Positions 1 through 64,000 of a stretch of 64,000 bases of DNA are shown here, piece after piece. This stretch comes from Patescibacteria group bacterium. Its GTDB lineage: Bacteria > Patescibacteriota > Patescibacteriia > UBA9570. Position 1 is the stretch's first letter. Every line of letters begins with the position of its first letter. Location of the stretch: positions 23,663 to 87,662 of the forward strand of contig JAJRVJ010000010.1 of assembly GCA_024277435.1 (NCBI GenBank). Reading direction: 5' to 3'. The position numbers were made by a program, and so were the translations under genes. The notes under the pieces were generated by a model. The model was given only the letters and a program-made list of their open reading frames with translations, was not told the DNA's origin and searched no databases.

Positions 1-216
1 TGTGAGTCCATATTTGGTAGCCAAACCAGATTTATCCCAAATCAATCCAACACATCCCTCAGGGATAGCCACTGCGATACCAGTTGGAATTTTCACGCGC
101 TCACCTGGTGCAATATTAATATCAGCTACTGAATATAAATCCATGCCAGCATCATGTTCATGAGCGTAATCTGGAACGATTGCCTTAGGATGTAGTTTTT
201 TAATGAGAAGTTCCAT
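1..216 (-). CDS. dut: dUTP diphosphatase (dUTPase), 5' portion only; runs off window start
   Basis: Reverse-strand translation from ATG at 216 gives MELLIKKLHPKAIVPDYAHEHDAGMDLYSVADINIAPGERVKIPTGIAVAIPEGCVGLIWDKSGLATKYGLT, with the AG(L/M)DL and PTGxAI dUTPase motifs. Confidence 0.8.
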   Translation of the reverse strand, partial: MELLIKKLHPKAIVPDYAHEHDAGMDLYSVADINIAPGERVKIPTGIAVAIPEGCVGLIWDKSGLATKYGLT

Positions 217-838
217 GAAAAAGCGTGTCTAATAGTGAGTTAATATCTTGTTGTACTTCTGGCATTGTGCGATTAGCATCAAGTTGCACCCAGCATTCTT
301 GTTCACTAGCTAATTTTTGAAAATAGTTACGGACGGATGTGTGAAAGTCTAAGTCAAAATCATCAAAGTTCGTCATTTCATGACCCGGCTGTATCTGCTT
401 TCGGCCAACACCAACTTTAGGATCTACATCTAAATAAATAACCAAATCCGGCTCTAGTTGCTTGCGACTATATGCCTCCATTTGCATAATGAATTCTGGA
501 TTAGCTAAACCACGAGCACCAATTTGATACGCCAGTGTTGATCCAGTAAAGCGATCACATAGCACAGTTGTATTATCTTGTAGGGCTGGCTGTATTACCG
601 TTTCTACATGCTGAGCGCGATCAGCTAAAAATAAAAATAATTCTGCGGTAGGAACAGGAGTATGTGTTGTTGATAGAATTGTTTCACGAATAGTCCTACC
701 AAGCTGCGTACCCCCTGGTTCATGAGTAGTAATAATACCCATGTCTTGATTTTCCAAGTACTCTTGAGAAAATCGAACATGGTGTGTTTTACCACTACCT
801 TCCCCGCCTTCAAAAACTATAAATTTACCACGTGTCAT
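200..838 (-). CDS. tmk: thymidylate kinase (dTMP kinase)
   Basis: P-loop FIVFEGGEGSGKTH and a DRF/lid region. Start chosen at internal Met (MTRGKFIVFEGG); the ORF track extends to 904. Confidence 0.85.
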   Translation of the reverse strand: MTRGKFIVFEGGEGSGKTHHVRFSQEYLENQDMGIITTHEPGGTQLGRTIRETILSTTHTPVPTAELFLFLADRAQHVETVIQPALQDNTTVLCDRFTGSTLAYQIGARGLANPEFIMQMEAYSRKQLEPDLVIYLDVDPKVGVGRKQIQPGHEMTNFDDFDLDFHTSVRNYFQKLASEQECWVQLDANRTMPEVQQDINSLLDTLFHGTSH

Positions 839-857
839 ATGAGCTACTATATCAGAG

Positions 858-2642
858 TCATTGCCAACCAGCAATACGAGCCCCTCCTGTAAATTCTTGT
901 TCATAAATGCGAGTATTGAATAGGGTCTCGCTTTCTCCTACACTATCCAGACGATAGATTTTTACCCAAGCCTGACCATTACTAGCTTGACTAGCAACAA
1001 TTTCCATTTTTCCTTCATTATCATCCCATTGTGTAGTTGACACATCTACACTTCCTGTAAAATCTTCTCCAAATGGAAAAAATGATATACCCTTATTCTT
1101 CCCTCGACCTGAAAATATTTTTATCCTTCCTGTTTTTTTACTCTCTGTTCCAGTAATAATATCCGCTTTTTTATCCCCATCAATATCTGCGCTAGTTACA
1201 TTTACCCCTCCCTTATATCTTGCTTTGTAGGGCTTAAACCGCTTAAGTACATTCGAGCCATCCTCATTAATAACCGCTACACGAGTTTTTGTCCCCTTGC
1301 GCGTACCAACGATAACCTCATCTATTCCGTCATTATCAATATCGCCAGCTGTAACATCTAGGCCGGATCGTGGATTATCAGCAAATGGCTGCATAGACCA
1401 TAATTCTGTGCCATTACGTTTATATACCTTCACTGTGGCAACTTGGCGCTTACCAGAACCAACGATAATCTCATCTTTGCCATCACCAGTAACATCACCA
1501 GTAACAACTCGTATAGCACCCTTTCGAAATGGTTTAAAGGTATTCACTATAGTGCCTTCTGGGCCAAATATACGAACCCGAGAGGTTTTTTTTGATGAGC
1601 CTGTACCAACAATAATATTTGTTTCTCCATCACCAGTAACATCACCTACTGCCACGTCACCACTTTTATTCCAACTTGAACTAAATGGATAAAATGAATT
1701 TAATGCTGTAGCGCCGTATGACCACTGCGTTATAAACGCATCGCTCGCATTACCCTTGGCAGCAACAACAGCGGCTGAAGTGTAACGATCAGGATCTTTG
1801 ACAACCCGTTTTGTAATTTTTGTTTTGTTACCAAAATTATCGGTTGCCACAATTCGTAATTGCATATCTCCATCGGCATACTCGGAAAGCGGCACTACCA
1901 CTGAATATGATCCGTGAACAGATTCTGTACTCGCAAGGGTTGCCCAGGTATCACTACTGTTTTGGCGAGCTCGATATTTAACGGATTGTAATCCACTACC
2001 AATATCCCGAGGTTCTGACGTAATAATTGCAGTGCTACCAACAATTTGACCAGCTTCAAGATCCCAACCAATTGTTGGTGACCAGTTATCTGTTATTAAG
2101 TGGTTAGGTATGTATACTTCCGGATCGTACCATTCATTGGCTGTTTCAGGATCTATAACATGTCCATAGTATATCCAATCTGAGCTATACGGTGTTTTAT
2201 GAATACCGTAGTGAAGATGAGTGCCCCATCCACCATTTTCTGAAGGAGATCCCAGGTAACCAATTACATCCCCTGCTTTTACCGATTGTCCAACTACTAC
2301 CGTTGGATTACTTGGCCTCAAGTGTCCATATAACGATACATTCGCTGATTCACCATCTGGAAAATGTTCAATAAGAATAACTAATCCAAAACTTGTTCGC
2401 TCTTGCGCTTCACGAACAATTCCATCTGCACTTGCATACACTGGATCACCGGCATCCAAATCAAACCCTACGTCAACTCCCATATGGTAGTAACTCTCCC
2501 CTATCTCCTCTCCGTGGGTAGTAGAAACGTTCCAGGAATCTAACGGGTATATATAGTTAGTTTTAGCACTAGCTATTGCGGGAACACCAAAGAAAGTAAT
2601 GCATAGACTAAAAGATAGGCAATATCTCAGGATAGTTCGCAT
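858..2642 (-). CDS. secreted M23 family metallopeptidase fused to FG-GAP/beta-propeller repeats
   Basis: N-terminal signal peptide (MRTILRYCLSFSLCITFFGVPAIASA). M23 motifs HMGVDVG...D and GTHLHYGIH. At least 4 repeats of GDVTGDGxxEIIVG / GDIDNDGIDEVIVG / ADIDGDKKADIITG (FG-GAP-like). Confidence 0.75.
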   Translation of the reverse strand: MRTILRYCLSFSLCITFFGVPAIASAKTNYIYPLDSWNVSTTHGEEIGESYYHMGVDVGFDLDAGDPVYASADGIVREAQERTSFGLVILIEHFPDGESANVSLYGHLRPSNPTVVVGQSVKAGDVIGYLGSPSENGGWGTHLHYGIHKTPYSSDWIYYGHVIDPETANEWYDPEVYIPNHLITDNWSPTIGWDLEAGQIVGSTAIITSEPRDIGSGLQSVKYRARQNSSDTWATLASTESVHGSYSVVVPLSEYADGDMQLRIVATDNFGNKTKITKRVVKDPDRYTSAAVVAAKGNASDAFITQWSYGATALNSFYPFSSSWNKSGDVAVGDVTGDGETNIIVGTGSSKKTSRVRIFGPEGTIVNTFKPFRKGAIRVVTGDVTGDGKDEIIVGSGKRQVATVKVYKRNGTELWSMQPFADNPRSGLDVTAGDIDNDGIDEVIVGTRKGTKTRVAVINEDGSNVLKRFKPYKARYKGGVNVTSADIDGDKKADIITGTESKKTGRIKIFSGRGKNKGISFFPFGEDFTGSVDVSTTQWDDNEGKMEIVASQASNGQAWVKIYRLDSVGESETLFNTRIYEQEFTGGARIAGWQ

Positions 2643-2669
2643 ATCTTTAGTATATCACGTCGCGATCTA

Positions 2670-3203
2670 CTAAAGTAGCTCTTCTAATTTTGCATAAAAA
2701 TCCTCTAGTGAACTGTTGTTTTCTATTATATGACTCGCAATTTTAGATAGATCAACGATACCAGCTTCAGTTGCATCCGATTCTCGTCTTGAAAACTCAT
2801 TAAATGACATATTTACTTCATCAGCCTTCTCAACCCTGTCTTTAATCCTATTATATCGCTCCTCTAGAGACGCAGTGATATATACTAGTGTAAAATCTGG
2901 TAACGACCTCAGGACTTCATATTCAGCCATGTAACGCATGCCATCAACAATATGCAACTCGTTAAGGTTATTATTCTGTAAGTCTTTATAAAGCACCCGA
3001 GCGAGCATGTCGTCACCAAATACAGTCCTTAGTACCGTACCAATCTGCACTAGATTAGCACGGCTATTTTCCTGGTGTAGTCGCTTAAGGATATCTGTTA
3101 AAGGCGCTGAAAATCGATAACTTGAGGCCTTGTGTGCATGAACAAAATAATCAGCTGCAGTAGTTTTGCCAGCTAATTTTTCTCCTGTTAAAGCAATAAT
3201 CAT
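2670..3203 (-). CDS. P-loop NTPase, (d)NMP/nucleoside kinase-like
   Basis: Walker A MIIALTGEKLAGKTT at the N-terminus. 177 aa. Sits inside a dut-tmk-dCMP deaminase nucleotide cluster. Confidence 0.5.
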   Translation of the reverse strand: MIIALTGEKLAGKTTAADYFVHAHKASSYRFSAPLTDILKRLHQENSRANLVQIGTVLRTVFGDDMLARVLYKDLQNNNLNELHIVDGMRYMAEYEVLRSLPDFTLVYITASLEERYNRIKDRVEKADEVNMSFNEFSRRESDATEAGIVDLSKIASHIIENNSSLEDFYAKLEELL

Positions 3204-3649
3204 ACAATAACAGTTTCTTTATCATTTTCAATGATTGCAAATTCAACATTTGCCTCCTTAAACATATTGATAACCGAATCATCTCGATATAAATTTCGAG
3301 CCACAACTCGTTTAATGTGTGCATTCAGAATGATTTTTGTACAAATTTTACACGGACTATGAGTTGTATACAGTGTTGATCCAGAAGTGGGCGTACCATG
3401 AACAGCTGCTTGAATAATCGCATTCTGTTCAGCATGAGTTGTGCGGACACAATGATTATTTTCCATCATATGTCCAACCTCATCACAGTGACCCAATCCA
3501 TGTGGAGCACCATTATAACCAGTTGAAATAATATATTTATCCTTAACAAGTACAGCACCAATATGCGCGCGATCGCACGTAGCACGACGCGACACCACTT
3601 CTGCGATATCGAGAAAATATTTATCTAATTCCGGACGACCATTAGCCAT
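3200..3649 (-). CDS. dCMP deaminase (cytidine/deoxycytidylate deaminase family)
   Basis: Zinc-binding motifs HAEQNAI and SPCKICTK. RPELDKYFLDIAEVVSRRATC matches the dCMP deaminase N-terminus. Alternative upstream start at 3667. Confidence 0.85.
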   Translation of the reverse strand: MANGRPELDKYFLDIAEVVSRRATCDRAHIGAVLVKDKYIISTGYNGAPHGLGHCDEVGHMMENNHCVRTTHAEQNAIIQAAVHGTPTSGSTLYTTHSPCKICTKIILNAHIKRVVARNLYRDDSVINMFKEANVEFAIIENDKETVIV

Positions 3650-3656
3650 GCCGGTA

Positions 3657-4337
3657 TTATACCACAATACGTATACCTGGGCTCATTGATGAGCAAATTA
3701 CAGCACTTATAATAAATTTGCCCTTAGACGTAGATGGCTTAACCTTACGAATAGCTTCTAAAGCAACGATGATATTATTTTGTAGCTGTTCCGAAGTAAA
3801 TGATACTTTACCGACACCCATATGAATATTGGCTGTGCTATCATTCTTAAAATTTACCTTACCCTTCTTTAAGCTCTCAACCATTTCTCTTATATTGGGT
3901 CCAATAGTTTCAGTTTTTGGATTTGGCATTAAGCCCTTTTGCCCCAATGTTCTTGCGATAGGCCCTAGTGATTTCATCATATTAGGTGTAGCAACGGCAA
4001 CATCGAAATTTACCTTACCAGTTTTTTTAATCTCATCAATCACCTCTTGTGTACCAATAATATCTGCGCCGGCTTCTTTAGCTTCTGCCTCTTTAGCGGG
4101 ACCAACAAATGCGATTACCCGGATAGTTTTTCCGCTACCATGCGGTAGATTCACTACTCCGCGAACGATTTGATCTGATTTTGATGCATCAATTCCTAAA
4201 CGAATATGTAACTCAACGCTACCATCAAATTTAGTTGGAGATTCCTGTAGTAGCGCAAGCGCCTCTGTTAACGGATATACTTTATCCGCATCAATCTTGC
4301 TTTTTAATTCTGTATAACGCTTTGAACGTTTAGCCAT
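3657..4337 (-). CDS. rplA: 50S ribosomal protein L1
   Basis: MAKRSKRYTELKSKIDADKVYPLTEALALL... is a typical L1. Conserved rplK-rplA order. Confidence 0.93.
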   Translation of the reverse strand: MAKRSKRYTELKSKIDADKVYPLTEALALLQESPTKFDGSVELHIRLGIDASKSDQIVRGVVNLPHGSGKTIRVIAFVGPAKEAEAKEAGADIIGTQEVIDEIKKTGKVNFDVAVATPNMMKSLGPIARTLGQKGLMPNPKTETIGPNIREMVESLKKGKVNFKNDSTANIHMGVGKVSFTSEQLQNNIIVALEAIRKVKPSTSKGKFIISAVICSSMSPGIRIVV

Positions 4338-4405
4338 ATATTTATTTCGTTACGTGGTACTAACAAAGTGTCGACAACACCTCTTCCACATGACAAGTAA
4401 TTTAA

Positions 4406-4831
4406 TTATTCTTGAATGATAACACCCATTTGACGCGCGGTACCCTCGATAATTTTCATTGCGGCATCGATATCATTCGCATTAAGGTCGGGCATTTTTG
4501 TTTCAGCAATTTCACGTACTTGATCTCGAGTTAGCTTACCAACTTTATCGGTTTGTGGCTTACCGGATCCTTTCTTGATATTCGCAGCCTTCTTGATAAG
4601 TTCAGCTGCAGGTGGCGTTTTTACGATAAAATCGAATGATCGATCTTCATACACACTAATAACAACAGGAAGGATATTACCACGCTGATCCGCAGTTTTC
4701 GCATTGAAAGCGCTGCAGAAATCTTGAATGTTTAATCCATGCTGTCCGAGAGCTGGACCAACTGGAGGAGCGGGATTAGCCGCACCAGCTGGAATTTGCA
4801 ATTTAATAGTTGTTTTAAGAGTTTTAGCCAT
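4406..4831 (-). CDS. rplK: 50S ribosomal protein L11
   Basis: [30 protein letters not shown] is the L11 signature. Confidence 0.95.
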
Positions 4832-4837
4832 AGTATT

Positions 4838-5383
4838 TTATGATTTTTTAATCTGTAACGGATCTAGCTCAACTGGAGTTTCACGTCCAAACATTGATAC
4901 CATCACCTTAACTTTTCCACGAACTTCATCAACATCTGATACCTTACCTTCCATATCTTTAAATGGACCATCGATAATGCGGATGGAATCTCCAATGCCG
5001 AAATCCATATTCATGGTTGGTTGCTCGATACCCATGCGTCGTTTCAGTTCTTTTACTTCAGCTTCTGAAATTGGGGTTGGTGTGGTACCAGATCCAACGA
5101 AACCAGTAACATTTGGAGTGTTTCGAACAACGTACCAAGAGTCATCTGTAACGATCATTTCAACGAGCACATATCCTGGAAATATTTTTTCGGTAACAAC
5201 TTTACGCTTACCATTCTTAATCTTAATCTTCTTCTCAGTTGGAACTAATACATTGTAAATTTTATCCTCCATATCCATCGATTCTACACGTTGGCGGAGA
5301 TTATCAGATACATTTTCTTCGTAACCTGAGTAGGTATGTAATACATACCAACGTCTACCTTGTCCGGCGGTTTGCTTTGGCAT
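4838..5383 (-). CDS. nusG: transcription termination/antitermination factor NusG
   Basis: WYVLHTYSGYEENV NGN domain and a C-terminal KOW motif (GDSIRIIDGPFKDMEGKV). secE-nusG-rplKA synteny. Confidence 0.92.
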   Translation of the reverse strand: MPKQTAGQGRRWYVLHTYSGYEENVSDNLRQRVESMDMEDKIYNVLVPTEKKIKIKNGKRKVVTEKIFPGYVLVEMIVTDDSWYVVRNTPNVTGFVGSGTTPTPISEAEVKELKRRMGIEQPTMNMDFGIGDSIRIIDGPFKDMEGKVSDVDEVRGKVKVMVSMFGRETPVELDPLQIKKS

Positions 5384-5391
5384 ACTGTTTC

Positions 5392-5709
5392 TTAATTAAG
5401 CGTTTTTAAATCAATAAGATAATTCAATCCTTCATTGAATCCATAATCTAATATTCCTAGAAAGGCTGCTACAAAAATGCTGAAGGCGATAACAACTAAT
5501 GTGCTACGAATAGCCTCATCTCGAGTAGGCCAAGTTACCTTTTTAAACTCTTTGTAAGCATTTTGTGTATAGCGTATTAACGAAAACTTTTCATCATTAG
5601 CCACTTCCTTCGCTGGACCATCGACCTTCTTTGGATTATCTTCCTGCTTTTGAAGTTTACGCTGAAAACGTTCCGCAACTTGCTCGTCTGACTGTTGCTC
5701 TTTTGCCAT
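5392..5709 (-). CDS. secE: preprotein translocase subunit SecE
   Basis: EFKKVTWPTRDEAIRSTLVVIAFSIFVAAFLGILD with one C-terminal TM. Position upstream of nusG. Confidence 0.88.
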   Translation of the reverse strand: MAKEQQSDEQVAERFQRKLQKQEDNPKKVDGPAKEVANDEKFSLIRYTQNAYKEFKKVTWPTRDEAIRSTLVVIAFSIFVAAFLGILDYGFNEGLNYLIDLKTLN

Positions 5710-5730
5710 TAGTTCCTTTGTAATTATTGG

Positions 5731-5760
5731 ATTTTAAAATGGCCTTTTGGGGGCCATCAG
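5731..5760 (-). terminator. rho-independent terminator downstream of the CarS-like gene
   Basis: On the minus strand, stem ATGGCC / GGCCAT (5739-5744 and 5752-5757) with a 7-nt loop, followed by TTTT. Not followed by a T-run on the plus strand. Confidence 0.6.
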
Positions 5761-5802
5761 TTAAGAATTGTACAGAATTATTAAAAATCCGTCAAATCTA
5801 CT

Positions 5803-6353
5803 CTACCAAGGCGTATCTTTATACCCTATACTATAGCCAATTCTATTTACAGCAATATGAAGAAAAATAGCTGATATTAGTACTGTTAACCAAGTTATCC
5901 AATCTACATGAACAAATAACGCAATAAATAGCGTTGCTCCTATCACAAAATCTAATTGATCAAATGGAACCCAAGCGGCTCCGGGCTTAATACCAACACG
6001 GCGCTTAAAAAAACTCTTTACAAGATCTCCTGTAAGCGCACCAAATCCCAATAATGCACCAAACCACCAAGGAAAATTAGTATAATCAAACGCCGACCAT
6101 TCATTGAACATGGGATTAATAATGGCTAAATATTTTTGAAATGCAAAAAAGATTGCTCCAAATACTATTCCTGCAATAAAACCACGCCAAGTCTTATGAT
6201 CACCAAATATACGATGCGCACCAAGTTTTCTCCCTCCATCAATAGGAGTAGCTAATGATGAAAAGTTATCCTTTATCATTACCGGCGCCATATTTGCAAT
6301 GCCAACTGGCAAATAAAACCACACTAACTTGCCTACCCAGGCAAAAAACTCCA

Positions 6354-6354
<1 letters not shown>
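5803..6354 (-). CDS. CTP-transferase family membrane protein, CDP-archaeol synthase (CarS)/CdsA-like
   Basis: 183 aa polytopic membrane protein. GDHKTWRGF resembles the CdsA KTWEG signature. C-terminal FKRRVGIKPG...PFDQLDFVIG resembles the CarS/DUF46 motif. Confidence 0.6.
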
Positions 6355-8450
<2,096 letters not shown>

Positions 8451-8467
8451 TCAGGTTTTTTTCAAGC

Positions 8468-10846
8468 TTAATAACGGTGTTTAGCATTATATTGCTTACG
8501 TAATTCTTTTACGATATTTTCACGAATCTGCTCAGCCTCTTTCATTTCTAGCGTACGATTATCAGCTGCGAGTACAAAACGTATACCTAGGGACTTATGA
8601 TTATCTGCTACTTTATCGCCAGTGTATACATCAAAAATTTCGGTATTTTGCAATAAGTCTTTAGATTTATCCTGGATAACTGATTGAATTTGTTTCCATG
8701 TAACAGCATTTTCTACTTCTATGGAAATATCTAAATCAAGCGATGGATAAGCATTAATTTTTTGATACTCTGTCACCGAAGTCATGAGCTCTGAGAATCG
8801 AGGTAAATGAATTTCTGCGTAGGCCAAGTGTTTTTCTATTCCAAATTTTTTGGCAACACGAGAAGAAATCACCCCCATTGTGATGAGATGCTTTTTACTT
8901 GCAACATATCTCACATCAGTAAGTGGATCGAATAGCATGAATGGCGCATTTGCGCTTTCCTCACGCTCGGTTATGATACGTAATTTTGCGTTAATGTTAG
9001 CCTGCGCTAATAATGATTCCACAACACCCTTTAACCTGTAGAATACCGATTCATCATCACCTGTCATAGCAATTCCAACTACTGGGAATTCATTTTCATC
9101 AAAGTACACATGCCCGTATTCAGATAATAACAGTTCTTCCTGATGATTATCTAGATTGCGACGTGCGACTTGAAGTATATTTACCAATAATGTCTGCCGT
9201 AAATATTGTTGCTGTGGATTCATTGGATTCAGAATTTCAATATGCCCATCTACTTCTAATCCAGCATTATTAATATCTTGCTCACTATAAAACGAGTAAT
9301 TGTATGTTTCCATAGCACCCAAGCCTGCGAGCCAGTGAATTAACTTCTGACCGGTATGAAAATCGCTTTGTTTAAATGGAGGTTCCAATGTACCTAATAA
9401 TGGCTGTGGCGCTACTTTGTCATAGCCATACATGCGAGCCACTTCTTCTACAATATCTTGATGATTATGAATATCGGTGCGCCACAATGGAACAGTTACC
9501 TCTATCATACTATCATCTTTTTCTACTACTTTAAATCCTAAACCAACTAACCAGCGATGCGTATCTTCTACAGGAACATCAACTCCGATTAATCTATTAA
9601 TGTAATCTAAATCAACTACTACAACAGTTTTTTCCGGCTCAGCCTCTCCAACGTCAATAACTTCAGATGAAATAGTTGCTCCAGCATATTTTTGAAGTAA
9701 ATCTACTGCTCTCCAAAATCCCACTGTAGACATCGATCTACCTAAACCTTTTTCATGTCGTGTACTACCATCGGTGCGAGCAGCAGCGGTTTGCGCAGTT
9801 GTGCGTATAGTTACACCATCAAATTGCGCTGATTCAAGAATAATACTTGTTGTCCTGTCATTCACTTCTGTTTCCGTTCCACCCATTATTCCAGCTAAAG
9901 CTGTTGCCCGCTTAGAATCTGCAATCACCAACATTGATTCCTCTAATTTGCGATCCTTGCCATCAAGTGTTTTTAGAGCCTCGCCCTTCTTAGCTCTTCG
10001 AACATTAATTTCTTTACCATCTACCTTGTCGTAATCGAATGCATGCAATGGTTGGCCGAATTCATACATTACATAATTCGTGATATCCACAACATTATTT
10101 ATCACCTTTACACCAACGGCAACTAAGCGTTCTTGCATCCAATCTGGTGATGGGCCAATTATAATGTTATTCAACACAGCGCCTAAATAGCGATGACAGC
10201 CTTCAGGATCTTTAATGTTAATAGATAACTCATCTTTTCCAAATTGTTCTGCGAATTGTGTAAAATCTGGGATGGTAAGAGGTGTGTTTAGTACTACACT
10301 TAATTCGCGAGCAAATCCGATATGATTAAATAAATCGCTACGATGTGTAAGTGTTTTATTATCAATATCAATGATTACATCATTTAAATTAAGGGCTTCA
10401 CTTACAGGAGTGCCGTTTGCAGGATCATCCTTGGTAAAGAGATGTATTTCTTCGGCACCATTTAGTATATTAATTTCAGAATTCAAGCAGCACATACCTT
10501 GTGATAATTCACCACGTAATTTCCGCTTTTCAATGGTAATATCTCCAATTTTGGCACCCGGTAACGCAACTGGTAGGCGATCACCAGGATTAAGAATAGC
10601 CTTACCTCCAAATACAATCTGGCGCGGCTCATCTTCGCCTACATCAAATTTACCAATGTTTAAATTATCAGCGTCAGGATGTTTTTTAGCTTCTAGAACT
10701 TCTCCGATAACAATATGTTGCAAGTGTTTTGCTTGCTCATCAATTTCTTCTACTTCTGCAATATGCAAAGTAATGAGATTTGCTAATGTTTGCGGATCCT
10801 CTTTAATATCAATGTATTCTTTGAGCCAATTTAACGATAACTTCAT
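8468..10846 (-). CDS. pheT: phenylalanine--tRNA ligase beta subunit
   Basis: N-terminus MKLSLNWLKEYIDI, B3/4 and B5 domains, about 790 aa. Start moved to the internal ATG at 10846, which lies 10 nt after the reconstructed pheS stop. Confidence 0.9.
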   Translation of the reverse strand: MKLSLNWLKEYIDIKEDPQTLANLITLHIAEVEEIDEQAKHLQHIVIGEVLEAKKHPDADNLNIGKFDVGEDEPRQIVFGGKAILNPGDRLPVALPGAKIGDITIEKRKLRGELSQGMCCLNSEINILNGAEEIHLFTKDDPANGTPVSEALNLNDVIIDIDNKTLTHRSDLFNHIGFARELSVVLNTPLTIPDFTQFAEQFGKDELSINIKDPEGCHRYLGAVLNNIIIGPSPDWMQERLVAVGVKVINNVVDITNYVMYEFGQPLHAFDYDKVDGKEINVRRAKKGEALKTLDGKDRKLEESMLVIADSKRATALAGIMGGTETEVNDRTTSIILESAQFDGVTIRTTAQTAAARTDGSTRHEKGLGRSMSTVGFWRAVDLLQKYAGATISSEVIDVGEAEPEKTVVVVDLDYINRLIGVDVPVEDTHRWLVGLGFKVVEKDDSMIEVTVPLWRTDIHNHQDIVEEVARMYGYDKVAPQPLLGTLEPPFKQSDFHTGQKLIHWLAGLGAMETYNYSFYSEQDINNAGLEVDGHIEILNPMNPQQQYLRQTLLVNILQVARRNLDNHQEELLLSEYGHVYFDENEFPVVGIAMTGDDESVFYRLKGVVESLLAQANINAKLRIITEREESANAPFMLFDPLTDVRYVASKKHLITMGVISSRVAKKFGIEKHLAYAEIHLPRFSELMTSVTEYQKINAYPSLDLDISIEVENAVTWKQIQSVIQDKSKDLLQNTEIFDVYTGDKVADNHKSLGIRFVLAADNRTLEMKEAEQIRENIVKELRKQYNAKHRY

Positions 10847-10856
10847 ATATGTATTA

Positions 10857-11897
10857 CTAGAATTGCTTATTAAATCTACTATCCCCCGCCATGAACAAAC
10901 GAATGTCATCAATTCCGTACTTCATCATTGCGAGACGATTAATTCCCATGCCAAAGGCAAAGCCTGTGTATTTTCCTGGCTCATATCCAGCGGATTCAAA
11001 TACTTTTGGATGAATCATTCCACAACCTAGCATTTCTACCCAGCCAGTATTTTTACATACAGAGCACCCTTTTCCATCACAATTTACACATGAACAATCC
11101 GCCTCAAATCACGGCTCAACATACGGAAAATAACCTGGTCGCAAGCGAATTTGTACTTCACGTTGCAGTATTTGCGACATTGATTTCTTTAATACATACG
11201 TAAGATTGGCAACAGAAATATTATCTCCAACTACAAATCCTTCTAACTGGTAAAATGTATGGTCATGTGATGCGTCGGTAGATTCGTTCCGGAATACTCT
11301 ACCAGGAACAATTACACGGAGCGGTGGTGTGAATTTTTCCATCATACGTACCTGCATATTGGAGGTATGCGTACGCAGCACCTGCTTTTTACCATCCTTA
11401 CTATCCTCTTTAACATAAAATGTATCTTGCAAATCACGCGCTGGATGTGTAGGTGGAATATTTAAAAATTCAAAACAGTAATCATCAGTTTCTAATTCAT
11501 TACCTTCCATCACGGTAAATCCCATTGAATAGAAAATATCGATAAGTTCTTCTTGCACCTGTCGCAGTGGATGAATATAGCCACGCTGAGCTGATGTGCC
11601 TGGTAGCGTAGCATCAAAAGAACCTAGCTGATCCTTACCTTCGCTTCGTTTTTTAATTTCATCACTAAGGCGTTTCTGAATGTCTGATTTTACTGTATTA
11701 GCCAACTGACCAATGGTACGCTTTTCTTGCTTATCAGAAATATCCTTCAAACTTTTCAATGCTGCAGTTAATTTCCCATTTTTTCTACCTAAATATGTAT
11801 CTTTTAAGGCTTGTAACTGCTCTTTTGAAGATACATTCGCTAAATCGCTAGTGAAATTAGCTTGAATATCCTTAAGTTGTTGTTGTAAATCACTCAT
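10857..11897 (-). CDS. pheS: phenylalanine--tRNA ligase alpha subunit, interrupted by an in-frame TGA at 11109-11111
   Basis: The ORF-track piece 11109..11897 ends ...[12 protein letters not shown] at TGA. The same frame continues [83 protein letters not shown] to a TAG at 10857-10859. That reproduces the conserved PheS C-terminus; compare E. coli FPFTEPSAEVDV...LGCGMVHP...GFAFGMGMERL...NDLRFLKQF. Confidence 0.85.
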
Positions 11898-12319
11898 ACT
11901 GTATCTTTAGCCTTTGTTTGGCGAGTTATTGGCGTCTGCTTTTTTGTTAAATAAAATCCCTCTAGCACAATTAGCCCAATAAGCAGCATTCCAACGGACC
12001 ATAAATTAAACACATTTTTCGAAAATAACATCAGTGAGATAATCACTAGTAGTGCAAACCAGATTGCCTGCCGAATAGATGGAGTTACTAGACGAAATGT
12101 TACTGTAGTACGATGTCTAATTCGCTTAATAAGTACTCGAACTCCCAAACCTAACAGCGCGAACGAACCGAGTAGTGAGAAGAATAGCGATGCATAGAAA
12201 ACAAAAATTCCTACTAACCCAGATAACTCCGGATCTATGTAAAACAATACAGTTAGCCAGGCTGCCCAGCTAACTATAGTTACGCTTGCGACTGATATCA
12301 AGAAGCGTTGTAATGACAT
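11894..12319 (-). CDS. small integral membrane protein (4 predicted TM helices), unknown function
   Basis: 141-aa hydrophobic ORF. Its stop overlaps the pheS start by 4 nt (ATGA coupling). Confidence 0.5.
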   Translation of the reverse strand: MSLQRFLISVASVTIVSWAAWLTVLFYIDPELSGLVGIFVFYASLFFSLLGSFALLGLGVRVLIKRIRHRTTVTFRLVTPSIRQAIWFALLVIISLMLFSKNVFNLWSVGMLLIGLIVLEGFYLTKKQTPITRQTKAKDTV

Positions 12320-12376
12320 AAAGTAGCATTACTATAACACAATGTTTAGCTGATGGCTAGGATTTTTTTGTATAAT

Positions 12377-15300
12377 TTATGACCCAAGACGTTCCTTACC
12401 TGCAATTTGTGATATAGCCCTCCATTCATCTGCGCCAACTTCAAAGTCTCCATTACCAGCGGGTACGGTATCGGCGAATGCGTCCATAAAAAATCTATCT
12501 ACGTTTGTTGTAGCTAACGCATTATCACTTACAGCTCTAGCAATAAGCTGTCCAGCTGGGCCACTTTCAAATGTAATGCCGTATGCCTCAATAATAGGAG
12601 GTTTAGCGCTTCGTAATGCTTTCTTAATAGCCCGCAATGCAGCTCTTGGCCCCATACCATTATCAGATTCGTGAAATGCAAGGGTTTTTTCTAAATCATT
12701 TACTACTGATTGGATAACCTCTGGATCTTCTAGCGCTGATTGAGCATCTAAATCTAATTCATCAGCCACAACAATATCTTCTGGCCCTCCATCACCCATA
12801 ACAGAGTCCGAAGCATCAACGGTAGCGCTATCTACCCGAGCCATTCCAGCTGACTCTACATCAACCGCTCCTGGCCCAGCACCAATAACTTCATCAACAG
12901 CAACAATTCCTGCGTTCTCTGGAACAACAGCTGCAGAGGCTTGTAGCGCAAGCCAATCTTGATAAGCAATTGCACTAGCCTCAGCTAATGTACTATCTTC
13001 TATAAAGGAAGTTGATCCATATACACTCATTTCATCACCCAGGTGCCCTATAGCACCAGTAGTAAAGTCTCCTGAGTGAGATCCAATTGCATGCCATCCA
13101 TCTTGTGCCATACCTAAGTATTCATCTGAATGCACTGCCCAAAATTCTTGAAAGGTACTAGGAACATCGGTAACCTCTAATCCCATATCGCTCGCTGTGC
13201 CGACATCAATAACTCCTGGGGAAAAGCTTGTGGCGGCAACTTCAACTGAAGATCCTGAGGCTGTACTAGCAACTAATTCTCCACCAGCGGCATGTAGTTG
13301 GAGTTCTTGAGCTAAGTCGTTACCTTGTAATATAGTTCGGGTAGCTGTATCGAATAATTGGATCGTAGCACTACCATCACTTACTGATAGTACTGGAACT
13401 ACCGCATCAGCCTTATCTATCCATAACTGCGCCCCTGTAGCTGCGTTTATAATTGGCTGCGCATCAGCTGCCCCAGCCACAGGCATTTCTGTGTTATGCA
13501 TTAAATCTACTAAGAAGCGATTAGCCCAAGTTGCTTTACTACCCATACCTTCTGTATAGCCCAATGTTTCCGCATTTTCCATTACTTGGGGACGTAAACT
13601 CTGCCAAAACCCCTCACCTTTTGCTACGGTCATTTCAGTCCAAACAGCATCTGGAATATCAGCTACCTCGGCACTCACCGCTTCTGCCACGGGTTCTGCA
13701 GGAGTCGCTGATGGCGTAGGTTCAACAGGTATAGGTGATGCGGCGGCAGATGTTGATTCGGGAGTAGCTAGCTCCGGAGATACAGAAGTAGGCGCGGGTG
13801 CTGGTAATGGTTCTGGCGAGGGTGTAGCTTCAACTACTGGTGCCGAAGTTGGTTCAGGTGTTGGTAAGGAATCGGATGTATCTGGCACTCCCATTACAGC
13901 TGCACTATCCGCACCAGACTCTGTAGCGCTAGTTACTAAATCGCTCGCCCCTCCAAAAAAAGCGTAGATTGAATTCTTAACCTCGCTTAATGTCTCAAAT
14001 ACACGATGGCCAACAGTGGTTTCTCCAAACATATCGCTAGCCCCACCAGCGGCATCCCATATAAATCCACTACCAAATGCTGCTGCTATTGCTCCCGTGA
14101 TTATTTTTTGTATTTTTCTACGTTCCTGTAAATCCTGGCGCACTGTAAATAATTTATCATCAAGCTCCGCAAATAATAGTCCAAGTTTTTGCTCTAAATC
14201 CATTGCATCTGGTCCATTAAGAATTTCCTGACGTTTATATTTCATGTAATGCCGTGAAGCATTATGATACAACAGAGAATTAATTTTACTTCCTTGAATA
14301 GAACTTCTAGCCTCAAAATGCACTATGGCCTCACCAAAGCGTTGCCAATCACCTTCTGAACTATGTTCATCAGGCCACGCACCTTTCGCTAACGCGGCTT
14401 CGGCGGATGCAATTTGTTTTTGTTGAACCAAACCATCAAAACCAATATATGTCATCCCTGAACGTGCTAGCACAGCTGCGCCAGCTCCAAGTGACGCCGC
14501 TACAGTTACTGGAGCACTACCAGCCACAGCAATAGCACCTAAGGTACTAGCTCCAGTTGCTAATGCTATACTTGTAGCTGTTCGCATAGACATCATGTTT
14601 AGCGCTGCATTGACAAGTTTACTATCTGGCCGACTACCGCGCGCCCTTTCATATAGTGCGCCTGCATTCATATCCCCTAATCTTTTCCACACACCTTTAA
14701 TTGTTTCACGTAATGGATGATCAATTATTTCACGCTCCGCAATCTCATCAAGTACACTTAATCGTTCAGCTAGAGCTAATTGAATCTTCTCTTTAACAAA
14801 TTGCGTTCTCTCAGCTGAATACTCATCACGTTTTGCTTCAACATCAGCAACTTCAACCCTACCTCGTTCAAGTTCTTTTTGAAGGTGAATATATTCAAGA
14901 CGCAGCTTACGTAAATTATCTGCTGCTGTGCCAATAGTATCGTCAAGACGATCTAATTCATCTTTATATTCTTTTGGAAGATCTTCCTCAGTAAAACCGT
15001 GTTGCGCTAATTTATCTTGCCGAGCCTCTTCAAAGCTACTAAGAACCGGACCTGGATCTGGTGGTGGTTCTGGTAAATCTGAATCAAGCCGCACCTCCAT
15101 AACAGACAAAGCCAAGCTACCGCGTTGCTGATCTTGATTTCTCTTTAAAGCTTCAGCCATTAAATTCTCTTGAATTACTCGGGTATCACCATGAGCCTCC
15201 ATGATTATTCTTTCAATATCACTTGCGCTCAACATATCAAATACGACCCCGCCATTGTCAGATAAAATAAGATCACCTCGCTCTAACTGCAGTTCTTCTC

Positions 15301-15922
15301 CTGGATCAATAAGATTCCTTAAAGTTTGGAGGCGACCCCTTATAAATACATATACGGAAACTTGTTCGGGTAGCTGTTGTCGTTCTGCGTAGCTAATGTT
15401 TCCATCTGCAGAAATTCGTACAAGAGAAGCAGAATATTCCGCATCTTCCGGAGCGTTTGGATTGGCGTCAGCTAGATTAAATACCGACTCTAAATTATTA
15501 CCAACAGCAGAAATATTATTTGCAACAATAACACCAATACCTTCAGCCATCATATGACCATTTGTTTCACTACCAGAAACCTTCTTTATGCCGTGTCCAG
15601 TAACAATACCTATTGCTACAGACCCATCGCTTTCGACGCTTCTCACAATATTATTCTGATTTTCCCTAACCAGTGAGCCCTTTTTCCCACCATAATGTGA
15701 TTGGGCATGAATTTCTACTACAGGATTCACAGCATGAAACTCCTGATGCGGTGCTCGCTCAGGTTTTTTCCAATATTCTGCGGTAGCGCCAAATGTGTTA
15801 ACTCCCAACTCTAAATGCTGCGGGCGACGATCCGCCTCAGCTCGTCGTTCTGAGGGCTTTTTCCAATCAGCCGTTCTACGTTCTACGTTACGGGGTGTTC
15901 CTACCATATATATGTTAGACAA
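12377..15922 (-). CDS. large multidomain protein: N-terminal PP2C-like phosphatase-like domain, coiled coil, Gly/Ala-rich hydrophobic segment, Pro/Thr-rich linker, and a C-terminal domain of unknown function
   Basis: 1181-aa uninterrupted ORF. The N-terminus has an imperfect internal repeat WKKPSERRAE / WKKPERAPHQE. GIVTGHGIKK...SVYVFIRGRLQTL...GDLILSDNGGVVFDML resembles PP2C/SpoIIE motifs. Coiled-coil roughly aa 330-400. Hydrophobic block TATSIALATGASTLGAIAVAGSAPVTVAASLGAGAAVLA. Linker PTPEPTSAPVVEATPSPEPLPAPAPTSVSPELATPESTS. Visibly more GC-rich than its neighbours. Confidence 0.6.
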   Translation of the reverse strand: MSNIYMVGTPRNVERRTADWKKPSERRAEADRRPQHLELGVNTFGATAEYWKKPERAPHQEFHAVNPVVEIHAQSHYGGKKGSLVRENQNNIVRSVESDGSVAIGIVTGHGIKKVSGSETNGHMMAEGIGVIVANNISAVGNNLESVFNLADANPNAPEDAEYSASLVRISADGNISYAERQQLPEQVSVYVFIRGRLQTLRNLIDPGEELQLERGDLILSDNGGVVFDMLSASDIERIIMEAHGDTRVIQENLMAEALKRNQDQQRGSLALSVMEVRLDSDLPEPPPDPGPVLSSFEEARQDKLAQHGFTEEDLPKEYKDELDRLDDTIGTAADNLRKLRLEYIHLQKELERGRVEVADVEAKRDEYSAERTQFVKEKIQLALAERLSVLDEIAEREIIDHPLRETIKGVWKRLGDMNAGALYERARGSRPDSKLVNAALNMMSMRTATSIALATGASTLGAIAVAGSAPVTVAASLGAGAAVLARSGMTYIGFDGLVQQKQIASAEAALAKGAWPDEHSSEGDWQRFGEAIVHFEARSSIQGSKINSLLYHNASRHYMKYKRQEILNGPDAMDLEQKLGLLFAELDDKLFTVRQDLQERRKIQKIITGAIAAAFGSGFIWDAAGGASDMFGETTVGHRVFETLSEVKNSIYAFFGGASDLVTSATESGADSAAVMGVPDTSDSLPTPEPTSAPVVEATPSPEPLPAPAPTSVSPELATPESTSAAASPIPVEPTPSATPAEPVAEAVSAEVADIPDAVWTEMTVAKGEGFWQSLRPQVMENAETLGYTEGMGSKATWANRFLVDLMHNTEMPVAGAADAQPIINAATGAQLWIDKADAVVPVLSVSDGSATIQLFDTATRTILQGNDLAQELQLHAAGGELVASTASGSSVEVAATSFSPGVIDVGTASDMGLEVTDVPSTFQEFWAVHSDEYLGMAQDGWHAIGSHSGDFTTGAIGHLGDEMSVYGSTSFIEDSTLAEASAIAYQDWLALQASAAVVPENAGIVAVDEVIGAGPGAVDVESAGMARVDSATVDASDSVMGDGGPEDIVVADELDLDAQSALEDPEVIQSVVNDLEKTLAFHESDNGMGPRAALRAIKKALRSAKPPIIEAYGITFESGPAGQLIARAVSDNALATTNVDRFFMDAFADTVPAGNGDFEVGADEWRAISQIAGKERLGS

Positions 15923-16214
15923 GTTCAGTTAATTCTTTGCGGAGAGCTTCAATTTCCACCTGCATAATATCATTAAATTCAGGTACATATTCTAATATTT
16001 TAGTAATGCGCTCCTCTTCTGTGCCATCCATAAGCACTTTTTCATCATCTTTGGAGAGTTTTTTTGATTCCAGCTTATCAGCCACTGCCAACATCGCTCG
16101 CTTCAATACTAATTCTGTCATCTGCGACATTAGAACAAATTTATCTTCTGATGGTAGATCTTCTAGACCTAGCTGAGTAAAAATACTGTTTTGTAGCGGC
16201 GTTGATTTATTCAT
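15915..16214 (-). CDS. small acidic alpha-helical protein, paralog of the 40883..41125 product; translationally coupled to the 1181-aa gene
   Basis: 99 aa. LEDLPSEDKFVLM...DDEKVLMDGTEEERITKILEY aligns with KEDLESLDGLMEM...DDSEEKRKTMIDEILTIY of the 80-aa ORF. 8-nt overlap with the downstream giant ORF. Confidence 0.55.
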   Translation of the reverse strand: MNKSTPLQNSIFTQLGLEDLPSEDKFVLMSQMTELVLKRAMLAVADKLESKKLSKDDEKVLMDGTEEERITKILEYVPEFNDIMQVEIEALRKELTELV

Positions 16215-16386
16215 ATGTATATGACGAAGCTAATTGTGTAGTAGTTAATTTATGTTTCTACAATTTAATATATCATATATTAACAAAAAATAATATCACA
16301 ATCATGTGCGATTGTCAAGTCCTACTGTATGTTTTGATTAAATTACTTCTCTTAAATAAGAAATACACAGTTATTTAGAAAGTCCA

Positions 16387-16415
16387 TTGACAGTTTTAAG
16401 TAACTGCAATAGAAT
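16387..16415 (+). promoter_or_regulatory. sigma70-type promoter of the ATP synthase operon
   Basis: TTGACA (16387-16392), 17-nt spacer, TAGAAT (16410-16415). The ATG of the first operon gene is at 16424, about 8 nt after the -10, implying a leaderless or near-leaderless transcript. Confidence 0.7.
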
Positions 16416-16423
16416 ATACCCGC

Positions 16424-16708
16424 ATGAATGAGCTACCTAATCAACCAGATACAGAGTCTCAGGTAGAAAATATGCAATCTGTTGGTTCTTCAGCAGGCCT
16501 CAAAGCCCTCGCTTTGGTGGGAATCACAACAGGTTACATATTTGGGCCATTAATCATTATTGGTGGTGCAGGTTGGTATTTAGGGGAGCTTATTAATGCG
16601 AAGTGGGTAGTATTTGTTGCCGTTTTAATATCTTTCATTATTTCTAATGTATTGATATTCAAGCAAGCTCCGAAAGCCACAAGAAAAATTGCGATTAATA
16701 AGAAGTAA
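16424..16708 (+). CDS. atpI: ATP synthase protein I / AtpZ-like small membrane protein
   Basis: 94 aa with two TM helices, immediately upstream of atpB. Alternative start at 16472. Confidence 0.6.
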   Translation: MNELPNQPDTESQVENMQSVGSSAGLKALALVGITTGYIFGPLIIIGGAGWYLGELINAKWVVFVAVLISFIISNVLIFKQAPKATRKIAINKK

Positions 16709-16714
16709 ACACGA

Positions 16715-17476
16715 ATGATTGAAATTAGTTTAAAGCCTGATGTTCTAGGCATATTTGCAGGATTCCCAATTACGAATGCACTTTTAGTATCTGTACTTAC
16801 CACCATTGTATTATGTGTAATATTTATGTTTGTAGCACGAAGAATGAAGCAAGTGCCTGGTAGATTGCAATTATTTGTAGAAACATTTCTTACAGGAAGT
16901 TACGAATTCGTACATGGCGTTACTCAGAACGAAACAGTAACCAAACGAATGTTTCCTATTTTTACAACATTATTACTGTTTTTCTTAGCTGCTAACCTCA
17001 CTGGATTCATTCCAGGACTTGCAGCACTATCCTTTAATGATATGCCATTATATAGATCAGCGACTTCAGATTATGCGCTGATTTTTGTTATTACGATGGT
17101 GATGTTTATTGGATGGCAGTTGGTTGCTATAGTTTCTGGTGGTTTATTTGGATATGTAAAAAAGTATATCAACTTCTCAAGCCCAATGGATTTTGTAATG
17201 GGACTTCTTGATATTATTGGTGAGAGTGCAAAAATCGTTTCCTTATCGTTTCGTTTGTTCGGAAATATTTTTGCTGGAGAAGTGATTGCCACAGTAATGC
17301 TAGTGTTAATGCCGTATGTAGCACCAGTACCTTTTGCACTTTTAGGATTGTTGAGCTCAGTAATTCAGGCAGCGGTATTCCCTATTTTGGTTTTGATCTT
17401 CTTTAATATGGCTATTGTCGTAAAAGAAGAAAAGCAAAAAGAAGTGCTAGTAGCAGAAGGCGCTAGTACGAAATAA
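16715..17476 (+). CDS. atpB: F0F1 ATP synthase subunit a
   Basis: Conserved SLSFRLFGNIFAGE motif with the essential Arg. Polytopic. Confidence 0.92.
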   Translation: MIEISLKPDVLGIFAGFPITNALLVSVLTTIVLCVIFMFVARRMKQVPGRLQLFVETFLTGSYEFVHGVTQNETVTKRMFPIFTTLLLFFLAANLTGFIPGLAALSFNDMPLYRSATSDYALIFVITMVMFIGWQLVAIVSGGLFGYVKKYINFSSPMDFVMGLLDIIGESAKIVSLSFRLFGNIFAGEVIATVMLVLMPYVAPVPFALLGLLSSVIQAAVFPILVLIFFNMAIVVKEEKQKEVLVAEGASTK

Positions 17477-17519
17477 TTTTATCAATATTTAATAAACAAC
17501 TAATAAATAATACACAAAT

Positions 17520-17750
17520 ATGGAATTAGAAGCAGCACGTTTAATCGCAGCCGGATTAGCAATGGGACTAGGTGCCATTGGTTCAGGTATTGGTGAAGGT
17601 ATCGCCGCTGGTCGCGCACTAGAAGCAATGGGACGTAACCCAAGCCTTAAAGACGAATTATTCACTCGAATGATTGTAGCTATGGCTATTACGGAATCTA
17701 CCGCTATTTATGCATTGGTAGTAACTTTATTAATCCTTTTTGCTGTTTAG
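17520..17750 (+). CDS. atpE: F0F1 ATP synthase subunit c
   Basis: 76 aa hairpin proteolipid. GxGxGxG and the carboxylate E in AITESTAIYALVV. Confidence 0.92.
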   Translation: MELEAARLIAAGLAMGLGAIGSGIGEGIAAGRALEAMGRNPSLKDELFTRMIVAMAITESTAIYALVVTLLILFAV

Positions 17751-17756
17751 TCCCCT

Positions 17757-18254
17757 ATGGGTCAATTATTTGAAGCACTTGGCTTAGATCTTAAAATCCT
17801 TATTGCGCAGTTAGTAAACTTCGCAATTCTATTTGCAGTACTATATAAACTTGGTTACAAACCAATTATGAAATTTGTAGCTGAACGTACTGCAACTATT
17901 GAGGAGGGTGTAAAACATGCAGAAGATGCCAAAAAAGCTTTAGCGGACGCTCAGCAAGATCAGGATCGTATTCTGGCTGAAGCTCGCAAGGAAGCTCAAT
18001 CAATTATCACTGAAGCTCGTGAGCAAGCTGTAAAGCAAGCTGATTCCATTGTTGGAAAAAGTAAAGAGCAAACAGCAAAGGTTGTTGATAAAGCAAAACA
18101 AGATATTCGCAGAGAGCATGAACAAATGATTCAACAGGCTAAAGCAGAGCTATCGGATGTTGTATTACTGGCAACAGAAAAGGTATTGCAAGAAAAAATT
18201 GACGCGCCAGCTGATAAGGCGTTTGTTGAAAAAACACTCTCTCAAATAAAATAA
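17757..18254 (+). CDS. atpF: F0F1 ATP synthase subunit b
   Basis: N-terminal TM followed by a long charged helix. Operon position. Confidence 0.85.
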   Translation: MGQLFEALGLDLKILIAQLVNFAILFAVLYKLGYKPIMKFVAERTATIEEGVKHAEDAKKALADAQQDQDRILAEARKEAQSIITEAREQAVKQADSIVGKSKEQTAKVVDKAKQDIRREHEQMIQQAKAELSDVVLLATEKVLQEKIDAPADKAFVEKTLSQIK

Positions 18255-18257
18255 CAT

Positions 18258-18650
18258 ATGAAATTAACCGCCAAACATTACGCTCAAGCATTGTATGAAC
18301 TATCTGCTGAAGTTGATAGCCCTGAGAAATCCAAGTACATGAAGAAATTCTTAAGTACCATGTATTCACGTGGTCATATTAAATGGCTACCTACAGTTGT
18401 ACGTGAATTGGGGCTTATTGAAGAACGCGCTTCTGGAATTACACATGTACGAGTTACCACTGCTCGTGAAAGCGATAGTAATGAAGTAAAGAAAATCGTA
18501 CAAGAAGCTATAAGCGAGGATAATATTGAGTTAACCACAGCGGTTGATCCAGTACTCCTAGGTGGAATGCGCATTGAAACACGTGATAAGCGCTGGGATT
18601 TGTCTGTTCGTGGACAACTGCAAGCACTTATTCATACAATGCAACGATAG
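18258..18650 (+). CDS. atpH: F0F1 ATP synthase subunit delta (OSCP), short form
   Basis: 130 aa. Operon position between atpF and atpA. C-terminal LLGGMRIE...[10 protein letters not shown] matches the delta C-domain. Confidence 0.8.
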
Positions 18651-18690
18651 TAAATATTTAATTGAAGAACGAATTACGAATAAGAACGTT

Positions 18691-20223
18691 ATGGCTGAAG
18701 TAAAAGATTCAATTGTTCAACAACTCAAAGAAGAGATTGCTGATTTTAAAACTTCTATTCAAAAGGAAGATATCGGCACCGTTGTTGAAGTAGCTGACGG
18801 AATTGTAAAAGCCGTTGGTTTAGCGCAAGTACAAGCCTCCGAAATGGTTGAGTTTGATAATGGCGTGCTTGGTGTAGCGCTCAATCTAGAAGAAGGTTCC
18901 GTAGGTATCATGATTATGGGTGATTACACAGGTATCTCCGAAGGAATGAAAGTAAAAGGTCTTGGCCGCATTTTAGAGGTGCCGGTTGGAGAAGCGATGA
19001 TTGGTCGTGTGGTTGATGCACTTGGTAAAGCTAAAGATGGAAAAGGAGATATTAAATCTGATAAAACGTACCCGATGGAACGAGTTGCACCTGGTGTGAT
19101 GACACGTAAATCTGTTCATCGACCAATGCAAACTGGTATTAAATCTATTGATGCCATGACACCAGTTGGTCGCGGTCAACGTGAATTGATTATTGGTGAT
19201 CGTCAAACTGGCAAAACTGCTATTGCTATTGATACCATTCTTAACCAAAAAGGTGAGGATGTTATTTGTATCTACGTAGCAATTGGTCAAAAGGAAAGTA
19301 AAATCCGTCAATTAGTAGCTCGCCTAGAAGAAGCCGGTGCAATGGAATACACTATCATTGTTACTGCCTCAGCTGCAGAGCCCGCTGCCCTAAACTACCT
19401 AGCTCCGTATGCTGGTTGCGCCATGGGTGAATACTTCATGGATAATGGCAAAGATGCATTGATTATCTACGATGACCTTTCAAAGCATGCCGTTGCTTAC
19501 CGACAAATTTCCCTCTTATTGCGTCGTCCACCAGGACGAGAAGCGTATCCTGGAGATGTGTTTTATGCTCACTCTCGCCTACTGGAACGCGCTGCTAAAC
19601 TGAATGAAGATAATGGAGGCGGATCACTAACTGCCCTACCAATTATTGAAACTCAAGCTAATGATGTATCAGCCTATATTCCTACAAATGTAATTTCCAT
19701 TACTGATGGACAAATTTATTTGGAGACTAACCTATTTAATAAGGGTATGCGTCCGGCGGTAAATGTAGGTTTATCTGTATCTCGCGTAGGTGGCGCTGCT
19801 CAAATTAAGGGCATGAAAAAAGTTGCTGGTAACCTACGTCTCGGATTGGCTCAATACCGAGAATTAGAAGCCTTTGCTCAATTCGGATCCGATCTTGATG
19901 ATGCTACAAAACAACAACTAGCGCGTGGTAAACGACTAGATGAATTATTGAAACAAGATCAATACAAACCACTACGTGTAGAAGAACAAGTTGTTCAACT
20001 CTATACTGTAAATGCAGGATGGATGGATGATATTGAACCAACAAAAATCAAACAATTTGGTGAAGGACTACTGGAATATGTAGATCAAAATGCAAAAGAA
20101 ATCTACTCGAAAATTGTTGAAGAAAAAATGTTTGATGAAGCTTGGGAAAAGAAACTAGAAGAAGTAATTAAAGCGTATAAGAGCATTCTGGAAACAGAAA
20201 TGTTCGTACCAAAAGCTGATTAA
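18691..20223 (+). CDS. atpA: F0F1 ATP synthase subunit alpha
   Basis: Walker [41 protein letters not shown]. Start set to MAEVKDS, since the ORF track includes 43 spurious upstream codons. Confidence 0.95.
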
Positions 20224-20231
20224 TTGCCATT

Positions 20232-21164
20232 ATGCCAGTACAAGCACGCGAAATTAAAGGACGTCTCAAATCCATTAAAAACACGAGTAAAATTACTCAT
20301 ACAATGGAATTGGTTGCTGCTGCAAAAATGCGTCGAGCAGTTTCTTCAGCTCTTGATAGCCGACCATATGCTGCACTTGCCTGGGATCTCATGAGTCGCC
20401 TACGTGATTCAACAGCAATTACCGAAGGTGATTCTATCATGCGCTTCTTTGATGACGTTAAGCCATTAAAAGATGGTAAGAATCATACAACCATTATCCT
20501 ACTTACTTCTAATCGTGGATTGTGTGGGGCATTGAATACGAATGTACTTAAAAAAGTGATTCCGTATATTTCTAATCACAAAGATGAAGTTATAGATGTT
20601 ATTGGTGTAGGAAAAAAGGGTGTAAGTATTCTTAATAGCTTTGGACATAAATCTGAACTTGCTTATGAAAAAGATGATTCTGCTAAAGATGATGAATCCA
20701 TTCGTGATCTTGTAGTATATGTACATAAGAAGTTTAAGGATGGTAAGACCGGAAAAGTAATGGTTGCCTACACAGATTTCAAATCTGCTGTAATGCAAAA
20801 TGCTACCCTAAAACAAGTATTCCCTTTTACAAAAAATGATGACATCGCGGCTGCGGTAGATAATATTGATGAAAAGAAAGAGCGTGTTGAAAAACCTGAT
20901 GTACAATTCCCATATGTGTATGAACCAACTGAAGGAATTGTACTTGAATACCTTATTCCGCGGGTACTCACATCTGAAATTTATCAAGCATTGTTAGAAA
21001 GTAATGCCTCCGAGCATAGCTCTCGAATGATTGCGATGAAAAATGCAACAGAATCAGCGGCAGAAATGGCCGATGAGCTTAAATTGGAATTTAATAGGGC
21101 TCGTCAAGCTGGTATCACCCAAGAAATTGCGGAAATCTCAGCTGGATCAGCGGCAATTTCTTAA
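20232..21164 (+). CDS. atpG: F0F1 ATP synthase subunit gamma
   Basis: MPVQAREIKGRLKSIKNTSKITHTMELVAAAKMRRA N-terminus. C-terminal ITQEIAEI...SGSAA. Confidence 0.92.
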   Translation: MPVQAREIKGRLKSIKNTSKITHTMELVAAAKMRRAVSSALDSRPYAALAWDLMSRLRDSTAITEGDSIMRFFDDVKPLKDGKNHTTIILLTSNRGLCGALNTNVLKKVIPYISNHKDEVIDVIGVGKKGVSILNSFGHKSELAYEKDDSAKDDESIRDLVVYVHKKFKDGKTGKVMVAYTDFKSAVMQNATLKQVFPFTKNDDIAAAVDNIDEKKERVEKPDVQFPYVYEPTEGIVLEYLIPRVLTSEIYQALLESNASEHSSRMIAMKNATESAAEMADELKLEFNRARQAGITQEIAEISAGSAAIS

Positions 21165-22589
<1,425 letters not shown>

Positions 22590-23006
22590 ATGGAAAAAAC
22601 ATTGACTCTAAAACTCATCACTCCTGCTAAAACTGTTTTTGAGCAGGAAGTGGAGCAAGTGATTTTACCAACTGAGGCTGGTGAAATCACTGTATTGCCA
22701 AAACATACCTACTTGGTGAGCATTCTTAAACCAGGTGAAATGCTAGTAACTGCCGATGGGAAAGAATCGCCCGTAGCCGTAGCAGGAGGCGTTATTGAAA
22801 TGTATGATAATACATTAGTAATCTTGGCTGACTCCGCGGAGCATCCAACGGAAATTAATGTAGAGGAAGCAGAGAAACGTGCGGAAGAGTTGGCTCGAGA
22901 AATTGAGCAGCAAACCGACATGGACTTGAATACCTATAATACATTGCAGCACTCACTTGCGCATGAGCAAGCCCGCTTACGTACTGGTAAAAAGTGGCGG
23001 AAATAA
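22590..23006 (+). CDS. atpC: F0F1 ATP synthase subunit epsilon
   Basis: 138 aa. LKLITPAKTVFEQEVEQVILPTEAGEITVLPKH N-terminal beta-sandwich. Confidence 0.88.
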   Translation: MEKTLTLKLITPAKTVFEQEVEQVILPTEAGEITVLPKHTYLVSILKPGEMLVTADGKESPVAVAGGVIEMYDNTLVILADSAEHPTEINVEEAEKRAEELAREIEQQTDMDLNTYNTLQHSLAHEQARLRTGKKWRK

Positions 23007-23010
23007 TCAA

Positions 23011-23691
23011 CTAGTACTTCTCGATAATTTCTTGCTGCTGACGAACTTTAACGATAGAGTTCGCAGGAATCACTCCACGGATAACAGACCCCGGATAAAT
23101 GGTGGTCTGTTTTCCTATTATAGTTCCAGGATTCAATAATGCATTACTCCCCAACTCTACCTCATCACCAATAATCGCACCTAACTTTGTCATTCCCGTT
23201 GAATAACTATCATCGCCATGCTTCACGATAATTTCTGAACCATCGCTTTTTTGATTTGAAGTAGCTGCTCCACCACCAAAATGAGCTTTCCAACCGACTA
23301 AGCTATCTCCTATGTAGCTGAAGTGAGGTATGTGTGCTCCATTAAATATAAGAACATTTTTTATTTCAGTACTATTACCAATCACGCAATTATTCCCAAT
23401 TAACACATTGCCACGAATAAATGCACCCGGACGAAATTCACAATTCTCGCCAATAATAGCGGGTCCCACTATTACAACGTTCGGTCCAATCACAGTACCT
23501 TTGCCAATTTGCACATCACCCTCAATAACTACAGATTTATGAATGGTTACCCCGTTATTACCAGCACTTACGTGATCTGTACAATAACGTGAGATGCGTG
23601 GGACAACTTCCCATACCTGATTAATGTCATCAAAAATATCAGAAAATTGTGTTTCTTTTAGATTGAATAAATCTTCTGTAGTTGGAAACAT
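23011..23691 (-). CDS. left-handed beta-helix (hexapeptide) acyltransferase, GlmU C-terminal domain-like (putative glucosamine-1-P N-acetyltransferase)
   Basis: Hexapeptide repeats GDVQIGKGTVIGPNVVIVGPAIIGENCEF... HFSYIGDSLVGW...IGDEVELGSNALLNPGTIIGKQTTIYPGSVI aligns with the GlmU acetyltransferase domain. No uridylyltransferase domain present. Confidence 0.65.
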   Translation of the reverse strand: MFPTTEDLFNLKETQFSDIFDDINQVWEVVPRISRYCTDHVSAGNNGVTIHKSVVIEGDVQIGKGTVIGPNVVIVGPAIIGENCEFRPGAFIRGNVLIGNNCVIGNSTEIKNVLIFNGAHIPHFSYIGDSLVGWKAHFGGGAATSNQKSDGSEIIVKHGDDSYSTGMTKLGAIIGDEVELGSNALLNPGTIIGKQTTIYPGSVIRGVIPANSIVKVRQQQEIIEKY

Positions 23692-23696
23692 ATATT

Positions 23697-24641
23697 TTAT
23701 TTAAGTAACTTAACCTGCTCAATCTTTCCAGATAGTTTACTATAATCTGTATTCACCCGGTCAAGCGCGCCTTTTGCATTAGAAATATGTGTATTAAGCA
23801 CCCCTAGAGAATCTCCAAATTTTGTTGAATCTTTAGCAATCGCTTCAATTGTTTTTAAAATCTTGTTAGCCTGCTCCTCGATCCGCTTTCCTTGCATTCC
23901 CATCAAAATAACTCTAAGGAAATAGTAAAAACTATTAGGAGAAACCAACATTACTTTTTCCTCTATCGCTACCGAATTTAGATCTTCATCATCTCGAATC
24001 ACCTCATAATATACAGCCTCTGAAGGAATGTACATCACAGCAAAATTTACCGTACCTTCGTCTGGAAGAATATATTTTTTAGAAATGTCTTTAATATGTT
24101 TCTTTACATCTCTGCGGAATAATTTACGAAATTTCTCTTCCTCTTCGATAGAATCTGCTGTTACGAGTTTATCAAAATTTTCTAATGGGAATTTAGAATC
24201 GATTCCAATGAATCCATTGTCAGTTTTAAGGATAGCGTCTACCATTTCTCCTCCTTTAAACTTATATTGCATTTCAAAATATCCATGCGGAAAATGTTGA
24301 CTCAATAAATCCTGTAACACCTGCTCACCTATATTACCGCGCAATTTTGGTGACTTCAAAAAATTCTGCAAATCTCGCATCTGCGAACCCATTTCTTGAA
24401 CCTTCCCTAGCTCTGTACTTACCTGTGCAATTACTTTTGCGGCATTATCTAATCGGGTATTCATACCCTCCCCTACCTTATCTAAGCGCACTTGCATACC
24501 CTGAACATTTTGATTCAACATAGATAGTGCCTGAGAGTCGTTTTTCTGCTCTGTAAGCTGTTTTATACGCTTATCCAGAAGAACATACACAACAGCCAAG
24601 CCTGCCAGTAAAATAGCTGAAATTATAAGAATATCGATCAT
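23697..24641 (-). CDS. rmuC: DNA recombination protein RmuC
   Basis: N-terminal TM plus coiled coil. LRGNIGEQVLQDLL motif. C-terminal RmuC nuclease-like region. Confidence 0.8.
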   Translation of the reverse strand: MIDILIISAILLAGLAVVYVLLDKRIKQLTEQKNDSQALSMLNQNVQGMQVRLDKVGEGMNTRLDNAAKVIAQVSTELGKVQEMGSQMRDLQNFLKSPKLRGNIGEQVLQDLLSQHFPHGYFEMQYKFKGGEMVDAILKTDNGFIGIDSKFPLENFDKLVTADSIEEEEKFRKLFRRDVKKHIKDISKKYILPDEGTVNFAVMYIPSEAVYYEVIRDDEDLNSVAIEEKVMLVSPNSFYYFLRVILMGMQGKRIEEQANKILKTIEAIAKDSTKFGDSLGVLNTHISNAKGALDRVNTDYSKLSGKIEQVKLLK

Positions 24642-24653
24642 ATGTGGATAGTA

Positions 24654-25535
24654 TCAGGAAATCTTAAACAACTCAAATGCATTTTTTGTGGTCTGCTCAG
24701 CTAGTTCTTCAATCGTCATATTTAACTGTTTTGCCACAGATTCTGCAACGTGTTTTACATATGCAGGCTCATTACGCTTACCACGATGTGGTGCAGGTGT
24801 GAGATATGGCGCATCAGTTTCTAACACTAACCGATCTAATGGAGTTACCTGAAGAGCTTTTTGCACTTCCTTGGCATTATCAAACGTAACAATACCTGTG
24901 TAACCAATATGTAAGCCAAGCTCTACAAATTCTGGAATATATCTTGCGGTTCCTGTGTAGCAATGAACAACCCCACGCACCGATCCATTATATTTTTTGA
25001 GTAGCGTTAATAAATCATCAAATGCTTGCACTGTATCGTCAGTATGCTTCTCTGCGTCACGACAATGAATAACCACTGCTAAATTCAACTCTTGTGCAAG
25101 AGCTATGTGCTGACGTAATGTATCTACTTGTTGCACAATAAGTTGCTCTCGTAAATGCTGTAGGTTTGATCGTTCAAAGTGTAGATAGTCTAAACCACAC
25201 TCCCCGATAGCAATCACCTTATCCGATGATTGAGCAAGTTGTTTATATTTTTCGTAATCAAATTGTTCGGCCCGAGCTCGAATTTTTTGCGTCTTACCCT
25301 CAATTTCTTGCTCCTCTGTAACATTAGAAAACAAATGAATTGGATGAACTCCTACCGATGCCCAAACGCCAGCTTCAAACTCTTCAGCTATTTCTACTGA
25401 TCGTTGTGAGGACTCCCATTGTGAACCAACATTATTAATCAACACCCCAGCATCAAGAGCTCTCTGTAAAACCTCCTTATAATCTTTGGTAAACGGTTGA
25501 AAATTAACGTGTGTATGTGTATCGAATAACTGCAT
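24654..25535 (-). CDS. tatD: TatD family metal-dependent hydrolase/DNase
   Basis: MQLFDTHTHVNF. GECGLDY. TatD TIM-barrel motifs. Confidence 0.88.
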   Translation of the reverse strand: MQLFDTHTHVNFQPFTKDYKEVLQRALDAGVLINNVGSQWESSQRSVEIAEEFEAGVWASVGVHPIHLFSNVTEEQEIEGKTQKIRARAEQFDYEKYKQLAQSSDKVIAIGECGLDYLHFERSNLQHLREQLIVQQVDTLRQHIALAQELNLAVVIHCRDAEKHTDDTVQAFDDLLTLLKKYNGSVRGVVHCYTGTARYIPEFVELGLHIGYTGIVTFDNAKEVQKALQVTPLDRLVLETDAPYLTPAPHRGKRNEPAYVKHVAESVAKQLNMTIEELAEQTTKNAFELFKIS

Positions 25536-25536
25536 G

Positions 25537-26037
25537 TTATTCCAAAATTGTTGGTAAGTCCGATAGCTCAGATGGCAAAATCCATGAGATAGCTACGCTA
25601 ATAGCTATAAGTATTGCGGCTAGTCGTGATTCAACGATTGTTTGCGTTAGCACATCACTAATTTCTATACGCGATAGAAAAAATAATACAATAGATAAAA
25701 ATAATGTATTTGCAATTAAACTTACAATACCACCTAATAAACGGTTGGCAGTCTTTAAAAATGGAAACCAGGAAACTATTTTGAATACACGATTTGCAAT
25801 ATAGGCTACCAGCCCACTAAGTGCCGCAATTCCACCAAGTATAAGAATAAAGGCCAGGAGTTTACTTGATGGAAATCCACTAAATATAGTGGCAATTTCA
25901 TTATAGTATTCACCGGCAACGTAGATACCTACTAATACCCCAATCACCGTTCCAACCCAATACACCACACCAGTTCTAGCGCCTACAAGGAAGCCCATAA
26001 TCAGCCAAATAATAATTATCCAATCGAGAATATTCAT
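25537..26037 (-). CDS. CvpA family membrane protein
   Basis: 166 aa, 4 TM. N-terminus MNILDWIIIIWLIMGFLVGARTG is typical of CvpA. Confidence 0.6.
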   Translation of the reverse strand: MNILDWIIIIWLIMGFLVGARTGVVYWVGTVIGVLVGIYVAGEYYNEIATIFSGFPSSKLLAFILILGGIAALSGLVAYIANRVFKIVSWFPFLKTANRLLGGIVSLIANTLFLSIVLFFLSRIEISDVLTQTIVESRLAAILIAISVAISWILPSELSDLPTILE

Positions 26038-26049
26038 AATGTATGCATG

Positions 26050-27495
26050 TTAAAGAATGCGCGGAAATAGTGGCGGCATTTTATTAATTTTCTCTTTCTC
26101 GAAGTGCTCTAAAATAGCCTTTGAAGCTTTAGGCATAAATGGCTCGATAGCTAAGCCAATATCCCGAATCATTACAACGAGCTTACCTAGCACCTCTTCT
26201 AATTTATCCACATTACTCACGGCATGTAATTCCCATGGCTTTTCATCCTCAACAATCTTATTAGCCAATCGTACAATAACCCAGGCTTTTTCTAGTGCCT
26301 CATTAAAGCGATATTGACTGATCAATAATTGCACATCTTCTAGATCATATTCTTGCTCGTCACTATCCACTACCGGCACGACACCATCCGCATATCGTTC
26401 TACCATATTGGATACTCGGCTTACTAAATTGCCCAAATCATTTGCTAAATCTGAATTATAGCGATCCACAAACTTTTGTTCCGAATAATCACCATCGTTA
26501 GCTGCTGGTATTTCTCGTAGTAGAAAATATCTCACTGCATCACTACCATAGCTATGCACTAATTCAAATGGATCAATTACATTACCTAAGGACTTACTCA
26601 TTTTTTGACCCTCTACAGAAATATACCCATGGACAAAAATGGATTTAGGAATTGGTAATCCTGCGGATAATAACATTGCGGGCCAATAAATTGCATGAAA
26701 TCGTGAAATTCCTTTTCCAATCACATGGAGATCAGCCGGCCAATACTTATCGAATTTACGTGTATCATCCGAGCCATACCCTAGACCAGTAATATAATTA
26801 CTTAACGCATCAAACCACACGTACATCACCTGATTATCATCACCAGGAACTGATACTCCCCAATTTTTAGCACGCTCTTTGGAACGAGAGATTGAAAAAT
26901 CCTCCAATCCCATTTTAATGAACTGAGTAATTTCATTCTTTCTAAAATCAGGAGTAATTTTCAATTCACCAGACTCAATAAGATTAAGTAGAATATTTGC
27001 ATAATTAGATAACTTGAAAAAATAATTCTCCTCCTCAACAATTTCGGGAACCGTTAAATGCTCCGGGCACTCACCATTAACAAGATCTTTTTCTGTATAA
27101 AATGTTTCACAGCCAACACAGTAATGCCCTTTGTATGTTTTTTTATAAATATCCTCAGGTTTGCAGTTAGCCCATAATTGTTGAGCACCCTTATGATGAT
27201 GCTCTGATGAAGTGCGAATGAAATCATCTATGGAAATATCTAAATCTTTAGTGAGATCAAGAAAAATATCAGCATATTTATCACATAATTCTTGTGTAGA
27301 AACACCAGCGTCTTCAGCTGCTCGCACATTTTTTAAGCTATTCTCATCTACTCCGCTTAAAAAATAGGTATCATTTCCAATTAAACGATTATAGCGAGCA
27401 ATTACATCCGATTGTACAAATTCCAATGCATGCCCAATGTGAGGGGCGCCATTAACGTACGGAATTGCGGTTGTTAAATAAAACTTTGCGCTCAT
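26050..27495 (-). CDS. metG: methionine--tRNA ligase (short form)
   Basis: HIGH motif PYVNGAPHIGHA. Zinc knuckle CVGCETF...CPEH. KMSKS motif. Confidence 0.95.
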   Translation of the reverse strand: MSAKFYLTTAIPYVNGAPHIGHALEFVQSDVIARYNRLIGNDTYFLSGVDENSLKNVRAAEDAGVSTQELCDKYADIFLDLTKDLDISIDDFIRTSSEHHHKGAQQLWANCKPEDIYKKTYKGHYCVGCETFYTEKDLVNGECPEHLTVPEIVEEENYFFKLSNYANILLNLIESGELKITPDFRKNEITQFIKMGLEDFSISRSKERAKNWGVSVPGDDNQVMYVWFDALSNYITGLGYGSDDTRKFDKYWPADLHVIGKGISRFHAIYWPAMLLSAGLPIPKSIFVHGYISVEGQKMSKSLGNVIDPFELVHSYGSDAVRYFLLREIPAANDGDYSEQKFVDRYNSDLANDLGNLVSRVSNMVERYADGVVPVVDSDEQEYDLEDVQLLISQYRFNEALEKAWVIVRLANKIVEDEKPWELHAVSNVDKLEEVLGKLVVMIRDIGLAIEPFMPKASKAILEHFEKEKINKMPPLFPRIL

Positions 27496-27501
27496 ATTAC
27501 A

Positions 27502-28566
27502 TTATTCCTCTAAACGATTTTGTTCTTCTTTTCGTGCATCAATAAAGTCTTCAAGAAACACTCCGATGATGGTTACTAATGGCACTGCTAGCAACATACC
27601 AATGAGGCCTGCTAATTTCGCACCAATTAATAGAGCTACAATCACAACCACAGGATTAAGACCAACTGCTTTGCGCATTATGCGCGGTACTAATATTTGA
27701 TTTTCAATTTGTTGAATTGCAATAAATACAATAATAACCACAACGAATTTCCATGGCTGTGTAGTAAAATCCGTAAGTGCGAAAAATACAGCTGGCACAG
27801 CTGCTACAACGGGACCAATTATTGGGATGAATTCGGTTAGACCAGCCACTAATCCAAGTACTAAGGCGTATTTCACTCCTAGTAACCATAGTACAACCCC
27901 GGAAATAATGCCCACAAAAAACATCAAGATAATTTGTCCCCATAACCACGAACTTAGCTTGCGCTGAATTTGATTCAGTTTGCGATTCATATAGGGTTGA
28001 TAGTGCACCGGCGTGATTGAAGAAATGAATTTTTTAATACCATTTTCCTCAACGGTCATATAGAAAGCAATCATCATAATACCTACTACTGTAACGATTC
28101 CGCCAAATAGCGATACGATGGCATTATACAAACTTGATGAAATATTTGTGAGGCTTTCTACCGTAGTATCAAGCGCCTCTTGTAACGTCTGTAATACTCC
28201 AGCATCCTGACCTGTTTGTCGTACATTTTCTATTGCATCCTGAATTGGCTGGTAATATGCTGGGAAATTATTTGCGATACTAGATAATTCATTTGTTATC
28301 GGAGGAACCATCAATATAACAACTCCGGCGAGAATTGATAAAATAACTAAATAGATAGCCAAAATACCAATCCCGCGTGGCACATGATGACGCTCTAGCT
28401 TATCAATAAGTGGATCAAGAGCTGAAGCAAATACCCAAGCTACAAATACAATGGCGATAATGTCACGAATAGCCCATACAAAAAATATACCAAGTACAAC
28501 TAATAATACTTTAACGATTGTAAGGGATGAGATATTTACTTGAACTGGAGGTTGTGATCGAGACAT
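27502..28566 (-). CDS. AI-2E family transporter (UPF0118/PerM-like)
   Basis: 354 aa, 8 TM. Typical AI-2E topology and sequence. Confidence 0.8.
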   Translation of the reverse strand: MSRSQPPVQVNISSLTIVKVLLVVLGIFFVWAIRDIIAIVFVAWVFASALDPLIDKLERHHVPRGIGILAIYLVILSILAGVVILMVPPITNELSSIANNFPAYYQPIQDAIENVRQTGQDAGVLQTLQEALDTTVESLTNISSSLYNAIVSLFGGIVTVVGIMMIAFYMTVEENGIKKFISSITPVHYQPYMNRKLNQIQRKLSSWLWGQIILMFFVGIISGVVLWLLGVKYALVLGLVAGLTEFIPIIGPVVAAVPAVFFALTDFTTQPWKFVVVIIVFIAIQQIENQILVPRIMRKAVGLNPVVVIVALLIGAKLAGLIGMLLAVPLVTIIGVFLEDFIDARKEEQNRLEE

Positions 28567-28574
28567 GATTATTA

Positions 28575-29846
28575 TTACAGCTGAATCACTTTACCGATTT
28601 GTTGCGTTGATCGGTGCGGCCCTATCGACGCAATATTTATTCGCTGTTTTGTGAATATGCTACGAGCAATACGTTGCACGTCTTTACTAGTTACTTTATC
28701 AAAGGCTTTCATCTTTACAGTAGGAGATATTAGCTTGCCCGTCAAGACTGATTGCTTGCCATACCATGATGCCAATGAAGAAGAATTCTCCAGCTGCAAC
28801 AATAACTGACCTCTGATATATTCTTTTGCATTCGCTAGCTCTTCATCCGTTACTAACTCTTCTTTCATTTTACGTAACTCTTCCATAATCGCCTTTACCG
28901 CTGGGGTTAATCGTGTTTTATCTAAACCTGCTTGAATAGATAGCACTCCCGTATCTGTATAAGAGCTTACCGAACTACGAATTACATAGCACAATCCTTT
29001 TCGTTCCCGAATATTAATGAATAAGCGAGAGCTCATGTTACCACCAAGAATTGTTGAAAGTATTGATAAAACTGCCAGATCTTTGTGCTTATATGGCAAG
29101 GCTTCAAACCCTATGGATATTTGAGTTTGTTGCGTAGCTTTATACATATGCAAGAACTGCGGCTTCGTTTGATACGAAGTAAATTTTTTGTATTTCTTCG
29201 AAGTTGCTTTACCATTAGGTTGTTTCGCAAAATATTTTTGCACTAATCTATTGGCAGATGCATCTATCTTACCAGCTAACACTAAATGCATGTTACGTGA
29301 AGAATAGTGCTGACTTTTGTAATTCATAAATGACTTCCTAGACATATTCTTGATGTTCTTTTTATAACCAGCAATGTCACGACCAAGGGGATGGTTTTTT
29401 CTAAAAACAGACATCTCCATCAGCGTTTCAACATGCATCAATGGATTATCCTCATACATATTAATCTCTTCAAGAATCACTCCTCGCTCGCGTTGAATTT
29501 CCCCAGGATCAAACAATGAATGAAATAACATATCAGAAAATAAATCCAACGCTAATTCCAGGTGGTTAGCAGCAACTTTAATATAATACGCAGTGTGATC
29601 CTTTGAGGTGTACGCATTATATTCAGCGCCCACTCCATCAAGCGCTTTAGAAATATCCAACGTAGAAGGGCGTTTCTCCGTACCCTTAAACATGAGATGC
29701 TCTAGAAAATGTGAGATACCGCTATTACTTGCTGTTTCGTGACGTGAACCCACTGGAACCAGCAACATTACCGTTACTGCACCCGTGTCATGTTGCGGAA
29801 TTTTTACAACTGTTAATCCATTTTTAAGTTTTTTTTGTGTAACCAT
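28575..29846 (-). CDS. M16 family zinc peptidase (pitrilysin-like)
   Basis: Inverted zinc motif HFLEHLMFKG plus downstream Glu. About 420 aa. Confidence 0.85.
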   Translation of the reverse strand: MVTQKKLKNGLTVVKIPQHDTGAVTVMLLVPVGSRHETASNSGISHFLEHLMFKGTEKRPSTLDISKALDGVGAEYNAYTSKDHTAYYIKVAANHLELALDLFSDMLFHSLFDPGEIQRERGVILEEINMYEDNPLMHVETLMEMSVFRKNHPLGRDIAGYKKNIKNMSRKSFMNYKSQHYSSRNMHLVLAGKIDASANRLVQKYFAKQPNGKATSKKYKKFTSYQTKPQFLHMYKATQQTQISIGFEALPYKHKDLAVLSILSTILGGNMSSRLFINIRERKGLCYVIRSSVSSYTDTGVLSIQAGLDKTRLTPAVKAIMEELRKMKEELVTDEELANAKEYIRGQLLLQLENSSSLASWYGKQSVLTGKLISPTVKMKAFDKVTSKDVQRIARSIFTKQRINIASIGPHRSTQQIGKVIQL

Positions 29847-29847
29847 A

Positions 29848-31224
29848 TTATTGTAAGGTTTTTTCCAGATAATTAACTACATCATCAATAGCAATGCGCT
29901 CTTGTTTCATGCTATCGCGTTCACGTATTGTTACAGCATTATCTTTAAGTGATTCAAAATCTATTGTAATACAATACGGCGTACCAATTTCATCTTGTCG
30001 GCGATAACGTTTACCAATACTTTGTGTTTCATCATATTCTGTTCGATACTTACCACCTAATATTGTGTAAAGTTTCTTTGCTACATCTTGTAATTCCAGC
30101 TTTTTTTGTAATGGAAGAATAGCAACTTGATACGGCGCGATAATATGTGGTAGGCGCATCACTACGCGCGTATTATCGTTAACAGTCTCTTCATCGTAGG
30201 CACTTACGAGCACGGCTAACATTGTGCGGTCTACACCCATTGAAGGCTCTATAACATGGGGAATAAACTTATTCTTTGGGTCCTGCGGATCGGTATAGAC
30301 AAGTTTCTCGCCAGAATGTTCCTGATGTTGAGATAAATCATAATTCGTACGATAGGCTAACCCCCATAATTCATCCTTACCAAATGGAAATTCAAAATCA
30401 AAATCAATTGTACGTTTTGAATAATGTGCTAGATCATTTTCCGGAATATCATCAGCGTGTAATTTTTCAGTATCAATACCAATCTTCACTGCCCATTCCT
30501 GCATCCATTTCTGCCATTCTTCAAATTTAGTCTCCCACTCCCCTTCTTCTACAAAATATTCTATCTCCATTTGTTCAAATTCAAGTGTGCGAAAAATAAA
30601 GTTACCGGGCGTAATTTCATTTCGAAACGCCTTACCAATTTGCGCAATACCAAATGGTAAGCGCTGCCGGCTACTTTGTAATACATTGCGGAAATTTACA
30701 AAAATAGCTTGCGCAGTTTCTGGCCGCATATATACATCGGTTCCAGAATCTGACACTGGACCAATCTTCGTGCTAAACATTAAATTAAACTGCTTAGGTG
30801 GTGTTAGCTCATTCCCGTCTGGACTAAGAATGTTATTATCAACAATAAGTTTCGCCATGTCTTCAAGAGATTTTCCTGCCATGGTTGTATCTAAGGCTTT
30901 CTCTAATAAATGATCAGCTCGATAGCGCTTATGGGTAACAACATCCTCAACTAAAGGATCATGAAACGTAGTAACGTGCCCGGAAGCCTCCCATACTTTG
31001 GGATTCATTAAAATAGCTCCATCTAAGCCAACCATATCTGGGCGACGTTCTACCACGTCTTGCCACCAAAGTTTTTTGATATTCATGCGTAATTGTGCAC
31101 CTAGTGGACCATAATCCCAGGTATTGGCTAAACCTCCGTAAATCTCAGAACCAGGAAACACAAAACCGCGTTGCTTGGCTAATGAAATAATTTTATCCAT
31201 TAATTTTGGATCAGTAGTGCTCAT
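29848..31224 (-). CDS. glyQS: glycine--tRNA ligase, dimeric (alpha2, archaeal/eukaryote-like) type
   Basis: MSTTDPKLMDKIISLAKQRGFVFPGSEIYGGLANTWDYGPLG. Class II motifs. C-terminal anticodon-binding domain. Confidence 0.92.
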   Translation of the reverse strand: MSTTDPKLMDKIISLAKQRGFVFPGSEIYGGLANTWDYGPLGAQLRMNIKKLWWQDVVERRPDMVGLDGAILMNPKVWEASGHVTTFHDPLVEDVVTHKRYRADHLLEKALDTTMAGKSLEDMAKLIVDNNILSPDGNELTPPKQFNLMFSTKIGPVSDSGTDVYMRPETAQAIFVNFRNVLQSSRQRLPFGIAQIGKAFRNEITPGNFIFRTLEFEQMEIEYFVEEGEWETKFEEWQKWMQEWAVKIGIDTEKLHADDIPENDLAHYSKRTIDFDFEFPFGKDELWGLAYRTNYDLSQHQEHSGEKLVYTDPQDPKNKFIPHVIEPSMGVDRTMLAVLVSAYDEETVNDNTRVVMRLPHIIAPYQVAILPLQKKLELQDVAKKLYTILGGKYRTEYDETQSIGKRYRRQDEIGTPYCITIDFESLKDNAVTIRERDSMKQERIAIDDVVNYLEKTLQ

Positions 31225-31263
31225 AATAATAATTATAAATAGGAATAAACTGGTACCACGATA

Positions 31264-31950
31264 TTACGTGAAACGATAAGATGATTGACGATAAATTATT
31301 CCATAGGTATAGCCAGTAACGGCCATGCCGAATCCAGCTGTTAAAAAATATCCAATGAAAAATACAAACATACCAAATGATGCAATCATTCCTGCTAAAT
31401 AGGCAATTGCTATTCCTAAAATGATATGCGCGAAATTTGTTTTAATGTATGCCCATAGTACTTTTGGATTAGCAGCAGTTCGAACATCAGCTCCAGCGGC
31501 AATAGCTGTAAATATTGCCGGCTGAACAAACCATAGCACCAAACTATACACCATCGATAATCCATAACCCAGAAAAGCAACAAGCGGTATAACTAATGCC
31601 AGCGCATCGGCATTAGGATTAGCTTCAAGAGCAATAATAACGACAATAATAAGCACTCCAATAAATGACCAAAGAATTGCCATTGGCAACAGATATACCA
31701 AGTTAGCCAAAAACCCACGTACGCCGAGTTTCCAGAACTCTCCCCATTCACTCCAGTCTGGCAGCATTGTATCACCGGCAACACCCTTTTGAATACAGCG
31801 AATAATATATCCAATAGTAAACGGAATACCCACAATGAACATGCTTAATGCCATCAATGCCCCACCCTGCAAGCAAAGCCTACTGAACCATTTTGGGTCC
31901 TGGAATGGAAACTTGATGATTTCGTTGAATTCTACACTGGAAATAGACAT
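31264..31950 (-). CDS. polytopic membrane protein of unknown function
   Basis: Hydrophobic ORF. Start set at MSISSVEF (the ORF track extends to 32028, which would collide with rpmA). Confidence 0.45.
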   Translation of the reverse strand: MSISSVEFNEIIKFPFQDPKWFSRLCLQGGALMALSMFIVGIPFTIGYIIRCIQKGVAGDTMLPDWSEWGEFWKLGVRGFLANLVYLLPMAILWSFIGVLIIVVIIALEANPNADALALVIPLVAFLGYGLSMVYSLVLWFVQPAIFTAIAAGADVRTAANPKVLWAYIKTNFAHIILGIAIAYLAGMIASFGMFVFFIGYFLTAGFGMAVTGYTYGIIYRQSSYRFT

Positions 31951-32019
31951 AATCTTCAATAGTATACTGGTTTGAACGTGTCTTGACAAGCTTTCATAAG
32001 GGTGATAGAATTTTCCGGT

Positions 32020-32295
32020 ATGGCACACACAAAAGCAGGCGGCTCGACTAACCTGGGTCGCGATTCAAAATCCAAACGACTTGGTATTAAACGCTACGGA
32101 GGACAAACTGTTCAACCCGGTGACATTATTGTGCGACAACGTGGTACAAAATTTCATCCAGGGCAGAATGTACGACGCGGTGAAGATGATACCCTTTACT
32201 CGGTTTCTAACGGCACTATAGCTTTCACAACTAAAAAAGTGAGAAGTTTTACAGGAAAATTAGTCCGACGTAAATATGTAAATGTTGTAGCGTAA
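32020..32295 (+). CDS. rpmA: 50S ribosomal protein L27
   Basis: [48 protein letters not shown] is canonical L27. Confidence 0.93.
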
Positions 32296-32308
32296 AATCT
32301 CAACACTC

Positions 32309-32340
32309 AAAAAAACCCCTTGTTAGTAAGGGGTTTTTTG
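32309..32340. terminator. bidirectional rho-independent terminator between convergent rpmA and pyrG
   Basis: AAAAAACCCCTTgttagtAAGGGGTTTTTT. A perfect 7-bp GC-rich stem flanked by an A-run and a T-run. Confidence 0.8.
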
Positions 32341-33996
32341 TTATTTCGAATGCTTAATGCACGCTTTCATAAATTCTAGATACAGTGGATGTGGATCTAG
32401 TGGGCGTGATTTGAATTCTGGATGGAATTGCACACCCACAAACCATGGATGATCTTTATATTCAGCAATTTCTACAAGATCCTTATCTGGATTCACTCCT
32501 GAAAATACCACTCCGGCTTCTTCTAATTGCTTGCGATACTTATTGTTAAACTCATATCGATGCCGATGCCGTTCGGATATTATTTTTTTCTTATAGGCTT
32601 TAGCAGCTATGGTATTTGGAGAAATCTTACAGTCATATGCACCTAAACGCATGGTGCCACCAAATCTATTCTCGCGGATATTATCAGCCTGGAATGGATT
32701 CACCTCAATAATAGGATGTTTTGCCTTAGGGTCCATTTCTACTGTATTTGCACCCTCTAATTTTGCCTCATTTCGTGCAATTTCAATCATTGCCAATTGC
32801 ATACCATAACACAGACCTAGGTATGGGATATTATTTTTACGAATATACTGAATAGCAGAAATAATACCTTCAACACCACGAGTGCCAAATCCTCCAGGAA
32901 CAATTACCCCATCAAATTTCTTTAGCTCTTTTAGCTTACTTGGATTTTGCTCATATTCTTCTGAGTCAATCCATGTTAGTACTGGTTGACGATTCTGTGC
33001 CCACGCTGCGTGGCGAGCGGCTTCAATAACGGAAATATACGAATCCGATAAAGTGAATTCTCCTGTGCCAAAATATTTACCAAGTACAGCTATTTTTACC
33101 TCCTGTTTAGCTGATGTAATTCTCTTCACCATCTTATTCCACTCTTGCATGTTGGTTTTTCGTGGACTCAAGTTCAGTGACTTTAATATTTTATCGCCAA
33201 GTTTTTGCTTTTCAAATGCCTGCGGCACTTTGTAAATAACATCGATATCTGGTGCAGAAATTGCATTCTCCTCCGGTATCGCGCAAAAGGTAGATAGCTT
33301 TTTCTTACGCTTATTATCAAGCGGCTGCGCAGCACGAGCAACAATAAAATCTGCCTGTATACCAGCTGAATTCAATGTGCGGCATGCATTCTGCGTTGGC
33401 TTTGTTTTCATTTCACCAACTCGAGCTGGAATTGGTAAATAACTTACTAGCACAAATGCCACATCATCGGGATTCTTCGTATGCATCATACGAGCAGCCT
33501 CTAAGAACAAGATATTCTGATATTCCCCTACTGTTCCACCAATTTCAATGATGGTTACATCAGCATCAGCGTTACGTTGTGCCTTCTTGATGCGCTTAAT
33601 AATTTCCATTGGAATATGTGGCACCACCTCTACACAAGCACCATTGTATTCTAAATTACGCTCACGCTCAATTACTGTGTTATATACACGACCAGTGGTC
33701 ATATAATTCACAGAATTGATATCAGTATTTAGGAATCTCTCGTAGTTACCAATATCTTGATCTGTTTCATCCTTGTCTTCTGTAACAAATACTTCGCCAT
33801 GCTCAGTTGGATTCATTGTGCCTGCATCCAAATTAATGTATGGATCAGCCTTGATAGCAGTTACCTTTAGCCCCTTACCTATCAAAATTCTTCCAATACT
33901 AGCACTCGTAACGCCTTTGCCTACGCTAGACATCACTCCACCTACAACGAAGATGAATTTAGGATTATGCTTTGTATTTTTAGAACTTGCGGCCAT
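32341..33996 (-). CDS. pyrG: CTP synthase
   Basis: KFIFVVGGVMSSVGKGVTSASIGRIL. C-terminal GATase with GLCYGMQ. 551 aa. Confidence 0.95.
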   Translation of the reverse strand: MAASSKNTKHNPKFIFVVGGVMSSVGKGVTSASIGRILIGKGLKVTAIKADPYINLDAGTMNPTEHGEVFVTEDKDETDQDIGNYERFLNTDINSVNYMTTGRVYNTVIERERNLEYNGACVEVVPHIPMEIIKRIKKAQRNADADVTIIEIGGTVGEYQNILFLEAARMMHTKNPDDVAFVLVSYLPIPARVGEMKTKPTQNACRTLNSAGIQADFIVARAAQPLDNKRKKKLSTFCAIPEENAISAPDIDVIYKVPQAFEKQKLGDKILKSLNLSPRKTNMQEWNKMVKRITSAKQEVKIAVLGKYFGTGEFTLSDSYISVIEAARHAAWAQNRQPVLTWIDSEEYEQNPSKLKELKKFDGVIVPGGFGTRGVEGIISAIQYIRKNNIPYLGLCYGMQLAMIEIARNEAKLEGANTVEMDPKAKHPIIEVNPFQADNIRENRFGGTMRLGAYDCKISPNTIAAKAYKKKIISERHRHRYEFNNKYRKQLEEAGVVFSGVNPDKDLVEIAEYKDHPWFVGVQFHPEFKSRPLDPHPLYLEFMKACIKHSK

Positions 33997-34001
33997 GAGA
34001 A

Positions 34002-34412
34002 CTATTCTTTATTAATGGTAAGTTTAATATTAACGGCACCGGCATCTGGAAATACAACCTCAGTTTCGTGATCACCAACAGCTTTAATACCGTCTGCAAC
34101 AATAAGCTTAGGGTCAACAGTAATTGAGTGTTGAGCTGTAAGTGCATTTGCGATATCAGCAGAAGTTACTGCTGCAAATAACTTCCCTTGCTCGTTAGCC
34201 TTTAGAGTAATCTCTACATTCATGCCCGATAGTTTTTTCTTCAATTCTTCTTGCTGCTCCTTCGTTTTAGCCTCAGCAGCTTTAGCGGCATTACGCTTTG
34301 TTTCAGAATTCTTTACCGCTTCCTTTGTAGCTGCTACTGCTAAACTATTTGGAAATAAATAATTTCGCGCATAGCCATCTGCTACGTCTTTTAATTTTCC
34401 TGTATCGTTCAT
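34002..34412 (-). CDS. rplI: 50S ribosomal protein L9
   Basis: KDVADGYARNYLFPNSLAVAATKE. The in-frame upstream codons ATA-AAA-GTA-ATA read IKVI and would complete the canonical MKVI... L9 N-terminus, so the true start may be the non-AUG codon at 34424. Confidence 0.85.
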   Translation of the reverse strand: MNDTGKLKDVADGYARNYLFPNSLAVAATKEAVKNSETKRNAAKAAEAKTKEQQEELKKKLSGMNVEITLKANEQGKLFAAVTSADIANALTAQHSITVDPKLIVADGIKAVGDHETEVVFPDAGAVNIKLTINKE

Positions 34413-34442
34413 TATTACTTTTATATGTGTACTAGTATATCA

Positions 34443-35702
34443 TTAATTAGTAAGATATTCTACCGCTCGATCAAGCTGCGGATCAAGATCGGCTTCATAG
34501 TCCTCCGCTGTCATTACAACTTCGATATCAGGTTGAATTCCCTCTTCATCGATGTTGCGACCATTTGGTGTAAACCAATGTGCTACTGTTACTTTCAAAC
34601 TAGAGTTGTCTTCAAATACCTCATAATCTTGCACGGACCCTTTACCAAAAGATTGTTCACCTATAATTGTAGCTTTGCCATAATCCTGTAATGCTCCAGC
34701 AACAATTTCAGATGCGGACGCACTTCCACGGTTAATCAGCACGGCTACAGGAATGCTATCACCAAATGAGCCAATATTTGAAGTGTAATATGGCCGTGAC
34801 GAACCATCGCTAAATCGCTCACTTACAATAACTCCATCGGAAATAAAGTGTGATGAAATCGTAATACTTTCTTCTAGTAACCCGCCTGGATTATTACGTA
34901 AGTCAACAATTAAACCATCTGGATTATCGCGCAATACCTGATTGGCAATTTCCGCAAAGTCTGCGGAAGCACCTGAATTAAAATGCGATAATGTGATAAC
35001 AGCGATGTTTTTATTATTAGCTGAGGTTGTAGTGTATTCCACGGTAGGAATTTTTATAGTATCTCGTACAATTGGAATGTCTTGTACGTCAGTATCACCT
35101 TCGCGAAAAATAGTTAGCACCACAGTAGTGCCGCGCTCTCCACGAATTAAGTTTACCGCTTCATCGAGCGACATATCATACGTATCAGTTTCGTCGATTG
35201 ATATTACATTATCACCAGCTCGTAATCCGGCCTCTTCCGCTGGAGCATTTGCTAAGGGAGCAATAATTTGTAATTGAGAATCTTCTACACCAATTTCTGC
35301 ACCGATGCCATCAAATTTTCCTGAAATATCTTCATTAAAACGTTCAGCTAACTCTGGTGAAAAATATGTGGTATATGGATCATCCACTGCCGATGTAATA
35401 CCTTCAATAGCTCCGTAGAATAAATCTTTATCATCAACTGGTTGATCAACATGTTTTGTTTTAACAGCATCCCAAACTTCCCAGAATAAATCAAAATCAA
35501 TATCACTACTCAACTCAGTATTTACTGATGACTTTATAATAGTACGTTGCAAATCATCTTTAAATACATTGCTATCTTGTACTACACCAAGCAAATATCC
35601 TCCTGCAAAACTAGCAATGCAAAATATAAGTGCTATGGATATAAATATGGAAAATGGTGCCTTACGTGCTGAATACATACGAAGCACAGTGTACCAATTC
35701 AA
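34443..35702 (-). CDS. ctpA: S41 family C-terminal processing peptidase
   Basis: N-terminal TM. PDZ domain (GLRAGDNVISID). Catalytic region GSASASEIVAGALQD. Confidence 0.88.
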   Translation of the reverse strand: MNWYTVLRMYSARKAPFSIFISIALIFCIASFAGGYLLGVVQDSNVFKDDLQRTIIKSSVNTELSSDIDFDLFWEVWDAVKTKHVDQPVDDKDLFYGAIEGITSAVDDPYTTYFSPELAERFNEDISGKFDGIGAEIGVEDSQLQIIAPLANAPAEEAGLRAGDNVISIDETDTYDMSLDEAVNLIRGERGTTVVLTIFREGDTDVQDIPIVRDTIKIPTVEYTTTSANNKNIAVITLSHFNSGASADFAEIANQVLRDNPDGLIVDLRNNPGGLLEESITISSHFISDGVIVSERFSDGSSRPYYTSNIGSFGDSIPVAVLINRGSASASEIVAGALQDYGKATIIGEQSFGKGSVQDYEVFEDNSSLKVTVAHWFTPNGRNIDEEGIQPDIEVVMTAEDYEADLDPQLDRAVEYLTN

Positions 35703-35731
35703 CCCACTAGGGTCAACCCATAAAAATAGAT

Positions 35732-36994
35732 TTATACTTTAGCACGCTTTATGTTCACACCAATGGATCGTAATCGCTTATCAATCTGCTCATATCCACG
35801 GTCGATTTGGTAAATATTGTTAATCTCAGATGTTCCTTTAGCTATTACGGCAGCAATAACCATAGCTATACCAGCGCGTAAATCTGGACTCTCAACAACT
35901 TTTGCTCGCAATGGAGTACCTCCGTGCACCGTAATGTGTTGCGGTGTATGCATATCTACTTCTGCACCCATACGATTTAGCATGTCAGTGTAAAATAATC
36001 TATTGGAATATATTGTTTCTTCCACTTCACTTTCACCAGGGATTTGCGTAAGTAATACTGTAAGTGGCGACTGACCATCCGTTGGAAATCCTGGGTACTC
36101 ACGAGTTACTACTTTAATTGGCTTCATTGTTTTCCAAGGATGTGTTGTAATACTCGTTTCTTTGATATCCAATTTTGCGCCAGCGTCTTTCAATAATTGA
36201 AGCGGAGTTTCGATGTGCTCTGGATTACATGCAGTAATTGTTAATTTGCTCTTTGCGGCTAATGCCAGATACAGAAACGATAACACCTCAATGCGATCGG
36301 GAATAATCTCACAGACACCAGCAGACAGCCGCTCTACACCCTCAATAACTATTTCATTTGTTCCTGCGCCTTCGATACGCGCTCCTTGCATATTAAGATA
36401 CTCCGCAAGCGCTTGAATCTCTGGCTCTCGGGCAGCATTTACAAGAGTTGTTTTTCCTTTAGCCAGGGTGGCGGCCATCATTAATGTTTCCGTGCATGTT
36501 ACACTTACGGTTGGAAATACAAATCGCGCACCCTTTAAGCCATTGGGTGCTGTAAATATATTAACTCCATTTTTTTCCTCATATTTAGCTCCCATCGCCT
36601 TGTAGCCCGCAATAAATAAATCAATAGGACGTCGGCCAATAGCGCAGCCGCCTGGATGCGGAAATATCACCTTACCAAAACGAGCAAGCATTGGTCCGGT
36701 TAACACAATGGATGCCCGAAGTTTGGGTACAAGCTTTTTAGGTAATTGCCGCTTAGTTATTGTTGAGGTATCAATAACGTACTTATTACGATGGGGGTGC
36801 GATATCGTAACGCCTAAATCTTCAAGTATTTCGGTAATACGAAAAATATCCTCAATTTCAGGTACATTCGTTATTGTCATGGGCTCCTCACTCAAAATAC
36901 TAGCTGCAAATACCTTCAATGCATGGTTTTTTGCACCTGTCACAGCAATTGTGCCATGTACTTTTGTTCCACCTTGTATAATAAATTTAGCCAT
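35732..36994 (-). CDS. murA: UDP-N-acetylglucosamine 1-carboxyvinyltransferase
   Basis: MAKFIIQGGTKVHGTIAVTGAKNHAL. Catalytic Cys in HPGGCAIGRRPID. Confidence 0.93.
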   Translation of the reverse strand: MAKFIIQGGTKVHGTIAVTGAKNHALKVFAASILSEEPMTITNVPEIEDIFRITEILEDLGVTISHPHRNKYVIDTSTITKRQLPKKLVPKLRASIVLTGPMLARFGKVIFPHPGGCAIGRRPIDLFIAGYKAMGAKYEEKNGVNIFTAPNGLKGARFVFPTVSVTCTETLMMAATLAKGKTTLVNAAREPEIQALAEYLNMQGARIEGAGTNEIVIEGVERLSAGVCEIIPDRIEVLSFLYLALAAKSKLTITACNPEHIETPLQLLKDAGAKLDIKETSITTHPWKTMKPIKVVTREYPGFPTDGQSPLTVLLTQIPGESEVEETIYSNRLFYTDMLNRMGAEVDMHTPQHITVHGGTPLRAKVVESPDLRAGIAMVIAAVIAKGTSEINNIYQIDRGYEQIDKRLRSIGVNIKRAKV

Positions 36995-37011
36995 GTACAA
37001 TAGATTCTAGA

Positions 37012-37929
37012 ATGACAAGACAAACCCGTCAAATTTATTTAGTGTGTTTCTTTGTTGCAGCAGCTATTGTGTTGCCGCTGATTTTATTATACAGCTCCGG
37101 ATATCGCATAAATATATCATCATTATCACTTGAACAAACTGGGAGTTTATTTATTAGTAGTCGCCCAAAAGGCGCTGAAGCTATCCTACAACCCATTGAA
37201 CACGCCGAGCTTACTCCTGCAGTTATTCCTGGATTAACGCCCGGAGAATACACCGTTACTATATCTAAAGATTTGTATACATCTTGGAATTCCAGCCTTT
37301 CTATCGAGGCTAAACGATCCATTGTATACAGTGACGTAATGCTATTTTTACTCAATCCAATCAAGGAGCCCCTCTCAACGTACCCTAATAACGACATCGT
37401 TACTTCAGAATATACTGCGGTTAACGCATTGCCTGCCCAAATGCAATATGCGTTATCTGAGTTGCCGTTATCTGATAACTACTTGATTCAGAGCGATGGT
37501 GTTCCGATGGTAACAGTACTTGATAGCGATAATGGGAATTTGTATTTATTGAATGAAACTAATGATTCTATACATATTCAACCACTTGAATCTGAGGTAC
37601 TTGGGTATGCTTGGGAACCAGAGTTAGATATTCTCATGTTTTATACCCCATTTACTATTCAACTATTCAATCCCGATGACGCATCTACGGTTTCATTAAT
37701 ACGTCAAAGTAACACTATTAACGAAGTATTATGGCATCCACAGTCACCCTATATTATCTTTTCCACAGACAAGCAAATCATTGCCATGGAAACTCGTTTA
37801 ACAGATGAACCAAATAGCGCTGTACTATATTCGGGAGAAACTGTTACGAATTTAAAAATCAATGAGGATGGCGAAACCATCTATTTCACAAATTCCGTAG
37901 GTGAAATTATTGGCCTTCAGATTCAATAG
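37012..37929 (+). CDS. membrane-anchored protein with PEGA-like domain, unknown function
   Basis: N-terminal TM. SSRPKGAEAIL resembles a PEGA motif. 305 aa. Confidence 0.45.
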   Translation: MTRQTRQIYLVCFFVAAAIVLPLILLYSSGYRINISSLSLEQTGSLFISSRPKGAEAILQPIEHAELTPAVIPGLTPGEYTVTISKDLYTSWNSSLSIEAKRSIVYSDVMLFLLNPIKEPLSTYPNNDIVTSEYTAVNALPAQMQYALSELPLSDNYLIQSDGVPMVTVLDSDNGNLYLLNETNDSIHIQPLESEVLGYAWEPELDILMFYTPFTIQLFNPDDASTVSLIRQSNTINEVLWHPQSPYIIFSTDKQIIAMETRLTDEPNSAVLYSGETVTNLKINEDGETIYFTNSVGEIIGLQIQ

Positions 37930-38785
37930 TGTGTAGATACTCTTTCACGGCATCTTGCCACGATTGCAGTTGTGGTAATTTTGTATTGATCAAGATGGAG
38001 TACTCTGGTCGCTTAGCTGGTCGCGGAAACTCTTCTGTTGCACAGGGTTGCAGATCAACACTCACATTAGCTTGAGTAAATATTTCTTTAGCAAATTCAT
38101 ACCATGTGCAACTACCTGAGTTTGTGATGTGGTACACACCATACCTCAATTCATCATTCAACATACCTACTGTTTGTTCAGCTAGATCCTTAGTATAGGT
38201 AGGGCTACCATGTTGATCATTTACAACAGATAACTCATCTTTCTCTCGACCCAACTTTAACATGGTAGTAATAAAGTTATTTCCATGTGAGCCAAATAAC
38301 CAAGCCGTTCGAATAATATAATACTTATCCCAATCTCCTTCTTGCGCTACCTCCTGAATCCCCTCTTCTCCAGCGGCTTTAGATTTTCCATAGGCATTTA
38401 CAGGATCCACATCTTTAAATGACTCCTCATAACCATCAGCTTTTTCACCGTTAAAGATGTAATCAGTACTATAATGTATTAGCACTGCATCCACTTCGGC
38501 AGCAGCCTTTGCTAAGTTGGTTGGGCCAACTCCATTAACAGACATAGCAACCGACTGATTCGTCTCACAGTCATCAACGGCAGTATACGCCGCGGCATTA
38601 ATAATAACATCAGGATTTAGTTCGGAAATAAGGGATGTAACAGTATTAGTATCAATAATATCGATATCCTCTTTATCCCAAGCTGTAACATCATATTTTG
38701 AGAAGGCTTCTTGCAGTGTGCTACCAAGCATCCCATGAGCTCCGACTATAAGTATTTTACTGTCGCTGCTCATATTGTTGTTCAT
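37907..38785 (-). CDS. rfbD: dTDP-4-dehydrorhamnose reductase
   Basis: ILIVGAHGMLGS Rossmann. YxxxK. YHITNSGSCTWYEFA. Start set to the internal Met; the ORF track extends to 38875, overlapping rfbB. Confidence 0.85.
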   Translation of the reverse strand: MNNNMSSDSKILIVGAHGMLGSTLQEAFSKYDVTAWDKEDIDIIDTNTVTSLISELNPDVIINAAAYTAVDDCETNQSVAMSVNGVGPTNLAKAAAEVDAVLIHYSTDYIFNGEKADGYEESFKDVDPVNAYGKSKAAGEEGIQEVAQEGDWDKYYIIRTAWLFGSHGNNFITTMLKLGREKDELSVVNDQHGSPTYTKDLAEQTVGMLNDELRYGVYHITNSGSCTWYEFAKEIFTQANVSVDLQPCATEEFPRPAKRPEYSILINTKLPQLQSWQDAVKEYLHTIESEGQ

Positions 38786-39776
38786 AATATTTTTGATAAT
38801 CACCGGAAGTGCAGCGCTTTGCCCATTCACGATGCTCCTTAAACCAATCGATGGTTTTTTGAATACCCTCTTCAAATGTCACACTTGGCTTCCAGCCTAG
38901 TTCTTTCGTTATCTTTGAATAGTCCATGGCATATCGCAAATCATGACCCGGACGATCTTTGACAAACTCGATAAAACTTTCATCACGACCGAGTAATTTC
39001 AATAGTAACTTAGTAACTTCCATGTTATTTTTTTCAGCACCGCCGCCGATACAATAAGTTTCACCAATCTTGCCATCGGTAATAATGCGATCAATCGCTC
39101 GACAATGATCTTCAACGTACAACCAATCACGTACATTAATCCCTTCACCATATACTGGCACCTTCTCACCTTCCAGTAAGTGTGTAATAAATAGTGGTAT
39201 CATCTTTTCTGGGAAGTGCCATGGTCCGTAATTATTCGTACAGTTACTTAATGTAACCGGCAGACCATACGTATCATGGTAAGCGCGTACTAAATGATCG
39301 GAAGCCGCTTTAGAAGCAGAGTATGGACTATGCGGATCATATCGAGTGTTCTCATCAAATTTTGTATCAGAACCTAGTTTAAGCGATCCATATACTTCAT
39401 CCGTAGAAACATGATGAAAGCGCGTTTTGTATTCTAAGGCTGCATTTAATAATACCTGCGTACCAACTGCATTAGTTTGCACAAACACGCCTGGCTCCAT
39501 AATGGAACGATCGACGTGTGATTCGGCAGCAAAATGCACAACAATATCAGCTTCATGCACAAGTGGATTCACCACTTCAGGATCACAAATGTCACCACGT
39601 ACGAACTGATAGTTTGGATTTTTTTCAACCTCAGTTAAATTCTCAAGGTTTCCTGCATAAGTAAGCTTATCAAGATTTACCACGCTATCCTCCGGATGTT
39701 CTCGCAGCCAATAGTGAATAAAATTTGATCCAATAAATCCCGCTCCTCCAGTAACAAGTAATTTCATAATTCTCAT
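38757..39776 (-). CDS. rfbB: dTDP-glucose 4,6-dehydratase
   Basis: LLVTGGAGFIGSNF. YSASKAASDHLVRAY. Extended SDR. Confidence 0.92.
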   Translation of the reverse strand: MRIMKLLVTGGAGFIGSNFIHYWLREHPEDSVVNLDKLTYAGNLENLTEVEKNPNYQFVRGDICDPEVVNPLVHEADIVVHFAAESHVDRSIMEPGVFVQTNAVGTQVLLNAALEYKTRFHHVSTDEVYGSLKLGSDTKFDENTRYDPHSPYSASKAASDHLVRAYHDTYGLPVTLSNCTNNYGPWHFPEKMIPLFITHLLEGEKVPVYGEGINVRDWLYVEDHCRAIDRIITDGKIGETYCIGGGAEKNNMEVTKLLLKLLGRDESFIEFVKDRPGHDLRYAMDYSKITKELGWKPSVTFEEGIQKTIDWFKEHREWAKRCTSGDYQKYYEQQYEQRQ

Positions 39777-40303
39777 TATTTACGTATTGATTCAGACATT
39801 CGCCATGCCGTAATAGACATACCATCGCGAACCGTATTATTGTCTATCATCTCATTAATTTCGTCAACTGATTTTTCATGAACAGTAAGCTGCTCTGTGT
39901 CATCAAGTTCTTGTTGTGTTTTTTGTAAATCACGAGCTATATACACATGGCACACTTCGTCAGACAATCCATTACATGGATAAAATACCCCTACTTTATC
40001 TAACGTTGTAGATTTATAACCAGTTTCTTCTTCAAGTTCTCGAAGTGCTCCTTGCTCGGGTGTCTCACCGTCATCAACTTTACCAGCTGGAAACTCCCAG
40101 CTATCTTGCTGCGTGAGGTAACGAAATTGCTTTGTTAATAGAGCTGTATCTGCGCTAAGCATCGGAATAATAAACACTGTGACTAATCCTCGAATAGCAT
40201 AGTACACACCCGTCTTACTGTTTGGTAATGTATATTCTTCCTTAAAAACCGAATACCATTTATTTTCAAGAACAGATTCCTTACTTAACTGTTCAAATGC
40301 CAT
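39776..40303 (-). CDS. NUDIX hydrolase
   Basis: Nudix box GKVDDGETPEQGALRELEEETGY. Confidence 0.85.
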   Translation of the reverse strand: MAFEQLSKESVLENKWYSVFKEEYTLPNSKTGVYYAIRGLVTVFIIPMLSADTALLTKQFRYLTQQDSWEFPAGKVDDGETPEQGALRELEEETGYKSTTLDKVGVFYPCNGLSDEVCHVYIARDLQKTQQELDDTEQLTVHEKSVDEINEMIDNNTVRDGMSITAWRMSESIRK

Positions 40304-40306
40304 GAA

Positions 40307-40861
40307 TTAACCCTTTATCAATTCCCAAATATCAGCACCGAAGATATCCCATGGTAAACGTTTTTCATCTGTAGTATCCGGCTCTGGATCGAATTGATTA
40401 TTTACGAAATAGATAATCGCTGCTTGCGTATCCCATAAATTGGCAGCACCATGCGCAACTCCGCGCGGAATATACACCAAGCGAGCCTTTCCAGCGCCAA
40501 GTACCATGCGCATCATTTTTCCTGCGGTTGGCGAATCTTTACGACAATCTCGAAGAATTACCAACATTTTATGAGATGGTGGAATGAACCAAATATCTTC
40601 TTGCTGATAGTGTAAATGCCAAGCCTTTACTACTCCAGGATCCATCTGCGAATAGTTCATTTGTTGCAGATCAAACTCTGGAAACTCCTGCATGGTCTCA
40701 CCTTTAAAACGGCTCATTTCTAAAAAATACCCGCCATCATCTGTAAAATAGCGAAGCTCTTTAATTTCCACTCCTTCAATAACTGTTTGGCCCGTATAAT
40801 CTTGAACACTTACTTCCGATTGTACGTCTGCTTGGATATCATCTGGTGTTAGCACTTTCAT
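40307..40861 (-). CDS. rfbC: dTDP-4-dehydrorhamnose 3,5-epimerase (RmlC-like cupin)
   Basis: KAWHLHYQQEDIWFIPP...LVYIPRGVAHGAANL matches the RmlC active-site region. Confidence 0.8.
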   Translation of the reverse strand: MKVLTPDDIQADVQSEVSVQDYTGQTVIEGVEIKELRYFTDDGGYFLEMSRFKGETMQEFPEFDLQQMNYSQMDPGVVKAWHLHYQQEDIWFIPPSHKMLVILRDCRKDSPTAGKMMRMVLGAGKARLVYIPRGVAHGAANLWDTQAAIIYFVNNQFDPEPDTTDEKRLPWDIFGADIWELIKG

Positions 40862-40882
40862 TATTATAAAATATCATTAATA

Positions 40883-41125
40883 TTATTTTGAATAAATTGT
40901 GAGTATTTCATCAATCATTGTCTTGCGTTTTTCTTCGCTGTCATCTGGAAACATCAATTCAATCATCTGCATAACTAGTTCTTTTTTATCAGCTGCAGAC
41001 TCATTAACATTAGTAGATAACATCTCCATTAACCCATCAAGACTCTCTAGATCCTCTTTTGAAAATGTTTTTTCTAATTCACTATCTTTTATGTGCTTCA
41101 TATATATATTATTTTTCGTCTTCAA
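40883..41125 (-). CDS. small acidic alpha-helical protein, paralog of the 15915..16214 product; overlaps the 3' end of the GGDEF gene
   Basis: 80 aa. Shared motifs with the 99-aa protein (EDLxSxD...LM, DDxEK...EE(E/K)R.T.I.EIL.Y). 17-nt overlap with the upstream gene. Confidence 0.5.
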   Translation of the reverse strand: MKTKNNIYMKHIKDSELEKTFSKEDLESLDGLMEMLSTNVNESAADKKELVMQMIELMFPDDSEEKRKTMIDEILTIYSK

Positions 41126-42650
41126 AATGAATTCTTAGTATTGCCTCAATCATCCTAGCATGTTTTTCTCCTCCAGCACCAGGAAGCATGAGAGGGATCA
41201 TTTTAGCTACCATTCCAGCCACTGCAAGATGATCTTTTTTAAATTGTACTTCTCCACCTTCAGGCATCTCACTCGCCCGCCGAGATTCACTCTCACCATC
41301 CCGTGATTCAGCCGCATCAACCGATACTCTAAATTGATTCAATACCTCTCTACTCGCTAAATAATCTGCCATGACATCAACAATTGGATCAATCACAGAC
41401 AAATCCTCTCCTGGAAATACCCTGCTCAAACCTTTCTTCGCCATGTATTTATAGTAATTAAAATCCCTGGGCGCCTTAGGTAGGGTTTCTGAAAATTGTG
41501 TTATTACCGATGTGCCAGGATGACTAGATGATAAATGTTTTGAGTGTATAGCAGCTTTATCACCATTTATCATCTCATGCTCTAATACGGGTGCGTCATG
41601 AGCCTCCTCTTTGTACAATAATGTAAATCCTATACTCGCAGTCATTGGTTTACCATCACTTCTTTTAACGGATTCAATGGCTTGTTGAAGCTTAAATAAA
41701 ATGCGCTTCACCTGAGGCGGAACATTCATGTCTACGTCATTAGAAATGATTGCCTGATCAATTGAATCGCCTGGTTTTGTCTCGGCGGTTAAATCAATAT
41801 CATTGATGATAAAAAACAACTCATCTCCTCCCGGACGCCCTTTAATATCAATGCCACGCAATGCGCCCTCAAGGGCCATTGCCATCGGGGTGAGAATATC
41901 TCGGTCTACTCCAGCGTGCCCTTCTGGATGACGCTCATTTTCCAACTTAAAATCATTTAAATCGATAACCACAACCATCATGCAGCGGTTATCCGGTCCA
42001 TGTTCTAACCTCTTTACCTCTACCTCATGTAATTTTTGAGCGTAGGCCAAGCTTCTTACAAAGCCCGTTAAGCTATCGGTGGCAGCCCGCCGTTCAAATT
42101 CTTTCCTTAGCAACAACTTGGCTTGATGTTCGGCTTTTGCTCTATAAAATGCATAGTGATCGATCTCACTCCTCATACTCTCTACTCCCTCCAAGCGTAT
42201 AGCTACCTCCTGTCGAATTTCTTCCACCTTAAGACAAATAACCTGATGCAACCTAATGTCAGATTCAACTATTAATTCCCTTTCCGGTACCATGGCATAT
42301 GCCTCCATACTCTTCCAATCAGCCTCACTCATTTCATGGCGCTTCAAAGCTTCGCTTAGTAAGCGATCATGAGCAGCTCGCTTACCACCATGCATAACGC
42401 GATCTTCTAACTCAGCTTTGATTTCAGCAGCCCGATCGGAAATTGTAAATTCACCACTGGTAAGAGTGCGATCTTCAAGAACATCTGATAATTCTGATAT
42501 TGTAGGATCCGAAGCCTGCGGATCATCAATAATAGCTTGAATACGTTCTGAGCTCGTAGTCATCTCTTCACTAACGCCTACAGCTCGTGACTCAACGCCT
42601 GGTTTTTGTGTCGGTTCTCCCCTCTTACCACTAGCGGGCTTCTTAGCCAT
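41109..42650 (-). CDS. GGDEF-domain protein (diguanylate cyclase-like, GGDEL variant with RxxD I-site), N-terminal coiled coil, C-terminal extension of about 170 aa
   Basis: DSLTGFVRSL...IDLNDFKLENERHPEGHAGVDRDIL...RGIDIKGRPGGDELFFII aligns with the GGDEF fold (D.LTGL, DxFK, GHxxGD, RxxD + 5 + GG[DE]EF). More GC-rich than its neighbours. Confidence 0.75.
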   Translation of the reverse strand: MAKKPASGKRGEPTQKPGVESRAVGVSEEMTTSSERIQAIIDDPQASDPTISELSDVLEDRTLTSGEFTISDRAAEIKAELEDRVMHGGKRAAHDRLLSEALKRHEMSEADWKSMEAYAMVPERELIVESDIRLHQVICLKVEEIRQEVAIRLEGVESMRSEIDHYAFYRAKAEHQAKLLLRKEFERRAATDSLTGFVRSLAYAQKLHEVEVKRLEHGPDNRCMMVVVIDLNDFKLENERHPEGHAGVDRDILTPMAMALEGALRGIDIKGRPGGDELFFIINDIDLTAETKPGDSIDQAIISNDVDMNVPPQVKRILFKLQQAIESVKRSDGKPMTASIGFTLLYKEEAHDAPVLEHEMINGDKAAIHSKHLSSSHPGTSVITQFSETLPKAPRDFNYYKYMAKKGLSRVFPGEDLSVIDPIVDVMADYLASREVLNQFRVSVDAAESRDGESESRRASEMPEGGEVQFKKDHLAVAGMVAKMIPLMLPGAGGEKHARMIEAILRIHFEDEK

Positions 42651-42659
42651 AAATTTTGA

Positions 42660-43394
42660 TTATGATTTATTCTTTTTGGTATGTTGAGCCACCCACTCAC
42701 GGCGCCACTCCGTTGCCTTGAATAAGCTTTCAAATGTACCGGCATCAATCCACTTACCTTCAATAGTAGATGCGGTTAACGCACCTTTTTCTAAATAGAC
42801 ATTATTAAGATCGGTAATTTCTAATTCACCACGATCGGACGCACCCAGTGTGCGAATTAAATCAAATACATGTTCGTCGTATACATAAACGCCAGTTTGA
42901 GCATAATTACTTTTTGGTTTACTCGGTTTCTCCTCAATACTCAATACATGTCCACGCTCATCCATTTCCACTACTCCGAACCGCTCTGGATCATGAACTT
43001 CTTTTACAAAAATCCTTGCGCCTGAAGCAAAGTCTTCAAAGTCCTTTTTAAAATTATGCTCATACAGATTATCGCCTAATATCATTACACAACTATCATC
43101 ACCAACAAATGTTTCTGCCAAGGCCAAGCCTTGAGCTAATCCACCTGGCTCATCTTGAATTTCATACGTAAATTTGGCGCCAAAATCCTTACCAGAACCT
43201 AAAAACATCAAAAAATCACCCGCATGGTCTGGCGCAGTAATAATTAAGATGTCTGTAATACCACCATCTAATAATGTTTTTAGGGGATAGTAGATCATTG
43301 GCTGATCATAGATTGGGAGCAACTGCTTACTAGTTACTCGAGTTAATGGGGATAAACGAGTTCCGCTACCACCAGCTAAAATAATACCTTTCAT
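42660..43394 (-). CDS. rfbA: glucose-1-phosphate thymidylyltransferase (short sugar-1-P nucleotidyltransferase)
   Basis: MKGIILAGGSGTRLSPLTRVTSKQLLPIYDQPMIYYPL. Same operon as rfbB, rfbC and rfbD. Confidence 0.85.
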   Translation of the reverse strand: MKGIILAGGSGTRLSPLTRVTSKQLLPIYDQPMIYYPLKTLLDGGITDILIITAPDHAGDFLMFLGSGKDFGAKFTYEIQDEPGGLAQGLALAETFVGDDSCVMILGDNLYEHNFKKDFEDFASGARIFVKEVHDPERFGVVEMDERGHVLSIEEKPSKPKSNYAQTGVYVYDEHVFDLIRTLGASDRGELEITDLNNVYLEKGALTASTIEGKWIDAGTFESLFKATEWRREWVAQHTKKNKS

Positions 43395-43413
43395 AAAACC
43401 AACCTTATCATAC

Positions 43414-43650
43414 TTATATTGGTCTGTCTACGTCTTTTTTTACCACTTTACGCTGAATTATTGCAATGCCAATAACTATAATGCTACCCCAACCAATAAG
43501 ATTGATTGGAACAATCGCTGTCACAAAACCATCTAATATGATGTTGATAATAACCAATGTAAAATATACTACCGTACCCCAGACAGCGAGATCAGAAACA
43601 CATTTTTGAATTAATAGTTTACTAGCTTTTTTCATATGCTTAATTACCAA
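43414..43650 (-). CDS. small membrane protein (2 TM)
   Basis: 78-aa hydrophobic ORF between the 503-aa gene and rfbA. Confidence 0.4.
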   Translation of the reverse strand: MVIKHMKKASKLLIQKCVSDLAVWGTVVYFTLVIINIILDGFVTAIVPINLIGWGSIIVIGIAIIQRKVVKKDVDRPI

Positions 43651-45151
43651 ATAAACGATTTTTCACTCTAGGCCAAAATGTATCCCAGGTAACCGCTTCT
43701 TTTGTAGCGGTAATATGAATTGCGCGCACCTTTAAGCCTTGTGGTGATTGCTCAAGCCCTGGGGCTGACAATATAAAATCAAGCGTTGTAGGATCTTCAC
43801 GATACGCTTGAGATACATCAAATGTTGCGGTGGCTATTGTCCAACTACGTAGTCGCTCTGGAAATGTATACTGTTTTGAAATAATGTAATCTAAATTTGT
43901 AAGGCTCGCATAATGCGTAAGTGGCTCAAATCCAAACAGTGGATCGAACCAACTATTTTCATCTACACTTAATATTCCTGTGGTAATTAATTGCACATCA
44001 TTTTGAGGCACTTCAAAACTGTGAAAATAATTTGGAATTGGGTTATTCCACTGGAATGGAGCGTTATCCTTAGGGATCACGAATTCCCCATCATAAAAAT
44101 CTATTGATCCTACGCCATACTGATGTTTTGCGAGTAACGTGATGAAATGTGCGTTACTATATACTGTAGTACTGTCTGTGACAATATCCGGAATTGTATT
44201 TTGATACTCTGGCGATCCTGCTAAATGCAAGTTACCTTTAAACACAAGTTTATGTTGTGATGATGTGATATTTGTAAAAATAATATCATCATTAGCTTCT
44301 AATACAATTCGATAAATACCTTCCTTTAGATCCTTTAGCTCAACACTAGCGGTGCGCTCTCCCCGCGACACACCCGAAATACCTTCATCGCCATCATCTG
44401 CAAATTCTTGTACAGCACTGACGTTACCAACATAATACACCGTAATTTTTACTGGATCTGGCCCAGCTCCGTAATTAATATCCTGATAGGTTGCTGAAAA
44501 ACGTAAATCCTCATCTTTAATATATGTATAGAGCTCATGGCGACCACGTAAAGGTGTGGTAAATTCCGTTCCCTCCTCTGACGGCTCATAAGTTGGATCG
44601 ATAAACGGAAATTCTAGGGATGTTAAAAATGTACCTACTCTAGCATCAGTTGGTGGGGTTTCTAAAAATTCTTCTACTGAATTATATGTCGGTTCTTTTT
44701 GTAGAAGAATATAATCATCATTTTCCGTTGCATCCCAAACACTATCATCAACCAATGGATTTTCGAGTGGTTTAAAATCATAATTCCAAGCCTCTTCATC
44801 GTCGTCGAGGCGCAAACCTATCTGAACGATATTATCATCAGGATTTTGATACTCAATAGTTACCTCGGCTTCTGGATACGGACTGGGTAATTGAACAGAA
44901 AAATATATTGGGTCACCTACGAGTCGCTGATAAAACTCCCCGTTTGATGTATTTTGTTCACGGGTCAGGGCTCTACCTGATGGACCAAATTCAGAAATTA
45001 TCCCAGGCTCTTCATTGAAATAGTATGAATACGAAAATTCTCCATGAGGAGCATAGTAAATAACTAGTACATATCCCAGAATAGATACTCCTAGAATACT
45101 CAGCCCTATTCTCCACCACCACTGCAGTATACTTACGTTTTTATTAACCAT
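43640..45151 (-). CDS. membrane-anchored extracytoplasmic protein of unknown function
   Basis: 503 aa. One N-terminal TM (WWWRIGLSILGVSILGYVLVIYY) followed by a large soluble domain. First gene of the minus-strand rml operon. Confidence 0.55.
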   Translation of the reverse strand: MVNKNVSILQWWWRIGLSILGVSILGYVLVIYYAPHGEFSYSYYFNEEPGIISEFGPSGRALTREQNTSNGEFYQRLVGDPIYFSVQLPSPYPEAEVTIEYQNPDDNIVQIGLRLDDDEEAWNYDFKPLENPLVDDSVWDATENDDYILLQKEPTYNSVEEFLETPPTDARVGTFLTSLEFPFIDPTYEPSEEGTEFTTPLRGRHELYTYIKDEDLRFSATYQDINYGAGPDPVKITVYYVGNVSAVQEFADDGDEGISGVSRGERTASVELKDLKEGIYRIVLEANDDIIFTNITSSQHKLVFKGNLHLAGSPEYQNTIPDIVTDSTTVYSNAHFITLLAKHQYGVGSIDFYDGEFVIPKDNAPFQWNNPIPNYFHSFEVPQNDVQLITTGILSVDENSWFDPLFGFEPLTHYASLTNLDYIISKQYTFPERLRSWTIATATFDVSQAYREDPTTLDFILSAPGLEQSPQGLKVRAIHITATKEAVTWDTFWPRVKNRLFGN

Positions 45152-45159
45152 TACTAACT

Positions 45160-45189
45160 ACTATACAGACCAACCTGCAGCCTTGTCAA
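45160..45189 (-). promoter_or_regulatory. sigma70-type promoter for the minus-strand operon (503-aa gene through rfbD), leaderless
   Basis: On the minus strand, TTGACA (45184-45189), 18-nt spacer, TATAGT (45160-45165), then ATG at 45151 only 8 nt downstream. Confidence 0.55.
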
Positions 45190-45211
45190 TTTAATTAATT
45201 AGTGGTATAGT
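45183..45211 (+). promoter_or_regulatory. sigma70-type promoter for the plus-strand glycosyltransferase operon
   Basis: TTGTCA (45183-45188), 17-nt spacer, TATAGT (45206-45211), then ATG at 45234. The -35 shares the palindrome TTGTCAA with the divergent promoter. Confidence 0.55.
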
Positions 45212-45233
45212 AGCGCTTGATTTTAAATATTGT

Positions 45234-46154
45234 ATGTATAGTATTGTTGTTCCAATTTATAACGAATCCGGTAATGTTCGTGAGTTACATAAGCGTTTAG
45301 TTTCGGTGTGTTCGGCATTGGGCGAATATGAATTGATTTTTGTTGATGATGGCAGCTCAGATGGAACTAGCAAGATTCTTAAAGAACTATCTCCTGTTGA
45401 GGTTATTACGTTTAGGAAAAATTTTGGACAAACCGCAGCCCTTGATGCCGGCATCAAGCACGCTAAAGGCGAATACATCATTACGATGGATGCGGATTTA
45501 CAAAATCCACCTGAAGAAATTCCTAAACTGGTAAAAGCCATGAAAGAACAAGGTGTTGATGTAGTTTCTGGCTGGCGTAAAAATCGAAAAGATACCACAA
45601 TGAAACGCTTCGTATCACGCGGTGCTAACGCATTACGTAAATTATTTATTGATGATGGCATTCATGACTCTGGATGCACGTTAAAGATTTATCGAAAGTA
45701 TTGCTTTGAGCAGTTCGATTTATTTGGAGAAATTCATCGCTTTATTCCAGGAATGTTACGATGGCAAGGTTATAGTATCGGTGAAACAGTAGTTGAGCAC
45801 GCCGCTCGAAAATCTGGCACTTCAAAATATGGATGGAAGCGCATCGTTAAAGGTCTAGTAGATATGATAGGTGTGTGGTTCTGGCGCAAATACTCAACTC
45901 GACCACTTCATTTATTTGGTGGCACTGGTCTCACATTTTCATTTATCGGAATGATCGGATTGGCACTGCTAGCATTCGCGCGTATCTTCTTTGCCTACTC
46001 ACTATCGAATAGCATTTGGCCATTAATTTCAATTCTTTTTGTGTTAGTTGGATTACAATTATTGATATCTGGTTTATTAGCAGATATTACTATAAAAAAT
46101 TACTACCAAAATGATCGGCGCCCCTATAAAATTAAGCGCGTTGATCACCAATAA
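45234..46154 (+). CDS. polyprenyl-phosphate glycosyltransferase, GT2 family (GtrB/ArnC/DPM1-like)
   Basis: IVVPIYNESGNV...ELIFVDDGSSDGT...MDADLQNPPEEIP plus two C-terminal TM helices. Confidence 0.85.
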   Translation: MYSIVVPIYNESGNVRELHKRLVSVCSALGEYELIFVDDGSSDGTSKILKELSPVEVITFRKNFGQTAALDAGIKHAKGEYIITMDADLQNPPEEIPKLVKAMKEQGVDVVSGWRKNRKDTTMKRFVSRGANALRKLFIDDGIHDSGCTLKIYRKYCFEQFDLFGEIHRFIPGMLRWQGYSIGETVVEHAARKSGTSKYGWKRIVKGLVDMIGVWFWRKYSTRPLHLFGGTGLTFSFIGMIGLALLAFARIFFAYSLSNSIWPLISILFVLVGLQLLISGLLADITIKNYYQNDRRPYKIKRVDHQ

Positions 46155-46157
46155 TAT

Positions 46158-47330
46158 ATGAACGCCCTGGTGATCGCGCCAACGCCATATTTTTCAGATC
46201 GCGGTTGCCACATACGCATTATTGAAGAAATTACTGCACTGGTTGATGCTGGACATACACCTGTTGTGTATACCTACCATTTAGGTCGCGACGAAGGACC
46301 TGTGCAGATATATCGTACGGTACGTGTGCCATGGTATACAAAAACAGCCGCTGGCCCATCACTACATAAACTATATGTAGATCTATTATTGCTATGGAAA
46401 ATACTACGAACCGCAAAAAAACATAATTTTGATATTATTCACGCCCACCTTCACGAAGGCGCCTGGATAGGCTGGTTTATTAAGCATTGGTTGCGCATCC
46501 CACTAATACTAGATGCTCAAGGTAGTTTGGTTGGTGAATTGCGCAGTCACGCATTTTTCAAGGTACCTGGATTGCGCACTGTGTTTACATTCATTGAAGG
46601 TTGGATTGTGCGACGAGCTGATCATATCTTTACCAGCTCGCAAGCAGCCTACCAATTTATTGGTGAGTATTTTCCAGAAGTAAAACCAAAACTTTCTATG
46701 TTAGGTGATGCTGTTTCCGTACCATCATTTAGCACTGTTTCTGATGACGCTGTTACCAAAATTGCAAGTGAGCTTGATATCGATCAAACTAAACCAGTAG
46801 TAATGTATACTGGCGGATTATCCAAAATCAAGGGAATTGATTTACTATTAGACGCCATACCTAAGGTACTTGAATCTGCTCCGGACACTCAGTTCGTTAT
46901 TATTGGCTACCCAGACATCGATCGTTGTAAAGCGATTGTAAAAAATTTGAATGTACACAACGCCGTGCGCTTCCCTGGTAGGGTGAACTACTTTGATTTG
47001 CCAACCTATTTGCGATTAGCAGATATTGCTATTGATCCCAAACCGAGCGGCGCTGGTGAAGCAAGCGGTAAGCTATTGAACTACATGGCTGCCGGACTTC
47101 CTGTTGTGGCATTTGATTCGGTGAATGCACGAGATATGCTAGCAGATTGTGGATCCTTAGTAAGTGATGAACATAGCCCGGCCCTAGCTAACTCTATTGT
47201 TGAATTACTTAACGACACTGCGAAAGCTGAGATGCTTGGTAAGAAAGCGCTACAACGTATTGCTACCGAATACTCATGGCAAGAGCGCATTAAACACGCA
47301 AGTACCATCTATGAGCAACTCACAAAATAA
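46158..47330 (+). CDS. GT4 family (GT-B) glycosyltransferase
   Basis: C-terminal EX7E-like motif EASGKLLNYMAAGLPVV. Glycos_transf_1-like architecture. Confidence 0.8.
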   Translation: MNALVIAPTPYFSDRGCHIRIIEEITALVDAGHTPVVYTYHLGRDEGPVQIYRTVRVPWYTKTAAGPSLHKLYVDLLLLWKILRTAKKHNFDIIHAHLHEGAWIGWFIKHWLRIPLILDAQGSLVGELRSHAFFKVPGLRTVFTFIEGWIVRRADHIFTSSQAAYQFIGEYFPEVKPKLSMLGDAVSVPSFSTVSDDAVTKIASELDIDQTKPVVMYTGGLSKIKGIDLLLDAIPKVLESAPDTQFVIIGYPDIDRCKAIVKNLNVHNAVRFPGRVNYFDLPTYLRLADIAIDPKPSGAGEASGKLLNYMAAGLPVVAFDSVNARDMLADCGSLVSDEHSPALANSIVELLNDTAKAEMLGKKALQRIATEYSWQERIKHASTIYEQLTK

Positions 47331-48732
47331 GGTTCTTGCTAAAAATACCTTATGGCTGATGATAGCTGAATTCAGCAGCCGGATTATTGTATTCTTTGTA
47401 ATAGTTTGGCTAGCAAATTATCTTGGTGATGATTTATACGGTGAACTCAGTTATGCATTTGCTATTGCGAATATATTGGTTGTTGTTGCGGACTTTGGAT
47501 TAAGTACCTATGTTGTCCGCGAGCTATCTCGTGATACTAGTAAAACCCGTGAATTCATCACGCAATTATTGGGATTAAAAATTGTACTGAGCGTACTCAC
47601 TGTTGGCTTAATTATCCTTGTGGGTTGGCTACTAGGAAATATTAATATGCTTGTAGCAGTACTTGGTGGTAGTGCGATTATTTTTGGTAGCAACCGTATG
47701 TTTGTGGAATCATTTTTTCGAGCGCATCAACGCATGGCGTTGGAAGCGATTACAAAAATTATTGGAGGCATACTATTAGCCGGAATATTAAGTTATTTCA
47801 TCTGGCAGCAGGCCGACATTGAATCTATTGCATTGGCATATTTTATTGCAAATACAATATCCATAATTATTGCGCTTGTTGTATTGTATGTAGCAATTAG
47901 CCCGTATCGTATTGCATTTTCTTTACGGCGTTATCGGGCAGTACTGTTGGTAGCTTGGCCATTCGCATTAAGTTTGGCAATCAATTATCTCTATAACTAT
48001 ATGGATTCGGCAATGCTAGGAATGCTGGATCTTAAAACTGCTGCCGGTTGGTATGCTGCGGCCTATAAACCCATTTTCTTTTTAACAGCTGTGGCTGGCA
48101 TGGTGATTAATGCTTTTTTTCCAGTACTATCTAAAAGCTACGCGGAATCGAAAGACAGCCTACAATCCATTGTTTCACAATTATTTAAAATTAATTCAAC
48201 CATTGCTTGGCCAATGGCAATTGGTGGTACTGTTATCGCTACTGACCTAGTTACTCTACTGTACAACCCTGAATACGCTCCGGCCGGTTTAGCTTTTCAA
48301 ATATTAATTTGGAGCACATCATTTATTTATCTGTGGGCAGTATTTGGCAATAGTTTACAAGCCTGTAATCGTGAAAAAACGTATCTCCGTGGATTTGCTT
48401 GGGGTGCAGTACTCAATATCATACTCAATATCATACTCATCCCACTGTATAGCCTGTATGGTGCAGCGGCTGCTACGCTAATTACGCAATTATTCTTATT
48501 CGTCTACATGTACATGCAATTCAAGTCGATTGCTCATGTGCCAATTATTGCAACAACCTGGAAGCCTTTTATTTCTGCTGTGATTATGGGTAGCGTACTT
48601 GTAGTACTTCCGGCGATAGGATTAGTGGGTACAATTCTAGTGGGTATACTAGTGTATATTCTGCTATTATTTATATTACGCGGTATTACTAAAAACGATA
48701 TTACATTTATGCTTTCATTATGGAAAAAGTAG
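47311..48732 (+). CDS. MOP-superfamily polysaccharide flippase (Wzx-like)
   Basis: About 470 aa, 12-14 TM. Start set to MSNSQNKV, which overlaps the GT4 stop. Confidence 0.75.
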   Translation: MSNSQNKVLAKNTLWLMIAEFSSRIIVFFVIVWLANYLGDDLYGELSYAFAIANILVVVADFGLSTYVVRELSRDTSKTREFITQLLGLKIVLSVLTVGLIILVGWLLGNINMLVAVLGGSAIIFGSNRMFVESFFRAHQRMALEAITKIIGGILLAGILSYFIWQQADIESIALAYFIANTISIIIALVVLYVAISPYRIAFSLRRYRAVLLVAWPFALSLAINYLYNYMDSAMLGMLDLKTAAGWYAAAYKPIFFLTAVAGMVINAFFPVLSKSYAESKDSLQSIVSQLFKINSTIAWPMAIGGTVIATDLVTLLYNPEYAPAGLAFQILIWSTSFIYLWAVFGNSLQACNREKTYLRGFAWGAVLNIILNIILIPLYSLYGAAAATLITQLFLFVYMYMQFKSIAHVPIIATTWKPFISAVIMGSVLVVLPAIGLVGTILVGILVYILLLFILRGITKNDITFMLSLWKK

Positions 48733-49586
48733 CAGTAATTATTCTTAACTGGAATGGCCTAGAATTAACAAAGCGTAGCGTTCGTGATGTGCTAGCTTCA
48801 AGTTATCAAGCTGTAGATGTGTATATACTCGATAACGGCTCGAAGAACAATGAAGCCACAAAGCTTATAAAAGAATTTGGCAATACTGTTTTCATTGAAC
48901 GTAGTGAAACTAATCTGGGATTTGCAGGGGGTAATAATCATGTTGTAAATACCCTACTTCCTTCCGAGCAGTACACATACTTCTTGCTACTCAATCAAGA
49001 TACACAAGTAGACTCTGATTGTATTGAGCGGCTTGTAAATCATATGAAGCAAAATAGAATGACGGCAGTGTGTGGACCACTAGTGCTAGAAGCGGATACA
49101 TCGATCGTGCAATCATTTGGCGCCGACATCAACATGAATACAGGAAAAGTTATTAGTAGATTAAAAAATAAGCCCGTTGATACCGTTCCAGATGAACCAA
49201 CTCTCGTAGACTGCGTTGTAGGTAATTGCTTTATGGTGCGCGCTAATATTGTACAGGAATTAGGCCTATTTGACGAACAATACTTTGCCTATTATGAAGA
49301 GGCTGATTGGTGCACCCGCGTTCGGCAGCACGGATATAATTGCATGGTTATTCCGCAGGCCAGAATTTCACATGATAAGGGACATGAATTTCGCACGTAC
49401 TTGAATATACGAAATATGATTTGGTTCGAAAAGAAACTTGCCAGACCCAAACAGCTATTCATATTTTGGTTTCATTTTTGGTTACTGTTTTTTCCTGAAC
49501 GAATCAAAAAGGGCTCACCCATTGGTGAATTATTTAAAGGTGCTATACATGGTTGGCTTGGTCTTAATAAAGGAAAGTTTAACTGA
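48720..49586 (+). CDS. GT2 family glycosyltransferase
   Basis: VAVIILNWNGLELTKRSVRDVL...YILDNGSKNNE...NLGFAGGNN...EADWCTR. Confidence 0.85.
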   Translation: MEKVAVIILNWNGLELTKRSVRDVLASSYQAVDVYILDNGSKNNEATKLIKEFGNTVFIERSETNLGFAGGNNHVVNTLLPSEQYTYFLLLNQDTQVDSDCIERLVNHMKQNRMTAVCGPLVLEADTSIVQSFGADINMNTGKVISRLKNKPVDTVPDEPTLVDCVVGNCFMVRANIVQELGLFDEQYFAYYEEADWCTRVRQHGYNCMVIPQARISHDKGHEFRTYLNIRNMIWFEKKLARPKQLFIFWFHFWLLFFPERIKKGSPIGELFKGAIHGWLGLNKGKFN

Positions 49587-49588
49587 TT

Positions 49589-50485
49589 ATGAAATTTTCA
49601 ATTATTATACCTATCTATAATGACCCTCGTATTGTTGCTTGCGTGCGGAGTCTCACGGAATTAAATTACGATAAAAATGAGTATGAAATTATTATTGTTG
49701 ATAATAATTCTTCTACTAATATCCAGGAACTACTACGAGGCATTGAGTATCGCTACATCCTAGAAACTGCTGCTGGCTCGTACAATGCTCGTAACGCTGG
49801 AATCACAGCTGCTTCTGGTGAGTGGTTAGCATTTACCGATTCCGATTGCGTAGTTGATAAAGAATGGCTATCTACAATTGAGCACTACCTCGCAAAAGAT
49901 GATGTATCTGGAGTAATGGGATATTCAGCTGGTAATAACGCTAATGCTGTAGCTGCGTACGAACAGAAGATGTACGAAGAAAATATTGCTGGTTTCACTG
50001 ACGCTCAAGAACTGCGACGCATCGACACACGTAATTTTGCAGTTAAACGACCCGTAATAGAAACCATCGGAGGATTCACTAAAGATATTAAATATGGCGG
50101 TGATATGGAGTATGGAGCAATGGCTCACGAAGCTGGCTTTACTATGGTATACGCTCCAGACGTTATAGTTACCCATACTAATCCAACACACTTACCAACA
50201 CTTCTCGCTAAACGTGTCCGCCAAAATGCTGGTAATATGCTATTACTTACACATCATACGGATGTGTTTATTCAAGAATATTTCCCGCACTTATTGAGAT
50301 ACAAACCCAGTACTGCAACTTGGTTGCGCTGGGTAGTGCTATGGCCCATCATTAAGCTACACTTCCCATTTTCTGGTATATTCATTACACTGCTACCACA
50401 ACGCATTGGATATTTTTATTTTAAGGCCATGAATGTACTAGCCATGCGGTTTGGTCAATTAAACTACTTTATACATAAACAATGA
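49589..50485 (+). CDS. GT2 family glycosyltransferase
   Basis: FSIIIPIYNDPRIVACVRSL...EIIIVDNNSS...FTDSDC (DxD). Confidence 0.8.
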   Translation: MKFSIIIPIYNDPRIVACVRSLTELNYDKNEYEIIIVDNNSSTNIQELLRGIEYRYILETAAGSYNARNAGITAASGEWLAFTDSDCVVDKEWLSTIEHYLAKDDVSGVMGYSAGNNANAVAAYEQKMYEENIAGFTDAQELRRIDTRNFAVKRPVIETIGGFTKDIKYGGDMEYGAMAHEAGFTMVYAPDVIVTHTNPTHLPTLLAKRVRQNAGNMLLLTHHTDVFIQEYFPHLLRYKPSTATWLRWVVLWPIIKLHFPFSGIFITLLPQRIGYFYFKAMNVLAMRFGQLNYFIHKQ

Positions 50486-51441
50486 ATCATCAAGAACCCC
50501 GTGTAAGCATTGCTGTTTTATCCTGGAACTCAAAAGATATTACCAAAGATTGCATTGAATCAATCCTGGAGAACGTAAAAGTTCCTTACGAATTAATTCT
50601 TATCGAAAACGCTTCTCACGATGGTAGTGCTGAAATGATTCGTAAAGATTATCCTCAAGATAAATTCCCTCAAATTATCTCTATATTTAATGATTAAAAC
50701 CTTGGTTTTGCCGGAGGAAATAACCAGGCCTACGAAATTGCAAAAAGTGAATACTTTCTATTACTAAATTCAGACACAGTTGTTCACGATAATGCGATTG
50801 ATGCAATGGTTGAATATTTGGATACTAACGAAGCGTATGGTGGAGCCACTACTCGCCTACTCAATCCGGATGGCAGCACGCAATATTATATGCATCGTCG
50901 TTTTCCAACTGTATGGCGCTTACTACCATCGCTTTTTCATAAACGCTTCCGTTGGTTTAAACCCTACATGGTTACGCAGTATCTGTACTTAGATAATGAT
51001 TTTTCTAAAGATTTTGATATCGATCAAGCCGCTGGTGCGTGCATGATGGTGCGTAAATCGATTATTGATGACTTTGGCGAATTACTCGATGTCAAACGTT
51101 TTCCACTCTATTATAACGATGTTGAACTCAGTTACCGCTTACATCAAGCTGGCTGGAAAATTCGTTGTTTAAATACCGTAGCTATTACACATTTGAAAGG
51201 CACAAGTGTAAAAACACTTAGCTTCTTTAAAAATGGTAAAGAATACTCCTATGCATCACTCTCGTACTTCAAAAAGCACAAGATGTATTTCAATTATTGG
51301 ATATTAAAACTACTCTACCTCGAATTATTTCTGATTCTGAATATGTTTACTCCTCTTTTATTATTACTAGGAAAAATAGATAAGAAGCAAGCTAAATATC
51401 GCTGGTCAATTATTCCCGTTATCCTTACTCTTCGCCTTTGA
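50482..51441 (+). pseudogene. GT2 family glycosyltransferase interrupted by an in-frame TAA at 50695-50697
   Basis: ORFs 50482..50697 and 50806..51441 are in the same frame. The translation reads ...IISIFND*NLGFAGGNNQAYEIAKSEYFLLLNSDTVV..., so the stop falls just before the conserved GT2 NLGFAGGNN motif. Confidence 0.7.
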
Positions 51442-53253
51442 CCTCTTCGTTAAGAACGAATTGTGGCGCAGAATTTTAATATTTCCATACTCCTCAACTA
51501 GTGAGTAGTTGTTTTTTATATACTTTTGTATCCGAGCATGACGACTGGTTCGAAATAATGAACGAGTTCGCTCATCCTGAATGATATATTCTATTTTTTC
51601 ATCACTAAGATATTCTTGAATTTCAGAAATCGATGGAATAACATTATATGGATCATATGATTTTGGATCATTCGCCTCTGGTATATACACCACTGGATGC
51701 GTGATATTTAATGCCAGTGGCCTACCAGAACGCAATGCAAAAAATGGTACGGCAGTGAATATTTCATCTGTTGGATTGGTATGCGCTTGAATGTATTCAA
51801 CAACATTCCAAGCGTGCCTTACCTCCATCTCAGTTGATGGATTAAATCGCTTCGCATTTTTAGTAACCTTTGGAAAGATAATGAAACTACAAGTCAAAAA
51901 TATAGCTGCCAAAGCAAGTAATTGCTTACTATACTGCGTACGATTTTTCCAAAGAGCCGCATATATTACCGCACCACCTAGCACAAAGCTAAATGCGTAA
52001 TTATACGCATATGTTGGCAGCCAATCACTATAAGTGAGAGATGCTGCAAACATAACCGTTACAGGCAATATTAATACCCCATATTGCCACACGGTAATAT
52101 CTAGCGTAAGCCGCTTATGTTTTTTCCAAAACACTATAGCAGCAATGATTATTGCTATTATCAAACTGATAAAATACCAGCTCCCCTGTGCAGTAAACGC
52201 TAAACTTGGCCCACGTGACGGATGGAATGTTCCAGCAATAATCACATACGCAAGTAATAGAGCCGCTGAATAGACAATTGGCCGCACAATGCTGATGTGC
52301 TTTTTAAATAGTTGAATCCCTCCAATTACCACGAGGCTCATAAATGGAATTATTAACCAACCGCCAATTCTTGCAAAATCATGTATTACACCTATCTTGG
52401 TTGCAATATCGGGCTGCTGCTTATAGACAAATAATACCAACAGCGCAAGATATATCGGCACTGCCAGACAGGTTAACTTACTAACATCATCGCGGATTTT
52501 AGAAAAAATTATACTAGCAATCACCCCTCCAGTTAGTGCGCCAATTAACCCATACACTAGCCCATTAGCTAAATACACATCAGACATCCAGCGCCAATCG
52601 GTGATGACCACAAAATACAATACCGGACCCAGCATAGCTATTCCTAATCCTGAGGAAAACATAATTACGGAAATTATGTTGCGCTGTAAAGAAATTTTCT
52701 TATCCTCAAATAATTGATAGGCAATAAATATTACCATCACTATACCCCATACAATGTAGGCACGATATGATAATACTCCCAGCCCTAAACAGGCTCCACT
52801 AATCAATAACCACCAATTTGAGTGACGTTCTTTCCAGATCAGTAATAATAATATTGCTGCATATAAACCCAAGTCAGAAAATCCTCGTACTTGAAATATT
52901 GCCAGACCAATAGTGGCTAAAGCGGTAATGGTAAAATTATTGAATAACTTATGTGCAGACCACCCAAATAGATACAGTGCTGCACCAGACGCAATTGCAA
53001 CCAGTAATTGCAGGAACTTCACATGTACACCAAATAGCGCTATAGCACCGGCATACACATACAATATAACAATGGATCGAGTAAATAACTCTTTAAATGG
53101 AACAACGCCTTCTGCAACAAGTTTAGCATCATAGATCAAATTATCACTCTCAAAATTAATAATCTCATTTTCAAACCAGAAAATCTGAATAGCATATACA
53201 ACAAAGTATAGTAATACGATTGCTAATAATATATAGTGCTCTTTTCTCTTCAT
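51406..53253 (-). CDS. polytopic membrane protein, putative GT-C fold glycosyltransferase with C-terminal extracytoplasmic domain
   Basis: 615 aa, about 13 TM helices, then a soluble domain of about 170 aa. Adjacent to a PMT/ArnT-like gene. Confidence 0.5.
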   Translation of the reverse strand: MKRKEHYILLAIVLLYFVVYAIQIFWFENEIINFESDNLIYDAKLVAEGVVPFKELFTRSIVILYVYAGAIALFGVHVKFLQLLVAIASGAALYLFGWSAHKLFNNFTITALATIGLAIFQVRGFSDLGLYAAILLLLIWKERHSNWWLLISGACLGLGVLSYRAYIVWGIVMVIFIAYQLFEDKKISLQRNIISVIMFSSGLGIAMLGPVLYFVVITDWRWMSDVYLANGLVYGLIGALTGGVIASIIFSKIRDDVSKLTCLAVPIYLALLVLFVYKQQPDIATKIGVIHDFARIGGWLIIPFMSLVVIGGIQLFKKHISIVRPIVYSAALLLAYVIIAGTFHPSRGPSLAFTAQGSWYFISLIIAIIIAAIVFWKKHKRLTLDITVWQYGVLILPVTVMFAASLTYSDWLPTYAYNYAFSFVLGGAVIYAALWKNRTQYSKQLLALAAIFLTCSFIIFPKVTKNAKRFNPSTEMEVRHAWNVVEYIQAHTNPTDEIFTAVPFFALRSGRPLALNITHPVVYIPEANDPKSYDPYNVIPSISEIQEYLSDEKIEYIIQDERTRSLFRTSRHARIQKYIKNNYSLVEEYGNIKILRHNSFLTKRSKAKSKDNGNN

Positions 53254-54758
53254 AGATCTTCGGGGGTGTAATGAAATACAAATACAAGCGTATCATCTAA
53301 CTCATAGAAATATTCAAATCGATTATAATTATACTTTCGTATTTTCTTTTCAAGATGACGGGTTTTTGTAGCGTTATATATTACCCAACCACTTTCTGCT
53401 TTTTTGAGTCTATCTACATACTCTTCGAATGCTAGGCTTTTATACTCCCCTAGCTCCTGAACGGGAATTGTATTATCGGGCCAATAATAATAACGTGGAT
53501 TTTGAATAAACACTGTTTCACCCTGCGTATAATTGCGCGATGCAAAGTCATACGCAACTTCTACATTAGCTTTATCTAGATCCTCGTGGGATTTATCAGC
53601 ATACGCTTGCTGTACTAAAAAGTTATCACGCGGTAATCCTGGAAACGATATCCATGGACCAACCAGTATAAAAAATACAGTGCCGATAATTATCTTACTC
53701 ACTCTCGAAACTGGCAAGAAACTCGTTAGTAATCGTACGGAATGATAGATGCCAAGAGAGATTATGATGTAGAACAGCGGGATAAGAAAACCAATATAGC
53801 GCTTAGCCTCCCAGCGGTGGCTTAAATAAATAAAATATCCTAACAATGAGAGAGAAACAACACTCACCAGACCCGAATAACTATTGAGTTTTTTAATATA
53901 TATAATACCCATCAGTAAGAAAAAGAATCCAAATTGTGGGATGTGCAATTCTGAAAATATATCATGCAAATATGTATAGTGTGGCAAATCACGAATAATG
54001 AATGCGCCAACAGGGATAAAATGCCAGCCAGCATAATGAACAATCACACCTATTAATGCTAATGCACTACCAATAATTAATGCATACACTAACCGTTTGT
54101 CTTGATCTGATTTTTTCCATAGATACATAACCGAACGTATCGCAATATATATTCCAATACCAATAGCAAGCGCAAACGCCAGCTCACGAAATACGACTAA
54201 GTTTATCAACCACACAATCGCCGTACTTATTGCGTAACACCACTGTTGCCGACGCTTTTCGCTGGTCATCCATTTATAAAACAGGAATACTATAGCAACG
54301 GTAAGCACAAACACCATGGTATACATTCTCGTAAACCGCGACATCTCGATCATAAAATTATCAAACAGCACGAGTATTCCCGCGCCGTATGCCACCCACG
54401 GATTACGCGTAGCAATCAGCGTTGTAATAATAATAAGTGGAATAAGTAACGCTCCCCATAATACAGCCGGCATACGAGCGCCCGTTTCATTTATTCCCAG
54501 CACACTCATTGATTGCGCTAATTGCCACATAAAAGGCTTGGCGCGCGTATATTCCTCCTCGACTTCTTCTGTATAAAAATTATATTGGCGGTACTCACCG
54601 GTTTCCATCCAGCCAACAGCTGTTTCGAATTGAAAATATTCATCATTATAAAAATTGATGGCATCCAAATTCGCAAATCGGAGCCAAAAACCAACCGCTG
54701 TTAATATCAGTAATAGTGGTATATGGATGAGGAGGTCTCTTCGGTGTAGACTTTTCAT
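53250..54758 (-). CDS. GT-C glycosyltransferase, PMT/ArnT (GT39/GT83)-like polyprenyl-P-sugar-dependent transferase
   Basis: First extracytoplasmic loop FYNDEYFQFETAVGWMETGEY (DE motif). Multiple TM helices. C-terminal soluble domain. Confidence 0.7.
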   Translation of the reverse strand: MKSLHRRDLLIHIPLLLILTAVGFWLRFANLDAINFYNDEYFQFETAVGWMETGEYRQYNFYTEEVEEEYTRAKPFMWQLAQSMSVLGINETGARMPAVLWGALLIPLIIITTLIATRNPWVAYGAGILVLFDNFMIEMSRFTRMYTMVFVLTVAIVFLFYKWMTSEKRRQQWCYAISTAIVWLINLVVFRELAFALAIGIGIYIAIRSVMYLWKKSDQDKRLVYALIIGSALALIGVIVHYAGWHFIPVGAFIIRDLPHYTYLHDIFSELHIPQFGFFFLLMGIIYIKKLNSYSGLVSVVSLSLLGYFIYLSHRWEAKRYIGFLIPLFYIIISLGIYHSVRLLTSFLPVSRVSKIIIGTVFFILVGPWISFPGLPRDNFLVQQAYADKSHEDLDKANVEVAYDFASRNYTQGETVFIQNPRYYYWPDNTIPVQELGEYKSLAFEEYVDRLKKAESGWVIYNATKTRHLEKKIRKYNYNRFEYFYELDDTLVFVFHYTPEDL

Positions 54759-54831
54759 TCGTTTTCAAGTATAATCTATCCGGCTTGGATGATCAACCGA
54801 GTTCAATTATTATTATGATATTCTTACAGAA

Positions 54832-56430
54832 ATGAGCAAAAAAGCCGTTGTTATCGGTCTAGATGGAGCCACCTTTAAACTCTTAGATCCGTTAATGAAA
54901 GAAGGTATAATGCCTAATCTTGCGAGTATTTCTAATGAAGGTACTCGAGCGGTGTTGAAGTCTACCATGCCACCTTACACAGCTCCAGCTTGGACAACCT
55001 TTGCAACTGGCGTAAATCCTGGAAAACATGGTTGTTACGACTTCCTACTTCCTACAGATAACCTAGAAGAGTTTGATTTATGCAATAGTACGTATATACG
55101 TACCGATACAGTGTATGAATTATTACACCAAGCAAATAAACGGTCTATTCTTATTAACTTGCCAAATAGCTTTCCGGCCAAGCTAGACTCCCCTACTATT
55201 ACAAGCTTACTTACTGTTGGTGATCAAGCAGTGTATCCGGAATCGTTAAAAGAAAAATATCCAGAATTGAAAAACTACCGACTAACTCCAGATGAGTCTC
55301 TGCAACTCAAAGGTAAAATTGATGAATATATTGACGACATCATAGAGGTTGAGAAGGGTCACATGGAAGCCGTACGAACACTCTGGGAAAATGAGGAGTG
55401 GGATTTTTTCTTCTATCTATTTTCTGCAACTGATTGGATTTCCCATGCAATGTTCGATAAATTATTGCACGACCGCCATCCGAAAGCCATGGAATTATTC
55501 AAATATATTGATGATCAAATAGGCTGGATTAAAGAGCGCCTACCTAAGGATACTAATTTATACGTTGTATCCGATCACGGCTTTAAAGTGTTCACAGAAA
55601 CATTTTATTTCAACAAATGGCTAGAAGAAGAAGGTTATCTCATAACGAAAACAGCGGATTCGGAAGCTTTTCATAGAGGCATCAGCAAGCAAGATGAACA
55701 ACGCAGGGCTATCCAAAATAGCAAGGCACTTAAAGTGAGTGTAAATAAAGACATGATGCGCTGGATTGGAAAAAGTAAAACTGTAGAGCGTGGCGCGAAA
55801 TGGTTTTATCATAAAGTAGCTAAACCGTTTTTACCCATCAAAATTAATTTGGATGTAATAATTGATTTTGAGAATACCAAAGTGTGTTTTCCAAAAGGTC
55901 GCACCATGACCGCTATTTATATTAACGACGGTAGAAAATATAACAACGGTAAACCACTCACAGATAATGAATATATTGCACTACGCGATGAGGTTATTGA
56001 AAAGCTAAGCAACCTGAAGGGGCCCGACGGAACGAATGTAACGCCTAAAGTATATACTAAGGAAGAAATTTATGGCGATAACGTTCCGGAACGCTGTCCT
56101 GATTTATTTTACGAATTTGGTGACTATTGGTTTGTAGGTCAATTCCATTCTAGTGAATTATTTGTTGATGAGGTTTCAAACAAACATGATGCATATGGAA
56201 TTTTTATTGCCTGGGGACCAGGTATTAAAAATGGTAAGGAACTTACCGAGCATAATATTGCGGATGTAACTCCAACGCTATTGCATGATATGGAGCAAGC
56301 TGTACCAAGTTATATGGATGGCGCAGTGATGGATATTTTTTCCTCACCACGCGATGTGCAAGTTGTTAAACGTAATTTAGTAAAAGATGTACAAGCACTT
56401 GATGAACTCATTGATTCAATTGATATTTAG
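54832..56430 (+). CDS. alkaline-phosphatase-superfamily NPP-type phosphodiesterase/nucleotide pyrophosphatase-like protein, paralog 1 of 3
   Basis: VVIGLDGATF. Catalytic-Thr region PPYTAPAWTTFATGVNPGKHG. Metal motif VSDHGF. C-terminal LIDSIDI. Confidence 0.75.
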   Translation: MSKKAVVIGLDGATFKLLDPLMKEGIMPNLASISNEGTRAVLKSTMPPYTAPAWTTFATGVNPGKHGCYDFLLPTDNLEEFDLCNSTYIRTDTVYELLHQANKRSILINLPNSFPAKLDSPTITSLLTVGDQAVYPESLKEKYPELKNYRLTPDESLQLKGKIDEYIDDIIEVEKGHMEAVRTLWENEEWDFFFYLFSATDWISHAMFDKLLHDRHPKAMELFKYIDDQIGWIKERLPKDTNLYVVSDHGFKVFTETFYFNKWLEEEGYLITKTADSEAFHRGISKQDEQRRAIQNSKALKVSVNKDMMRWIGKSKTVERGAKWFYHKVAKPFLPIKINLDVIIDFENTKVCFPKGRTMTAIYINDGRKYNNGKPLTDNEYIALRDEVIEKLSNLKGPDGTNVTPKVYTKEEIYGDNVPERCPDLFYEFGDYWFVGQFHSSELFVDEVSNKHDAYGIFIAWGPGIKNGKELTEHNIADVTPTLLHDMEQAVPSYMDGAVMDIFSSPRDVQVVKRNLVKDVQALDELIDSIDI

Positions 56431-56432
56431 TT

Positions 56433-58052
56433 ATGGCGGATACTTCAAAAAAAATTGCGGTAATTGGGCTAGATGGAACAACCTTTAAAATTCTTGATCC
56501 ACTCATAAAAAAAGGTAAGTTACCGAATCTTAAGAAAATCATGGACGGTGGCGTACGCGGCACACTATTATCCACAAAACCACCAGTAACAGCTCCATCG
56601 TGGACCACATTCGCTACGGGCGTGAATCCAGGAAAGCATGGCTGTTATGATTTCTTTCTGCCCGGTGATTCCATTGATGATTTCCGCCCAGCTAGCAGTG
56701 AGGAAATTAAAGTGCCTACTATTTACGAAATGCTACGCGACGCTGATAAAAAAGCTATTCTGCTAAACCTACCAAATTCATATCCTCCAAAGGTAAAAGA
56801 GTTCCCTACCGTAACTAGCTTAATGACGTATGGTGAAGAATACATTTTTCCTGCGAGCTTAAAAGAGAAGTACCCTGAACTTAAGGAATACATGTTAGCG
56901 CCGGATGAAAATATCAAACTATCTGAAGATATGGATACATATGTTCGACACATTGTTGATATCGATCGTAAACGCATTAAAGCCGTAAAGCGCATGTTCT
57001 TGGAAGAAGATTGGGATATGTTCTTCTTTTTGTTTTCTTCAACTGATTGGGTATCCCACTTGGTATTTTATGAAATGATGGAAGAAAATCATGTGGAAGC
57101 CATGAAGGCATTTGATGTGGTTGATGAATTTTTTGGTTGGTTGTTAGAGCATTTACCTGAGAAAACGAACCTCTACATTATGTCTGATCATGGATTTACC
57201 TACTATACTGAACTATTCTACATTAATCGTTGGCTTGAAGAAGAGGGCTACCTAACAACCAGTAGTGAAACTGGTTCGTTAGAAGAAAATGCCACTGTAC
57301 GACGTCGCAATCTCAACGCGGCTCGCGACAAAAAACAGATTCGCTTAAAAGTAAATAAACGTTTATTTAAAACCATTTTCTTTCATCCTGTATTAGAAGG
57401 AGCTGCTAAAAAATTCTTCAGGAAGGTTGTAAAGCGAGTTCTTCCAATTCATGTTGATGTAAATATTGGTTTGGATTTAGATAATACCCAAGTATGTTTT
57501 CCGCGTGGAAGCATGTTGCAAACCTTGTATATCAATTATGAAGGTAATTTTAAAGAAGGTATTATTAAAGATAAATCTGAATACGATAGAATTCGCAAAG
57601 AAGTTAAAGAAAAGTTAGAACAATTACGCACACCATCCGGAAAGCGCGTAACAGAACATGTATTCACAAAAGAAGAACTCTACGGCGATAACCCGCCAAG
57701 CCCATCACCAGATCTACATTGTTACACCAAAGATGTATGGATAGTTGGACACCTGCATTCAAAGAGTATGTTTGAAAATCACATCTCTAATAAGCACGAT
57801 GAGTTTGGCATCTTCATGGCGTACGGACCAGATATTCAAGCTGGAATTGAAATACCAGATGCCGATATGGCAGACCTATGCCCTACCATGCTCCATCATT
57901 TCGACATGCCAATCCCAGACTATACTGATGGTAAAGTGCTAGATATATTTACACCGGAATCTAACCCTGCTCAGCGAGCGCCACGCATCGAACGCATCAC
58001 GAAATCCGATAAAAAGGTGCTTACAGATTTGATTGATGATATTGATATTTAA
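56433..58052 (+). CDS. AP-superfamily NPP-type phosphodiesterase-like protein, paralog 2 of 3
   Basis: IAVIGLDGTTF, PPVTAPSWTTFATGVNPGKHG, MSDHGF, LIDDIDI. Collinear with paralog 1. Confidence 0.75.
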   Translation: MADTSKKIAVIGLDGTTFKILDPLIKKGKLPNLKKIMDGGVRGTLLSTKPPVTAPSWTTFATGVNPGKHGCYDFFLPGDSIDDFRPASSEEIKVPTIYEMLRDADKKAILLNLPNSYPPKVKEFPTVTSLMTYGEEYIFPASLKEKYPELKEYMLAPDENIKLSEDMDTYVRHIVDIDRKRIKAVKRMFLEEDWDMFFFLFSSTDWVSHLVFYEMMEENHVEAMKAFDVVDEFFGWLLEHLPEKTNLYIMSDHGFTYYTELFYINRWLEEEGYLTTSSETGSLEENATVRRRNLNAARDKKQIRLKVNKRLFKTIFFHPVLEGAAKKFFRKVVKRVLPIHVDVNIGLDLDNTQVCFPRGSMLQTLYINYEGNFKEGIIKDKSEYDRIRKEVKEKLEQLRTPSGKRVTEHVFTKEELYGDNPPSPSPDLHCYTKDVWIVGHLHSKSMFENHISNKHDEFGIFMAYGPDIQAGIEIPDADMADLCPTMLHHFDMPIPDYTDGKVLDIFTPESNPAQRAPRIERITKSDKKVLTDLIDDIDI

Positions 58053-58054
58053 AC

Positions 58055-59656
58055 ATGGGTGATACAAAGAAAAAAGTAGTTGTTATAGGGCTGGATGGAT
58101 CCAGCTGGGATCTTGTTGGGCCACTGATGGATAATGGACGGTTACCCAATATTTCGCGCATGGTAGATAAAGGAATGTCTACAATGATGGAATCTACCAA
58201 TCCAGCTCACAGTGCTCCGGCCTGGACCACGTTTGTTACCGGCGTGCAACCAACCGAGCATGGCTGCTTGGATTTCTTAACGGTAGATAAAGACATTGAT
58301 GACTTGCAATTGATTGATAGCACTAAGATTCCTCAAGAAACAATTTATGAAGCCATGAAACGTCATGGCCGAAAACCAATTTTAATTAACCTCCCAAATA
58401 CATATCCACCACGGCTAAAAAATACCACTACTATTACTAGCCTAATGACACGCGGTGATGATTTTATCTTTCCTACAAACCTCAAAGAAAAATACCCAGC
58501 TCTGAACGACTATCGCCTATCACCGAATCCTAAATTACGTATGAAGGATAACTTCGATCCGTACGTTAAGGATTTATGTGAACTGGAACGCAAGCGCATT
58601 GCTGCTAGTAAAGAAATTTTTGAAGGCGAAGACTGGGACTTCTTTTTCTATTTATCCTCAGGAACTGATTGGGTATCGCATGTAGTGTACGACAAGGCAT
58701 TATTAGAGCAATACGAACCCGCACTTCAGATGTGGGAAATTATGGATGAATACATTGGATGGATTATGAACAAACTTGATGACGATACAATACTCTATGT
58801 AATGTCCGATCATGGCTTTCGCGTGTATGATCATATCTTTTATGTAAATCGCTGGCTTGAACAGCAAGGATATCTATCAACCAAAGAAGGAACCGGATCG
58901 TTTCACAAAGACCATACGCAACTTTCCAAAGAAATTAGTAAGGCTCAGAAAAAACGTAAAGAAATCAAAGTTGGTAAAGGATTGCGCTCATTTTTATCAG
59001 CCTCCCCTACTTTGGAAAAAATTGCTAAATGGATCTACTTTAAAATCATAAAAAAGTTTATACCAATTACTGTTACATTGGATTTACAATTAGATTTAGA
59101 AAATACCAAAGTTGCTTTTCCTCGCGGATCGATGGCTACAATGCTTTACATTAATAACAAAGAGCGCTTTACCAAAGGAACAGTAACTCAAGAAGAGCGC
59201 GAAGAACTTCAGCAGAAACTTGTTGATGAATTACAAGCTGTCCGTGATAGCGCTGGCGAACCTGCCGTGCGCAAGGTAATGAAAAAGGAAGATGTCTACG
59301 GGGAAAGTGGTATCCCAACGGCACCCGATGTATTTTTACAACCAGGTAAGTACTATCTTTCAGGGTCACTCCATTCATCGTCTGTATATGAAAACGTGCG
59401 CAAAAATTATCATGATGAACGCGGAATGTTCATTGCCTACGGTAACGATATCGATCATCGCGATATGAACGACACACATATTATTCATATGGCGCCAACT
59501 ATCCTACATAGCATGGGATTACCACTGCAAGATCATTTTACAGGTTCAGTAATGGATATCTATTCACAACACAGTCCTCTACAAAACCCTTCAGAGAAAG
59601 AATCATTTGGTGATCATCACGCATTAAATACACTAATCGACGATATCGATGTCTAA
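58055..59656 (+). CDS. AP-superfamily NPP-type phosphodiesterase-like protein, paralog 3 of 3
   Basis: VVVIGLDGSSW, NPAHSAPAWTTFVTGVQPTEHG, MSDHGF, LIDDIDV. Collinear with paralogs 1 and 2. Confidence 0.75.
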   Translation: MGDTKKKVVVIGLDGSSWDLVGPLMDNGRLPNISRMVDKGMSTMMESTNPAHSAPAWTTFVTGVQPTEHGCLDFLTVDKDIDDLQLIDSTKIPQETIYEAMKRHGRKPILINLPNTYPPRLKNTTTITSLMTRGDDFIFPTNLKEKYPALNDYRLSPNPKLRMKDNFDPYVKDLCELERKRIAASKEIFEGEDWDFFFYLSSGTDWVSHVVYDKALLEQYEPALQMWEIMDEYIGWIMNKLDDDTILYVMSDHGFRVYDHIFYVNRWLEQQGYLSTKEGTGSFHKDHTQLSKEISKAQKKRKEIKVGKGLRSFLSASPTLEKIAKWIYFKIIKKFIPITVTLDLQLDLENTKVAFPRGSMATMLYINNKERFTKGTVTQEEREELQQKLVDELQAVRDSAGEPAVRKVMKKEDVYGESGIPTAPDVFLQPGKYYLSGSLHSSSVYENVRKNYHDERGMFIAYGNDIDHRDMNDTHIIHMAPTILHSMGLPLQDHFTGSVMDIYSQHSPLQNPSEKESFGDHHALNTLIDDIDV

Positions 59657-61112
59657 GGCACGCTATGTGCTCACAACTGTATCTCGCTTACTATCGGCAC
59701 GTTTACTATATCGCCTATTTTATGCGTTATCGGTTATCCTCGTTTCCAACTACCTTATTAGTGATCCGGCGCTTTTAGATGCGTTTGATGTAGCATCTGC
59801 TTCCGTAAGCATTATGATGATTGTTAGTGAAGTAGGAATGAGTATGGTGGTAATGCGCAGCGGCTCACAACATGATACGAAAAAACTTGAACGGTATTAT
59901 GGAACAGCCTTAGTTATTGAAACCGTTGCCTGGACAACACTATTTATTGGTGTACTTGGCGTATATGCCCTATCAGCGGGTTTTACCACTATGTTCTGGT
60001 TGTTAGCAATCTTAGGTATCGGACAGGCCATTATTCAATATCGAGTTGTATTTCGATCGATTTATCGTGTGTTATACAAAAAAGAATGGATCACATTTAT
60101 TGAAGTTATTGATGGAATATTGAAACTTATTGGTATTTTTCTTATTACAAAATTTATCATCGACCCTCAGTTAGGTATATTTGCCATTGCTGGGCTGTAT
60201 ACGGTAAGTACCATGGTATTTGTAGCTATTTATGGCTTAAATACATTTCGATACATTAAACCGAAGTATGAGCCTACCCTACTCAAGCCTATGCTTAAGG
60301 AGGGGACTTGGTTTAGCATGCAGGCATTGGTAATGACGGTGTATTTTGAGATTGATAAATTAATGTTGCGCCTTTTTCAATCCAACGATTGGGCTGATAT
60401 TGCTGATGGAGATATTGGAAGATACACAGCTGCCGCCCGTTTAGTGGTGTTCCTACTTATATTTCATCGAGTTGGATTACAAGTTATCACACCATATCTC
60501 TACGCCAATTTTAATAAAAATATGAAGCTCTATAGAAAAGTTACTGCCCTGTCTACCAAATATCTTGGCGCACTTGGTATTGGTATGGGGGTTGGATTAT
60601 TTATGCTGGGCGATCAAATTATTCGACTAATATATAAACCTGATCTCTGGCAATCTATTCCTGCACTGCAGTTATTTGGAGTATTTGTAGCCATTCGCTT
60701 CATTGGTATCACCTCTAGTCAAATTTTTGCCACAACAAACCAACAACCACTACGCACTAAGCTAGAATTTGGTAGTGTAGTATTCAATATACTGTTAGAT
60801 ATAGTAATGATTCCACTCTATGGTTTTATGGGTGGCGTTATCGCTACAGTAATCACTGAACTGTTATTACAAATAGTATTTTATGTCATCTCTAGAAAAT
60901 CGATTGCGGCAAGTATCTGGAAGCAGCTACAAGCCATTCTTCCTGCGATACTAGCCTCAGGTATCATGGCAGCATCAATCTTCGTACTCAAGCCATTTAG
61001 CCCAGTACTTCTTACTATACCAGTAGCTATGATTGTATACGCAATAGCGCTATATGGATTACGCTTTGTGAAACCACGTGAATTTACAATGCTACGAAAA
61101 GAAGCTAGCTAA
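59649..61112 (+). CDS. MOP-superfamily flippase (MurJ/Wzx-like)
   Basis: 487 aa, about 14 TM. The N-terminus VSRLLSARLLYRLFYAL...DAFDVA is reminiscent of MurJ. Confidence 0.65.
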   Translation: MSKARYVLTTVSRLLSARLLYRLFYALSVILVSNYLISDPALLDAFDVASASVSIMMIVSEVGMSMVVMRSGSQHDTKKLERYYGTALVIETVAWTTLFIGVLGVYALSAGFTTMFWLLAILGIGQAIIQYRVVFRSIYRVLYKKEWITFIEVIDGILKLIGIFLITKFIIDPQLGIFAIAGLYTVSTMVFVAIYGLNTFRYIKPKYEPTLLKPMLKEGTWFSMQALVMTVYFEIDKLMLRLFQSNDWADIADGDIGRYTAAARLVVFLLIFHRVGLQVITPYLYANFNKNMKLYRKVTALSTKYLGALGIGMGVGLFMLGDQIIRLIYKPDLWQSIPALQLFGVFVAIRFIGITSSQIFATTNQQPLRTKLEFGSVVFNILLDIVMIPLYGFMGGVIATVITELLLQIVFYVISRKSIAASIWKQLQAILPAILASGIMAASIFVLKPFSPVLLTIPVAMIVYAIALYGLRFVKPREFTMLRKEAS

Positions 61113-61376
61113 CGTACCAAGCGCAAAAAATATCAATATAATTGTTAGCAACGCTTTCGCTAACATGCTAATAACCTCACCAACAGCACTGCGTTGCTTC
61201 TTTTTTAATTTAGATTGCTTACGCGATACAACCATGAATAACCCATACGCTAAAGTAACGCAAATAAATAGCGGGATTTTCCAAATAGTAGCTACTAAGT
61301 AAGCATACAGTACGCCAAATACCGTAACCATACCAAAGCTCATCCATACCGCTTTCTTGCTCTGCAAAAAATTCAT
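61092..61376 (-). CDS. small membrane protein (2-3 TM), unknown function
   Basis: 94-aa hydrophobic ORF downstream of the CDP-alcohol phosphatidyltransferase gene. Confidence 0.35.
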   Translation of the reverse strand: MNFLQSKKAVWMSFGMVTVFGVLYAYLVATIWKIPLFICVTLAYGLFMVVSRKQSKLKKKQRSAVGEVISMLAKALLTIILIFFALGTLASFFS

Positions 61377-61390
61377 AGCAGTGAAGGTTA

Positions 61391-62146
61391 TTATACTAAG
61401 GGTGTCGTTGATGTTCTATCAGCCTTATTGGAATGCTTATATGTGCTGAATAATTGTTTTACTAAGAGTAGTGGCACAGGAAGTAGCATTAACCACAGTA
61501 CATAGTACTCTAACCATAATAACGCGCCGAATGCTAATATAATAGTGATAACATCTACCGTTCCAATATGCAACCCAGATTTTAATACAATTTCCGGTTT
61601 ACGTTTTTCTAGAAAAATACTCTTCTTGGCTTCTCGTAAATATCCAACAAGTAAGTGACCAACTGATGCAGTAAATGCTAAATAGATCACCCATGGACTA
61701 TGCCCTACGCTACCGCTTAGCAATACCTCCCAATTCATAGGATCAACAGAAATAGGTGCAAAGTTATATAGCTGAATACCAATTGCCATGAACCATAGTA
61801 CCTCCTTAGTGCGATCAGATATACTATCAAACCAAATACCAAATTTACTACCACGACCAGTCATCCGAGCAACCTCACCATCCGAGCAATCTAATGAAAA
61901 TGATAATTGAATACAAATAAATGCCAGTATTCTCCCCCACCAGGCAGGAGTAAGTAAACCAATTGCACCAACTACACCAACAATGAACGATAAAATTGTA
62001 ACGTCTGGAGCAGTAATCCCTGGGACGTGTCGCAATAGTACATAGGTAAGCCGCTTTGAGATTCTACGGTAAATGAGACGACTAAATATACTATCGTGCG
62101 GTTGTTGATATTGCTTTATTTCGGCAACGGATTGTGTAATAGGCAT
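61391..62146 (-). CDS. CDP-alcohol phosphatidyltransferase family protein
   Basis: Signature DCSDGEVARMTGRGSKFGIWFDSISDR (D-G-x2-A-R-x8-G-x3-D-x3-D). Polytopic. Confidence 0.8.
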   Translation of the reverse strand: MPITQSVAEIKQYQQPHDSIFSRLIYRRISKRLTYVLLRHVPGITAPDVTILSFIVGVVGAIGLLTPAWWGRILAFICIQLSFSLDCSDGEVARMTGRGSKFGIWFDSISDRTKEVLWFMAIGIQLYNFAPISVDPMNWEVLLSGSVGHSPWVIYLAFTASVGHLLVGYLREAKKSIFLEKRKPEIVLKSGLHIGTVDVITIILAFGALLWLEYYVLWLMLLPVPLLLVKQLFSTYKHSNKADRTSTTPLV

Positions 62147-62155
62147 AACTAACGG

Positions 62156-63853
62156 TTATTCATCTTTAACCCGATACAGTTCGCCAGCAGGCTGAAACGA
62201 AAAATCAAATGTATCAAGTATTTCTAGATCTAATAAAATACGCAAACGCTGTTCATCTGCGTTAGCACTACCATCATACCATAAATAGAGGTCGTGTGTC
62301 TCCTGTAAGTCCTGTAAAAATGGAAGCATCTCATCTAACGGTGGGCGTTCCTTGGGTTTTCGTGGAAATCGTATCACCCGCAAATTAGAATGCGTCATAA
62401 TCATTTCAGATAACCCAGATTTCCATGATCCTACCATAAGCAGTAATGGCTGTTTATCACCAATATGATTATCTTCTACTGATTGCGCGATCGCCTTAAC
62501 AGTATGTAAGTCATCACGACTAAGCGCTTTAAACACCTGCTGCTGACCTTGAATATGTTCCTGGCGCTTCGCTAACGATGGCTGCTGGGACACAAAAAAT
62601 GAGATAACAATCACCAACGCAATGAGTGACCAAGTCATTCGGGATAATTCAAGTTTCTTCCTGATATATACTAATGTAGCAACCATTCCAAATGCCGCAC
62701 TGATAGCGATGGCTGGTAATAGTGGCAATATGTAACGCGCGTAAGGATTGATCCATGCGCTGAATAGTATGAAAATCACTGCAAACCAACTACCTAATAA
62801 GTAAGCTTGCTTGCGATCTTGCTTCCATAAAAACAGTAATCCTAATAGCGCTGCCAGCAATAATGGTGGCCAGTCGCTAAATTGCTGCATTACGCCCCAA
62901 TACTGATTTACACCTCCAACACCAGGCCGGAACTTACCTTGGTTATTATAGAGATTCTGAATACTTAATGACTGCACGTGATCGAAGTTTGATGTAATAG
63001 CAATGCTAGAAATATCCTTAGCACGAAATTTTTCTTTATGCTCGGTTATTGCCGCAGAATTCCAGATTGACAATGATGCCGCTAATACAAGACCGATAAA
63101 AAATACTCCCAATAGTTTGGCGCGTGCTTTCCACTCTTTCTTTTTAATCCCATAAAAAAACCATATCACTATTGGTAATAACAATATTCCACTAGTTTCG
63201 CGAATATTAATACTGTATCCATACGCTAAGCCTGCGCCCAGTAGTATACTTATCCCAATCCATCGATACTTCCATTTCCGTAGCCCAAGAATAATACCCA
63301 CGAATGCTAACATAAAGAAAAACATTGATGGAATCTCTCGCATTGGCTGCGATACAGCATAGTTCGCATACAAATTAGCCATACCAACTGTAACAGCGCT
63401 CATAATACCAATAACGCGCTGCAGAGCCGGCGTTGTACATATCATTAACAATGCCAATACATAGGTTAGTAATACTACACCTACGGCCAATATAGGCACT
63501 AATACGTACATTAATTCATCAGATCCAGATACCTCAGCAGTAAGATACAATAAGAAGCCCAGTCCAATTGGGTATCGTGAAGCTATCCAACCATCTGGTG
63601 AAATAATTTCATGATGTGTAGGAGCAACAAAGCGAGCTAATGGCTCATCTTCAAATGCACTAAATGCTGCTTGCACTAATGGATCCTGGCTCACCAATTC
63701 TTCACCATGCAAAAATTGCCCTGCTGTATAAATATACCCAGGAGAATCATCTCCCCACGAACCCCACGCATGGTTAGTGAGGTACATAAAACCAAACACC
63801 ACAGTTAACAGTAAAACGATGCTAAGATCGAAGAGATACCAATATCGTTTCAT
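62156..63853 (-). CDS. large polytopic membrane protein, possible GT-C-type glycosyltransferase
   Basis: 565 aa with more than 10 TM helices. No soluble catalytic domain. Located in the glycan cluster. Confidence 0.4.
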   Translation of the reverse strand: MKRYWYLFDLSIVLLLTVVFGFMYLTNHAWGSWGDDSPGYIYTAGQFLHGEELVSQDPLVQAAFSAFEDEPLARFVAPTHHEIISPDGWIASRYPIGLGFLLYLTAEVSGSDELMYVLVPILAVGVVLLTYVLALLMICTTPALQRVIGIMSAVTVGMANLYANYAVSQPMREIPSMFFFMLAFVGIILGLRKWKYRWIGISILLGAGLAYGYSINIRETSGILLLPIVIWFFYGIKKKEWKARAKLLGVFFIGLVLAASLSIWNSAAITEHKEKFRAKDISSIAITSNFDHVQSLSIQNLYNNQGKFRPGVGGVNQYWGVMQQFSDWPPLLLAALLGLLFLWKQDRKQAYLLGSWFAVIFILFSAWINPYARYILPLLPAIAISAAFGMVATLVYIRKKLELSRMTWSLIALVIVISFFVSQQPSLAKRQEHIQGQQQVFKALSRDDLHTVKAIAQSVEDNHIGDKQPLLLMVGSWKSGLSEMIMTHSNLRVIRFPRKPKERPPLDEMLPFLQDLQETHDLYLWYDGSANADEQRLRILLDLEILDTFDFSFQPAGELYRVKDE

Positions 63854-63863
63854 AGTAATTAAT

Positions 63864-64000
63864 TTAGGCAGTGAGTAATCCTCGCTGCTCTAATTCAGAA
63901 ATTATATGTGTAATACACTCCTTAATCGTTTGCCTTTCTGTATCCACAACAATTTCTGGTTTACTAGGTTCTTCATATGGGGCAGAAATTCCTGTAAAAT
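63864..64000 (-). CDS. 3' end of a minus-strand CDS of unknown function; continues beyond the window
   Basis: Reverse-strand frame reads ...FTGISAPYEEPSKPEIVVDTERQTIKECITHIISELEQRGLLTA*, open to the window edge. Confidence 0.35.
   Translation of the reverse strand, partial: FTGISAPYEEPSKPEIVVDTERQTIKECITHIISELEQRGLLTA

Follow-up and report, generated by a model that had tools for sequence, protein, structure and literature searches.

An in-frame TGA in pheS

PheS is essential, and the pheS gene on this Patescibacteria contig is interrupted by an in-frame TGA, which raises the question of whether the codon is decoded in the cell or is a lesion in one gene of one record. From the evidence of the window (the whole 64-kb stretch of DNA that was analysed) and of related loci, the TGA appears to stem from one isolated base change in a glycine codon and not to be a decoding signal. 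The gene is on the minus strand (11897..10857), with the TGA at 11111..11109 and the final TAG at 10859..10857, and the features of the locus are the following:

11894..12319, minus strand: membrane-protein gene (141 aa), upstream of pheS; its TGA stop overlaps the pheS ATG (ATGA)
11109..11897, minus strand: pheS 5' part, 262 codons followed by TGA; N-terminal domain and class II core through the Phe-pocket strand ...YFPYVEP
11109..11111, minus strand: in-frame TGA in the context CCG-TGA-T, standing where relatives have Gly (GGN)
11031..11033, minus strand: ATG, the first in-frame start after the TGA, 25 codons downstream of it
10857..11108, minus strand: pheS 3' part, 83 sense codons and TAG, frame unchanged; Cys-rich knuckle and motif 3
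8468..10846, minus strand: pheT (PheRS beta subunit), intact, immediately downstream of pheS

The original prediction placed this TGA in the pheS frame directly after ...GYFPYVEP and had the frame continue unbroken through the C-terminal region to the TAG at 10857, and both points are borne out by the sequence and by Pfam. The 5' part matches PF02912 and positions 2-172 of the 246 positions of PF01409 (E 5.7e-59), and the 3' part (LGCGMIHP...SRFNKQF) matches positions 176-246 of the same profile (E 8.2e-27). Because PF01409 is contiguous across the TGA (172 to 176), in one frame and with no indel, this is one pheS gene carrying a pure substitution; neither a frameshift nor a frame that is open by chance would fit. 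Read through the TGA, it encodes the N-terminal domain PF02912 and the complete class II core PF01409 including motif 3, and the protein matches solved PheS structures with E values down to 4e-82. The full domain set of PheS is obtained only with this read-through; the ORF itself is interrupted, and the truncated product (262 aa) is without motif 3. The 262-aa product is identical to a database protein (P0001) found on a single NCBI contig of 97,660 bp, and the best PheS matches are from uncultured Patescibacteria (Kerfeldbacteria-like), with at most 69% identity.

Genomic context of pheS

The window has 39.4% G+C and a dense content of housekeeping genes (pheST, gyrB, the L1/L11/nusG/secE cluster, an F-type ATP synthase operon, metG, glyS and pyrG), and it also holds rhamnose and glycosyltransferase genes. 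The product of pheT has the Pfam domains tRNA_bind, B3_4, B5, tRNA_synthFbeta and FDX-ACB, and homologues of the 141-aa membrane protein occupy the same position in two related loci (L081 and L084). Directly upstream of the pheS cluster there is an ORF of 1181 aa with no Pfam match (12377..15922, minus strand) and a long central region rich in Pro, Ala, Ser, Thr and Glu, which may be a large surface or secreted protein.

In the nearest relatives, L081 (1..2481), L082 and L083, genes for V/A-type ATPase subunits (A, B, D) are located just upstream of the membrane-protein-pheS-pheT-gyrB block, whereas in the window a complete F-type ATP synthase operon (16424..23006, plus strand) lies near the pheS block on the opposite strand, so that either the type of ATPase or the gene order varies between related Patescibacteria at this locus. 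The ATP synthase delta (OSCP) subunit (18258..18650, plus strand) is short, with 130 aa that cover only profile positions 65-169 of 172. The possibility that atpF and atpH, which share a frame, are one interrupted gene was rejected, as they are two genes and the delta subunit has its own starting Met.

Other genes of the window include a match to the CarS-like CDP-archaeol synthase family (PF01864, E 5e-28) between gyrB and secE (5803..6354, minus strand), in a bacterial genome, and a 513-aa GGDEF (diguanylate cyclase) protein encoded inside a dTDP-rhamnose (rmlABCD-like) gene cluster (41109..42650, minus strand). Three tandem paralogues of about 535 aa, each with a PF01663 (type I phosphodiesterase/nucleotide pyrophosphatase) domain, are found at 54832..59656 (plus strand), followed by a 487-aa ORF without a Pfam match (59649..61112).

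The interrupted codon in related genomes

The column at the TGA is Gly in 20 of the 22 aligned relative proteins and Ser in the other two. At the DNA level, 83 related pheS loci carry GGT (31), GGC (25), GGA (19), GGG (6) or GCN (2) at this site, that is, 81 GGN codons and no stop codon, in a count that drew on a genome-contig scan whose returned relatives have at most 58% identity and do not include the source genome. The nearest NCBI relative (L081) uses GGA, which is a single G>T step from TGA. The residue had been given as Ser in E. coli by the original prediction, and the aligned residue is indeed Ser in solved bacterial PheS structures (FPFTEPS), but it is Gly in the closer Patescibacteria relatives; across the 83 loci and the solved structures, the column takes small residues only (G, S, A). 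Of all the codons one step away from TGA, counted by the codon usage found here, GGA accounts for 20%, so it is unremarkable that a Gly codon was struck, and this is no evidence for the decoding of UGA as Gly.

Over the 83 codons past the TGA, the four nearest relatives are 84-87% identical to this pheS, a higher figure than the roughly 75% of the upstream core, and the 3' part keeps all the columns that are invariant in the alignment of relatives. As there is no decay past the TGA, the lesion is recent or not real. Among the 119 non-self PheS homologues listed, none ends at the TGA site. Two of them, PheS proteins of related Patescibacteria (P0034 and P0074), are also short, with 256-258 aa; they are without the N-terminal coiled-coil domain PF02912 and have a complete catalytic core, and one of the two sits on a 365-kb contig and was seen in four sources.

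TGA as a terminator in the window

TGA ends nine other genes in the window, and at four of these ends the stop overlaps a start codon (ATGA), as it does between the membrane-protein gene and pheS. Two residues ahead of its TGA, TatD has already covered its Pfam profile in full (253 of 253), and a separate RmuC gene comes next in the same frame; the two would be fused if TGA were a sense codon, which indicates that TGA works as a terminator here. Two mid-ORF TGAs were rejected as internal, the first (24656) being the true TatD stop before the separate RmuC gene and the second (32067) being located ahead of the start of a gene. Among the 20,139 codons of the 55 genes of the window, the one in pheS is the sole in-frame TGA, in agreement with the earlier statement that no other ORF is broken by TGA; 1,369 of the codons counted are Gly codons. 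A UGA-reassigned genome would have numerous in-frame UGAs where Trp or Gly is conserved and would not terminate with UGA; the window shows neither feature.

A second interrupted gene

The window holds one more interrupted gene, which was absent from the original prediction, and a systematic screen gave no others beyond it and pheS:

50482..51441, plus strand: GT2 glycosyltransferase gene, otherwise intact, with an in-frame TAA at 50695..50697

This is the third of three tandem GT2 genes, and it reads ...IISIFND-TAA-NLGFAGGNNQ..., with 71 and 247 codons on the two sides of the TAA in one frame. The PF00535 profile is matched from position 1 to 56 before the TAA and from 63 to 165 after it, and the read-through product matches 1-165 contiguously. 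Relatives of this protein are full length (about 320 aa), with up to 81% identity. The column at the TAA is variable in them (T, D, E, S, R, Q and others), and a GAA>TAA change is a possible origin of the stop. The occurrence of two fresh stops of different kinds (TGA and TAA) within 64 kb points to a generic stop-creating process and not to a decoding specific to UGA.

Origin of the pheS TGA

The substitution is unique to this record, the rest of pheS is undecayed, TGA terminates other genes of the window and, as described below, no recoding signal accompanies the codon. The simplest history would be a GGA>TGA change, G>T on the coding strand and C>A on the plus strand of the window. Its likeliest source would be a mistake in base calling, assembly or polishing, or else a minority variant that entered the consensus, and under any of these the organism would make a normal 346-residue PheS with Gly at the site. 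The case for a one-off change of this kind is built on the lack of a stop in all 83 related loci, the GGA codon one step away, the lack of decay and the second, unrelated stop in the GT2 gene. The gene also has the two marks of an internal-stop lesion that is assembly-derived or very recent, being one substitution from the sense codon of its relatives and undecayed elsewhere. Assembly errors account for many of the pseudogenes with internal stops in public assemblies, and the count of such pseudogenes tracks assembly accuracy (Cooley and Wright 2024, PMC11017572). An error, an assembly artefact or a minority variant in the consensus of this single metagenome-assembled contig is here considered the probable explanation, with a chance somewhat better than even.

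No second assembly of the species was found in the protein, Logan, JGI and ENA collections. Exact look-ups of the 262-aa PheS fragment, the 141-aa protein and PheT gave no record of another assembly, the homologue search with the 141-aa protein returned the same NCBI contig only, and when metagenomes were scanned with the variable N-terminal portion of PheS, the only matches were relatives with at most 35% identity.

Some observations count against an artefact. Frameshifted genes are not evident in the window, and a low-power test for private deviations, with leave-one-out controls, counted none for the query at the columns that are otherwise invariant in PheS, GT2 and PheT, against 1-2 for several relatives. 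The window thus looks clean otherwise, as far as a test of such low power can tell, and two nonsense codons without other visible noise make a slightly odd error spectrum.

The same observations bear on a second explanation, in which the TGA is a real and very recent nonsense allele of the sampled population; this is possible, but we regard it as doubtful. As neither frameshifts nor missense noise is seen at conserved columns, the base could plausibly be a true one, and the undecayed state of pheS fits a recent event. Such an allele could survive if a near-cognate tRNA (typically tRNA-Trp) spontaneously read UGA at a low level or if there were an intact pheS elsewhere (at a second locus, in other chromosome copies or in other cells of the population), or the lineage could be doomed. 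However, PheS is essential and the truncated product is without motif 3, and in such a gene a nonsense allele carried by the majority would not be expected to last. In E. coli, RF-mediated release is slower when the last residue before the stop is Pro, and the pheS TGA comes directly after a Pro codon (CCG), a point that may speak for the allele. Low-level translation through in-frame stops is documented by proteogenomics for Salmonella pseudogenes (PMC9122581). On the other hand, the +4 base after the pheS TGA is U, and a stop followed by U has been reported to lower read-through (PMC5289835). The restriction of the column to small residues (G, S, A) is also unfavourable, since the insertion of Trp may not be tolerated there.

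Search for recoding signals

Selenocysteine insertion in bacteria depends on a UGA with a SECIS hairpin directly downstream, and PheS is not known as a selenoprotein. The original prediction had called for a search for a SECIS-like structure downstream and for suppressor or unusual tRNA genes, and neither appeared in the window. The 96 nt past the UGA fold with an MFE of -14.5 kcal/mol, against a shuffle mean of -16.1 kcal/mol (z +0.67), and no Rfam family reaches the gathering threshold in all 64 kb, with only noise at E<=10 around pheS and no SECIS. A selenocysteine or stimulatory structure was accordingly rejected, as shuffled sequence folds equally well and no Rfam match was obtained. No stem-loop of the SECIS type is thus present immediately 3' of the UGA, and the homologues have Gly, Ser or Ala at the site, not Cys or Sec. 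ARAGORN found no tRNA gene of any kind in the 64-kb window, and no release factor gene is among its annotated genes. The features expected of programmed read-through, a conserved stop and a leaky context or structure, were both absent from pheS.

Site-specific programmed recoding in a Patescibacterium of standard code would have UGA read as Gly by a tRNA-Gly(UCA), in an ambiguous early stage of code 25, or else as Trp or Sec, and it is very unlikely here. It has in its favour that the site is a Gly column and that the phylum includes lineages with UGA=Gly and UGA=Trp (PMC4032931; PMC13092985). Nevertheless, a programmed site should be conserved, and the stop is shared by none of the 83 related loci; a single TGA stands against 1,369 Gly codons and nine genes that end in TGA; there is no significant fold, no Rfam match and no tRNA in the window; the relatives never have the Cys that selenocysteine would lead one to expect; the other interrupted gene carries TAA; and 20% of one-step TGAs would fall on GGA by chance. 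Highly improbable too is that this organism is a living ambiguous intermediate toward code 25, with a standard code that terminates at UGA yet occasionally reads it as Gly. If the pheS TGA were decoded, it would give a rare view of the beginning of stop-codon capture, in the phylum where UGA=Gly evolved. The original prediction had offered read-through or recoding on one side and error on the other. An error or one-off mutation is the side that gained support, from the uniqueness of the stop among the 83 loci, the GGA>TGA step, the lack of decay and the second stop; recoding lost ground for want of structure, conservation and a tRNA in the window, and with U at +4.

A split PheS alpha, in which the 262-aa fragment joins a C-terminal fragment with a start of its own to form the active enzyme, could draw on the in-frame ATG at 11033, but it is barely credible: a restart there would lose 25 residues, 10 of them invariant and the Cys knuckle included (in the alignment of relatives, the invariant columns of the lost stretch run from E265 to E288), the Met is shared by most aligned close relatives, all without the stop, so it is no newly evolved start, and no locus among the 83 is split. 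Genome-wide reassignment of UGA (translation table 4 or 25) has support from the existence of such lineages in the phylum, but it is as improbable as anything considered here and, for this window, is refuted for practical purposes by the nine TGA gene ends with their four ATGA overlaps, by the complete TatD profile and the TatD-RmuC fusion that it would entail, and by the location of the TGAs of real genes at gene ends, with the one in pheS as the sole internal case in 20,139 codons; the original prediction had held it unlikely, and this is well supported.

Comparison with known systems

UGA is read as Gly in Gracilibacteria, Absconditabacteria and JAEDAM01 and as Trp in the family JAKLIH01 (PMC4032931; PMC13092985). 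The JAKLIH01 reassignment was validated (NAR 2026) on four counts: in-frame UGAs are numerous, a tRNA-UCA is present, RF2 is missing and UGA does not serve as a stop (PMC13092985). The locus described here shares the phylum with the code-25 and JAKLIH01 lineages, and its UGA lies on a column that is Gly in relatives. In contrast to their many UGAs per gene, tRNA-UCA, lack of RF2 and lack of UGA termination, it has one UGA in 20,139 codons and at least nine UGA ends. Two of the four lines of validation used for JAKLIH01 were examined in the window, and it showed neither the many in-frame UGAs nor a UGA that fails to terminate.

Selenocysteine insertion has in common with pheS an in-frame UGA in a functional gene, but pheS differs in having no hairpin (z +0.67), no Cys homologues and no Rfam SECIS. 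The pseudo-pseudogenes of Salmonella (PMC9122581) are similar in that a fresh stop could still give a little full-length protein. However, the read-through in Salmonella is reported to concern mainly UAG with an adjacent C, while the pheS stop is a UGA followed by U in an essential gene (PMC9122581).

A further parallel is with the artefacts described by Cooley and Wright (PMC11017572), although the pheS stop is known from the consensus of a window with no detectable frameshifts or other noise. With them it shares a lone stop in an otherwise perfectly conserved gene of one assembly, and a second lesion nearby. The record should be read as flagged for quality, with at least two internal-stop lesions in 64 kb, and the 262-aa "PheS" of the databases (P0001) as a truncation product and not a natural variant. 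The TGA of pheS is thus an internal-stop lesion of the ordinary sort, found in a metagenome-assembled genome.

Follow-up and report, generated by a model that had tools for sequence, protein, structure and literature searches.

The largest open reading frame in the window (the whole 64,000-nucleotide stretch of DNA analysed here) occupies 12377..15922 on the minus strand and has 1181 codons if counted from TTG; the second, pheT, encodes 814 aa. Translation probably starts five codons inside this frame, at ATG 15907, which follows the upstream gene's stop by 8 nt and yields the 1176-aa product on record (P0001), whose residue numbers are used throughout (Table 1). The sequence-only reading had correctly placed the gene between pheST and the ATP synthase operon (atp, F-type), but had left unmentioned the two small genes that intervene: a DUF5663 gene upstream and a gene for a protein with four hydrophobic segments (4-TM) downstream. 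The 4-TM gene overlaps the start of pheS (ATGA). This essential neighbour has a TGA in frame, a hint that the record contains some sequence errors. Promoter-like sites in the region are as numerous as expected from shuffled sequence.

Table 1 Genes, protein regions and promoter-like sites at the locus, by position in the window
Feature	Position	Strand	Basis or remark
4-TM gene, 141-aa protein, four hydrophobic segments	11894..12319	-	57 nt downstream of large gene
Large gene	12377..15907	-	1176 aa, ATG 15907 to TAA 12377-12379
Acidic Ala/Gly/Asp/Val-rich C-terminal region, residues 803-1176	12380..13501	-	Common to L001 only, partly deleted there
Residues 753-802, W-x-EMTV-x-GEGFW...TWANRFLV	13502..13651	-	Best-conserved stretch versus L001, 61% identity
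Gly/Ser-rich segment, then Pro/Ala/Ser/Thr/Val/Glu linker, residues 622-752	13652..14044	-	
Second hydrophobic segment, residues 599-621, G-S-G motif, putative transmembrane helix	14045..14113	-	Kyte-Doolittle, family alignment
Helical mid-region, residues 486-598, H-F-E motif, invariant G and Y	14114..14452	-	Family alignment, AlphaFold
Gly/Ala-rich hydrophobic block with central GSAP, residues 443-485, putative membrane hairpin	14453..14581	-	Kyte-Doolittle 1.2-1.6
Juxtamembrane signature W-K-x-L-G-[DE]-x-N ... S-x-R-T, residues 401-442	14582..14707	-	Family alignment
Long alpha-helical stalk, possible coiled coil, residues 300-400	14708..15010	-	AlphaFold helices, pLDDT 70-83
Degenerate PP2C-derived domain, residues 36-272	15092..15802	-	Homology to L001 N-domain
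N-terminal tail, residues 1-35, first WKKP..ER copy	15803..15907	-	
DUF5663 gene, 99 aa, conserved partner	15915..16214	-	Pfam PF18908 E=7e-4, below curated cut-off
Promoter-like TTGACA-17-TATTAT, TG extended, 11/12	16290..16318	-	~75 nt upstream of DUF5663 gene; consensus match only
Divergent promoter-like TTGACA-17-TAGAAT	16387-16415	+	Towards atp operon; consensus match only

The composition of the large gene does differ from that of its neighbours, as had been observed (GC 0.443, against 0.36-0.43 for neighbours and 0.39 for the window), but the shift is restricted to codon positions 1 and 2 and is not that of foreign DNA. GC at the three positions is 0.614, 0.455 and 0.263, compared with means of 0.512, 0.356 and 0.305 for 49 other ORFs, and third-base preferences in four-fold codon families are the same as in those ORFs. 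The excess arises because an Ala/Gly-rich protein (13.3% Ala, against 7.2% elsewhere) raises positions 1 and 2; third-position GC and the choice among synonymous codons are like those of the neighbours, so nothing points to a foreign origin. The large gene is real, native and intact.

Searched with phmmer, 1.84 billion representative proteins yielded a single close relative, at locus L001, which is 33% identical and collinear and comes from an assembly that contains gaps and a frameshift. The flanks of its locus are the same, with a DUF5663 gene upstream, a 4-TM gene downstream and a divergent ATPase operon. The 4-TM gene of L001 is broken in two by a run of N, and the halves match the window's 4-TM protein with phmmer E=1e-26 and 7e-12; no 4-TM gene was found near more distant family members. 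One L001 fragment, P0004 (query residues ~495-802), which comes from an independent assembly, runs through the 13.6-14.0 kb junction without a break in collinearity, making the chimeric mis-assembly for which the sequence-only reading had allowed unlikely. Housekeeping proteins of this genome, too, are singletons at 90% identity, and the orphan status of the large protein therefore reflects sparse sampling.

Distant relatives (P0005, P0007, P0008 and P0009; phmmer E 4e-6 to 4e-4 among the same representatives) align to query residues 256-628 only. This core, which defines a provisional family delimited in this analysis, consists in order of a helical stalk, W-K-x-L-G-[DE]-x-N, S-x-R-T, a Gly/Ala hydrophobic block, an H-F-E mid-region and a second hydrophobic segment with G-S-G. 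The window protein has all of these motifs in this order and so belongs to the family; its score against the local HMM is circular, as it is in the seed. Four more members were recovered from metagenomes through the core motif alone. Both of the named members, KPJ86160.1 (Parcubacteria bacterium SG8_24) and MFB6212804.1 (Candidatus Magasanikbacteria), are recorded as hypothetical proteins, and they share with the window protein the conserved core and an adjacent DUF5663 gene, whereas the regions at either end, N- and C-terminal, have no relationship to its own. A DUF5663 gene, recognized with a local HMM built from 6 homologues, adjoins the core-family gene in 9/9 distinct loci with readable flanks (the window, L001, L003, L005, L009, L011, L012, L013 and L014), and NCBI names the Magasanikbacteria partner homologue ‘DUF5663 domain-containing protein’. 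In L003 and L009 the neighbours have housekeeping or cell-wall roles (FtsW, MurG and Mur ligases, for instance). One distant member (Magasanikbacteria) bears an HhH motif, and a ~750-aa accessory domain with an ‘FFDHHGP’ motif is separate in L005 and L002 and fused in L011. Our literature search found no paper that mentions DUF5663 or reports functional data on DUF5663 or the core. The best explanation of these matches is an uncharacterised family from CPR (Patescibacteria) bacteria.

No named family covers the large protein, as had been stated: it has no significant match in Pfam, NCBIfam, PADLOC or the PDB sequences. Its description as a multidomain protein holds, with several distinct parts resolved along the 1176 aa. 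The imperfect N-terminal duplication is present, with WKKP..ER at residues 15-23 and again at 46-52, over a DNA repeat of 13 nt (12/13 identical) whose copies are 93 nt apart; the N-terminus is mildly but not strongly basic (12 K+R versus 9 D+E in residues 1-60). A long helix is predicted at ~312-393 (AlphaFold pLDDT 74-83) where a long coiled coil had been proposed, although the hydrophobic periodicity is weak (best 3.55 residues). This stalk is 35% identical to that of L001 across residues 300-400 and aligns in distant members too. The juxtamembrane signature that follows is 52% identical to L001, and its K, L, N, S and R do not vary among 8 family members.

Membrane association, also proposed earlier, is supported by two hydrophobic segments (443-485 and 599-620 by Kyte-Doolittle), the second of which had been overlooked. 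The Gly/Ala-rich first block reaches Kyte-Doolittle values of up to 1.6 and has small-xxx-small ladders, though no strict GxxxG. Its position is conserved across the family, with a length of 21-28 residues in distant members and 39-43 in the window protein; 21-28 residues are enough for one span and too short for a hairpin. Basic residues flank the first block on either side; the second segment follows a basic stretch (RRKIQK) and precedes an acidic one. Ahead of residue 443 there is no hydrophobic segment (Kyte-Doolittle >1.2), and the N-terminus carries charges, so there is no signal peptide, and the secreted effector suggested by the sequence-only reading is unsupported. The positive-inside rule, the sole basis for the topology, would place the N-terminus in the cytoplasm and the Pro/Thr linker and acidic C-terminal domain at the surface.

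The linker is of low complexity, as described (~660-752; P20 A18 S15 T11 of 98 residues), with no tandem DNA repeat beneath it, and the corresponding region of L001 is ~200 residues longer. No counterpart of residues 753-802 was found in distant members. By eye, residues 753-805 resemble a LysM-like wall-binding domain, a candidate that we rejected: the C-terminal 457 residues have no Pfam match at E<=10. The LysM profile has no match in the distant members at E<=0.01. The C-terminal part is indeed acidic (65 D+E versus 19 K+R in residues 753-1176).

The resemblance of the N-domain to PP2C phosphatases is best followed through L001. There, the N-domain matches NCBIfam Stp1_PP2C_phos (Stp1/IreP) with E=1.7e-11 and Pfam PP2C_2 with E=8e-4, aligns to PstP + tPphA by hhalign with a score of 41.9 over 219 columns (shuffle maximum 18), and has NED, DGxG, GDxR, SDG and DN all aligned to PP2C. 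In the window protein, the strings that had been quoted as PP2C-like (99-108, 184-199 and 210-234) do fall on the DGxGG, GDSR and SDG positions, but the domain lacks a PP2C profile match of its own: residues 1-300 match nothing in Pfam at E<=10, the protein matches nothing in NCBIfam at E<=1, and the hhalign score against PstP + tPphA is 14.1, the level of shuffled controls. BLASTP links the window and L001 N-domains through an HSP of E=4e-5 and part of another of 4e-23, and hhalign of the two domains alone scores 26.9 (E=0.0045; shuffle maximum 21.5). We conclude with moderate confidence that the domain is derived from PP2C; the homology of the N-domains by themselves is modest, and the conclusion partly leans on collinearity.

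Remnants of the motifs are recognizable as NQN (83-85), TGHG (103-106), RG-R (190-192), SDNGG (216-220) and RGSLALSVMEV (262-272). NQN stands in place of NED and TGHG in place of DGxG, and the Asp of GDxR and DN are missing. In a transitive alignment via L001, the PstP columns R20, D25, D38, D118 and D229 correspond to V80, N85, T103, a gap and a gap, and the column of D191 (SDG) to G219, with D217 two residues upstream. D212 and D217 persist in the GD...SD region, and D217, near the SDG column, might still bind metal. Some ~78 residues, flap region included, are missing. With the equivalents of D25, D38, D118 and D229 absent, the N-domain comes near the loss of all metal-binding Asp that the sequence-only reading had named as decisive against an active phosphatase; in PstP, the substitutions D38G and D229G leave no more than minimal activity (PMC3052367). 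Single-sequence AlphaFold of residues 1-438, with no alignment input, gave low confidence here (pLDDT <50 over 20-276), and both models made are of low confidence overall (mean pLDDT 41 and 51.5). Because the metal-binding Asp and ~78 residues have been lost, we take the N-domain, on the best reading of its sequence, to be a PP2C relic that is probably catalytically dead.

Known proteins resemble the large protein in part. SpoIIE of Bacillus has ten N-terminal TM helices and an active C-terminal PP2C. Like SpoIIE, the window protein joins a PP2C-derived domain, membrane segments and a helical region in one polypeptide; unlike it, the order is reversed and the PP2C-derived domain is degenerate. 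Human TAB1, which is soluble and eukaryotic, is a PP2C-fold pseudophosphatase with an incomplete metal site that serves as a binding or scaffolding module. The window protein likewise has a PP2C-derived domain whose metal site is incomplete; beyond a putative membership of the same fold family, the two have no sequence relationship. PstP (Rv0018c) is a Stp1/IreP-type PP2C (PPM) Ser/Thr phosphatase (PDB 2CM1/1TXO, NCBIfam NF033484); its catalytic domain measures 237 aa and its extracellular domain 191 aa, and it has a single TM helix (PMC3052367). Both proteins run from a PP2C-type domain at the N-terminus through a juxtamembrane segment and a membrane anchor to a Pro-rich C-terminal part. Unlike PstP, the window protein lacks the Asp of four of five PP2C motifs and ~78 residues; where PstP has its one TM helix, the window protein has a ~100-residue stalk and two hydrophobic blocks, and its C-terminal part is over twice the length of that of PstP. 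Its gene also lies outside any ftsW-pbp-pknB type operon, next to DUF5663, the 4-TM gene, pheST and atp. The architecture is thus not the PstP-like one of a single TM helix encoded in a ftsW/rodA-pbp-Hanks kinase operon, and the ORFs scanned include no kinase.

On balance, we favour, by a narrow preference over its being otherwise, a native membrane-embedded scaffold of the CPR core family with a catalytically dead PP2C head. Its core would be the helical stalk, the basic juxtamembrane motif, the Gly/Ala block, the ~110-residue helical region and the second hydrophobic helix, onto which lineages would fit differing N- and C-terminal regions. In the window's lineage the N-terminal attachment would be a PstP/Stp1-type PP2C Ser/Thr phosphatase domain, motif-complete still in L001. 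In the window protein, the loss of the metal-binding Asp and ~78 residues would have abolished hydrolysis of phosphoserine and phosphothreonine, leaving a domain that at most mediates binding or dimerisation on the cytoplasmic stalk. The first block may form an in-in hairpin that keeps the mid-region cytoplasmic, the second helix would cross outward, and the linker and C-terminal domain would lie on the surface, such that the protein, together with DUF5663, may link a lineage-specific surface domain to the cytoplasmic stalk.

A variant of this reading keeps the family and the dead PP2C head but has each hydrophobic block span the membrane once, leaving only the ~110-residue mid-region outside; the protein would then be an inner-face scaffold, for example in division or envelope synthesis. 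The first block of 21-28 residues in distant members and the members among FtsW, MurG and Mur ligase genes (L003 and L009) agree with this, and Pro/Ala-rich acidic linkers occur in cytoplasmic scaffold proteins too. We nevertheless consider it rather unlikely, given that RRKIQK before the second helix (+6 in P0007) puts the mid-region inside by the positive-inside rule and that the first block of the window protein itself is 39-43 residues long and has GSAP as a turn at its centre. Another rival, raised by the sequence-only reading, is a membrane-tethered signalling phosphatase of the PP2C type that is still active. Such a protein would have, as in PstP, a cytoplasmic Mn2+-dependent domain controlled via membrane and extracellular parts. 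It is improbable: the PP2C profile signal is absent, N, T, a gap and a gap stand at D25, D38, D118 and D229, the flap region has gone with the rest of the ~78 lost residues, replacing D38 or D229 by Gly leaves PstP almost without activity (PMC3052367), and a Hanks kinase or FHA gene was not found among the window genes scanned (about 1-47 kb). These points outweigh the parallel with PstP in N-domain, membrane segments and Pro-rich C-terminal part (PMC3052367), the retention of every PP2C motif in the L001 sister protein and the persistence of D212 and D217.

That the gene encodes a horizontally acquired surface or secreted effector, with a foreign origin behind its higher GC, is highly improbable. 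The raised GC (0.443 versus 0.39) and an acidic, low-complexity C-terminal part with no homologues beyond L001 would fit, but third-position GC is below the neighbour mean (0.263 versus 0.305), third-base preferences are identical and the Ala content accounts for the excess; in addition, a signal peptide is lacking, the three-gene arrangement and adjacent ATPase operon are kept in L001, and sampling is so sparse that housekeeping proteins are singletons as well. We give almost no credence to an artefact, either a chimeric mis-assembly or a decaying pseudogene seen as a single ORF. The frame stays open for 1176 codons although the DNA is AT-rich, collinearity with the L001 homologue extends from the N-domain to the C-terminus, and P0004 bridges the suspected junction, all of which speak against it despite the degenerate N-domain and the in-frame TGA of adjoining pheS.

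Beyond the preferred reading of a native scaffold with a dead PP2C head, we suggest, tentatively and as a possibility that we doubt more than we believe, that the DUF5663 and core-family genes form an undescribed envelope-spanning module widespread in CPR bacteria. The stalk and membrane core would serve as a chassis for grafted heads and surface domains, the cytoplasmic heads being PP2C (L001), a dead relic (the window), the ‘FFDHHGP’ domain (L005, L002 and L011) or HhH (Magasanikbacteria). Such a module would couple surface events, such as wall or host contact, to phospho- or nucleotide-dependent cytoplasmic signalling.

For annotation, the case teaches that the GC excess of an Ala/Gly-rich gene is not evidence for horizontal transfer, and that motif resemblance needs checking at the catalytic columns. 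The window protein and its L001 relative offer a natural comparison of a degenerate and an intact PP2C on one chassis, useful for the roles of bacterial pseudophosphatases. CPR bacteria have small genomes, yet retain very large membrane proteins of unknown role; if the proposal is true, a conserved two-gene module that pairs DUF5663 with a core protein of ~1100-1600 aa, whose heads and tails can be exchanged, would give a handle on CPR envelope biology.

The large gene is intact and native to its genome, it belongs to a family of DUF5663-linked proteins that share a conserved core, and its N-terminal head is a degenerate derivative of a PP2C domain. Its reading frame, 1,181 codons starting at a TTG, is the single very large ORF of the sequence-only reading and the largest in the window (pheT, with 814 aa, ranks second). 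The probable start is an ATG at 15907, five codons inside this frame and 8 nt past the stop of the upstream gene; the resulting 1,176-aa product, whose numbering we follow, is on record as a singleton in a public protein collection (P0001). Searches against Pfam, NCBIfam, PADLOC and PDB sequences gave no significant match, consistent with the earlier statement that no named family covers the whole protein. Weak matches to SLATT and ZapB (E > 0.04) were put down to coiled-coil noise and a PADLOC match to LeoC (E = 0.037) to noise, and a LysM-like start of the C-terminal domain was dropped, profile support being absent. All of the segments previously listed were found, together with a second hydrophobic segment absent from that list. 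The heptad-like periodicity of the long helix is weak, and the C-terminal part is acidic (65 D+E vs 19 K+R). Codons 7-12 (15872-15889, ..VERRT..) contain 2.6 copies of the 7-nt unit CGTTCTA, which is probably trivial.

Features of the large gene, its protein and its surroundings (nucleotides of the window or of L001, or residues of the 1,176-aa protein; catalytic columns read by alignment of PstP, L001 and the window protein)
Feature	Position	Remarks
pheS	10915-11897 (-)	one in-frame TGA, 11109-11111
141-aa protein with four hydrophobic segments	11894-12319 (-)	directly downstream of the large gene, overlaps pheS start
Its counterpart in L001	10101-10482	same place
Large gene, ORF	12377-15922 (-)	
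Upstream gene, 99 aa	15915-16214	weak DUF5663 match
Divergent ATPase operon	16715-22589 (+)	F-type (a, b, alpha, gamma, beta subunits)
ATPase operon of L001	932-4291 (-)	same relative position; A/V-type (V_ATPase_I, ATP-synt_C, vATP-synt_E, AC39, ATP-synt_F)
WKKP..ER, two copies	residues 15-23, 46-52	underlying 13-nt DNA repeat, 12/13 identical
Long helix	residues ~312-393	single-sequence AlphaFold pLDDT 74-83
Gly/Ala hydrophobic block	residues 443-485	
Second hydrophobic segment	residues 599-620	
Pro/Ala/Ser/Thr linker	residues ~660-752	without DNA tandem repeat
PstP R20, L001 R87	V80	
PstP D25, L001 D92	N85	NED becomes NQN
PstP D38, L001 D110	T103	
PstP D118, L001 D185	gap	
PstP D191, L001 D265	G219	D217 two residues upstream
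PstP D229, L001 D329	gap	

The gene had been described as differing in nucleotide composition from its neighbours. It does (GC of 0.443 vs 0.39 for the window), but the excess lies wholly in the first two codon positions: the gene has GC1/GC2/GC3 of 0.614/0.455/0.263, whereas 49 other ORFs average 0.512/0.356/0.305 (sd 0.04), and its four-fold codon families favour the same third bases as those elsewhere. Amino-acid content accounts for the excess (Ala 13.3% vs 7.2%; Ile, Lys, Tyr and Phe scarcer), which is no mark of foreign DNA.

A phmmer search of 1.84 billion representative proteins returned only seven matches to the query. One of them, P0004 (38% identity), represents a fragment of the sole close relative, encoded at locus L001 (GCA_964345015.1) by a collinear gene that is interrupted by 10-N gaps and one frameshift; when stitched, the homologue has 1,260 aa and is 33% identical to the query over its full length. 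The flanks correspond as well: DUF5663 lies upstream, the four-segment protein on the downstream side, and an ATPase operon is transcribed divergently. Because P0004, from an independent assembly, covers query residues ~495-802 and thus spans 13.6-14.0 kb, continuity is supported where a chimeric mis-assembly had been suspected. The L001 linker has about 200 residues more than that of the window protein (L001 about 8540-9150), including two similar helical segments, ..DDAQVASIMDIIRSGGAKTVQQAMEIL.. and ..NNNEVDKIIELYETGQEKTIERAVKSY...

Distant matches (P0005, P0007, P0008 and P0009; E from 4e-6 to 4e-4) are confined to residues 256-628. Alignments of this core contain a helical stalk whose last residues are E-Y-x-x-x-R-A-E-[YF]-V, the motif W-K-x-L-G-[DE]-x-N, a basic stretch closed by S-x-R-T, a hydrophobic block rich in Gly, a helical region of ~110 residues with H-F-E, and another hydrophobic helix with G-S-G. 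When the core motifs alone seeded a metagenome scan, loci L010-L014 were recovered, of which L011-L014 are new members. No relative was found in a first metagenome scan or in two scans of genome-collection contigs. A word-indexed protein search with the whole protein returned the query itself only, and such searches with the core or N-domain alignment returned nothing, the query included, low-complexity words having probably swamped the candidates. Named sources of members are Parcubacteria bacterium SG8_24 (KPJ86160.1, 'hypothetical protein') and Candidatus Magasanikbacteria, and the family therefore occurs in candidate-phyla-radiation (CPR) bacteria, its size and taxonomic spread being read from about ten loci. 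Apart from an HhH motif in a single member, family proteins have no Pfam or NCBIfam domain. Only L001 shares the query's N- and C-terminal regions. AtpD, GyrB, CTP synthase, MetRS, ribosomal protein L1 and other housekeeping proteins of the window (for example, 21195-22589, 6354-8426 and 32341-33996) all form singleton clusters when ~15 billion proteins are grouped at 90% identity; the organism thus lacks a close sequenced relative among these proteins, and the large protein is nearly an orphan partly because its lineage is sparsely sampled.

A DUF5663 (PF18908) gene, as detected with a local HMM seeded by six homologues, adjoins the core-family gene in the window, L001, L003/4/10, L005-8, L009, L011, L012, L013 and L014, that is, in 9 of 9 distinct loci with a readable flank (the L002 contig ends too early), and in most of them it lies immediately upstream on the same strand. 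We found no paper that mentions DUF5663 or PF18908. A near-consensus promoter-like site precedes the window's DUF5663 gene, no terminator-like site was found between the large gene and the four-segment gene or pheST, and these genes may all be co-transcribed. Scans of the window for Rfam families and tRNAs gave no match.

Several neighbours have features of their own. No counterpart of the four-segment protein was found near distant family members. The TGA in pheS falls at the conserved F-P-[FY]-x-E-P-[SG] position (..YFPYVEP*FEADC..), and the frame runs on to a normal PheS C terminus (..RFNKQF). TGA is the stop codon of 10 of the 51 window ORFs, several of them in ATGA overlaps, so an alternative genetic code is rejected in favour of the standard one. 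Possible causes are read-through, strain variation, or an error of base calling or assembly. In L005, a ~750-aa protein (578-2842) sits between DUF5663 and the core-family gene, and such a protein is also upstream of that gene in L002 (2-1888). The 1,613-aa core-family protein of L011 has a homologous stretch at residues 220-504 (E=7e-12; L011 about 4680-5530), so the ~750-aa protein is fused there. The conserved motifs N-L-D-T and F-x-D-H-H-G-P look, by eye, like those of DHH phosphoesterases; assignment of the L005 protein to these was rejected, Pfam, NCBIfam and PDB giving no match.

The N-domain had been read as PP2C-like from the sequence alone. The L001 N-domain matches NCBIfam Stp1/IreP PP2C (E=1.7e-11, 214 of 232 profile positions) and Pfam PP2C_2 (E=8e-4), and hhalign places it on the reference phosphatases PstP (2CM1) and tPphA (2J82), both checked against the PDB, with a score of 41.9 (P=2e-5, 219 columns; shuffle maximum 18.1). 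Its NED, FDGAG, RGDAR, GSDG and GDNIT align on PstP motifs with equal GD-to-SD spacing, and these matches identify it as a PP2C domain. The window N-domain scores 14.1 on the same references, the shuffled level, and has no Pfam match for residues 1-300 (E<=10) and no NCBIfam match. Neither the query nor the L001 N-domain, nor the N-domain profile A5 or the profile A12, gave a meaningful match among PDB sequences. The two N-domains nevertheless appear homologous: they occupy the same position within collinear proteins, BLASTP joins them in one HSP (E=4e-5, residues 36-106) and in part of another (4e-23, from 206), and hhalign of the domains alone scores 26.9 (shuffle maximum 21.5).

PP2C ancestry of the window N-domain is thus moderately supported by sequence. 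The earlier proposal stands as to motif positions, but the domain is a relic with no PP2C profile signal of its own: none of the five catalytic Asp columns retains its residue, D217 lying nearby, and ~78 residues of the L001 domain, including the flap region, are missing. In PstP, D38 and D229 coordinate two essential Mn2+ ions, and D38G and D229G mutants have minimal activity left (PMC3052367). Phosphatase activity of the window domain is very unlikely on these substitutions. Membership was judged on profile match and catalytic residues; the protein has neither and is therefore not filed as a PP2C phosphatase.

Among known architectures, that of PstP comes closest: a cytoplasmic PP2C domain is joined through a juxtamembrane segment and a single TM helix to an extracellular domain of 191 aa (PMC3052367). 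By comparison, the window protein has a degenerate catalytic site, a long stalk, two hydrophobic blocks, a much larger C-terminal part and a different gene context, and its conserved core is without a described counterpart. No N-terminal signal sequence was found. Strongly basic residues precede the first hydrophobic block and RR or R follows it; RRKIQK precedes the second helix and acidic residues follow. Applied to these charges, the positive-inside rule would place the N-terminal part and mid-region in the cytoplasm, make the first block an in-in hairpin and let the second helix exit, with the Pro/Thr linker and acidic domain outside. A serious rival is a two-span topology with both protein ends inside, which is favoured by the first block of distant members, of only 21-28 residues; that of the query has 39-43, with a central GSAP. 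AlphaFold gave a mean pLDDT of 41 for residues 1-438 (single sequence) and an all-helical core of mean pLDDT 51.5 (6 alignment rows).

We lean slightly towards a membrane-spanning scaffold with a dead PP2C head on its stalk, the head serving at most as a binding or dimerization module; that the scaffold acts together with DUF5663 is a far more tentative proposal. The lineage-specific surface domain would then be tied, via the conserved membrane core, to the cytoplasmic stalk, and we rate the protein as a membrane-anchored PP2C-type kind grafted onto an uncharacterized CPR family.

Follow-up and report, generated by a model that had tools for sequence, protein, structure and literature searches.

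In phyla other than the Patescibacteria, c-di-GMP most commonly controls surface polysaccharides. Cyclases of the PleD and WspR type carry metal, guanine and phosphate residues (the last including PleD K442) in a GGDEF fold, with an RxxD inhibitory site (I-site) five residues before the signature, and take their input through domains such as REC, PAS or GAF. DgcP of Bacillus subtilis is a soluble cyclase with GAF input domains and a reported Leu at the fifth signature position that lies outside any sugar-nucleotide operon and, in the account of PMC5422440, supplies c-di-GMP in vivo. PelD (PMC7112168), PssE (PMC4125290) and YdaK (PMC5422440) are degenerate GGDEF-domain receptors encoded inside polysaccharide biosynthesis gene strings, beside the synthase; they are membrane-anchored, have an intact RxxD and decayed catalytic residues, and rely on cyclases encoded elsewhere. 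In SiaD (NF038266) a helical N-terminus precedes the GGDEF domain, in the context of SiaABC partners.

Kerfeldbacteria are ultra-small bacteria of the CPR, with episymbiont genomes of roughly 0.6-1 Mb. Second-messenger signalling in the CPR/Patescibacteria is almost unexplored; the sole mention found in our literature search counts the diguanylate cyclase genes of ultra-small cells, comparing attached with planktonic ones (PMC9938205). Here we describe a GGDEF gene in a 64,000-nucleotide stretch of Patescibacteria DNA (the window). A conserved and apparently catalytically competent GGDEF gene in a CPR glycan cluster is a concrete entry point, so that one can ask how minimal-genome episymbionts regulate surface and attachment; should the product prove an ordinary cyclase that lacks a special target, the gain is a modest refinement of annotation.

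The protein has the PleD/WspR fold (Foldseek probability 1.00, TMt up to 0.79), the residues listed above for that type and the same RxxD spacing, and its long helix before the GGDEF domain resembles those of stalk- or coiled-coil-regulated cyclases. Unlike PleD and WspR it reads GGDEL, does not conserve the R446 equivalent or the NRR turn, and has a 25-aa insertion, a family-specific helical input domain and an extra conserved C-terminal helical module; at ~18-24% identity the match is weak. It shares solubility and the fifth-position Leu with DgcP, which is no close sequence relative. Like PelD, PssE and YdaK it belongs to a polysaccharide gene string and has an intact RxxD, but it is a soluble protein with the catalytic set retained and is encoded among rml genes rather than beside a synthase; thus neither the A-site loss nor the membrane anchoring of the degenerate receptors is found.

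Gene string around the GGDEF gene

The gene order proposed in a first-pass annotation is confirmed by the open reading frame list together with Pfam and NCBIfam matches:

45160..45189, minus strand: strongest sigma-70-like promoter candidate, TTGACA-18-TATAGT (11/12), ahead of the 503-aa gene; a consensus match only
43640..45151, minus strand: gene for a 503-aa protein with an N-terminal hydrophobic (predicted membrane) segment, heading the string
43414..43650, minus strand: 78-aa small membrane ORF, conserved in loci L001-L004 and L010
42660..43394, minus strand: rfbA/rmlA, short form, 244 aa (PF00483, 209 bits), immediately upstream of the GGDEF gene
41109..42650, minus strand: GGDEF-family gene, ORF with ATG start, 513 aa (span includes the stop codon)
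40883..41125, minus strand: small acidic ORF, likely true start the ATG at 41101 (72 aa)
40307..40861, minus strand: rfbC/rmlC-like epimerase (PF00908, 64.8 bits; TIGR01221, 57.6 bits, cutoff 155.75)
39776..40303, minus strand: Nudix hydrolase, NudE-like (PF00293, 69.4 bits; NF008736, 72 bits, below cutoff)
38757..39776, minus strand: rfbB/rmlB dTDP-glucose 4,6-dehydratase (PF16363, 290.7 bits)
37907..38875, minus strand: rfbD/rmlD reductase (PF04321, 318 bits, residues 40-317), true start probably internal

The genes rmlA, rmlB, rmlC and rmlD are thus co-oriented and contiguous around the GGDEF gene, which also lies inside a GT2/GT4/Wzx/GT-C glycan cluster (its GT2 at 45234-46154, its GT4 at 46158-47330). 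RfbA scores 289 bits against TIGR01207 (cutoff 360; profile positions 1-235 of 286), and since both RmlA and RmlC fall below the NCBIfam equivalog cutoffs, their substrate assignments are taken from family membership only. The 503-aa protein has no match in Pfam or NCBIfam; in every related locus an ortholog is the first gene of this cluster, and the protein served as the lineage marker by which those loci were found.

The gap between rfbA and the GGDEF gene is 9 bp, and elsewhere in the string genes overlap or are separated by at most 25 bp. Sigma-70-like sites in the region are no more numerous than expected from shuffled sequence. CPR genomes have long co-directional strings of genes of unrelated function, and the window is of this kind: everything from 23011 to 37000 is on the minus strand, in long strings mixing unrelated housekeeping genes. 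Being co-transcribed therefore says little about functional coupling.

In agreement with the first-pass annotation, which saw no EAL/HD-GYP or PilZ partner in the window, no ORF of at least 120 aa there has an EAL, HD-GYP or PilZ Pfam match. No Rfam family, c-di-GMP riboswitches included, reaches its gathering threshold within the window. A reading of the protein as a defence cyclase was rejected because PADLOC gave no defence-system match for it, the small acidic ORF, the 503-aa protein or the 78-aa protein.

Domain architecture

The product of the gene is a soluble, genuine GGDEF-type protein. It matches PF00990 (37.6 bits, E 2.4e-9, cutoff 23.8) and TIGR00254 (44 bits, cutoff 37.4), and has no transmembrane segment, the maximum Kyte-Doolittle score over 19 residues being 1.52 at residue 475, under the typical transmembrane threshold; the earlier description of a cytoplasmic GGDEF-domain protein between rfbA and rfbC stands. 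The AF2 monomer model (mean pLDDT 81.6) gave 84 Foldseek matches in the PDB at E <= 1e-3, and the best 50 of these 84 all contain a GGDEF domain, almost every one with a diguanylate cyclase annotation. Against isolated solved GGDEF domains TMt is 0.73-0.79 (3ign 0.79, 4zve 0.78, 4wxw 0.76). These values, and the intact metal residues described below, speak against a fold other than GGDEF and against the loss of metal binding, the two outcomes that the first-pass annotation had named as fatal to its claim. The parts of the protein are as follows:

42096..42566, minus strand: N-terminal all-helical domain, residues 29-185 (AF2 model), peculiar to this protein family
41496..42095, minus strand: GGDEF (Palm) domain, residues 186-385 (PleD alignment; pLDDT mostly above 90)
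41817..41858, minus strand: I-site RGID (residues 265-268), 5-residue spacer and A-site GGDEL (residues 274-278), from the translation
41718..41792, minus strand: 25-aa insertion in the GGDEF domain, residues 287-311, after the strand following GGDEL
41298..41495, minus strand: C-terminal helices conserved in the family, residues 386-451 (alignments and AF2)
41112..41297, minus strand: lineage-specific C-terminal tail, residues 452-513, with mild hydrophobicity near residue 475

N-terminal domain. The model has helices at residues 29-42, 51-60, 65-85, 89-104, 109-119, 129-152 and 157/160-190, of which the last, long one (157-190) runs into the GGDEF domain. R84 is invariant in a 13-member family alignment. 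The domain has no Pfam match, a PDB profile search reached only E 0.058 (a virion protein; no assignment), and Foldseek on a separate model of it gave a best E of 0.75 with TM < 0.37, that is, no known fold.

GGDEF domain. Only profile positions 1-97 of 161 of PF00990 are matched, the alignment ending at residue 291 because of the 25-aa insertion, where pLDDT falls to 69. In the alignment this insertion is found in the window's clade and the P0053-56 clade, and is missing from PleD and the remaining members. The rest of the domain runs to about residue 385, through an SIGF strand (338-346) and the helix bearing K371, and pLDDT exceeds 90 over most of residues 190-385.

C-terminal region. The 170-residue extension without recognisable motif of the first-pass annotation shrinks to about 125 aa, of which about half is conserved family-wide. 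The conserved half carries the helix motif D-F-x-Y-Y-K-x-x-x-K-K-G-L-x-R-V-F-P-x-E-D-L, with R410 nearly invariant, and is modelled as helices 397-411 and 417-451 at pLDDT 80-94. The tail cannot be aligned to P0002 or P0048, and its model is of low confidence (pLDDT 41-69).

The best full-length NCBIfam equivalog match is SiaD, with which the protein shares its order of domains. Membership was rejected: 41 bits falls well short of the 290-bit cutoff, only residues 181-306 align, and the SiaABC context is missing.

Catalytic and I-site residues

Nineteen family members, 17-50% identical, were aligned to the verified PleD sequence. Window residues D230, K235, N238, D249 and R272 correspond to PleD D327, K332, N335, D344 and R366; G274-G275-D276-E277 to G368-E371; L278 to F372; and K371 to K442. 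This alignment, a check proposed in the first-pass annotation, finds the catalytic set intact, except that the R446 equivalent is not conserved and the NRR turn is degenerate. The equivalents of D327, K332, N335 and the G-G-D-E are invariant (19/19), and with them the acidic Mg2+ residues D230 and D276 (PleD D327 and E370). In the guanine-recognition pair N238 is likewise invariant and D249 is kept in 18/19; the phosphate residue K371 is present in 18/19 and R272 in 16/19. At the R446 position, another phosphate contact, the window protein has Thr and the family varies, in a part of the alignment with a 5-residue insertion. The NRR of the DxLTGLxNRR 'wide turn' reads VRS.

The I-site was correctly placed in the first-pass annotation: R265-G-I-D268 is separated from G274-G-D-E-L278 by exactly five residues, I-K-G-R-P. 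RxxD is kept in 15/19 members, with Lys in the PleD R390 column, and is lost in the P0053-56 clade, where the catalytic residues are retained.

The fifth motif residue is F in 11 members, L in six (in two separate subclades), M in one and I in one. In P0002, the closest ortholog at 49% identity, the motif is GGDEF, as it is in P0049, P0051, P0053-56, P0061 and P0070. One orthologous family thus offers a natural experiment on this residue. On whether such variants occur in active cyclases, a question that the first-pass annotation had raised, the literature points both ways. PMC5422440, whose figure legend gives the DgcP motif as GGEEL, describes DgcP as c-di-GMP-synthesising and able to complement a triple dgc mutant; work on WspR, as cited in PMC4331095, found cyclase activity abolished once the motif Phe was changed to Leu.

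The WspR result is one reason to consider that the GGDEL domain may be catalytically dead and serve as a sensor, binding c-di-GMP (or GTP) through RxxD and activating glycan machinery in the manner of PelD, PssE and YdaK. The departure from GG(D/E)EF, the lost R446 equivalent and degenerate NRR turn, the intact RxxD with a basic residue at the R390 position, and the existence of such I-site receptors in exopolysaccharide operons all fit. We nevertheless consider a dead sensor unlikely. The metal and guanine residues are fixed or almost fixed across members at 17-50% identity, and several orthologs have a canonical GGDEF; it is the I-site that one subclade lost while the catalytic residues persisted, the opposite of what a receptor-only role predicts. 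The known receptors, moreover, are membrane-anchored with decayed A-sites, whereas the window protein has no transmembrane segment, and a receptor requires a separate cyclase, of which none was seen in the window. Between active cyclase and degenerate receptor, the comparative evidence leans to the former: catalytic residues kept at such divergence, a fifth residue free to vary and the DgcP precedent suggest that the protein is probably active.

A GGDEF-fold enzyme with another product (a cGAMP-type 'Hypr' enzyme, or one making another nucleotide), or a structural scaffold for the Rml enzymes, appears very improbable. Both terminal modules are unusual, with no counterpart among known folds, the gene lies near nucleotidyltransferase and Nudix hydrolase genes, and R446 is not conserved. 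Hypr GGDEFs, however, have Ser rather than Asp at PleD D344, where the window protein has Asp249 and 18 of the 19 members have Asp; N335 is invariant, the PADLOC search yielded no defence-system match, and invariant catalytic residues would be needless in a scaffold.

Family distribution and locus conservation

Judged by its alignments, the gene belongs to a small, fast-evolving family with an N-terminal helical domain, a GGDEF domain and a conserved C-terminal helix. An exhaustive profile search revealed the family, which was detected only in Kerfeldbacteria-like Patescibacteria. A word-indexed search with the 13-member profile was dominated by generic PAS-GGDEF proteins and gave no new members, a scan of genome contigs with three close homologs gave no matches, and a scan of metagenome contigs with the 503-aa neighbour re-found L011 (as L021) and nothing else. 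One member, P0003 (350 aa, locus L002), comes from a contig of 3.2 kb and is truncated, its sequence diverging beyond residue ~329; its full-length form is P0042.

The GGDEF gene adjoins rfbA in 11 loci (the window, L001, L003, L004, L005, L006, L007, L010, L011, L012 and L013), with gaps of 9 bp or less or 4-bp overlaps at the junctions. The first-pass annotation had called a cyclase-like gene in an rml operon unusual; the placement is real, but within this Kerfeldbacteria clade it is a conserved trait. Within the operon the GGDEF protein is the fastest-evolving product, at 27-48% identity between loci as against 73-83% for rfbA. Recent horizontal insertion was rejected: GC is raised only slightly (0.41-0.43 against ~0.39), and the position is inherited across the clade.

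The position could also reflect gene-order inertia: an active cyclase might be a general, perhaps the sole, source of c-di-GMP, with targets unrelated to rhamnose or glycan. In a sister subclade (P0050, P0051 and P0052, three loci) the gene closes a riboflavin operon, following flavokinase-ribE-ribH, and this makes a strict link in function to rhamnose less likely. One such locus, L023, shares its MAG with L015, a glycan locus without the gene. In L009 the rfbA-rfbC-Nudix-rfbB-rfbD string is intact without a GGDEF gene, rfbA abutting rfbC, and the window's long polycistronic strings, as noted, combine unrelated genes. Against this, adjacency to rfbA has outlasted divergence to 27-31% protein identity, with translationally coupled junctions, and has stayed while Nudix and rfbC vary in presence between related clusters; surface polysaccharides are also the usual c-di-GMP output in other phyla. 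On balance we hold inertia to be an improbable account of the position. The empty site of L009 and the relocated sister clade add to the natural experiment on the fifth residue.

Proposed function

The most likely reading, which we favour by a little more than even chances on comparative grounds, is that the window protein works as a diguanylate cyclase under product inhibition, its gene being transcribed along with those for surface glycan. Two GGDEF domains would be paired through the helical N-terminal domain and the long helix. GTP would be bound through N238/D249 (guanine), K235/K371 (phosphates) and D230/D276/E277 (Mg2+), residues that are present and whose chemistry is read across from PleD, and the pair would condense two GTP to c-di-GMP. 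The product could bind back to R265/D268 and the basic residue at the R390 position, limiting output, and Leu at the fifth position would be a hydrophobic-core variant that this family tolerates. The gene is probably co-transcribed with rfbA, rfbC, rfbB and rfbD and the adjacent glycosyltransferase/flippase cluster, and co-transcription would mean that the signal is made together with the rhamnose-glycan machinery. The signal probably acts on production or attachment of cell-surface glycan, through an effector that would lie outside the window or be of an unrecognised type.

A bolder version of this active-cyclase reading, which we regard as quite doubtful, makes the protein the only cyclase in a minimal c-di-GMP circuit without canonical EAL, HD-GYP or PilZ proteins. 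Its helical modules would dock on RmlA or a glycosyltransferase of the cluster, so keeping the signal local to a new effector that gates rhamnose-glycan synthesis and hence host attachment.

The small acidic ORF between the GGDEF gene and rfbC is missing in L001, L003 and L004, where the two genes are 22-39 bp apart. By a similarity that holds in the pairwise test only, window-wide tblastn not having recovered it, the C-terminal 29 aa of this ORF are paralogous to the tail of the GGDEF protein: 13 of the 29 residues are identical (BLASTP, E 4e-7), and the score of 56 was not attained in any of 5000 shuffles.

GGDEF domain and active site

The ORF proposed as a GGDEF gene between rfbA and rfbC was confirmed and encodes 513 aa. 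Our preferred reading, given with some reserve, is that its product belongs to a family specific to Kerfeldbacteria and is a predicted functional diguanylate cyclase subject to product inhibition, co-expressed with rhamnose/surface-glycan genes and plausibly signalling into them. The protein scores 37.6 bits against Pfam GGDEF (curated cutoff 23.8; E 2.4e-9) and 44 bits against TIGR00254 (cutoff 37.4). An AF2 model based on 17 family sequences reaches a mean pLDDT of 81.6, exceeding 90 across most of the GGDEF domain. In a Foldseek search of the PDB with this model, the best 50 of 84 matches (E <= 1e-3) all carried a GGDEF domain and almost every one is annotated as a diguanylate cyclase, with target-normalised TM-scores of 0.73-0.79 for isolated GGDEF domains (3ign, 4zve, 4wxw, 7a7e).

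The translation reads L-R265-G-I-D268-I-K-G-R-P-G274-G-D-E-L278-F-F, so the RxxD I-site does stand exactly five residues (I-K-G-R-P) ahead of GGDEL, as first described. The PleD GGDEF sequence was checked against the PDB and aligned with 19 family members. Most catalytic positions are kept, including the metal-binding D230 and D276 in all 19; the exceptions are R446 and the NRR of the DxLTGLxNRR turn, which is not conserved.

Conservation of PleD positions (PleD position; window residue; family members)
D327; D230; 19/19
K332; K235; 19/19
N335; N238; 19/19
G368-G369-E370-E371; G274-G275-D276-E277; 19/19
D344; D249; 18/19
K442; K371; 18/19
R366; R272; 16/19
RxxD I-site; R265-D268; 15/19
R446; Thr; not conserved

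In 15/19 members RxxD is paired with a basic residue in the column of PleD R390, and feedback inhibition would act through this I-site.

At the fifth signature position 11 members have F, six L (two separate subclades), one M and one I; the nearest ortholog, P0002, has GGDEF. Among generic GGDEF proteins non-Phe residues are rare here (8 of ~290 motifs from ~260 proteins collected). On whether such variants are active the literature is divided. Phe to Leu abolishes activity according to PMC4331095, which cites WspR mutagenesis. GGDEL/M proteins possibly have restricted activity left (PMC12900916). PMC5422440 describes Bacillus subtilis DgcP, with motif GGEEL, as synthesising c-di-GMP and restoring, in a triple dgc mutant, the EPS production that depends on c-di-GMP.

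The protein could instead be a degenerate receptor of the I-site type, as PelD, PssE and YdaK are, a reading we consider doubtful: in the P0053-P0056 subclade of the family the I-site spacing was lost through insertion while the catalytic residues were retained; a protein acting only as a receptor should show the opposite. The GGDEF protein is also the fastest-evolving product of the operon (27-48% identity to the window copy, against 73-83% for rfbA and 68-81% for rfbB), yet exactly the catalytic set survives, pointing to selection on catalysis. We regard it as unlikely that the protein makes another nucleotide product or serves as a scaffold. Diguanylate cyclase activity is the function we would predict.

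Protein family and N-terminal domain

Among 5.8 billion proteins, a word-indexed search returned only P0002 (49% identity) and P0003 (46%) as close relatives, the remaining matches being generic GGDEF proteins at E ~1e-6. When 1.84 billion cluster representatives were searched exhaustively with a profile, about 15 matched over both the N-terminal region and the GGDEF domain (P0047-P0056, P0061 and P0070). In all of them a helical N-terminal stretch of ~150-190 aa is followed by the GGDEF domain and then by a C-terminal helix-loop-helix bearing a motif of the K-K-G-L-x-R-x-F-P type.

Modelled alone (pLDDT 79.5), the N-terminal domain had no significant PDB structural match by Foldseek (best E 0.75), and no PDB sequence or Pfam match. 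Its last helix is long (~residues 157-190) and continues into DxLTG, where the GGDEF domain begins, the position usually taken by the dimerising stalk of regulated cyclases, as in the PleD, WspR and DgcB structures; these helices may mediate dimerisation.

No rRNA or tRNA lies in the window, and we assign its lineage to Kerfeldbacteria (CPR) from its neighbours. Relatives of the 503-aa protein, first gene of the operon, in GTDB representative genomes are recorded as Candidatus Kerfeldbacteria or 'Patescibacteria group', and some as 'uncultured Gammaproteobacteria', clearly a placeholder; a contig of 583 kb carries one ortholog. As a GGDEF protein, the window's protein is of a known kind. In the literature searched, the family's architecture, with its helical input domain without assignment and its conserved C-terminal module, is undescribed, as are its restriction to one CPR clade and its conserved rfbA-rfbC placement.

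Operon and glycan cluster

The minus-strand gene order agrees with the first-pass annotation: 503-aa gene, 78-aa membrane ORF, rfbA, GGDEF gene, 80-aa acidic ORF, rfbC, Nudix gene, rfbB and rfbD, with junctions of at most 25 bp or overlapping. The best promoter-like match on this strand, TTGACA-18-TATAGT, is just upstream of the 503-aa gene and is a consensus match alone. This string is one arm of a bigger surface-glycan cluster with GT2, GT4, a Wzx-type flippase, three more GT2-like genes, a PMT-like GT-C, three tandem PF01663 paralogs and a CDP-alcohol phosphatidyltransferase.

39776-40303, minus strand: NudE-like Nudix gene, between rfbC and rfbB
40307-40861, minus strand: RmlC, 57.6 bits (cutoff 155.75)
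40883-41125, minus strand: small acidic ORF, 80 aa, adjoining the GGDEF gene downstream
41109-42650, minus strand: GGDEF gene
42660-43394, minus strand: RmlA (short form, 244 aa), TIGR01207 positions 1-235 of 286, 289 bits (cutoff 360)
53250-54758: PMT-like GT-C
54832-59656, plus strand: three PF01663 paralogs (type I phosphodiesterase/nucleotide pyrophosphatase, alkaline-phosphatase superfamily), 532-539 aa each

Since RmlA and RmlC are both divergent, dTDP-rhamnose is a presumed rather than certain product. The PF01663 paralogs, beside the PMT-like GT-C, may be glycan-decorating transferases.

As first noted, no EAL, HD-GYP or PilZ partner appears among window ORFs of at least 120 aa (Pfam, E <= 1e-3). 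Rfam gave no family at gathering score in the window, c-di-GMP riboswitches included, and PADLOC no defence-system match for the GGDEF gene or its small neighbours. The Nudix protein has a weak PADLOC candidate match (PDC-S07, 40 bits).

Synteny across relatives

In the window and in related loci L001, L003-L007 and L010-L013 (L011 being identical to L021) the GGDEF gene comes straight after rfbA, mostly with very tight or overlapping junctions. The shared neighbourhood runs 503-aa gene, small TM ORF, rfbA, GGDEF, rfbC/Nudix where present, rfbB, rfbD, then PEGA (opposite strand) and MurA. The same rfbA adjacency is seen in L002, a 3.2-kb contig whose truncated 350-aa copy, P0003, diverges from full-length P0042 after about residue 329; it then continues (2775-3203) into an ORF starting MKISVITLFPEMF, which may be TrmD-like. 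This copy is likely an assembly chimera or rearrangement.

This conserved placement is consistent with a signal that would feed into glycan synthesis. We give little credence to the explanation that the cyclase is active but owes its place in the operon to inherited gene order alone, although three observations bear on it. Gene strings of the window mix unrelated housekeeping functions across many kb, so that co-transcription here is weak evidence of shared function. In L009 (Kerfeldbacteria MAG JACPGK01, 11690-12973) rfbA abuts rfbC across a 9-bp gap, a natural 'empty site' with no GGDEF gene within 21 kb, and this locus is as close to the window (rfbA 75%, MurA 70%) as the GGDEF-bearing L005-L013. 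In the sister subclade P0050/P0051/P0052 the gene ends a flavokinase-ribE-ribH string outside the rml operon (L023, 6659-9128; L022, 3440-6033; L008); L023 comes from the same MAG as L015, a glycan locus without a GGDEF gene. The empty site and the riboflavin-operon copies speak against too strict a functional link with rhamnose.

The Nudix gene is present in GGDEF-less L009 and absent from GGDEF-bearing L006, L007 and L011-L013; with distributions so opposed, the two accessory genes are not co-inherited.

C-terminus and other window features

The C-terminal extension, first put at 170 residues, is really ~125 aa once a 25-aa insertion (residues 287-311) and the domain's last strand and helix are recognised. 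Residues 386-451 are conserved throughout the family; the last ~60 are lineage-specific and of low confidence in the model. The final 29 residues (41112-41200, minus strand) share 45% identity with the C-terminal end of the small acidic ORF, with an alignment score reached by 0/5000 shuffles. The closest relatives lack this ORF, and on both counts it seems to have arisen when the GGDEF gene's 3' end was partially duplicated in tandem at this place.

Elsewhere, a 1181-aa ORF (12377-15922, minus strand) has no Pfam match and lies in a GC bump (0.47 at 13-14 kb, against ~0.39 for the window). A 183-aa protein (5803-6354, minus strand) matches the CarS-like CDP-archaeol synthase family PF01864 at 98.7 bits, in an apparently bacterial (CPR) genome.

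Follow-up and report, generated by a model that had tools for sequence, protein, structure and literature searches.

Several enzymes of the alkaline phosphatase (AP) superfamily decorate glycans or lipids. In PIG-N, PIG-G, PIG-O, LtaS, EptA and OpgB, an AP-superfamily domain transfers a phospho-alcohol to a glycan or lipid by means of a Thr nucleophile, and GPI synthesis employs three paralogs, each for a different mannose. These GPI ethanolamine-phosphate transferases (PIG-N/G/O) may be the closest analogy, by description, to the diverged gene triplet reported here, NPP1-3. However, PIG-N/G/O, LtaS, EptA and OpgB are anchored by several TM segments, have their catalytic domains outside the cytoplasm or in the lumen and take phospholipids as donors, whereas NPP1-3 have no TM segments and face the cytoplasm. 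In pneumococcal teichoic acid assembly, LicD phosphocholine transferases work together with the MOP flippase TacF. There the lipid-linked repeat unit receives a phospho-substituent in the cytoplasm before a dedicated MOP flippase takes over, a logic like the one that we propose for NPP1-3, but the LicD fold is of the nucleotidyltransferase type and unrelated to NPP. In the low-salt N-glycan pathway of Haloferax volcanii, Agl7 (HVO_2046) acts on a lipid-linked sugar from the cytoplasmic side, and the sulfation of DolP-hexose appears to be required for flipping by the MOP-type Agl15 (PMC3892788). The window (the whole 64,000-nucleotide stretch analysed here) and the Agl7 cluster have rhamnose genes in common. 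Agl7 was absent among the best 120 homologs of a Haloferax NPP-like protein, and its likeness to NPP1-3 would be a functional analogy only. The PF01663 family also includes AtaC, a cytoplasmic c-di-AMP phosphodiesterase (PMC7132281), and EboF, a protein of the ebo biosynthetic gene cluster (PMC5133447). Both act intracellularly like NPP1-3, EboF also within a biosynthetic cluster, but by description they belong to different lineages and contexts and have neither the insertion and tail architecture nor the link to glycan loci.

The triplet lies in the following setting:

45234-50485, + strand: upstream glycan genes, namely a GtrB/PpgS-like GT2 (two C-terminal TM segments), a GT4, a Polysacc_synt flippase and two GT2
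51406-53253, - strand: membrane protein, 13 predicted TM segments
53250-54758, - strand: PMT-like GT-C, 502 aa, at least 9 TM segments (PF02366, E 4e-8), divergent from NPP1
54747-54775, + strand: promoter-like site TAGACT-17-TATAAT in the 73-nt divergent spacer 5' of NPP1
54832-56430, + strand: NPP1, 532 aa cytoplasmic NPP-fold paralog (PF01663, E 2e-34)
56386-56427, + strand: C-terminal tail of NPP1, ...LDELIDSIDI
56433-58052, + strand: NPP2, 539 aa paralog (PF01663, E 8e-38), AlphaFold2 model
57240-57467, + strand: polybasic amphipathic insertion of NPP2, residues 270-345, with equivalents in NPP1 and NPP3
58008-58049, + strand: C-terminal tail of NPP2, DKKVLTDLIDDIDI
58055-59656, + strand: NPP3, 533 aa paralog (PF01663, E 1e-31; weak PF00884, E 1e-7)
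59612-59653, + strand: C-terminal tail of NPP3
59649-61112, + strand: Wzx/MOP-family flippase homolog, 487 aa, 12 TM segments
61391-62146, - strand: CDP-alcohol phosphotransferase, 251 aa (PF01066, E 1e-9), convergent with the NPP/flippase operon
62156-63853, - strand: GT-C-like multi-TM protein, 565 aa, weak DUF6541 match (weak PMT_2 in relatives)
63864-64000, - strand: 3'-terminal part of an APS kinase gene that runs past the window end

As the first-pass annotation of this DNA had claimed, NPP1-3 are collinear + strand paralogs of 532, 539 and 533 aa. Their packing is as tight as was stated, although both spacers are 2 nt and the 3-nt spacer does not exist. The amino acid identity was 46-47% for NPP1/NPP2, 40% for NPP1/NPP3 and 41% for NPP2/NPP3, and six repeat families stayed in register across the triplet DNA with a spacing of 1610-1622 nt. 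A Pfam search placed all three copies in PF01663 with 110-131 bits (cut-off 23 bits; E 1e-31 to 8e-38); NPP3 alone of the triplet also gave a weak match to the PF00884 Sulfatase profile (32 bits, far under its PF01663 score). The AlphaFold2 model of NPP2 (pLDDT 91.2, pTM 0.91) matched the Xanthomonas NPP (Xac NPP, 2gsn) in a Foldseek search of the PDB with an E value of 5e-17 and a TM-score of 0.65 on the target, and the top 47 matches were NPPs and ENPPs, including ENPP1/3/5/6/7, followed by PhnA. The NPP-type identity read from the letters was thus borne out by both searches. NPP1-3 have in common with Xac NPP and ENPP1/3/5/6/7 the fold, the PF01663 family, the seven-residue two-metal site with its Thr nucleophile (Ser in NPP3) and the lack of an AP-type Arg. 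In contrast to these secreted or ecto-enzymes, to which they are only 12-16% identical, they are cytoplasmic and encoded in glycan operons, and they add about 100-150 residues, including the polybasic amphipathic insertion, plus a docking-type C-terminal tail.

No profile search assigned NPP1-3 to phosphopentomutase, iPGM, PhnA or another characterised family. The PhnA model reached 25-43 bits where its cut-off demands 407 bits and matched the N-terminal 100 residues alone, and the iPGM and phosphopentomutase profiles matched distant relatives only at E>0.005. Sulfatase identity was rejected because the C/S-x-P-x-R formylglycine motif is absent, the context being T-A-P-x-W (S-A-P-A-W in NPP3) with no Cys or Arg. 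A canonical sulfotransferase (PF00685, PF13469 and related) was rejected as well, given the NPP fold and no such Pfam match at E<=0.01; this result lowers the case for a canonical sulfotransferase, not for the ability to transfer sulfate.

The predicted two-metal site (Asp; Asp-His; Asp-His; His) with its Thr nucleophile is complete, with Ser in place of Thr in NPP3. The predicted ligands are D11, T50 (the nucleophile), D201, H205, D248, H249 and H452 in NPP1, and D14, T53, D205, H209, D252, H253 and H455 in NPP2, of which D14, T53 and the SDHG motif (D252-H253) align to Xac NPP and PhnA in HMMER. In all four groups compared, D14, D205, H209, D252, H253 and H455 (NPP2 numbering) are at least 95% conserved, and the nucleophile is T/T/S/T. 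Of the signatures proposed from the letters, GLDG and SDHGF were found as described, whereas a catalytic Thr in every copy was not: NPP3 reads SAPAWTTFVTG, and the motif over the triplet is (T/S)APxWTTFxTG. The Ser of NPP3 is conserved in its orthogroup and is accompanied by a His at position -1 and a Tyr before the last His ligand. With all predicted metal ligands and the nucleophile present, NPP1-3 are predicted to be catalytically intact. The universally conserved residues in the alignment of orthogroups include no Arg or Lys. When AP and NPP enzymes are compared, the absence of such a residue fits diester-type (monoanionic) rather than monoester substrates, which argues for diester-type substrates here.

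A hydropathy scan found zero TM segments in NPP1-3, and strand 1 of the AP fold begins at residue 5-8, leaving no space for a signal peptide; the cytoplasmic location suggested earlier is therefore upheld. The same two observations rule out the membrane-anchored transferase architecture of the LtaS, EptA and PIG-N type. The insertion carries a charge of +8 to +10 in proteins with a net charge of -14 to -19, contains top-ranked amphipathic helices and is positively charged in all 55 aligned relatives and all 139 representatives of the family that were scanned; the pLDDT of the NPP2 model drops to 67-87 in this region. The common tail (LIDSIDI, LIDDIDI and LIDDIDV) is present at the extreme C-termini as claimed, but it is not a peculiarity of these three proteins. 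All orthogroups and single-copy relatives preserve its pattern of hydrophobic positions, Φ-x3-Φ-x2-Φ-x-Φ-COOH, and across the family it corresponds to a portable C-terminal motif, ...RLxxLGYΦ, of which "LIDDIDI" is the local form. Such portability may point to a code by which proteins are recruited to the machinery that assembles glycans at the membrane.

NPP1, NPP2 and NPP3 form three monophyletic orthogroups of 32, 29 and 28 sequences, respectively, with the window copy included. At least six other genomes of Patescibacteria/Kerfeldbacteria contain separate orthologs of each copy, 55-76% identical to it, and a single copy is found in sister lineages. An array scattered or absent in close relatives had been named in the first-pass annotation as counting against its reading. 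The opposite was seen, as the order NPP1-NPP2-NPP3-flippase is identical in six other genomes (L001, L003, L005, L007, L008 and L010). To judge from these sequences, the triplication is ancient. Residues next to the active site are fixed per orthogroup: position -1 to the nucleophile is Y/V/H and the nucleophile itself T/T/S (NPP1/2/3), and the residue beside the last His ligand (H455 in NPP2) is K/K/Y. These group-specific residues plausibly fit a diverged specificity of the three copies, as had been proposed, and the conserved triplet amounts to a natural experiment on specificity divergence.

The gene that follows the triplet overlaps the NPP3 stop by 8 nt in the same orientation. Its product had no Pfam match, but its earlier assignment as a MOP flippase holds by similarity to Polysacc_synt proteins, one in the window (25% identity over the full length, E 6e-14) and one in a relative (30% identity, E 8e-70). 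Wherever a relative offers enough sequence, the flippase gene again comes after the triplet. On the other side, the upstream glycan genes have the same order in relatives and the PMT-like GT-C keeps its position beside the triplet. PMT-like transferases in the plural had been annotated there; the second candidate (51406-53253) was not verified as one, since the searches assigned it to no family and BLASTP found no similarity between it and the first. The promoter-like site 5' of NPP1 is a consensus match alone, and such sites are not enriched in the region.

We favour, with a rough probability of 0.45, the reading that NPP1-3 are subfunctionalised two-metal NPP-fold enzymes that act as membrane-peripheral phosphodiester-type transferases or esterases on a lipid-linked glycan before it is flipped. 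They would work in the cytoplasm at the inner membrane face, with the polybasic insertion tethering them to the anionic membrane or the lipid-linked substrate and the hydrophobic tail docking them to a common partner. The Thr (Ser in NPP3) would attack a phosphodiester or phosphoanhydride donor to give a covalent phospho-X-enzyme intermediate, and the phospho-substituent would then be placed on a particular hydroxyl of the polyprenyl-phosphate-linked glycan; conversely, such a substituent might be trimmed. The co-transcribed flippase would then bring the decorated glycan to the outer side and so to the GT-C enzymes. Phosphocholine or phosphoglycerol transfer and nucleotide-sugar pyrophosphatase activity, as put forward in the first-pass annotation, would be candidate reactions. 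A donor could come from a set of genes seen in sister single-copy loci, where a glycerol-1-phosphate dehydrogenase, a nucleotidyltransferase and a CDP-alcohol phosphotransferase lie directly upstream of the NPP gene and would offer a ready source of phosphodiester chemistry. Some observations run against decoration of this kind. The known AP-superfamily enzymes that transfer phospho-substituents are membrane-anchored with extracytoplasmic catalytic domains, and NPP1-3 are neither. Where present, the CDP-alcohol phosphotransferase could itself add the phospho-substituent, leaving another role for the NPP-like enzyme.

Sequence features fit transfer and hydrolysis alike, and NPP1-3 could instead be phosphodiesterases or pyrophosphatases that act on a pathway intermediate or clear a nucleotide by-product. 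They might strip a phosphate-linked group left by the adjacent CDP-alcohol phosphotransferase or cleave a polyprenyl-diphosphate- or NDP-linked species. The best NCBIfam matches of that phosphotransferase were DIPP, archaetidylinositol-phosphate and PIP synthases (E 5e-17 to 2e-9, all below the curated cut-offs), and the PIP, AIP and DIPP synthase pathways include a later dephosphorylation of the product. Among the structurally close relatives, those that have been characterised (Xac NPP, the ENPPs and PhnA) are all hydrolases, and cytoplasmic PF01663 hydrolases exist in AtaC (PMC7132281) and the predicted hydrolase EboF (PMC5133447). However, a single clean-up step hardly motivates the long joint retention of three diverged paralogs, and the AP-type Arg for monoester binding is absent. 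The CDP-alcohol phosphotransferase occurs in 16/27 Patescibacteria-type loci, but the family is widespread without such a gene nearby. We regard hydrolysis as a possible but doubtful explanation.

The earlier annotation overlooked the CDP-alcohol phosphotransferase and GT-C pair, as well as a PAPS-synthesis operon that adjoins it. The GT-C-like gene is always upstream of the phosphotransferase, and a single 810-aa fusion is called in L003. The window itself ends within the APS kinase gene, and the translation of 63864-64000, FTGISAPYEEPSKPEIVVDTERQ...GLLTA followed by the stop, matches the APS kinase C-termini of L003 and L007. In relatives, DHH and ATP sulfurylase genes come after the APS kinase. 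In L003, L007, L013, L019, L021, L023 and L024, and partly in L022, the NPP-flippase genes are followed by genes for the CDP-alcohol phosphotransferase, GT-C, APS kinase, DHH protein and ATP sulfurylase, in this order. Phosphoryl chemistry does not explain this linkage, found in 9/11 Patescibacteria loci with enough sequence, which speaks against the favoured decoration by phospho-substituents.

The linkage raises the alternative that NPP1-3 pass sulfuryl groups from PAPS (or APS) to a glycan, as sulfotransferases of a new kind or as partners in such a transfer. PAPS would come from the adjacent ATP sulfurylase and APS kinase, a sulfo-Thr/Ser intermediate might form, each paralog would serve a different position on the lipid-linked glycan before flipping, and the DHH protein would recycle PAP. 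Single-copy loci carry a second, distant PF01663 gene within the PAPS operon, between APS kinase and DHH; this paralog and NPP3 give the weak Sulfatase matches. No canonical sulfotransferase domain was found in window ORFs of at least 120 aa or in 21.6 kb of L003, which leaves only the NPP-like proteins without an assignment among the soluble cytoplasmic enzymes of triplet-type clusters. Directly upstream of an NPP-like gene in a Desulfobacterales Wzx/Wzy locus is encoded a PAPS_reduct-domain protein with the same C-terminal tail. Sulfate esters are monoanionic, as are phosphodiesters, and haloarchaea, which are rich in sulfated glycans, have many family copies; the Agl7 precedent described above also fits sulfation before flipping. 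Against this, the active site is of the two-metal, Thr-nucleophile phosphodiesterase type, and we know of no AP-fold PAPS-dependent sulfotransferase. A Sulfotransfer_3 gene at the edge of the single-copy locus L083 indicates that the canonical enzyme may sit elsewhere in other genomes. In L001, no PAPS genes lie within 10 kb of the triplet, and sulfate-activation genes were not found near the Chloroflexota and haloarchaeal loci. Sulfuryl transfer by NPP1-3 is unlikely, though a serious rival reading. Even less probable is the wider proposal of an unrecognised AP/NPP-fold class of glycan sulfotransferases in CPR, Chloroflexota and haloarchaea, with PAPS from an adjoining operon, paralog-specific positions, sulfation as a prerequisite for flipping and recruitment by the tail. 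If it were true, a single assembly platform at the membrane would gather the enzymes together with a small CopG-like regulator, all brought there by the ...LGYΦ-type tail that they have in common.

The family comprises 5,044 clusters at 50% identity (E<=1e-30), and a literature search found no paper characterising a member. Full-length homologs, including P0008, P0020 and P0022 (63-68% identity), bear COG3379-type JGI names, a label for an uncharacterised 'predicted AlkP superfamily phosphohydrolase/phosphomutase', and the source databases offer only 'alkaline phosphatase family protein'. That name, and the dependence of CPR bacteria on scavenging, would suit general nucleotide- or phosphate-scavenging enzymes in the glycan island by chance. 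Such an accident is very improbable in view of the operon with the flippase, the conserved synteny, the cytoplasmic location and the recurrent placement of the family in glycan loci of at least four phyla plus archaea.

The remark in the first-pass annotation that soluble NPP/AP-fold enzymes are not standard in polysaccharide loci is correct for textbook loci only, since the family recurs in glycan loci of several phyla, Chloroflexota and Desulfobacterales included, and of haloarchaea. A MOP flippase is present in 21/27 Patescibacteria-type loci, and a GT2 polyprenyl-phosphate-sugar synthase lies at most two genes away in 33/50 non-Patescibacteria loci. Anaerolineae have independent multi-copy arrays with Wzx (in L075, NPP-Wzx-NPP-NPP-GT2-Wzx), and in the Desulfobacterales locus L079 a family member sits inside a classical Wzx/Wzy locus. 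The Chloroflexota and haloarchaeal loci pair the family with deacetylase and FemAB-like genes and show no obvious phospho-donor pathway, a further observation at odds with phospho-decoration. Phospho- or sulfo-decoration by the family would supply a missing step at the lipid-linked stage, which is relevant to the glycan pathways of CPR and Chloroflexota, whose surfaces are almost unknown, and to the sulfated glycans of haloarchaea, for which no biochemical sulfation mechanism is identified. Haloarchaeal glycan clusters hold up to five family copies per plasmid record.

The genes NPP1, NPP2 and NPP3 (copies 1, 2 and 3) lie in tandem in the window:

54832-56430, + strand: NPP1, ORF of 532 aa
56433-58052, + strand: NPP2, ORF of 539 aa
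58055-59656, + strand: NPP3, ORF of 533 aa

As proposed in the first-pass annotation, these are three collinear paralogs of the sizes listed. Each spacer is 2 nt. Their pairwise identity is 40-47%, and conserved blocks recur in register at the DNA level across the three genes with a spacing of 1610-1622 nt. All three proteins match PF01663 (type I phosphodiesterase/nucleotide pyrophosphatase) in Pfam with E-values of 1e-31 to 8e-38. Their suspected cytoplasmic nature was borne out, since a hydropathy scan detected no TM segment and a signal peptide is lacking because the first strand of the fold starts already at residue 5-8. The catalytic motifs that had been quoted for the three copies are present, but the nucleophile position of copy 3 is Ser, not Thr.

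Patescibacteria/Kerfeldbacteria MAGs supplied the closest homologs. When the 120 best matches were grouped together with the three copies of the window, 32, 29, and 28 sequences fell with copies 1, 2, and 3, respectively (55-76% identity), and a further 34 made up a single-copy group with ~45% identity to copy 1, from sister Patescibacteria relatives with one NPP gene instead of the triplet. A neighbor-joining tree resolved three monophyletic orthogroups with the topology (NPP3,(single-copy,(NPP1,NPP2))). The order PMT-like gene (- strand), NPP1, NPP2, NPP3, flippase is identical in six loci from other genomes (L001, L003, L005, L007, L008 and L010), so the triplication is old and has been maintained. 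The groups differ in the residues fixed at defined active-site positions as listed below, and additional group-specific residues are found within an insertion discussed further on. Such a pattern would be produced by subfunctionalization in substrate or acceptor specificity.

Active-site residues that distinguish the orthogroups and the single-copy group
Residue at nucleophile -1: NPP1, Y; NPP2, V; NPP3, H; single-copy, M
Nucleophile: NPP1, T; NPP2, T; NPP3, S; single-copy, T
Residue before the last His ligand: NPP1, K; NPP2, K; NPP3, Y; single-copy, K

An AlphaFold2 model of NPP2, calculated with 55 homologs as input, was confident, with a pLDDT of 91.2 and a pTM of 0.91. Its best match in the PDB was the Xanthomonas NPP, with 15% identity, an E-value of 5e-17 and a TM-score of 0.65 on the target, followed by ENPP7, ENPP1, ENPP3, ENPP6 and ENPP5 and then phosphonoacetate hydrolase. 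In a HMMER alignment, D14, T53 and the SDHG motif (NPP2 numbering) correspond to the catalytic residues of NPP and PhnA, and each subgroup conserves D14, D205, H209, D252, H253 and H455 to at least 95%; with these residues aligned and conserved, NPP1-3 look catalytically competent. The aligned NPP1-3 and their relatives share no invariant Arg or Lys, which, judged by established comparisons of alkaline phosphatase (AP) with NPP, favors diester-like (monoanionic) substrates over phosphate monoesters.

Profile, fold, and active site all place NPP1-3 in PF01663/NPP. Placement of the NPP-like proteins in a characterized family was rejected: NCBIfam matches to PhnA, PafA and PehA were all sub-threshold, and a PDB sequence search returned NPP and PhnA matches that were all weak. 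Their names in the source databases are 'alkaline phosphatase family protein' and 'predicted AlkP superfamily phosphohydrolase/phosphomutase', and literature searches on COG3379, PF01663 and 'AlkP superfamily' yielded no characterized member. NPP1-3 are ruled out as membrane-anchored AP-type transferases by the lack of a TM segment and as sulfatases by the lack of an fGly motif, and they are not members of the canonical sulfotransferases or cytosolic mutases.

NPP1-3 differ from known NPPs in two aspects of architecture: they have a polybasic insertion, and their C-terminal tail is a portable element. The insertion follows the SDHG motif (residues ~270-345) and carries a charge of +8 to +10 even though the proteins are acidic overall (net charge -14 to -19). 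It contains top-ranked amphipathic helices, for example KTVERGAKWFYHKVAKPF, and its positive charge is kept in all 55 aligned relatives and in 139/139 scanned family representatives. We infer that it is a membrane- or polyanion-binding element. The shared C-terminal tail that had been noted is real in NPP1-3 but is not peculiar to them, as members of the wider family carry a tail at the same position. Every orthogroup, like the single-copy relatives, keeps the hydrophobic spacing Φ-x3-Φ-x2-Φ-x-Φ at the extreme C-terminus, and the LIDDIDI tails of the window share it with the family-wide tail. In the wider family the tail reads …E(D/E)ExxΦxxRLxxLGYΦ(D/G) in about 45 of 147 representatives and in nearly all Chloroflexota members, and a strongly basic variant also occurs. 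The canonical tail is borne by four kinds of protein in glycan loci: NPP-like proteins, a GT2 (at its C-terminus, in L023), a PAPS_reduct-domain protein adjoining an NPP-like gene in a Desulfobacterales MAG, and a CopG/ribbon-helix-helix-annotated protein of 70-100 aa. Each Patescibacteria locus has one or two copies of the latter, which adjoins the NPP gene or lies upstream of the ATP sulfurylase gene.

L083 9668-9880, + strand: tail-bearing ORF
L003 21143-21370, - strand: tail-bearing ORF
L007 19832-20134, - strand: tail-bearing ORF
L023 13674-14819, - strand: tail-bearing ORF
L079 4567-5316, + strand: tail-bearing ORF
L044 9989-11677: example of a tail-bearing Chloroflexota NPP-like C-terminus

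That a short portable element is common to different proteins of one pathway suggests that it may dock them to a common partner.

The family is large, with 5,044 clusters at 50% identity at E<=1e-30 and 13,908 at E<=1e-10. Chloroflexota members are 28-31% identical and lie in a conserved operon that encodes a PpgS-like GT2, DUF2304, the NPP-like protein, an XrtA-type polysaccharide deacetylase, a FemAB-like protein and a protein of ~2000 aa with a DUF6541-like membrane domain at the N-terminus and TPR repeats that span over 1000 aa.

L044 8818-21542: example of the Chloroflexota module, likewise present in ~28 other Chloroflexota loci

Haloarchaea share the GT2/NPP/deacetylase/FemAB module (for example Haloferax L087 and Natronorubrum L085), and haloarchaeal megaplasmids hold up to five family copies per record inside glycan clusters. 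The Desulfobacterales MAG locus L079 has two copies in a textbook Wzx/Wzy locus (Wzz/kinase, CapD, Wzx, Wzy, GT2, Bac_transf). The Anaerolineae MAG locus L075 (933-9949) contains an independent three-copy array, NPP-Wzx-NPP-NPP-GT2-Wzx, whose copies are diverged and not recent duplicates. From these contexts the family emerges, across domains, as an accessory to the assembly of lipid-linked glycans, and multi-paralog arrays beside flippases have arisen more than once. Set beside such neighborhoods, a role of NPP1-3 as generic scavenging enzymes with no link to glycans is highly improbable. The family is best described as an uncharacterized, very widespread cytoplasmic NPP subfamily that has the polybasic insertion and the portable tail and is dedicated to glycan loci, of which the window holds a conserved three-paralog version.

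NPP3 is overlapped by 8 nt by the gene for a 487-aa, 12-TM protein that has no match in Pfam but is homologous over its full length to Polysacc_synt (Wzx/MOP) flippases. Upstream of NPP1 and divergently transcribed is a PMT-like GT-C, beyond which lie a 13-TM protein without a family, a GT2, a GT4 and a second flippase.

51406-53253, - strand: 615-aa, 13-TM protein, no Pfam (E<=0.001) or NCBIfam match, found in the window only

A PMT-like identity for this protein was rejected, with no similarity found. One of the upstream GT2s is GtrB/PpgS-like and carries two TM segments at its C-terminus. A separate 211-aa ORF (50806-51441, + strand) matches only the C-terminal part of a GT2 profile (positions 158-219) and is preceded by ~320 nt of non-coding sequence. 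The corresponding gene of relatives encodes a full-length GT2 of ~306 aa, and the ORF may be truncated or frameshifted.

Downstream and convergent are a CDP-alcohol phosphotransferase, with best matches to DIPP, archaetidylinositol-phosphate, and PIP synthases that are sub-threshold, and a 565-aa GT-C-like membrane protein, which gave no BLASTP match to the Chloroflexota DUF6541-TPR protein. This pair is found in 10/11 Patescibacteria loci with enough downstream sequence. In L003 (15950-18382, - strand) the two are called as an 810-aa fusion, and in the near-identical L004 (10739-13218, - strand) they are two genes of 250 and 563 aa; the discrepancy may stem from read-through or assembly, or it may reflect a real fusion, which would show functional coupling. 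The single-copy loci have the order flippase, nucleotidyltransferase, glycerol-1-phosphate dehydrogenase (283 bits), second CDP-alcohol phosphotransferase, small CopG-like ORF, and NPP. Elsewhere in the window (5803-6354, - strand) is a 183-aa CarS-like CDP-archaeol synthase/CTP_transf_1 protein (E 5e-28, CPR bacterium) that could supply a CDP-activated lipid to the CDP-alcohol phosphotransferase of the glycan island.

The best-supported reading, to which we assign a probability of roughly 45%, is that NPP1-3 decorate a lipid-linked glycan with phosphodiester-linked substituents before flipping, one site per paralog. The enzymes would act at the cytoplasmic membrane face, adding substituents by NPP-type covalent catalysis, with trimming less likely and with a different glycan site for each of NPP1, NPP2 and NPP3. 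The analysis establishes the fold, the intact active site, the cytoplasmic location, the operon, the conservation, the group-specific active-site residues and the link to glycan loci; the chemistry, the choice between transfer and hydrolysis, the acceptor and the functions of the insertion and tail are inferred. The logic would resemble that of the three GPI ethanolamine-phosphate transferases and, with the flippase, that of the known LicD/TacF arrangement, from which NPP1-3 differ in topology or fold. A hydrolytic processing role instead, for example downstream of the PIP/DIPP-synthase-like phosphotransferase, strikes us as rather unlikely. The fold of NPP1-3 is not extraordinary, but the finding raises a directly testable question on a step of envelope-glycan decoration.

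The window closes with 135 nt (63864-64000, - strand) that code for the C-terminal end of an APS kinase. The minus-strand operon goes on in relatives with a DHH phosphoesterase, plausibly a pAp phosphatase, and ATP sulfurylase, so a PAPS-synthesis operon belongs to the glycan island. PAPS genes are present in 9/11 Patescibacteria loci with enough downstream sequence, with L001 as an exception. Sulfuryl transfer from PAPS by NPP1-3 would account for this otherwise puzzling linkage and for triplet loci that have no canonical sulfotransferase, and it would echo the sulfation of DolP-hexose in Haloferax volcanii, which depends on Agl7 and seems to be a prerequisite for flipping (PMC3892788). However, no structural precedent is known for sulfuryl transfer by an NPP fold, and we consider this reading quite unlikely; that the decoration step represents a new class of sulfotransferase is likewise quite unlikely.

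No canonical sulfotransferase domain was detected among window ORFs of at least 120 aa or in the L003 locus. A Sulfotransfer_3 gene sits at the edge of one single-copy locus, L083, and a low-sensitivity test with its 80-aa fragment detected no homolog in other loci. The literature, searched for AP-superfamily enzymes in connection with sulfotransferases and PAPS, yielded nothing of relevance. Agl7 (HVO_2046) was absent from the top 120 homologs of a Haloferax mediterranei family member, and neither of two Haloferax loci inspected is the agl5-15 cluster. In single-copy loci a second, distant PF01663 gene (~463 aa, 23-26% identical) is located between the APS kinase and DHH genes, also in L013, L021 and L023:

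L083 14691-16082, - strand: distant PF01663 paralog inside the PAPS operon
L084 15891-17288, - strand: distant PF01663 paralog inside the PAPS operon

Further upstream of the triplet, the window contains dTDP-rhamnose genes. Between rmlA and rmlC lies a 513-aa protein (41109-42650, - strand) with a GGDEF-like domain at residues 186-308 (E 2e-11) and no family match outside it. The window has no tRNA or Rfam features. Two additional ORFs stand out:

12377-15922, - strand: 1181-aa ORF, no Pfam match at E<=0.001
43640-45151, - strand: 503-aa protein with one N-terminal TM segment, no Pfam (E<=0.001) or NCBIfam match

In seven loci the 503-aa protein is a conserved neighbor of the GtrB-like GT2.
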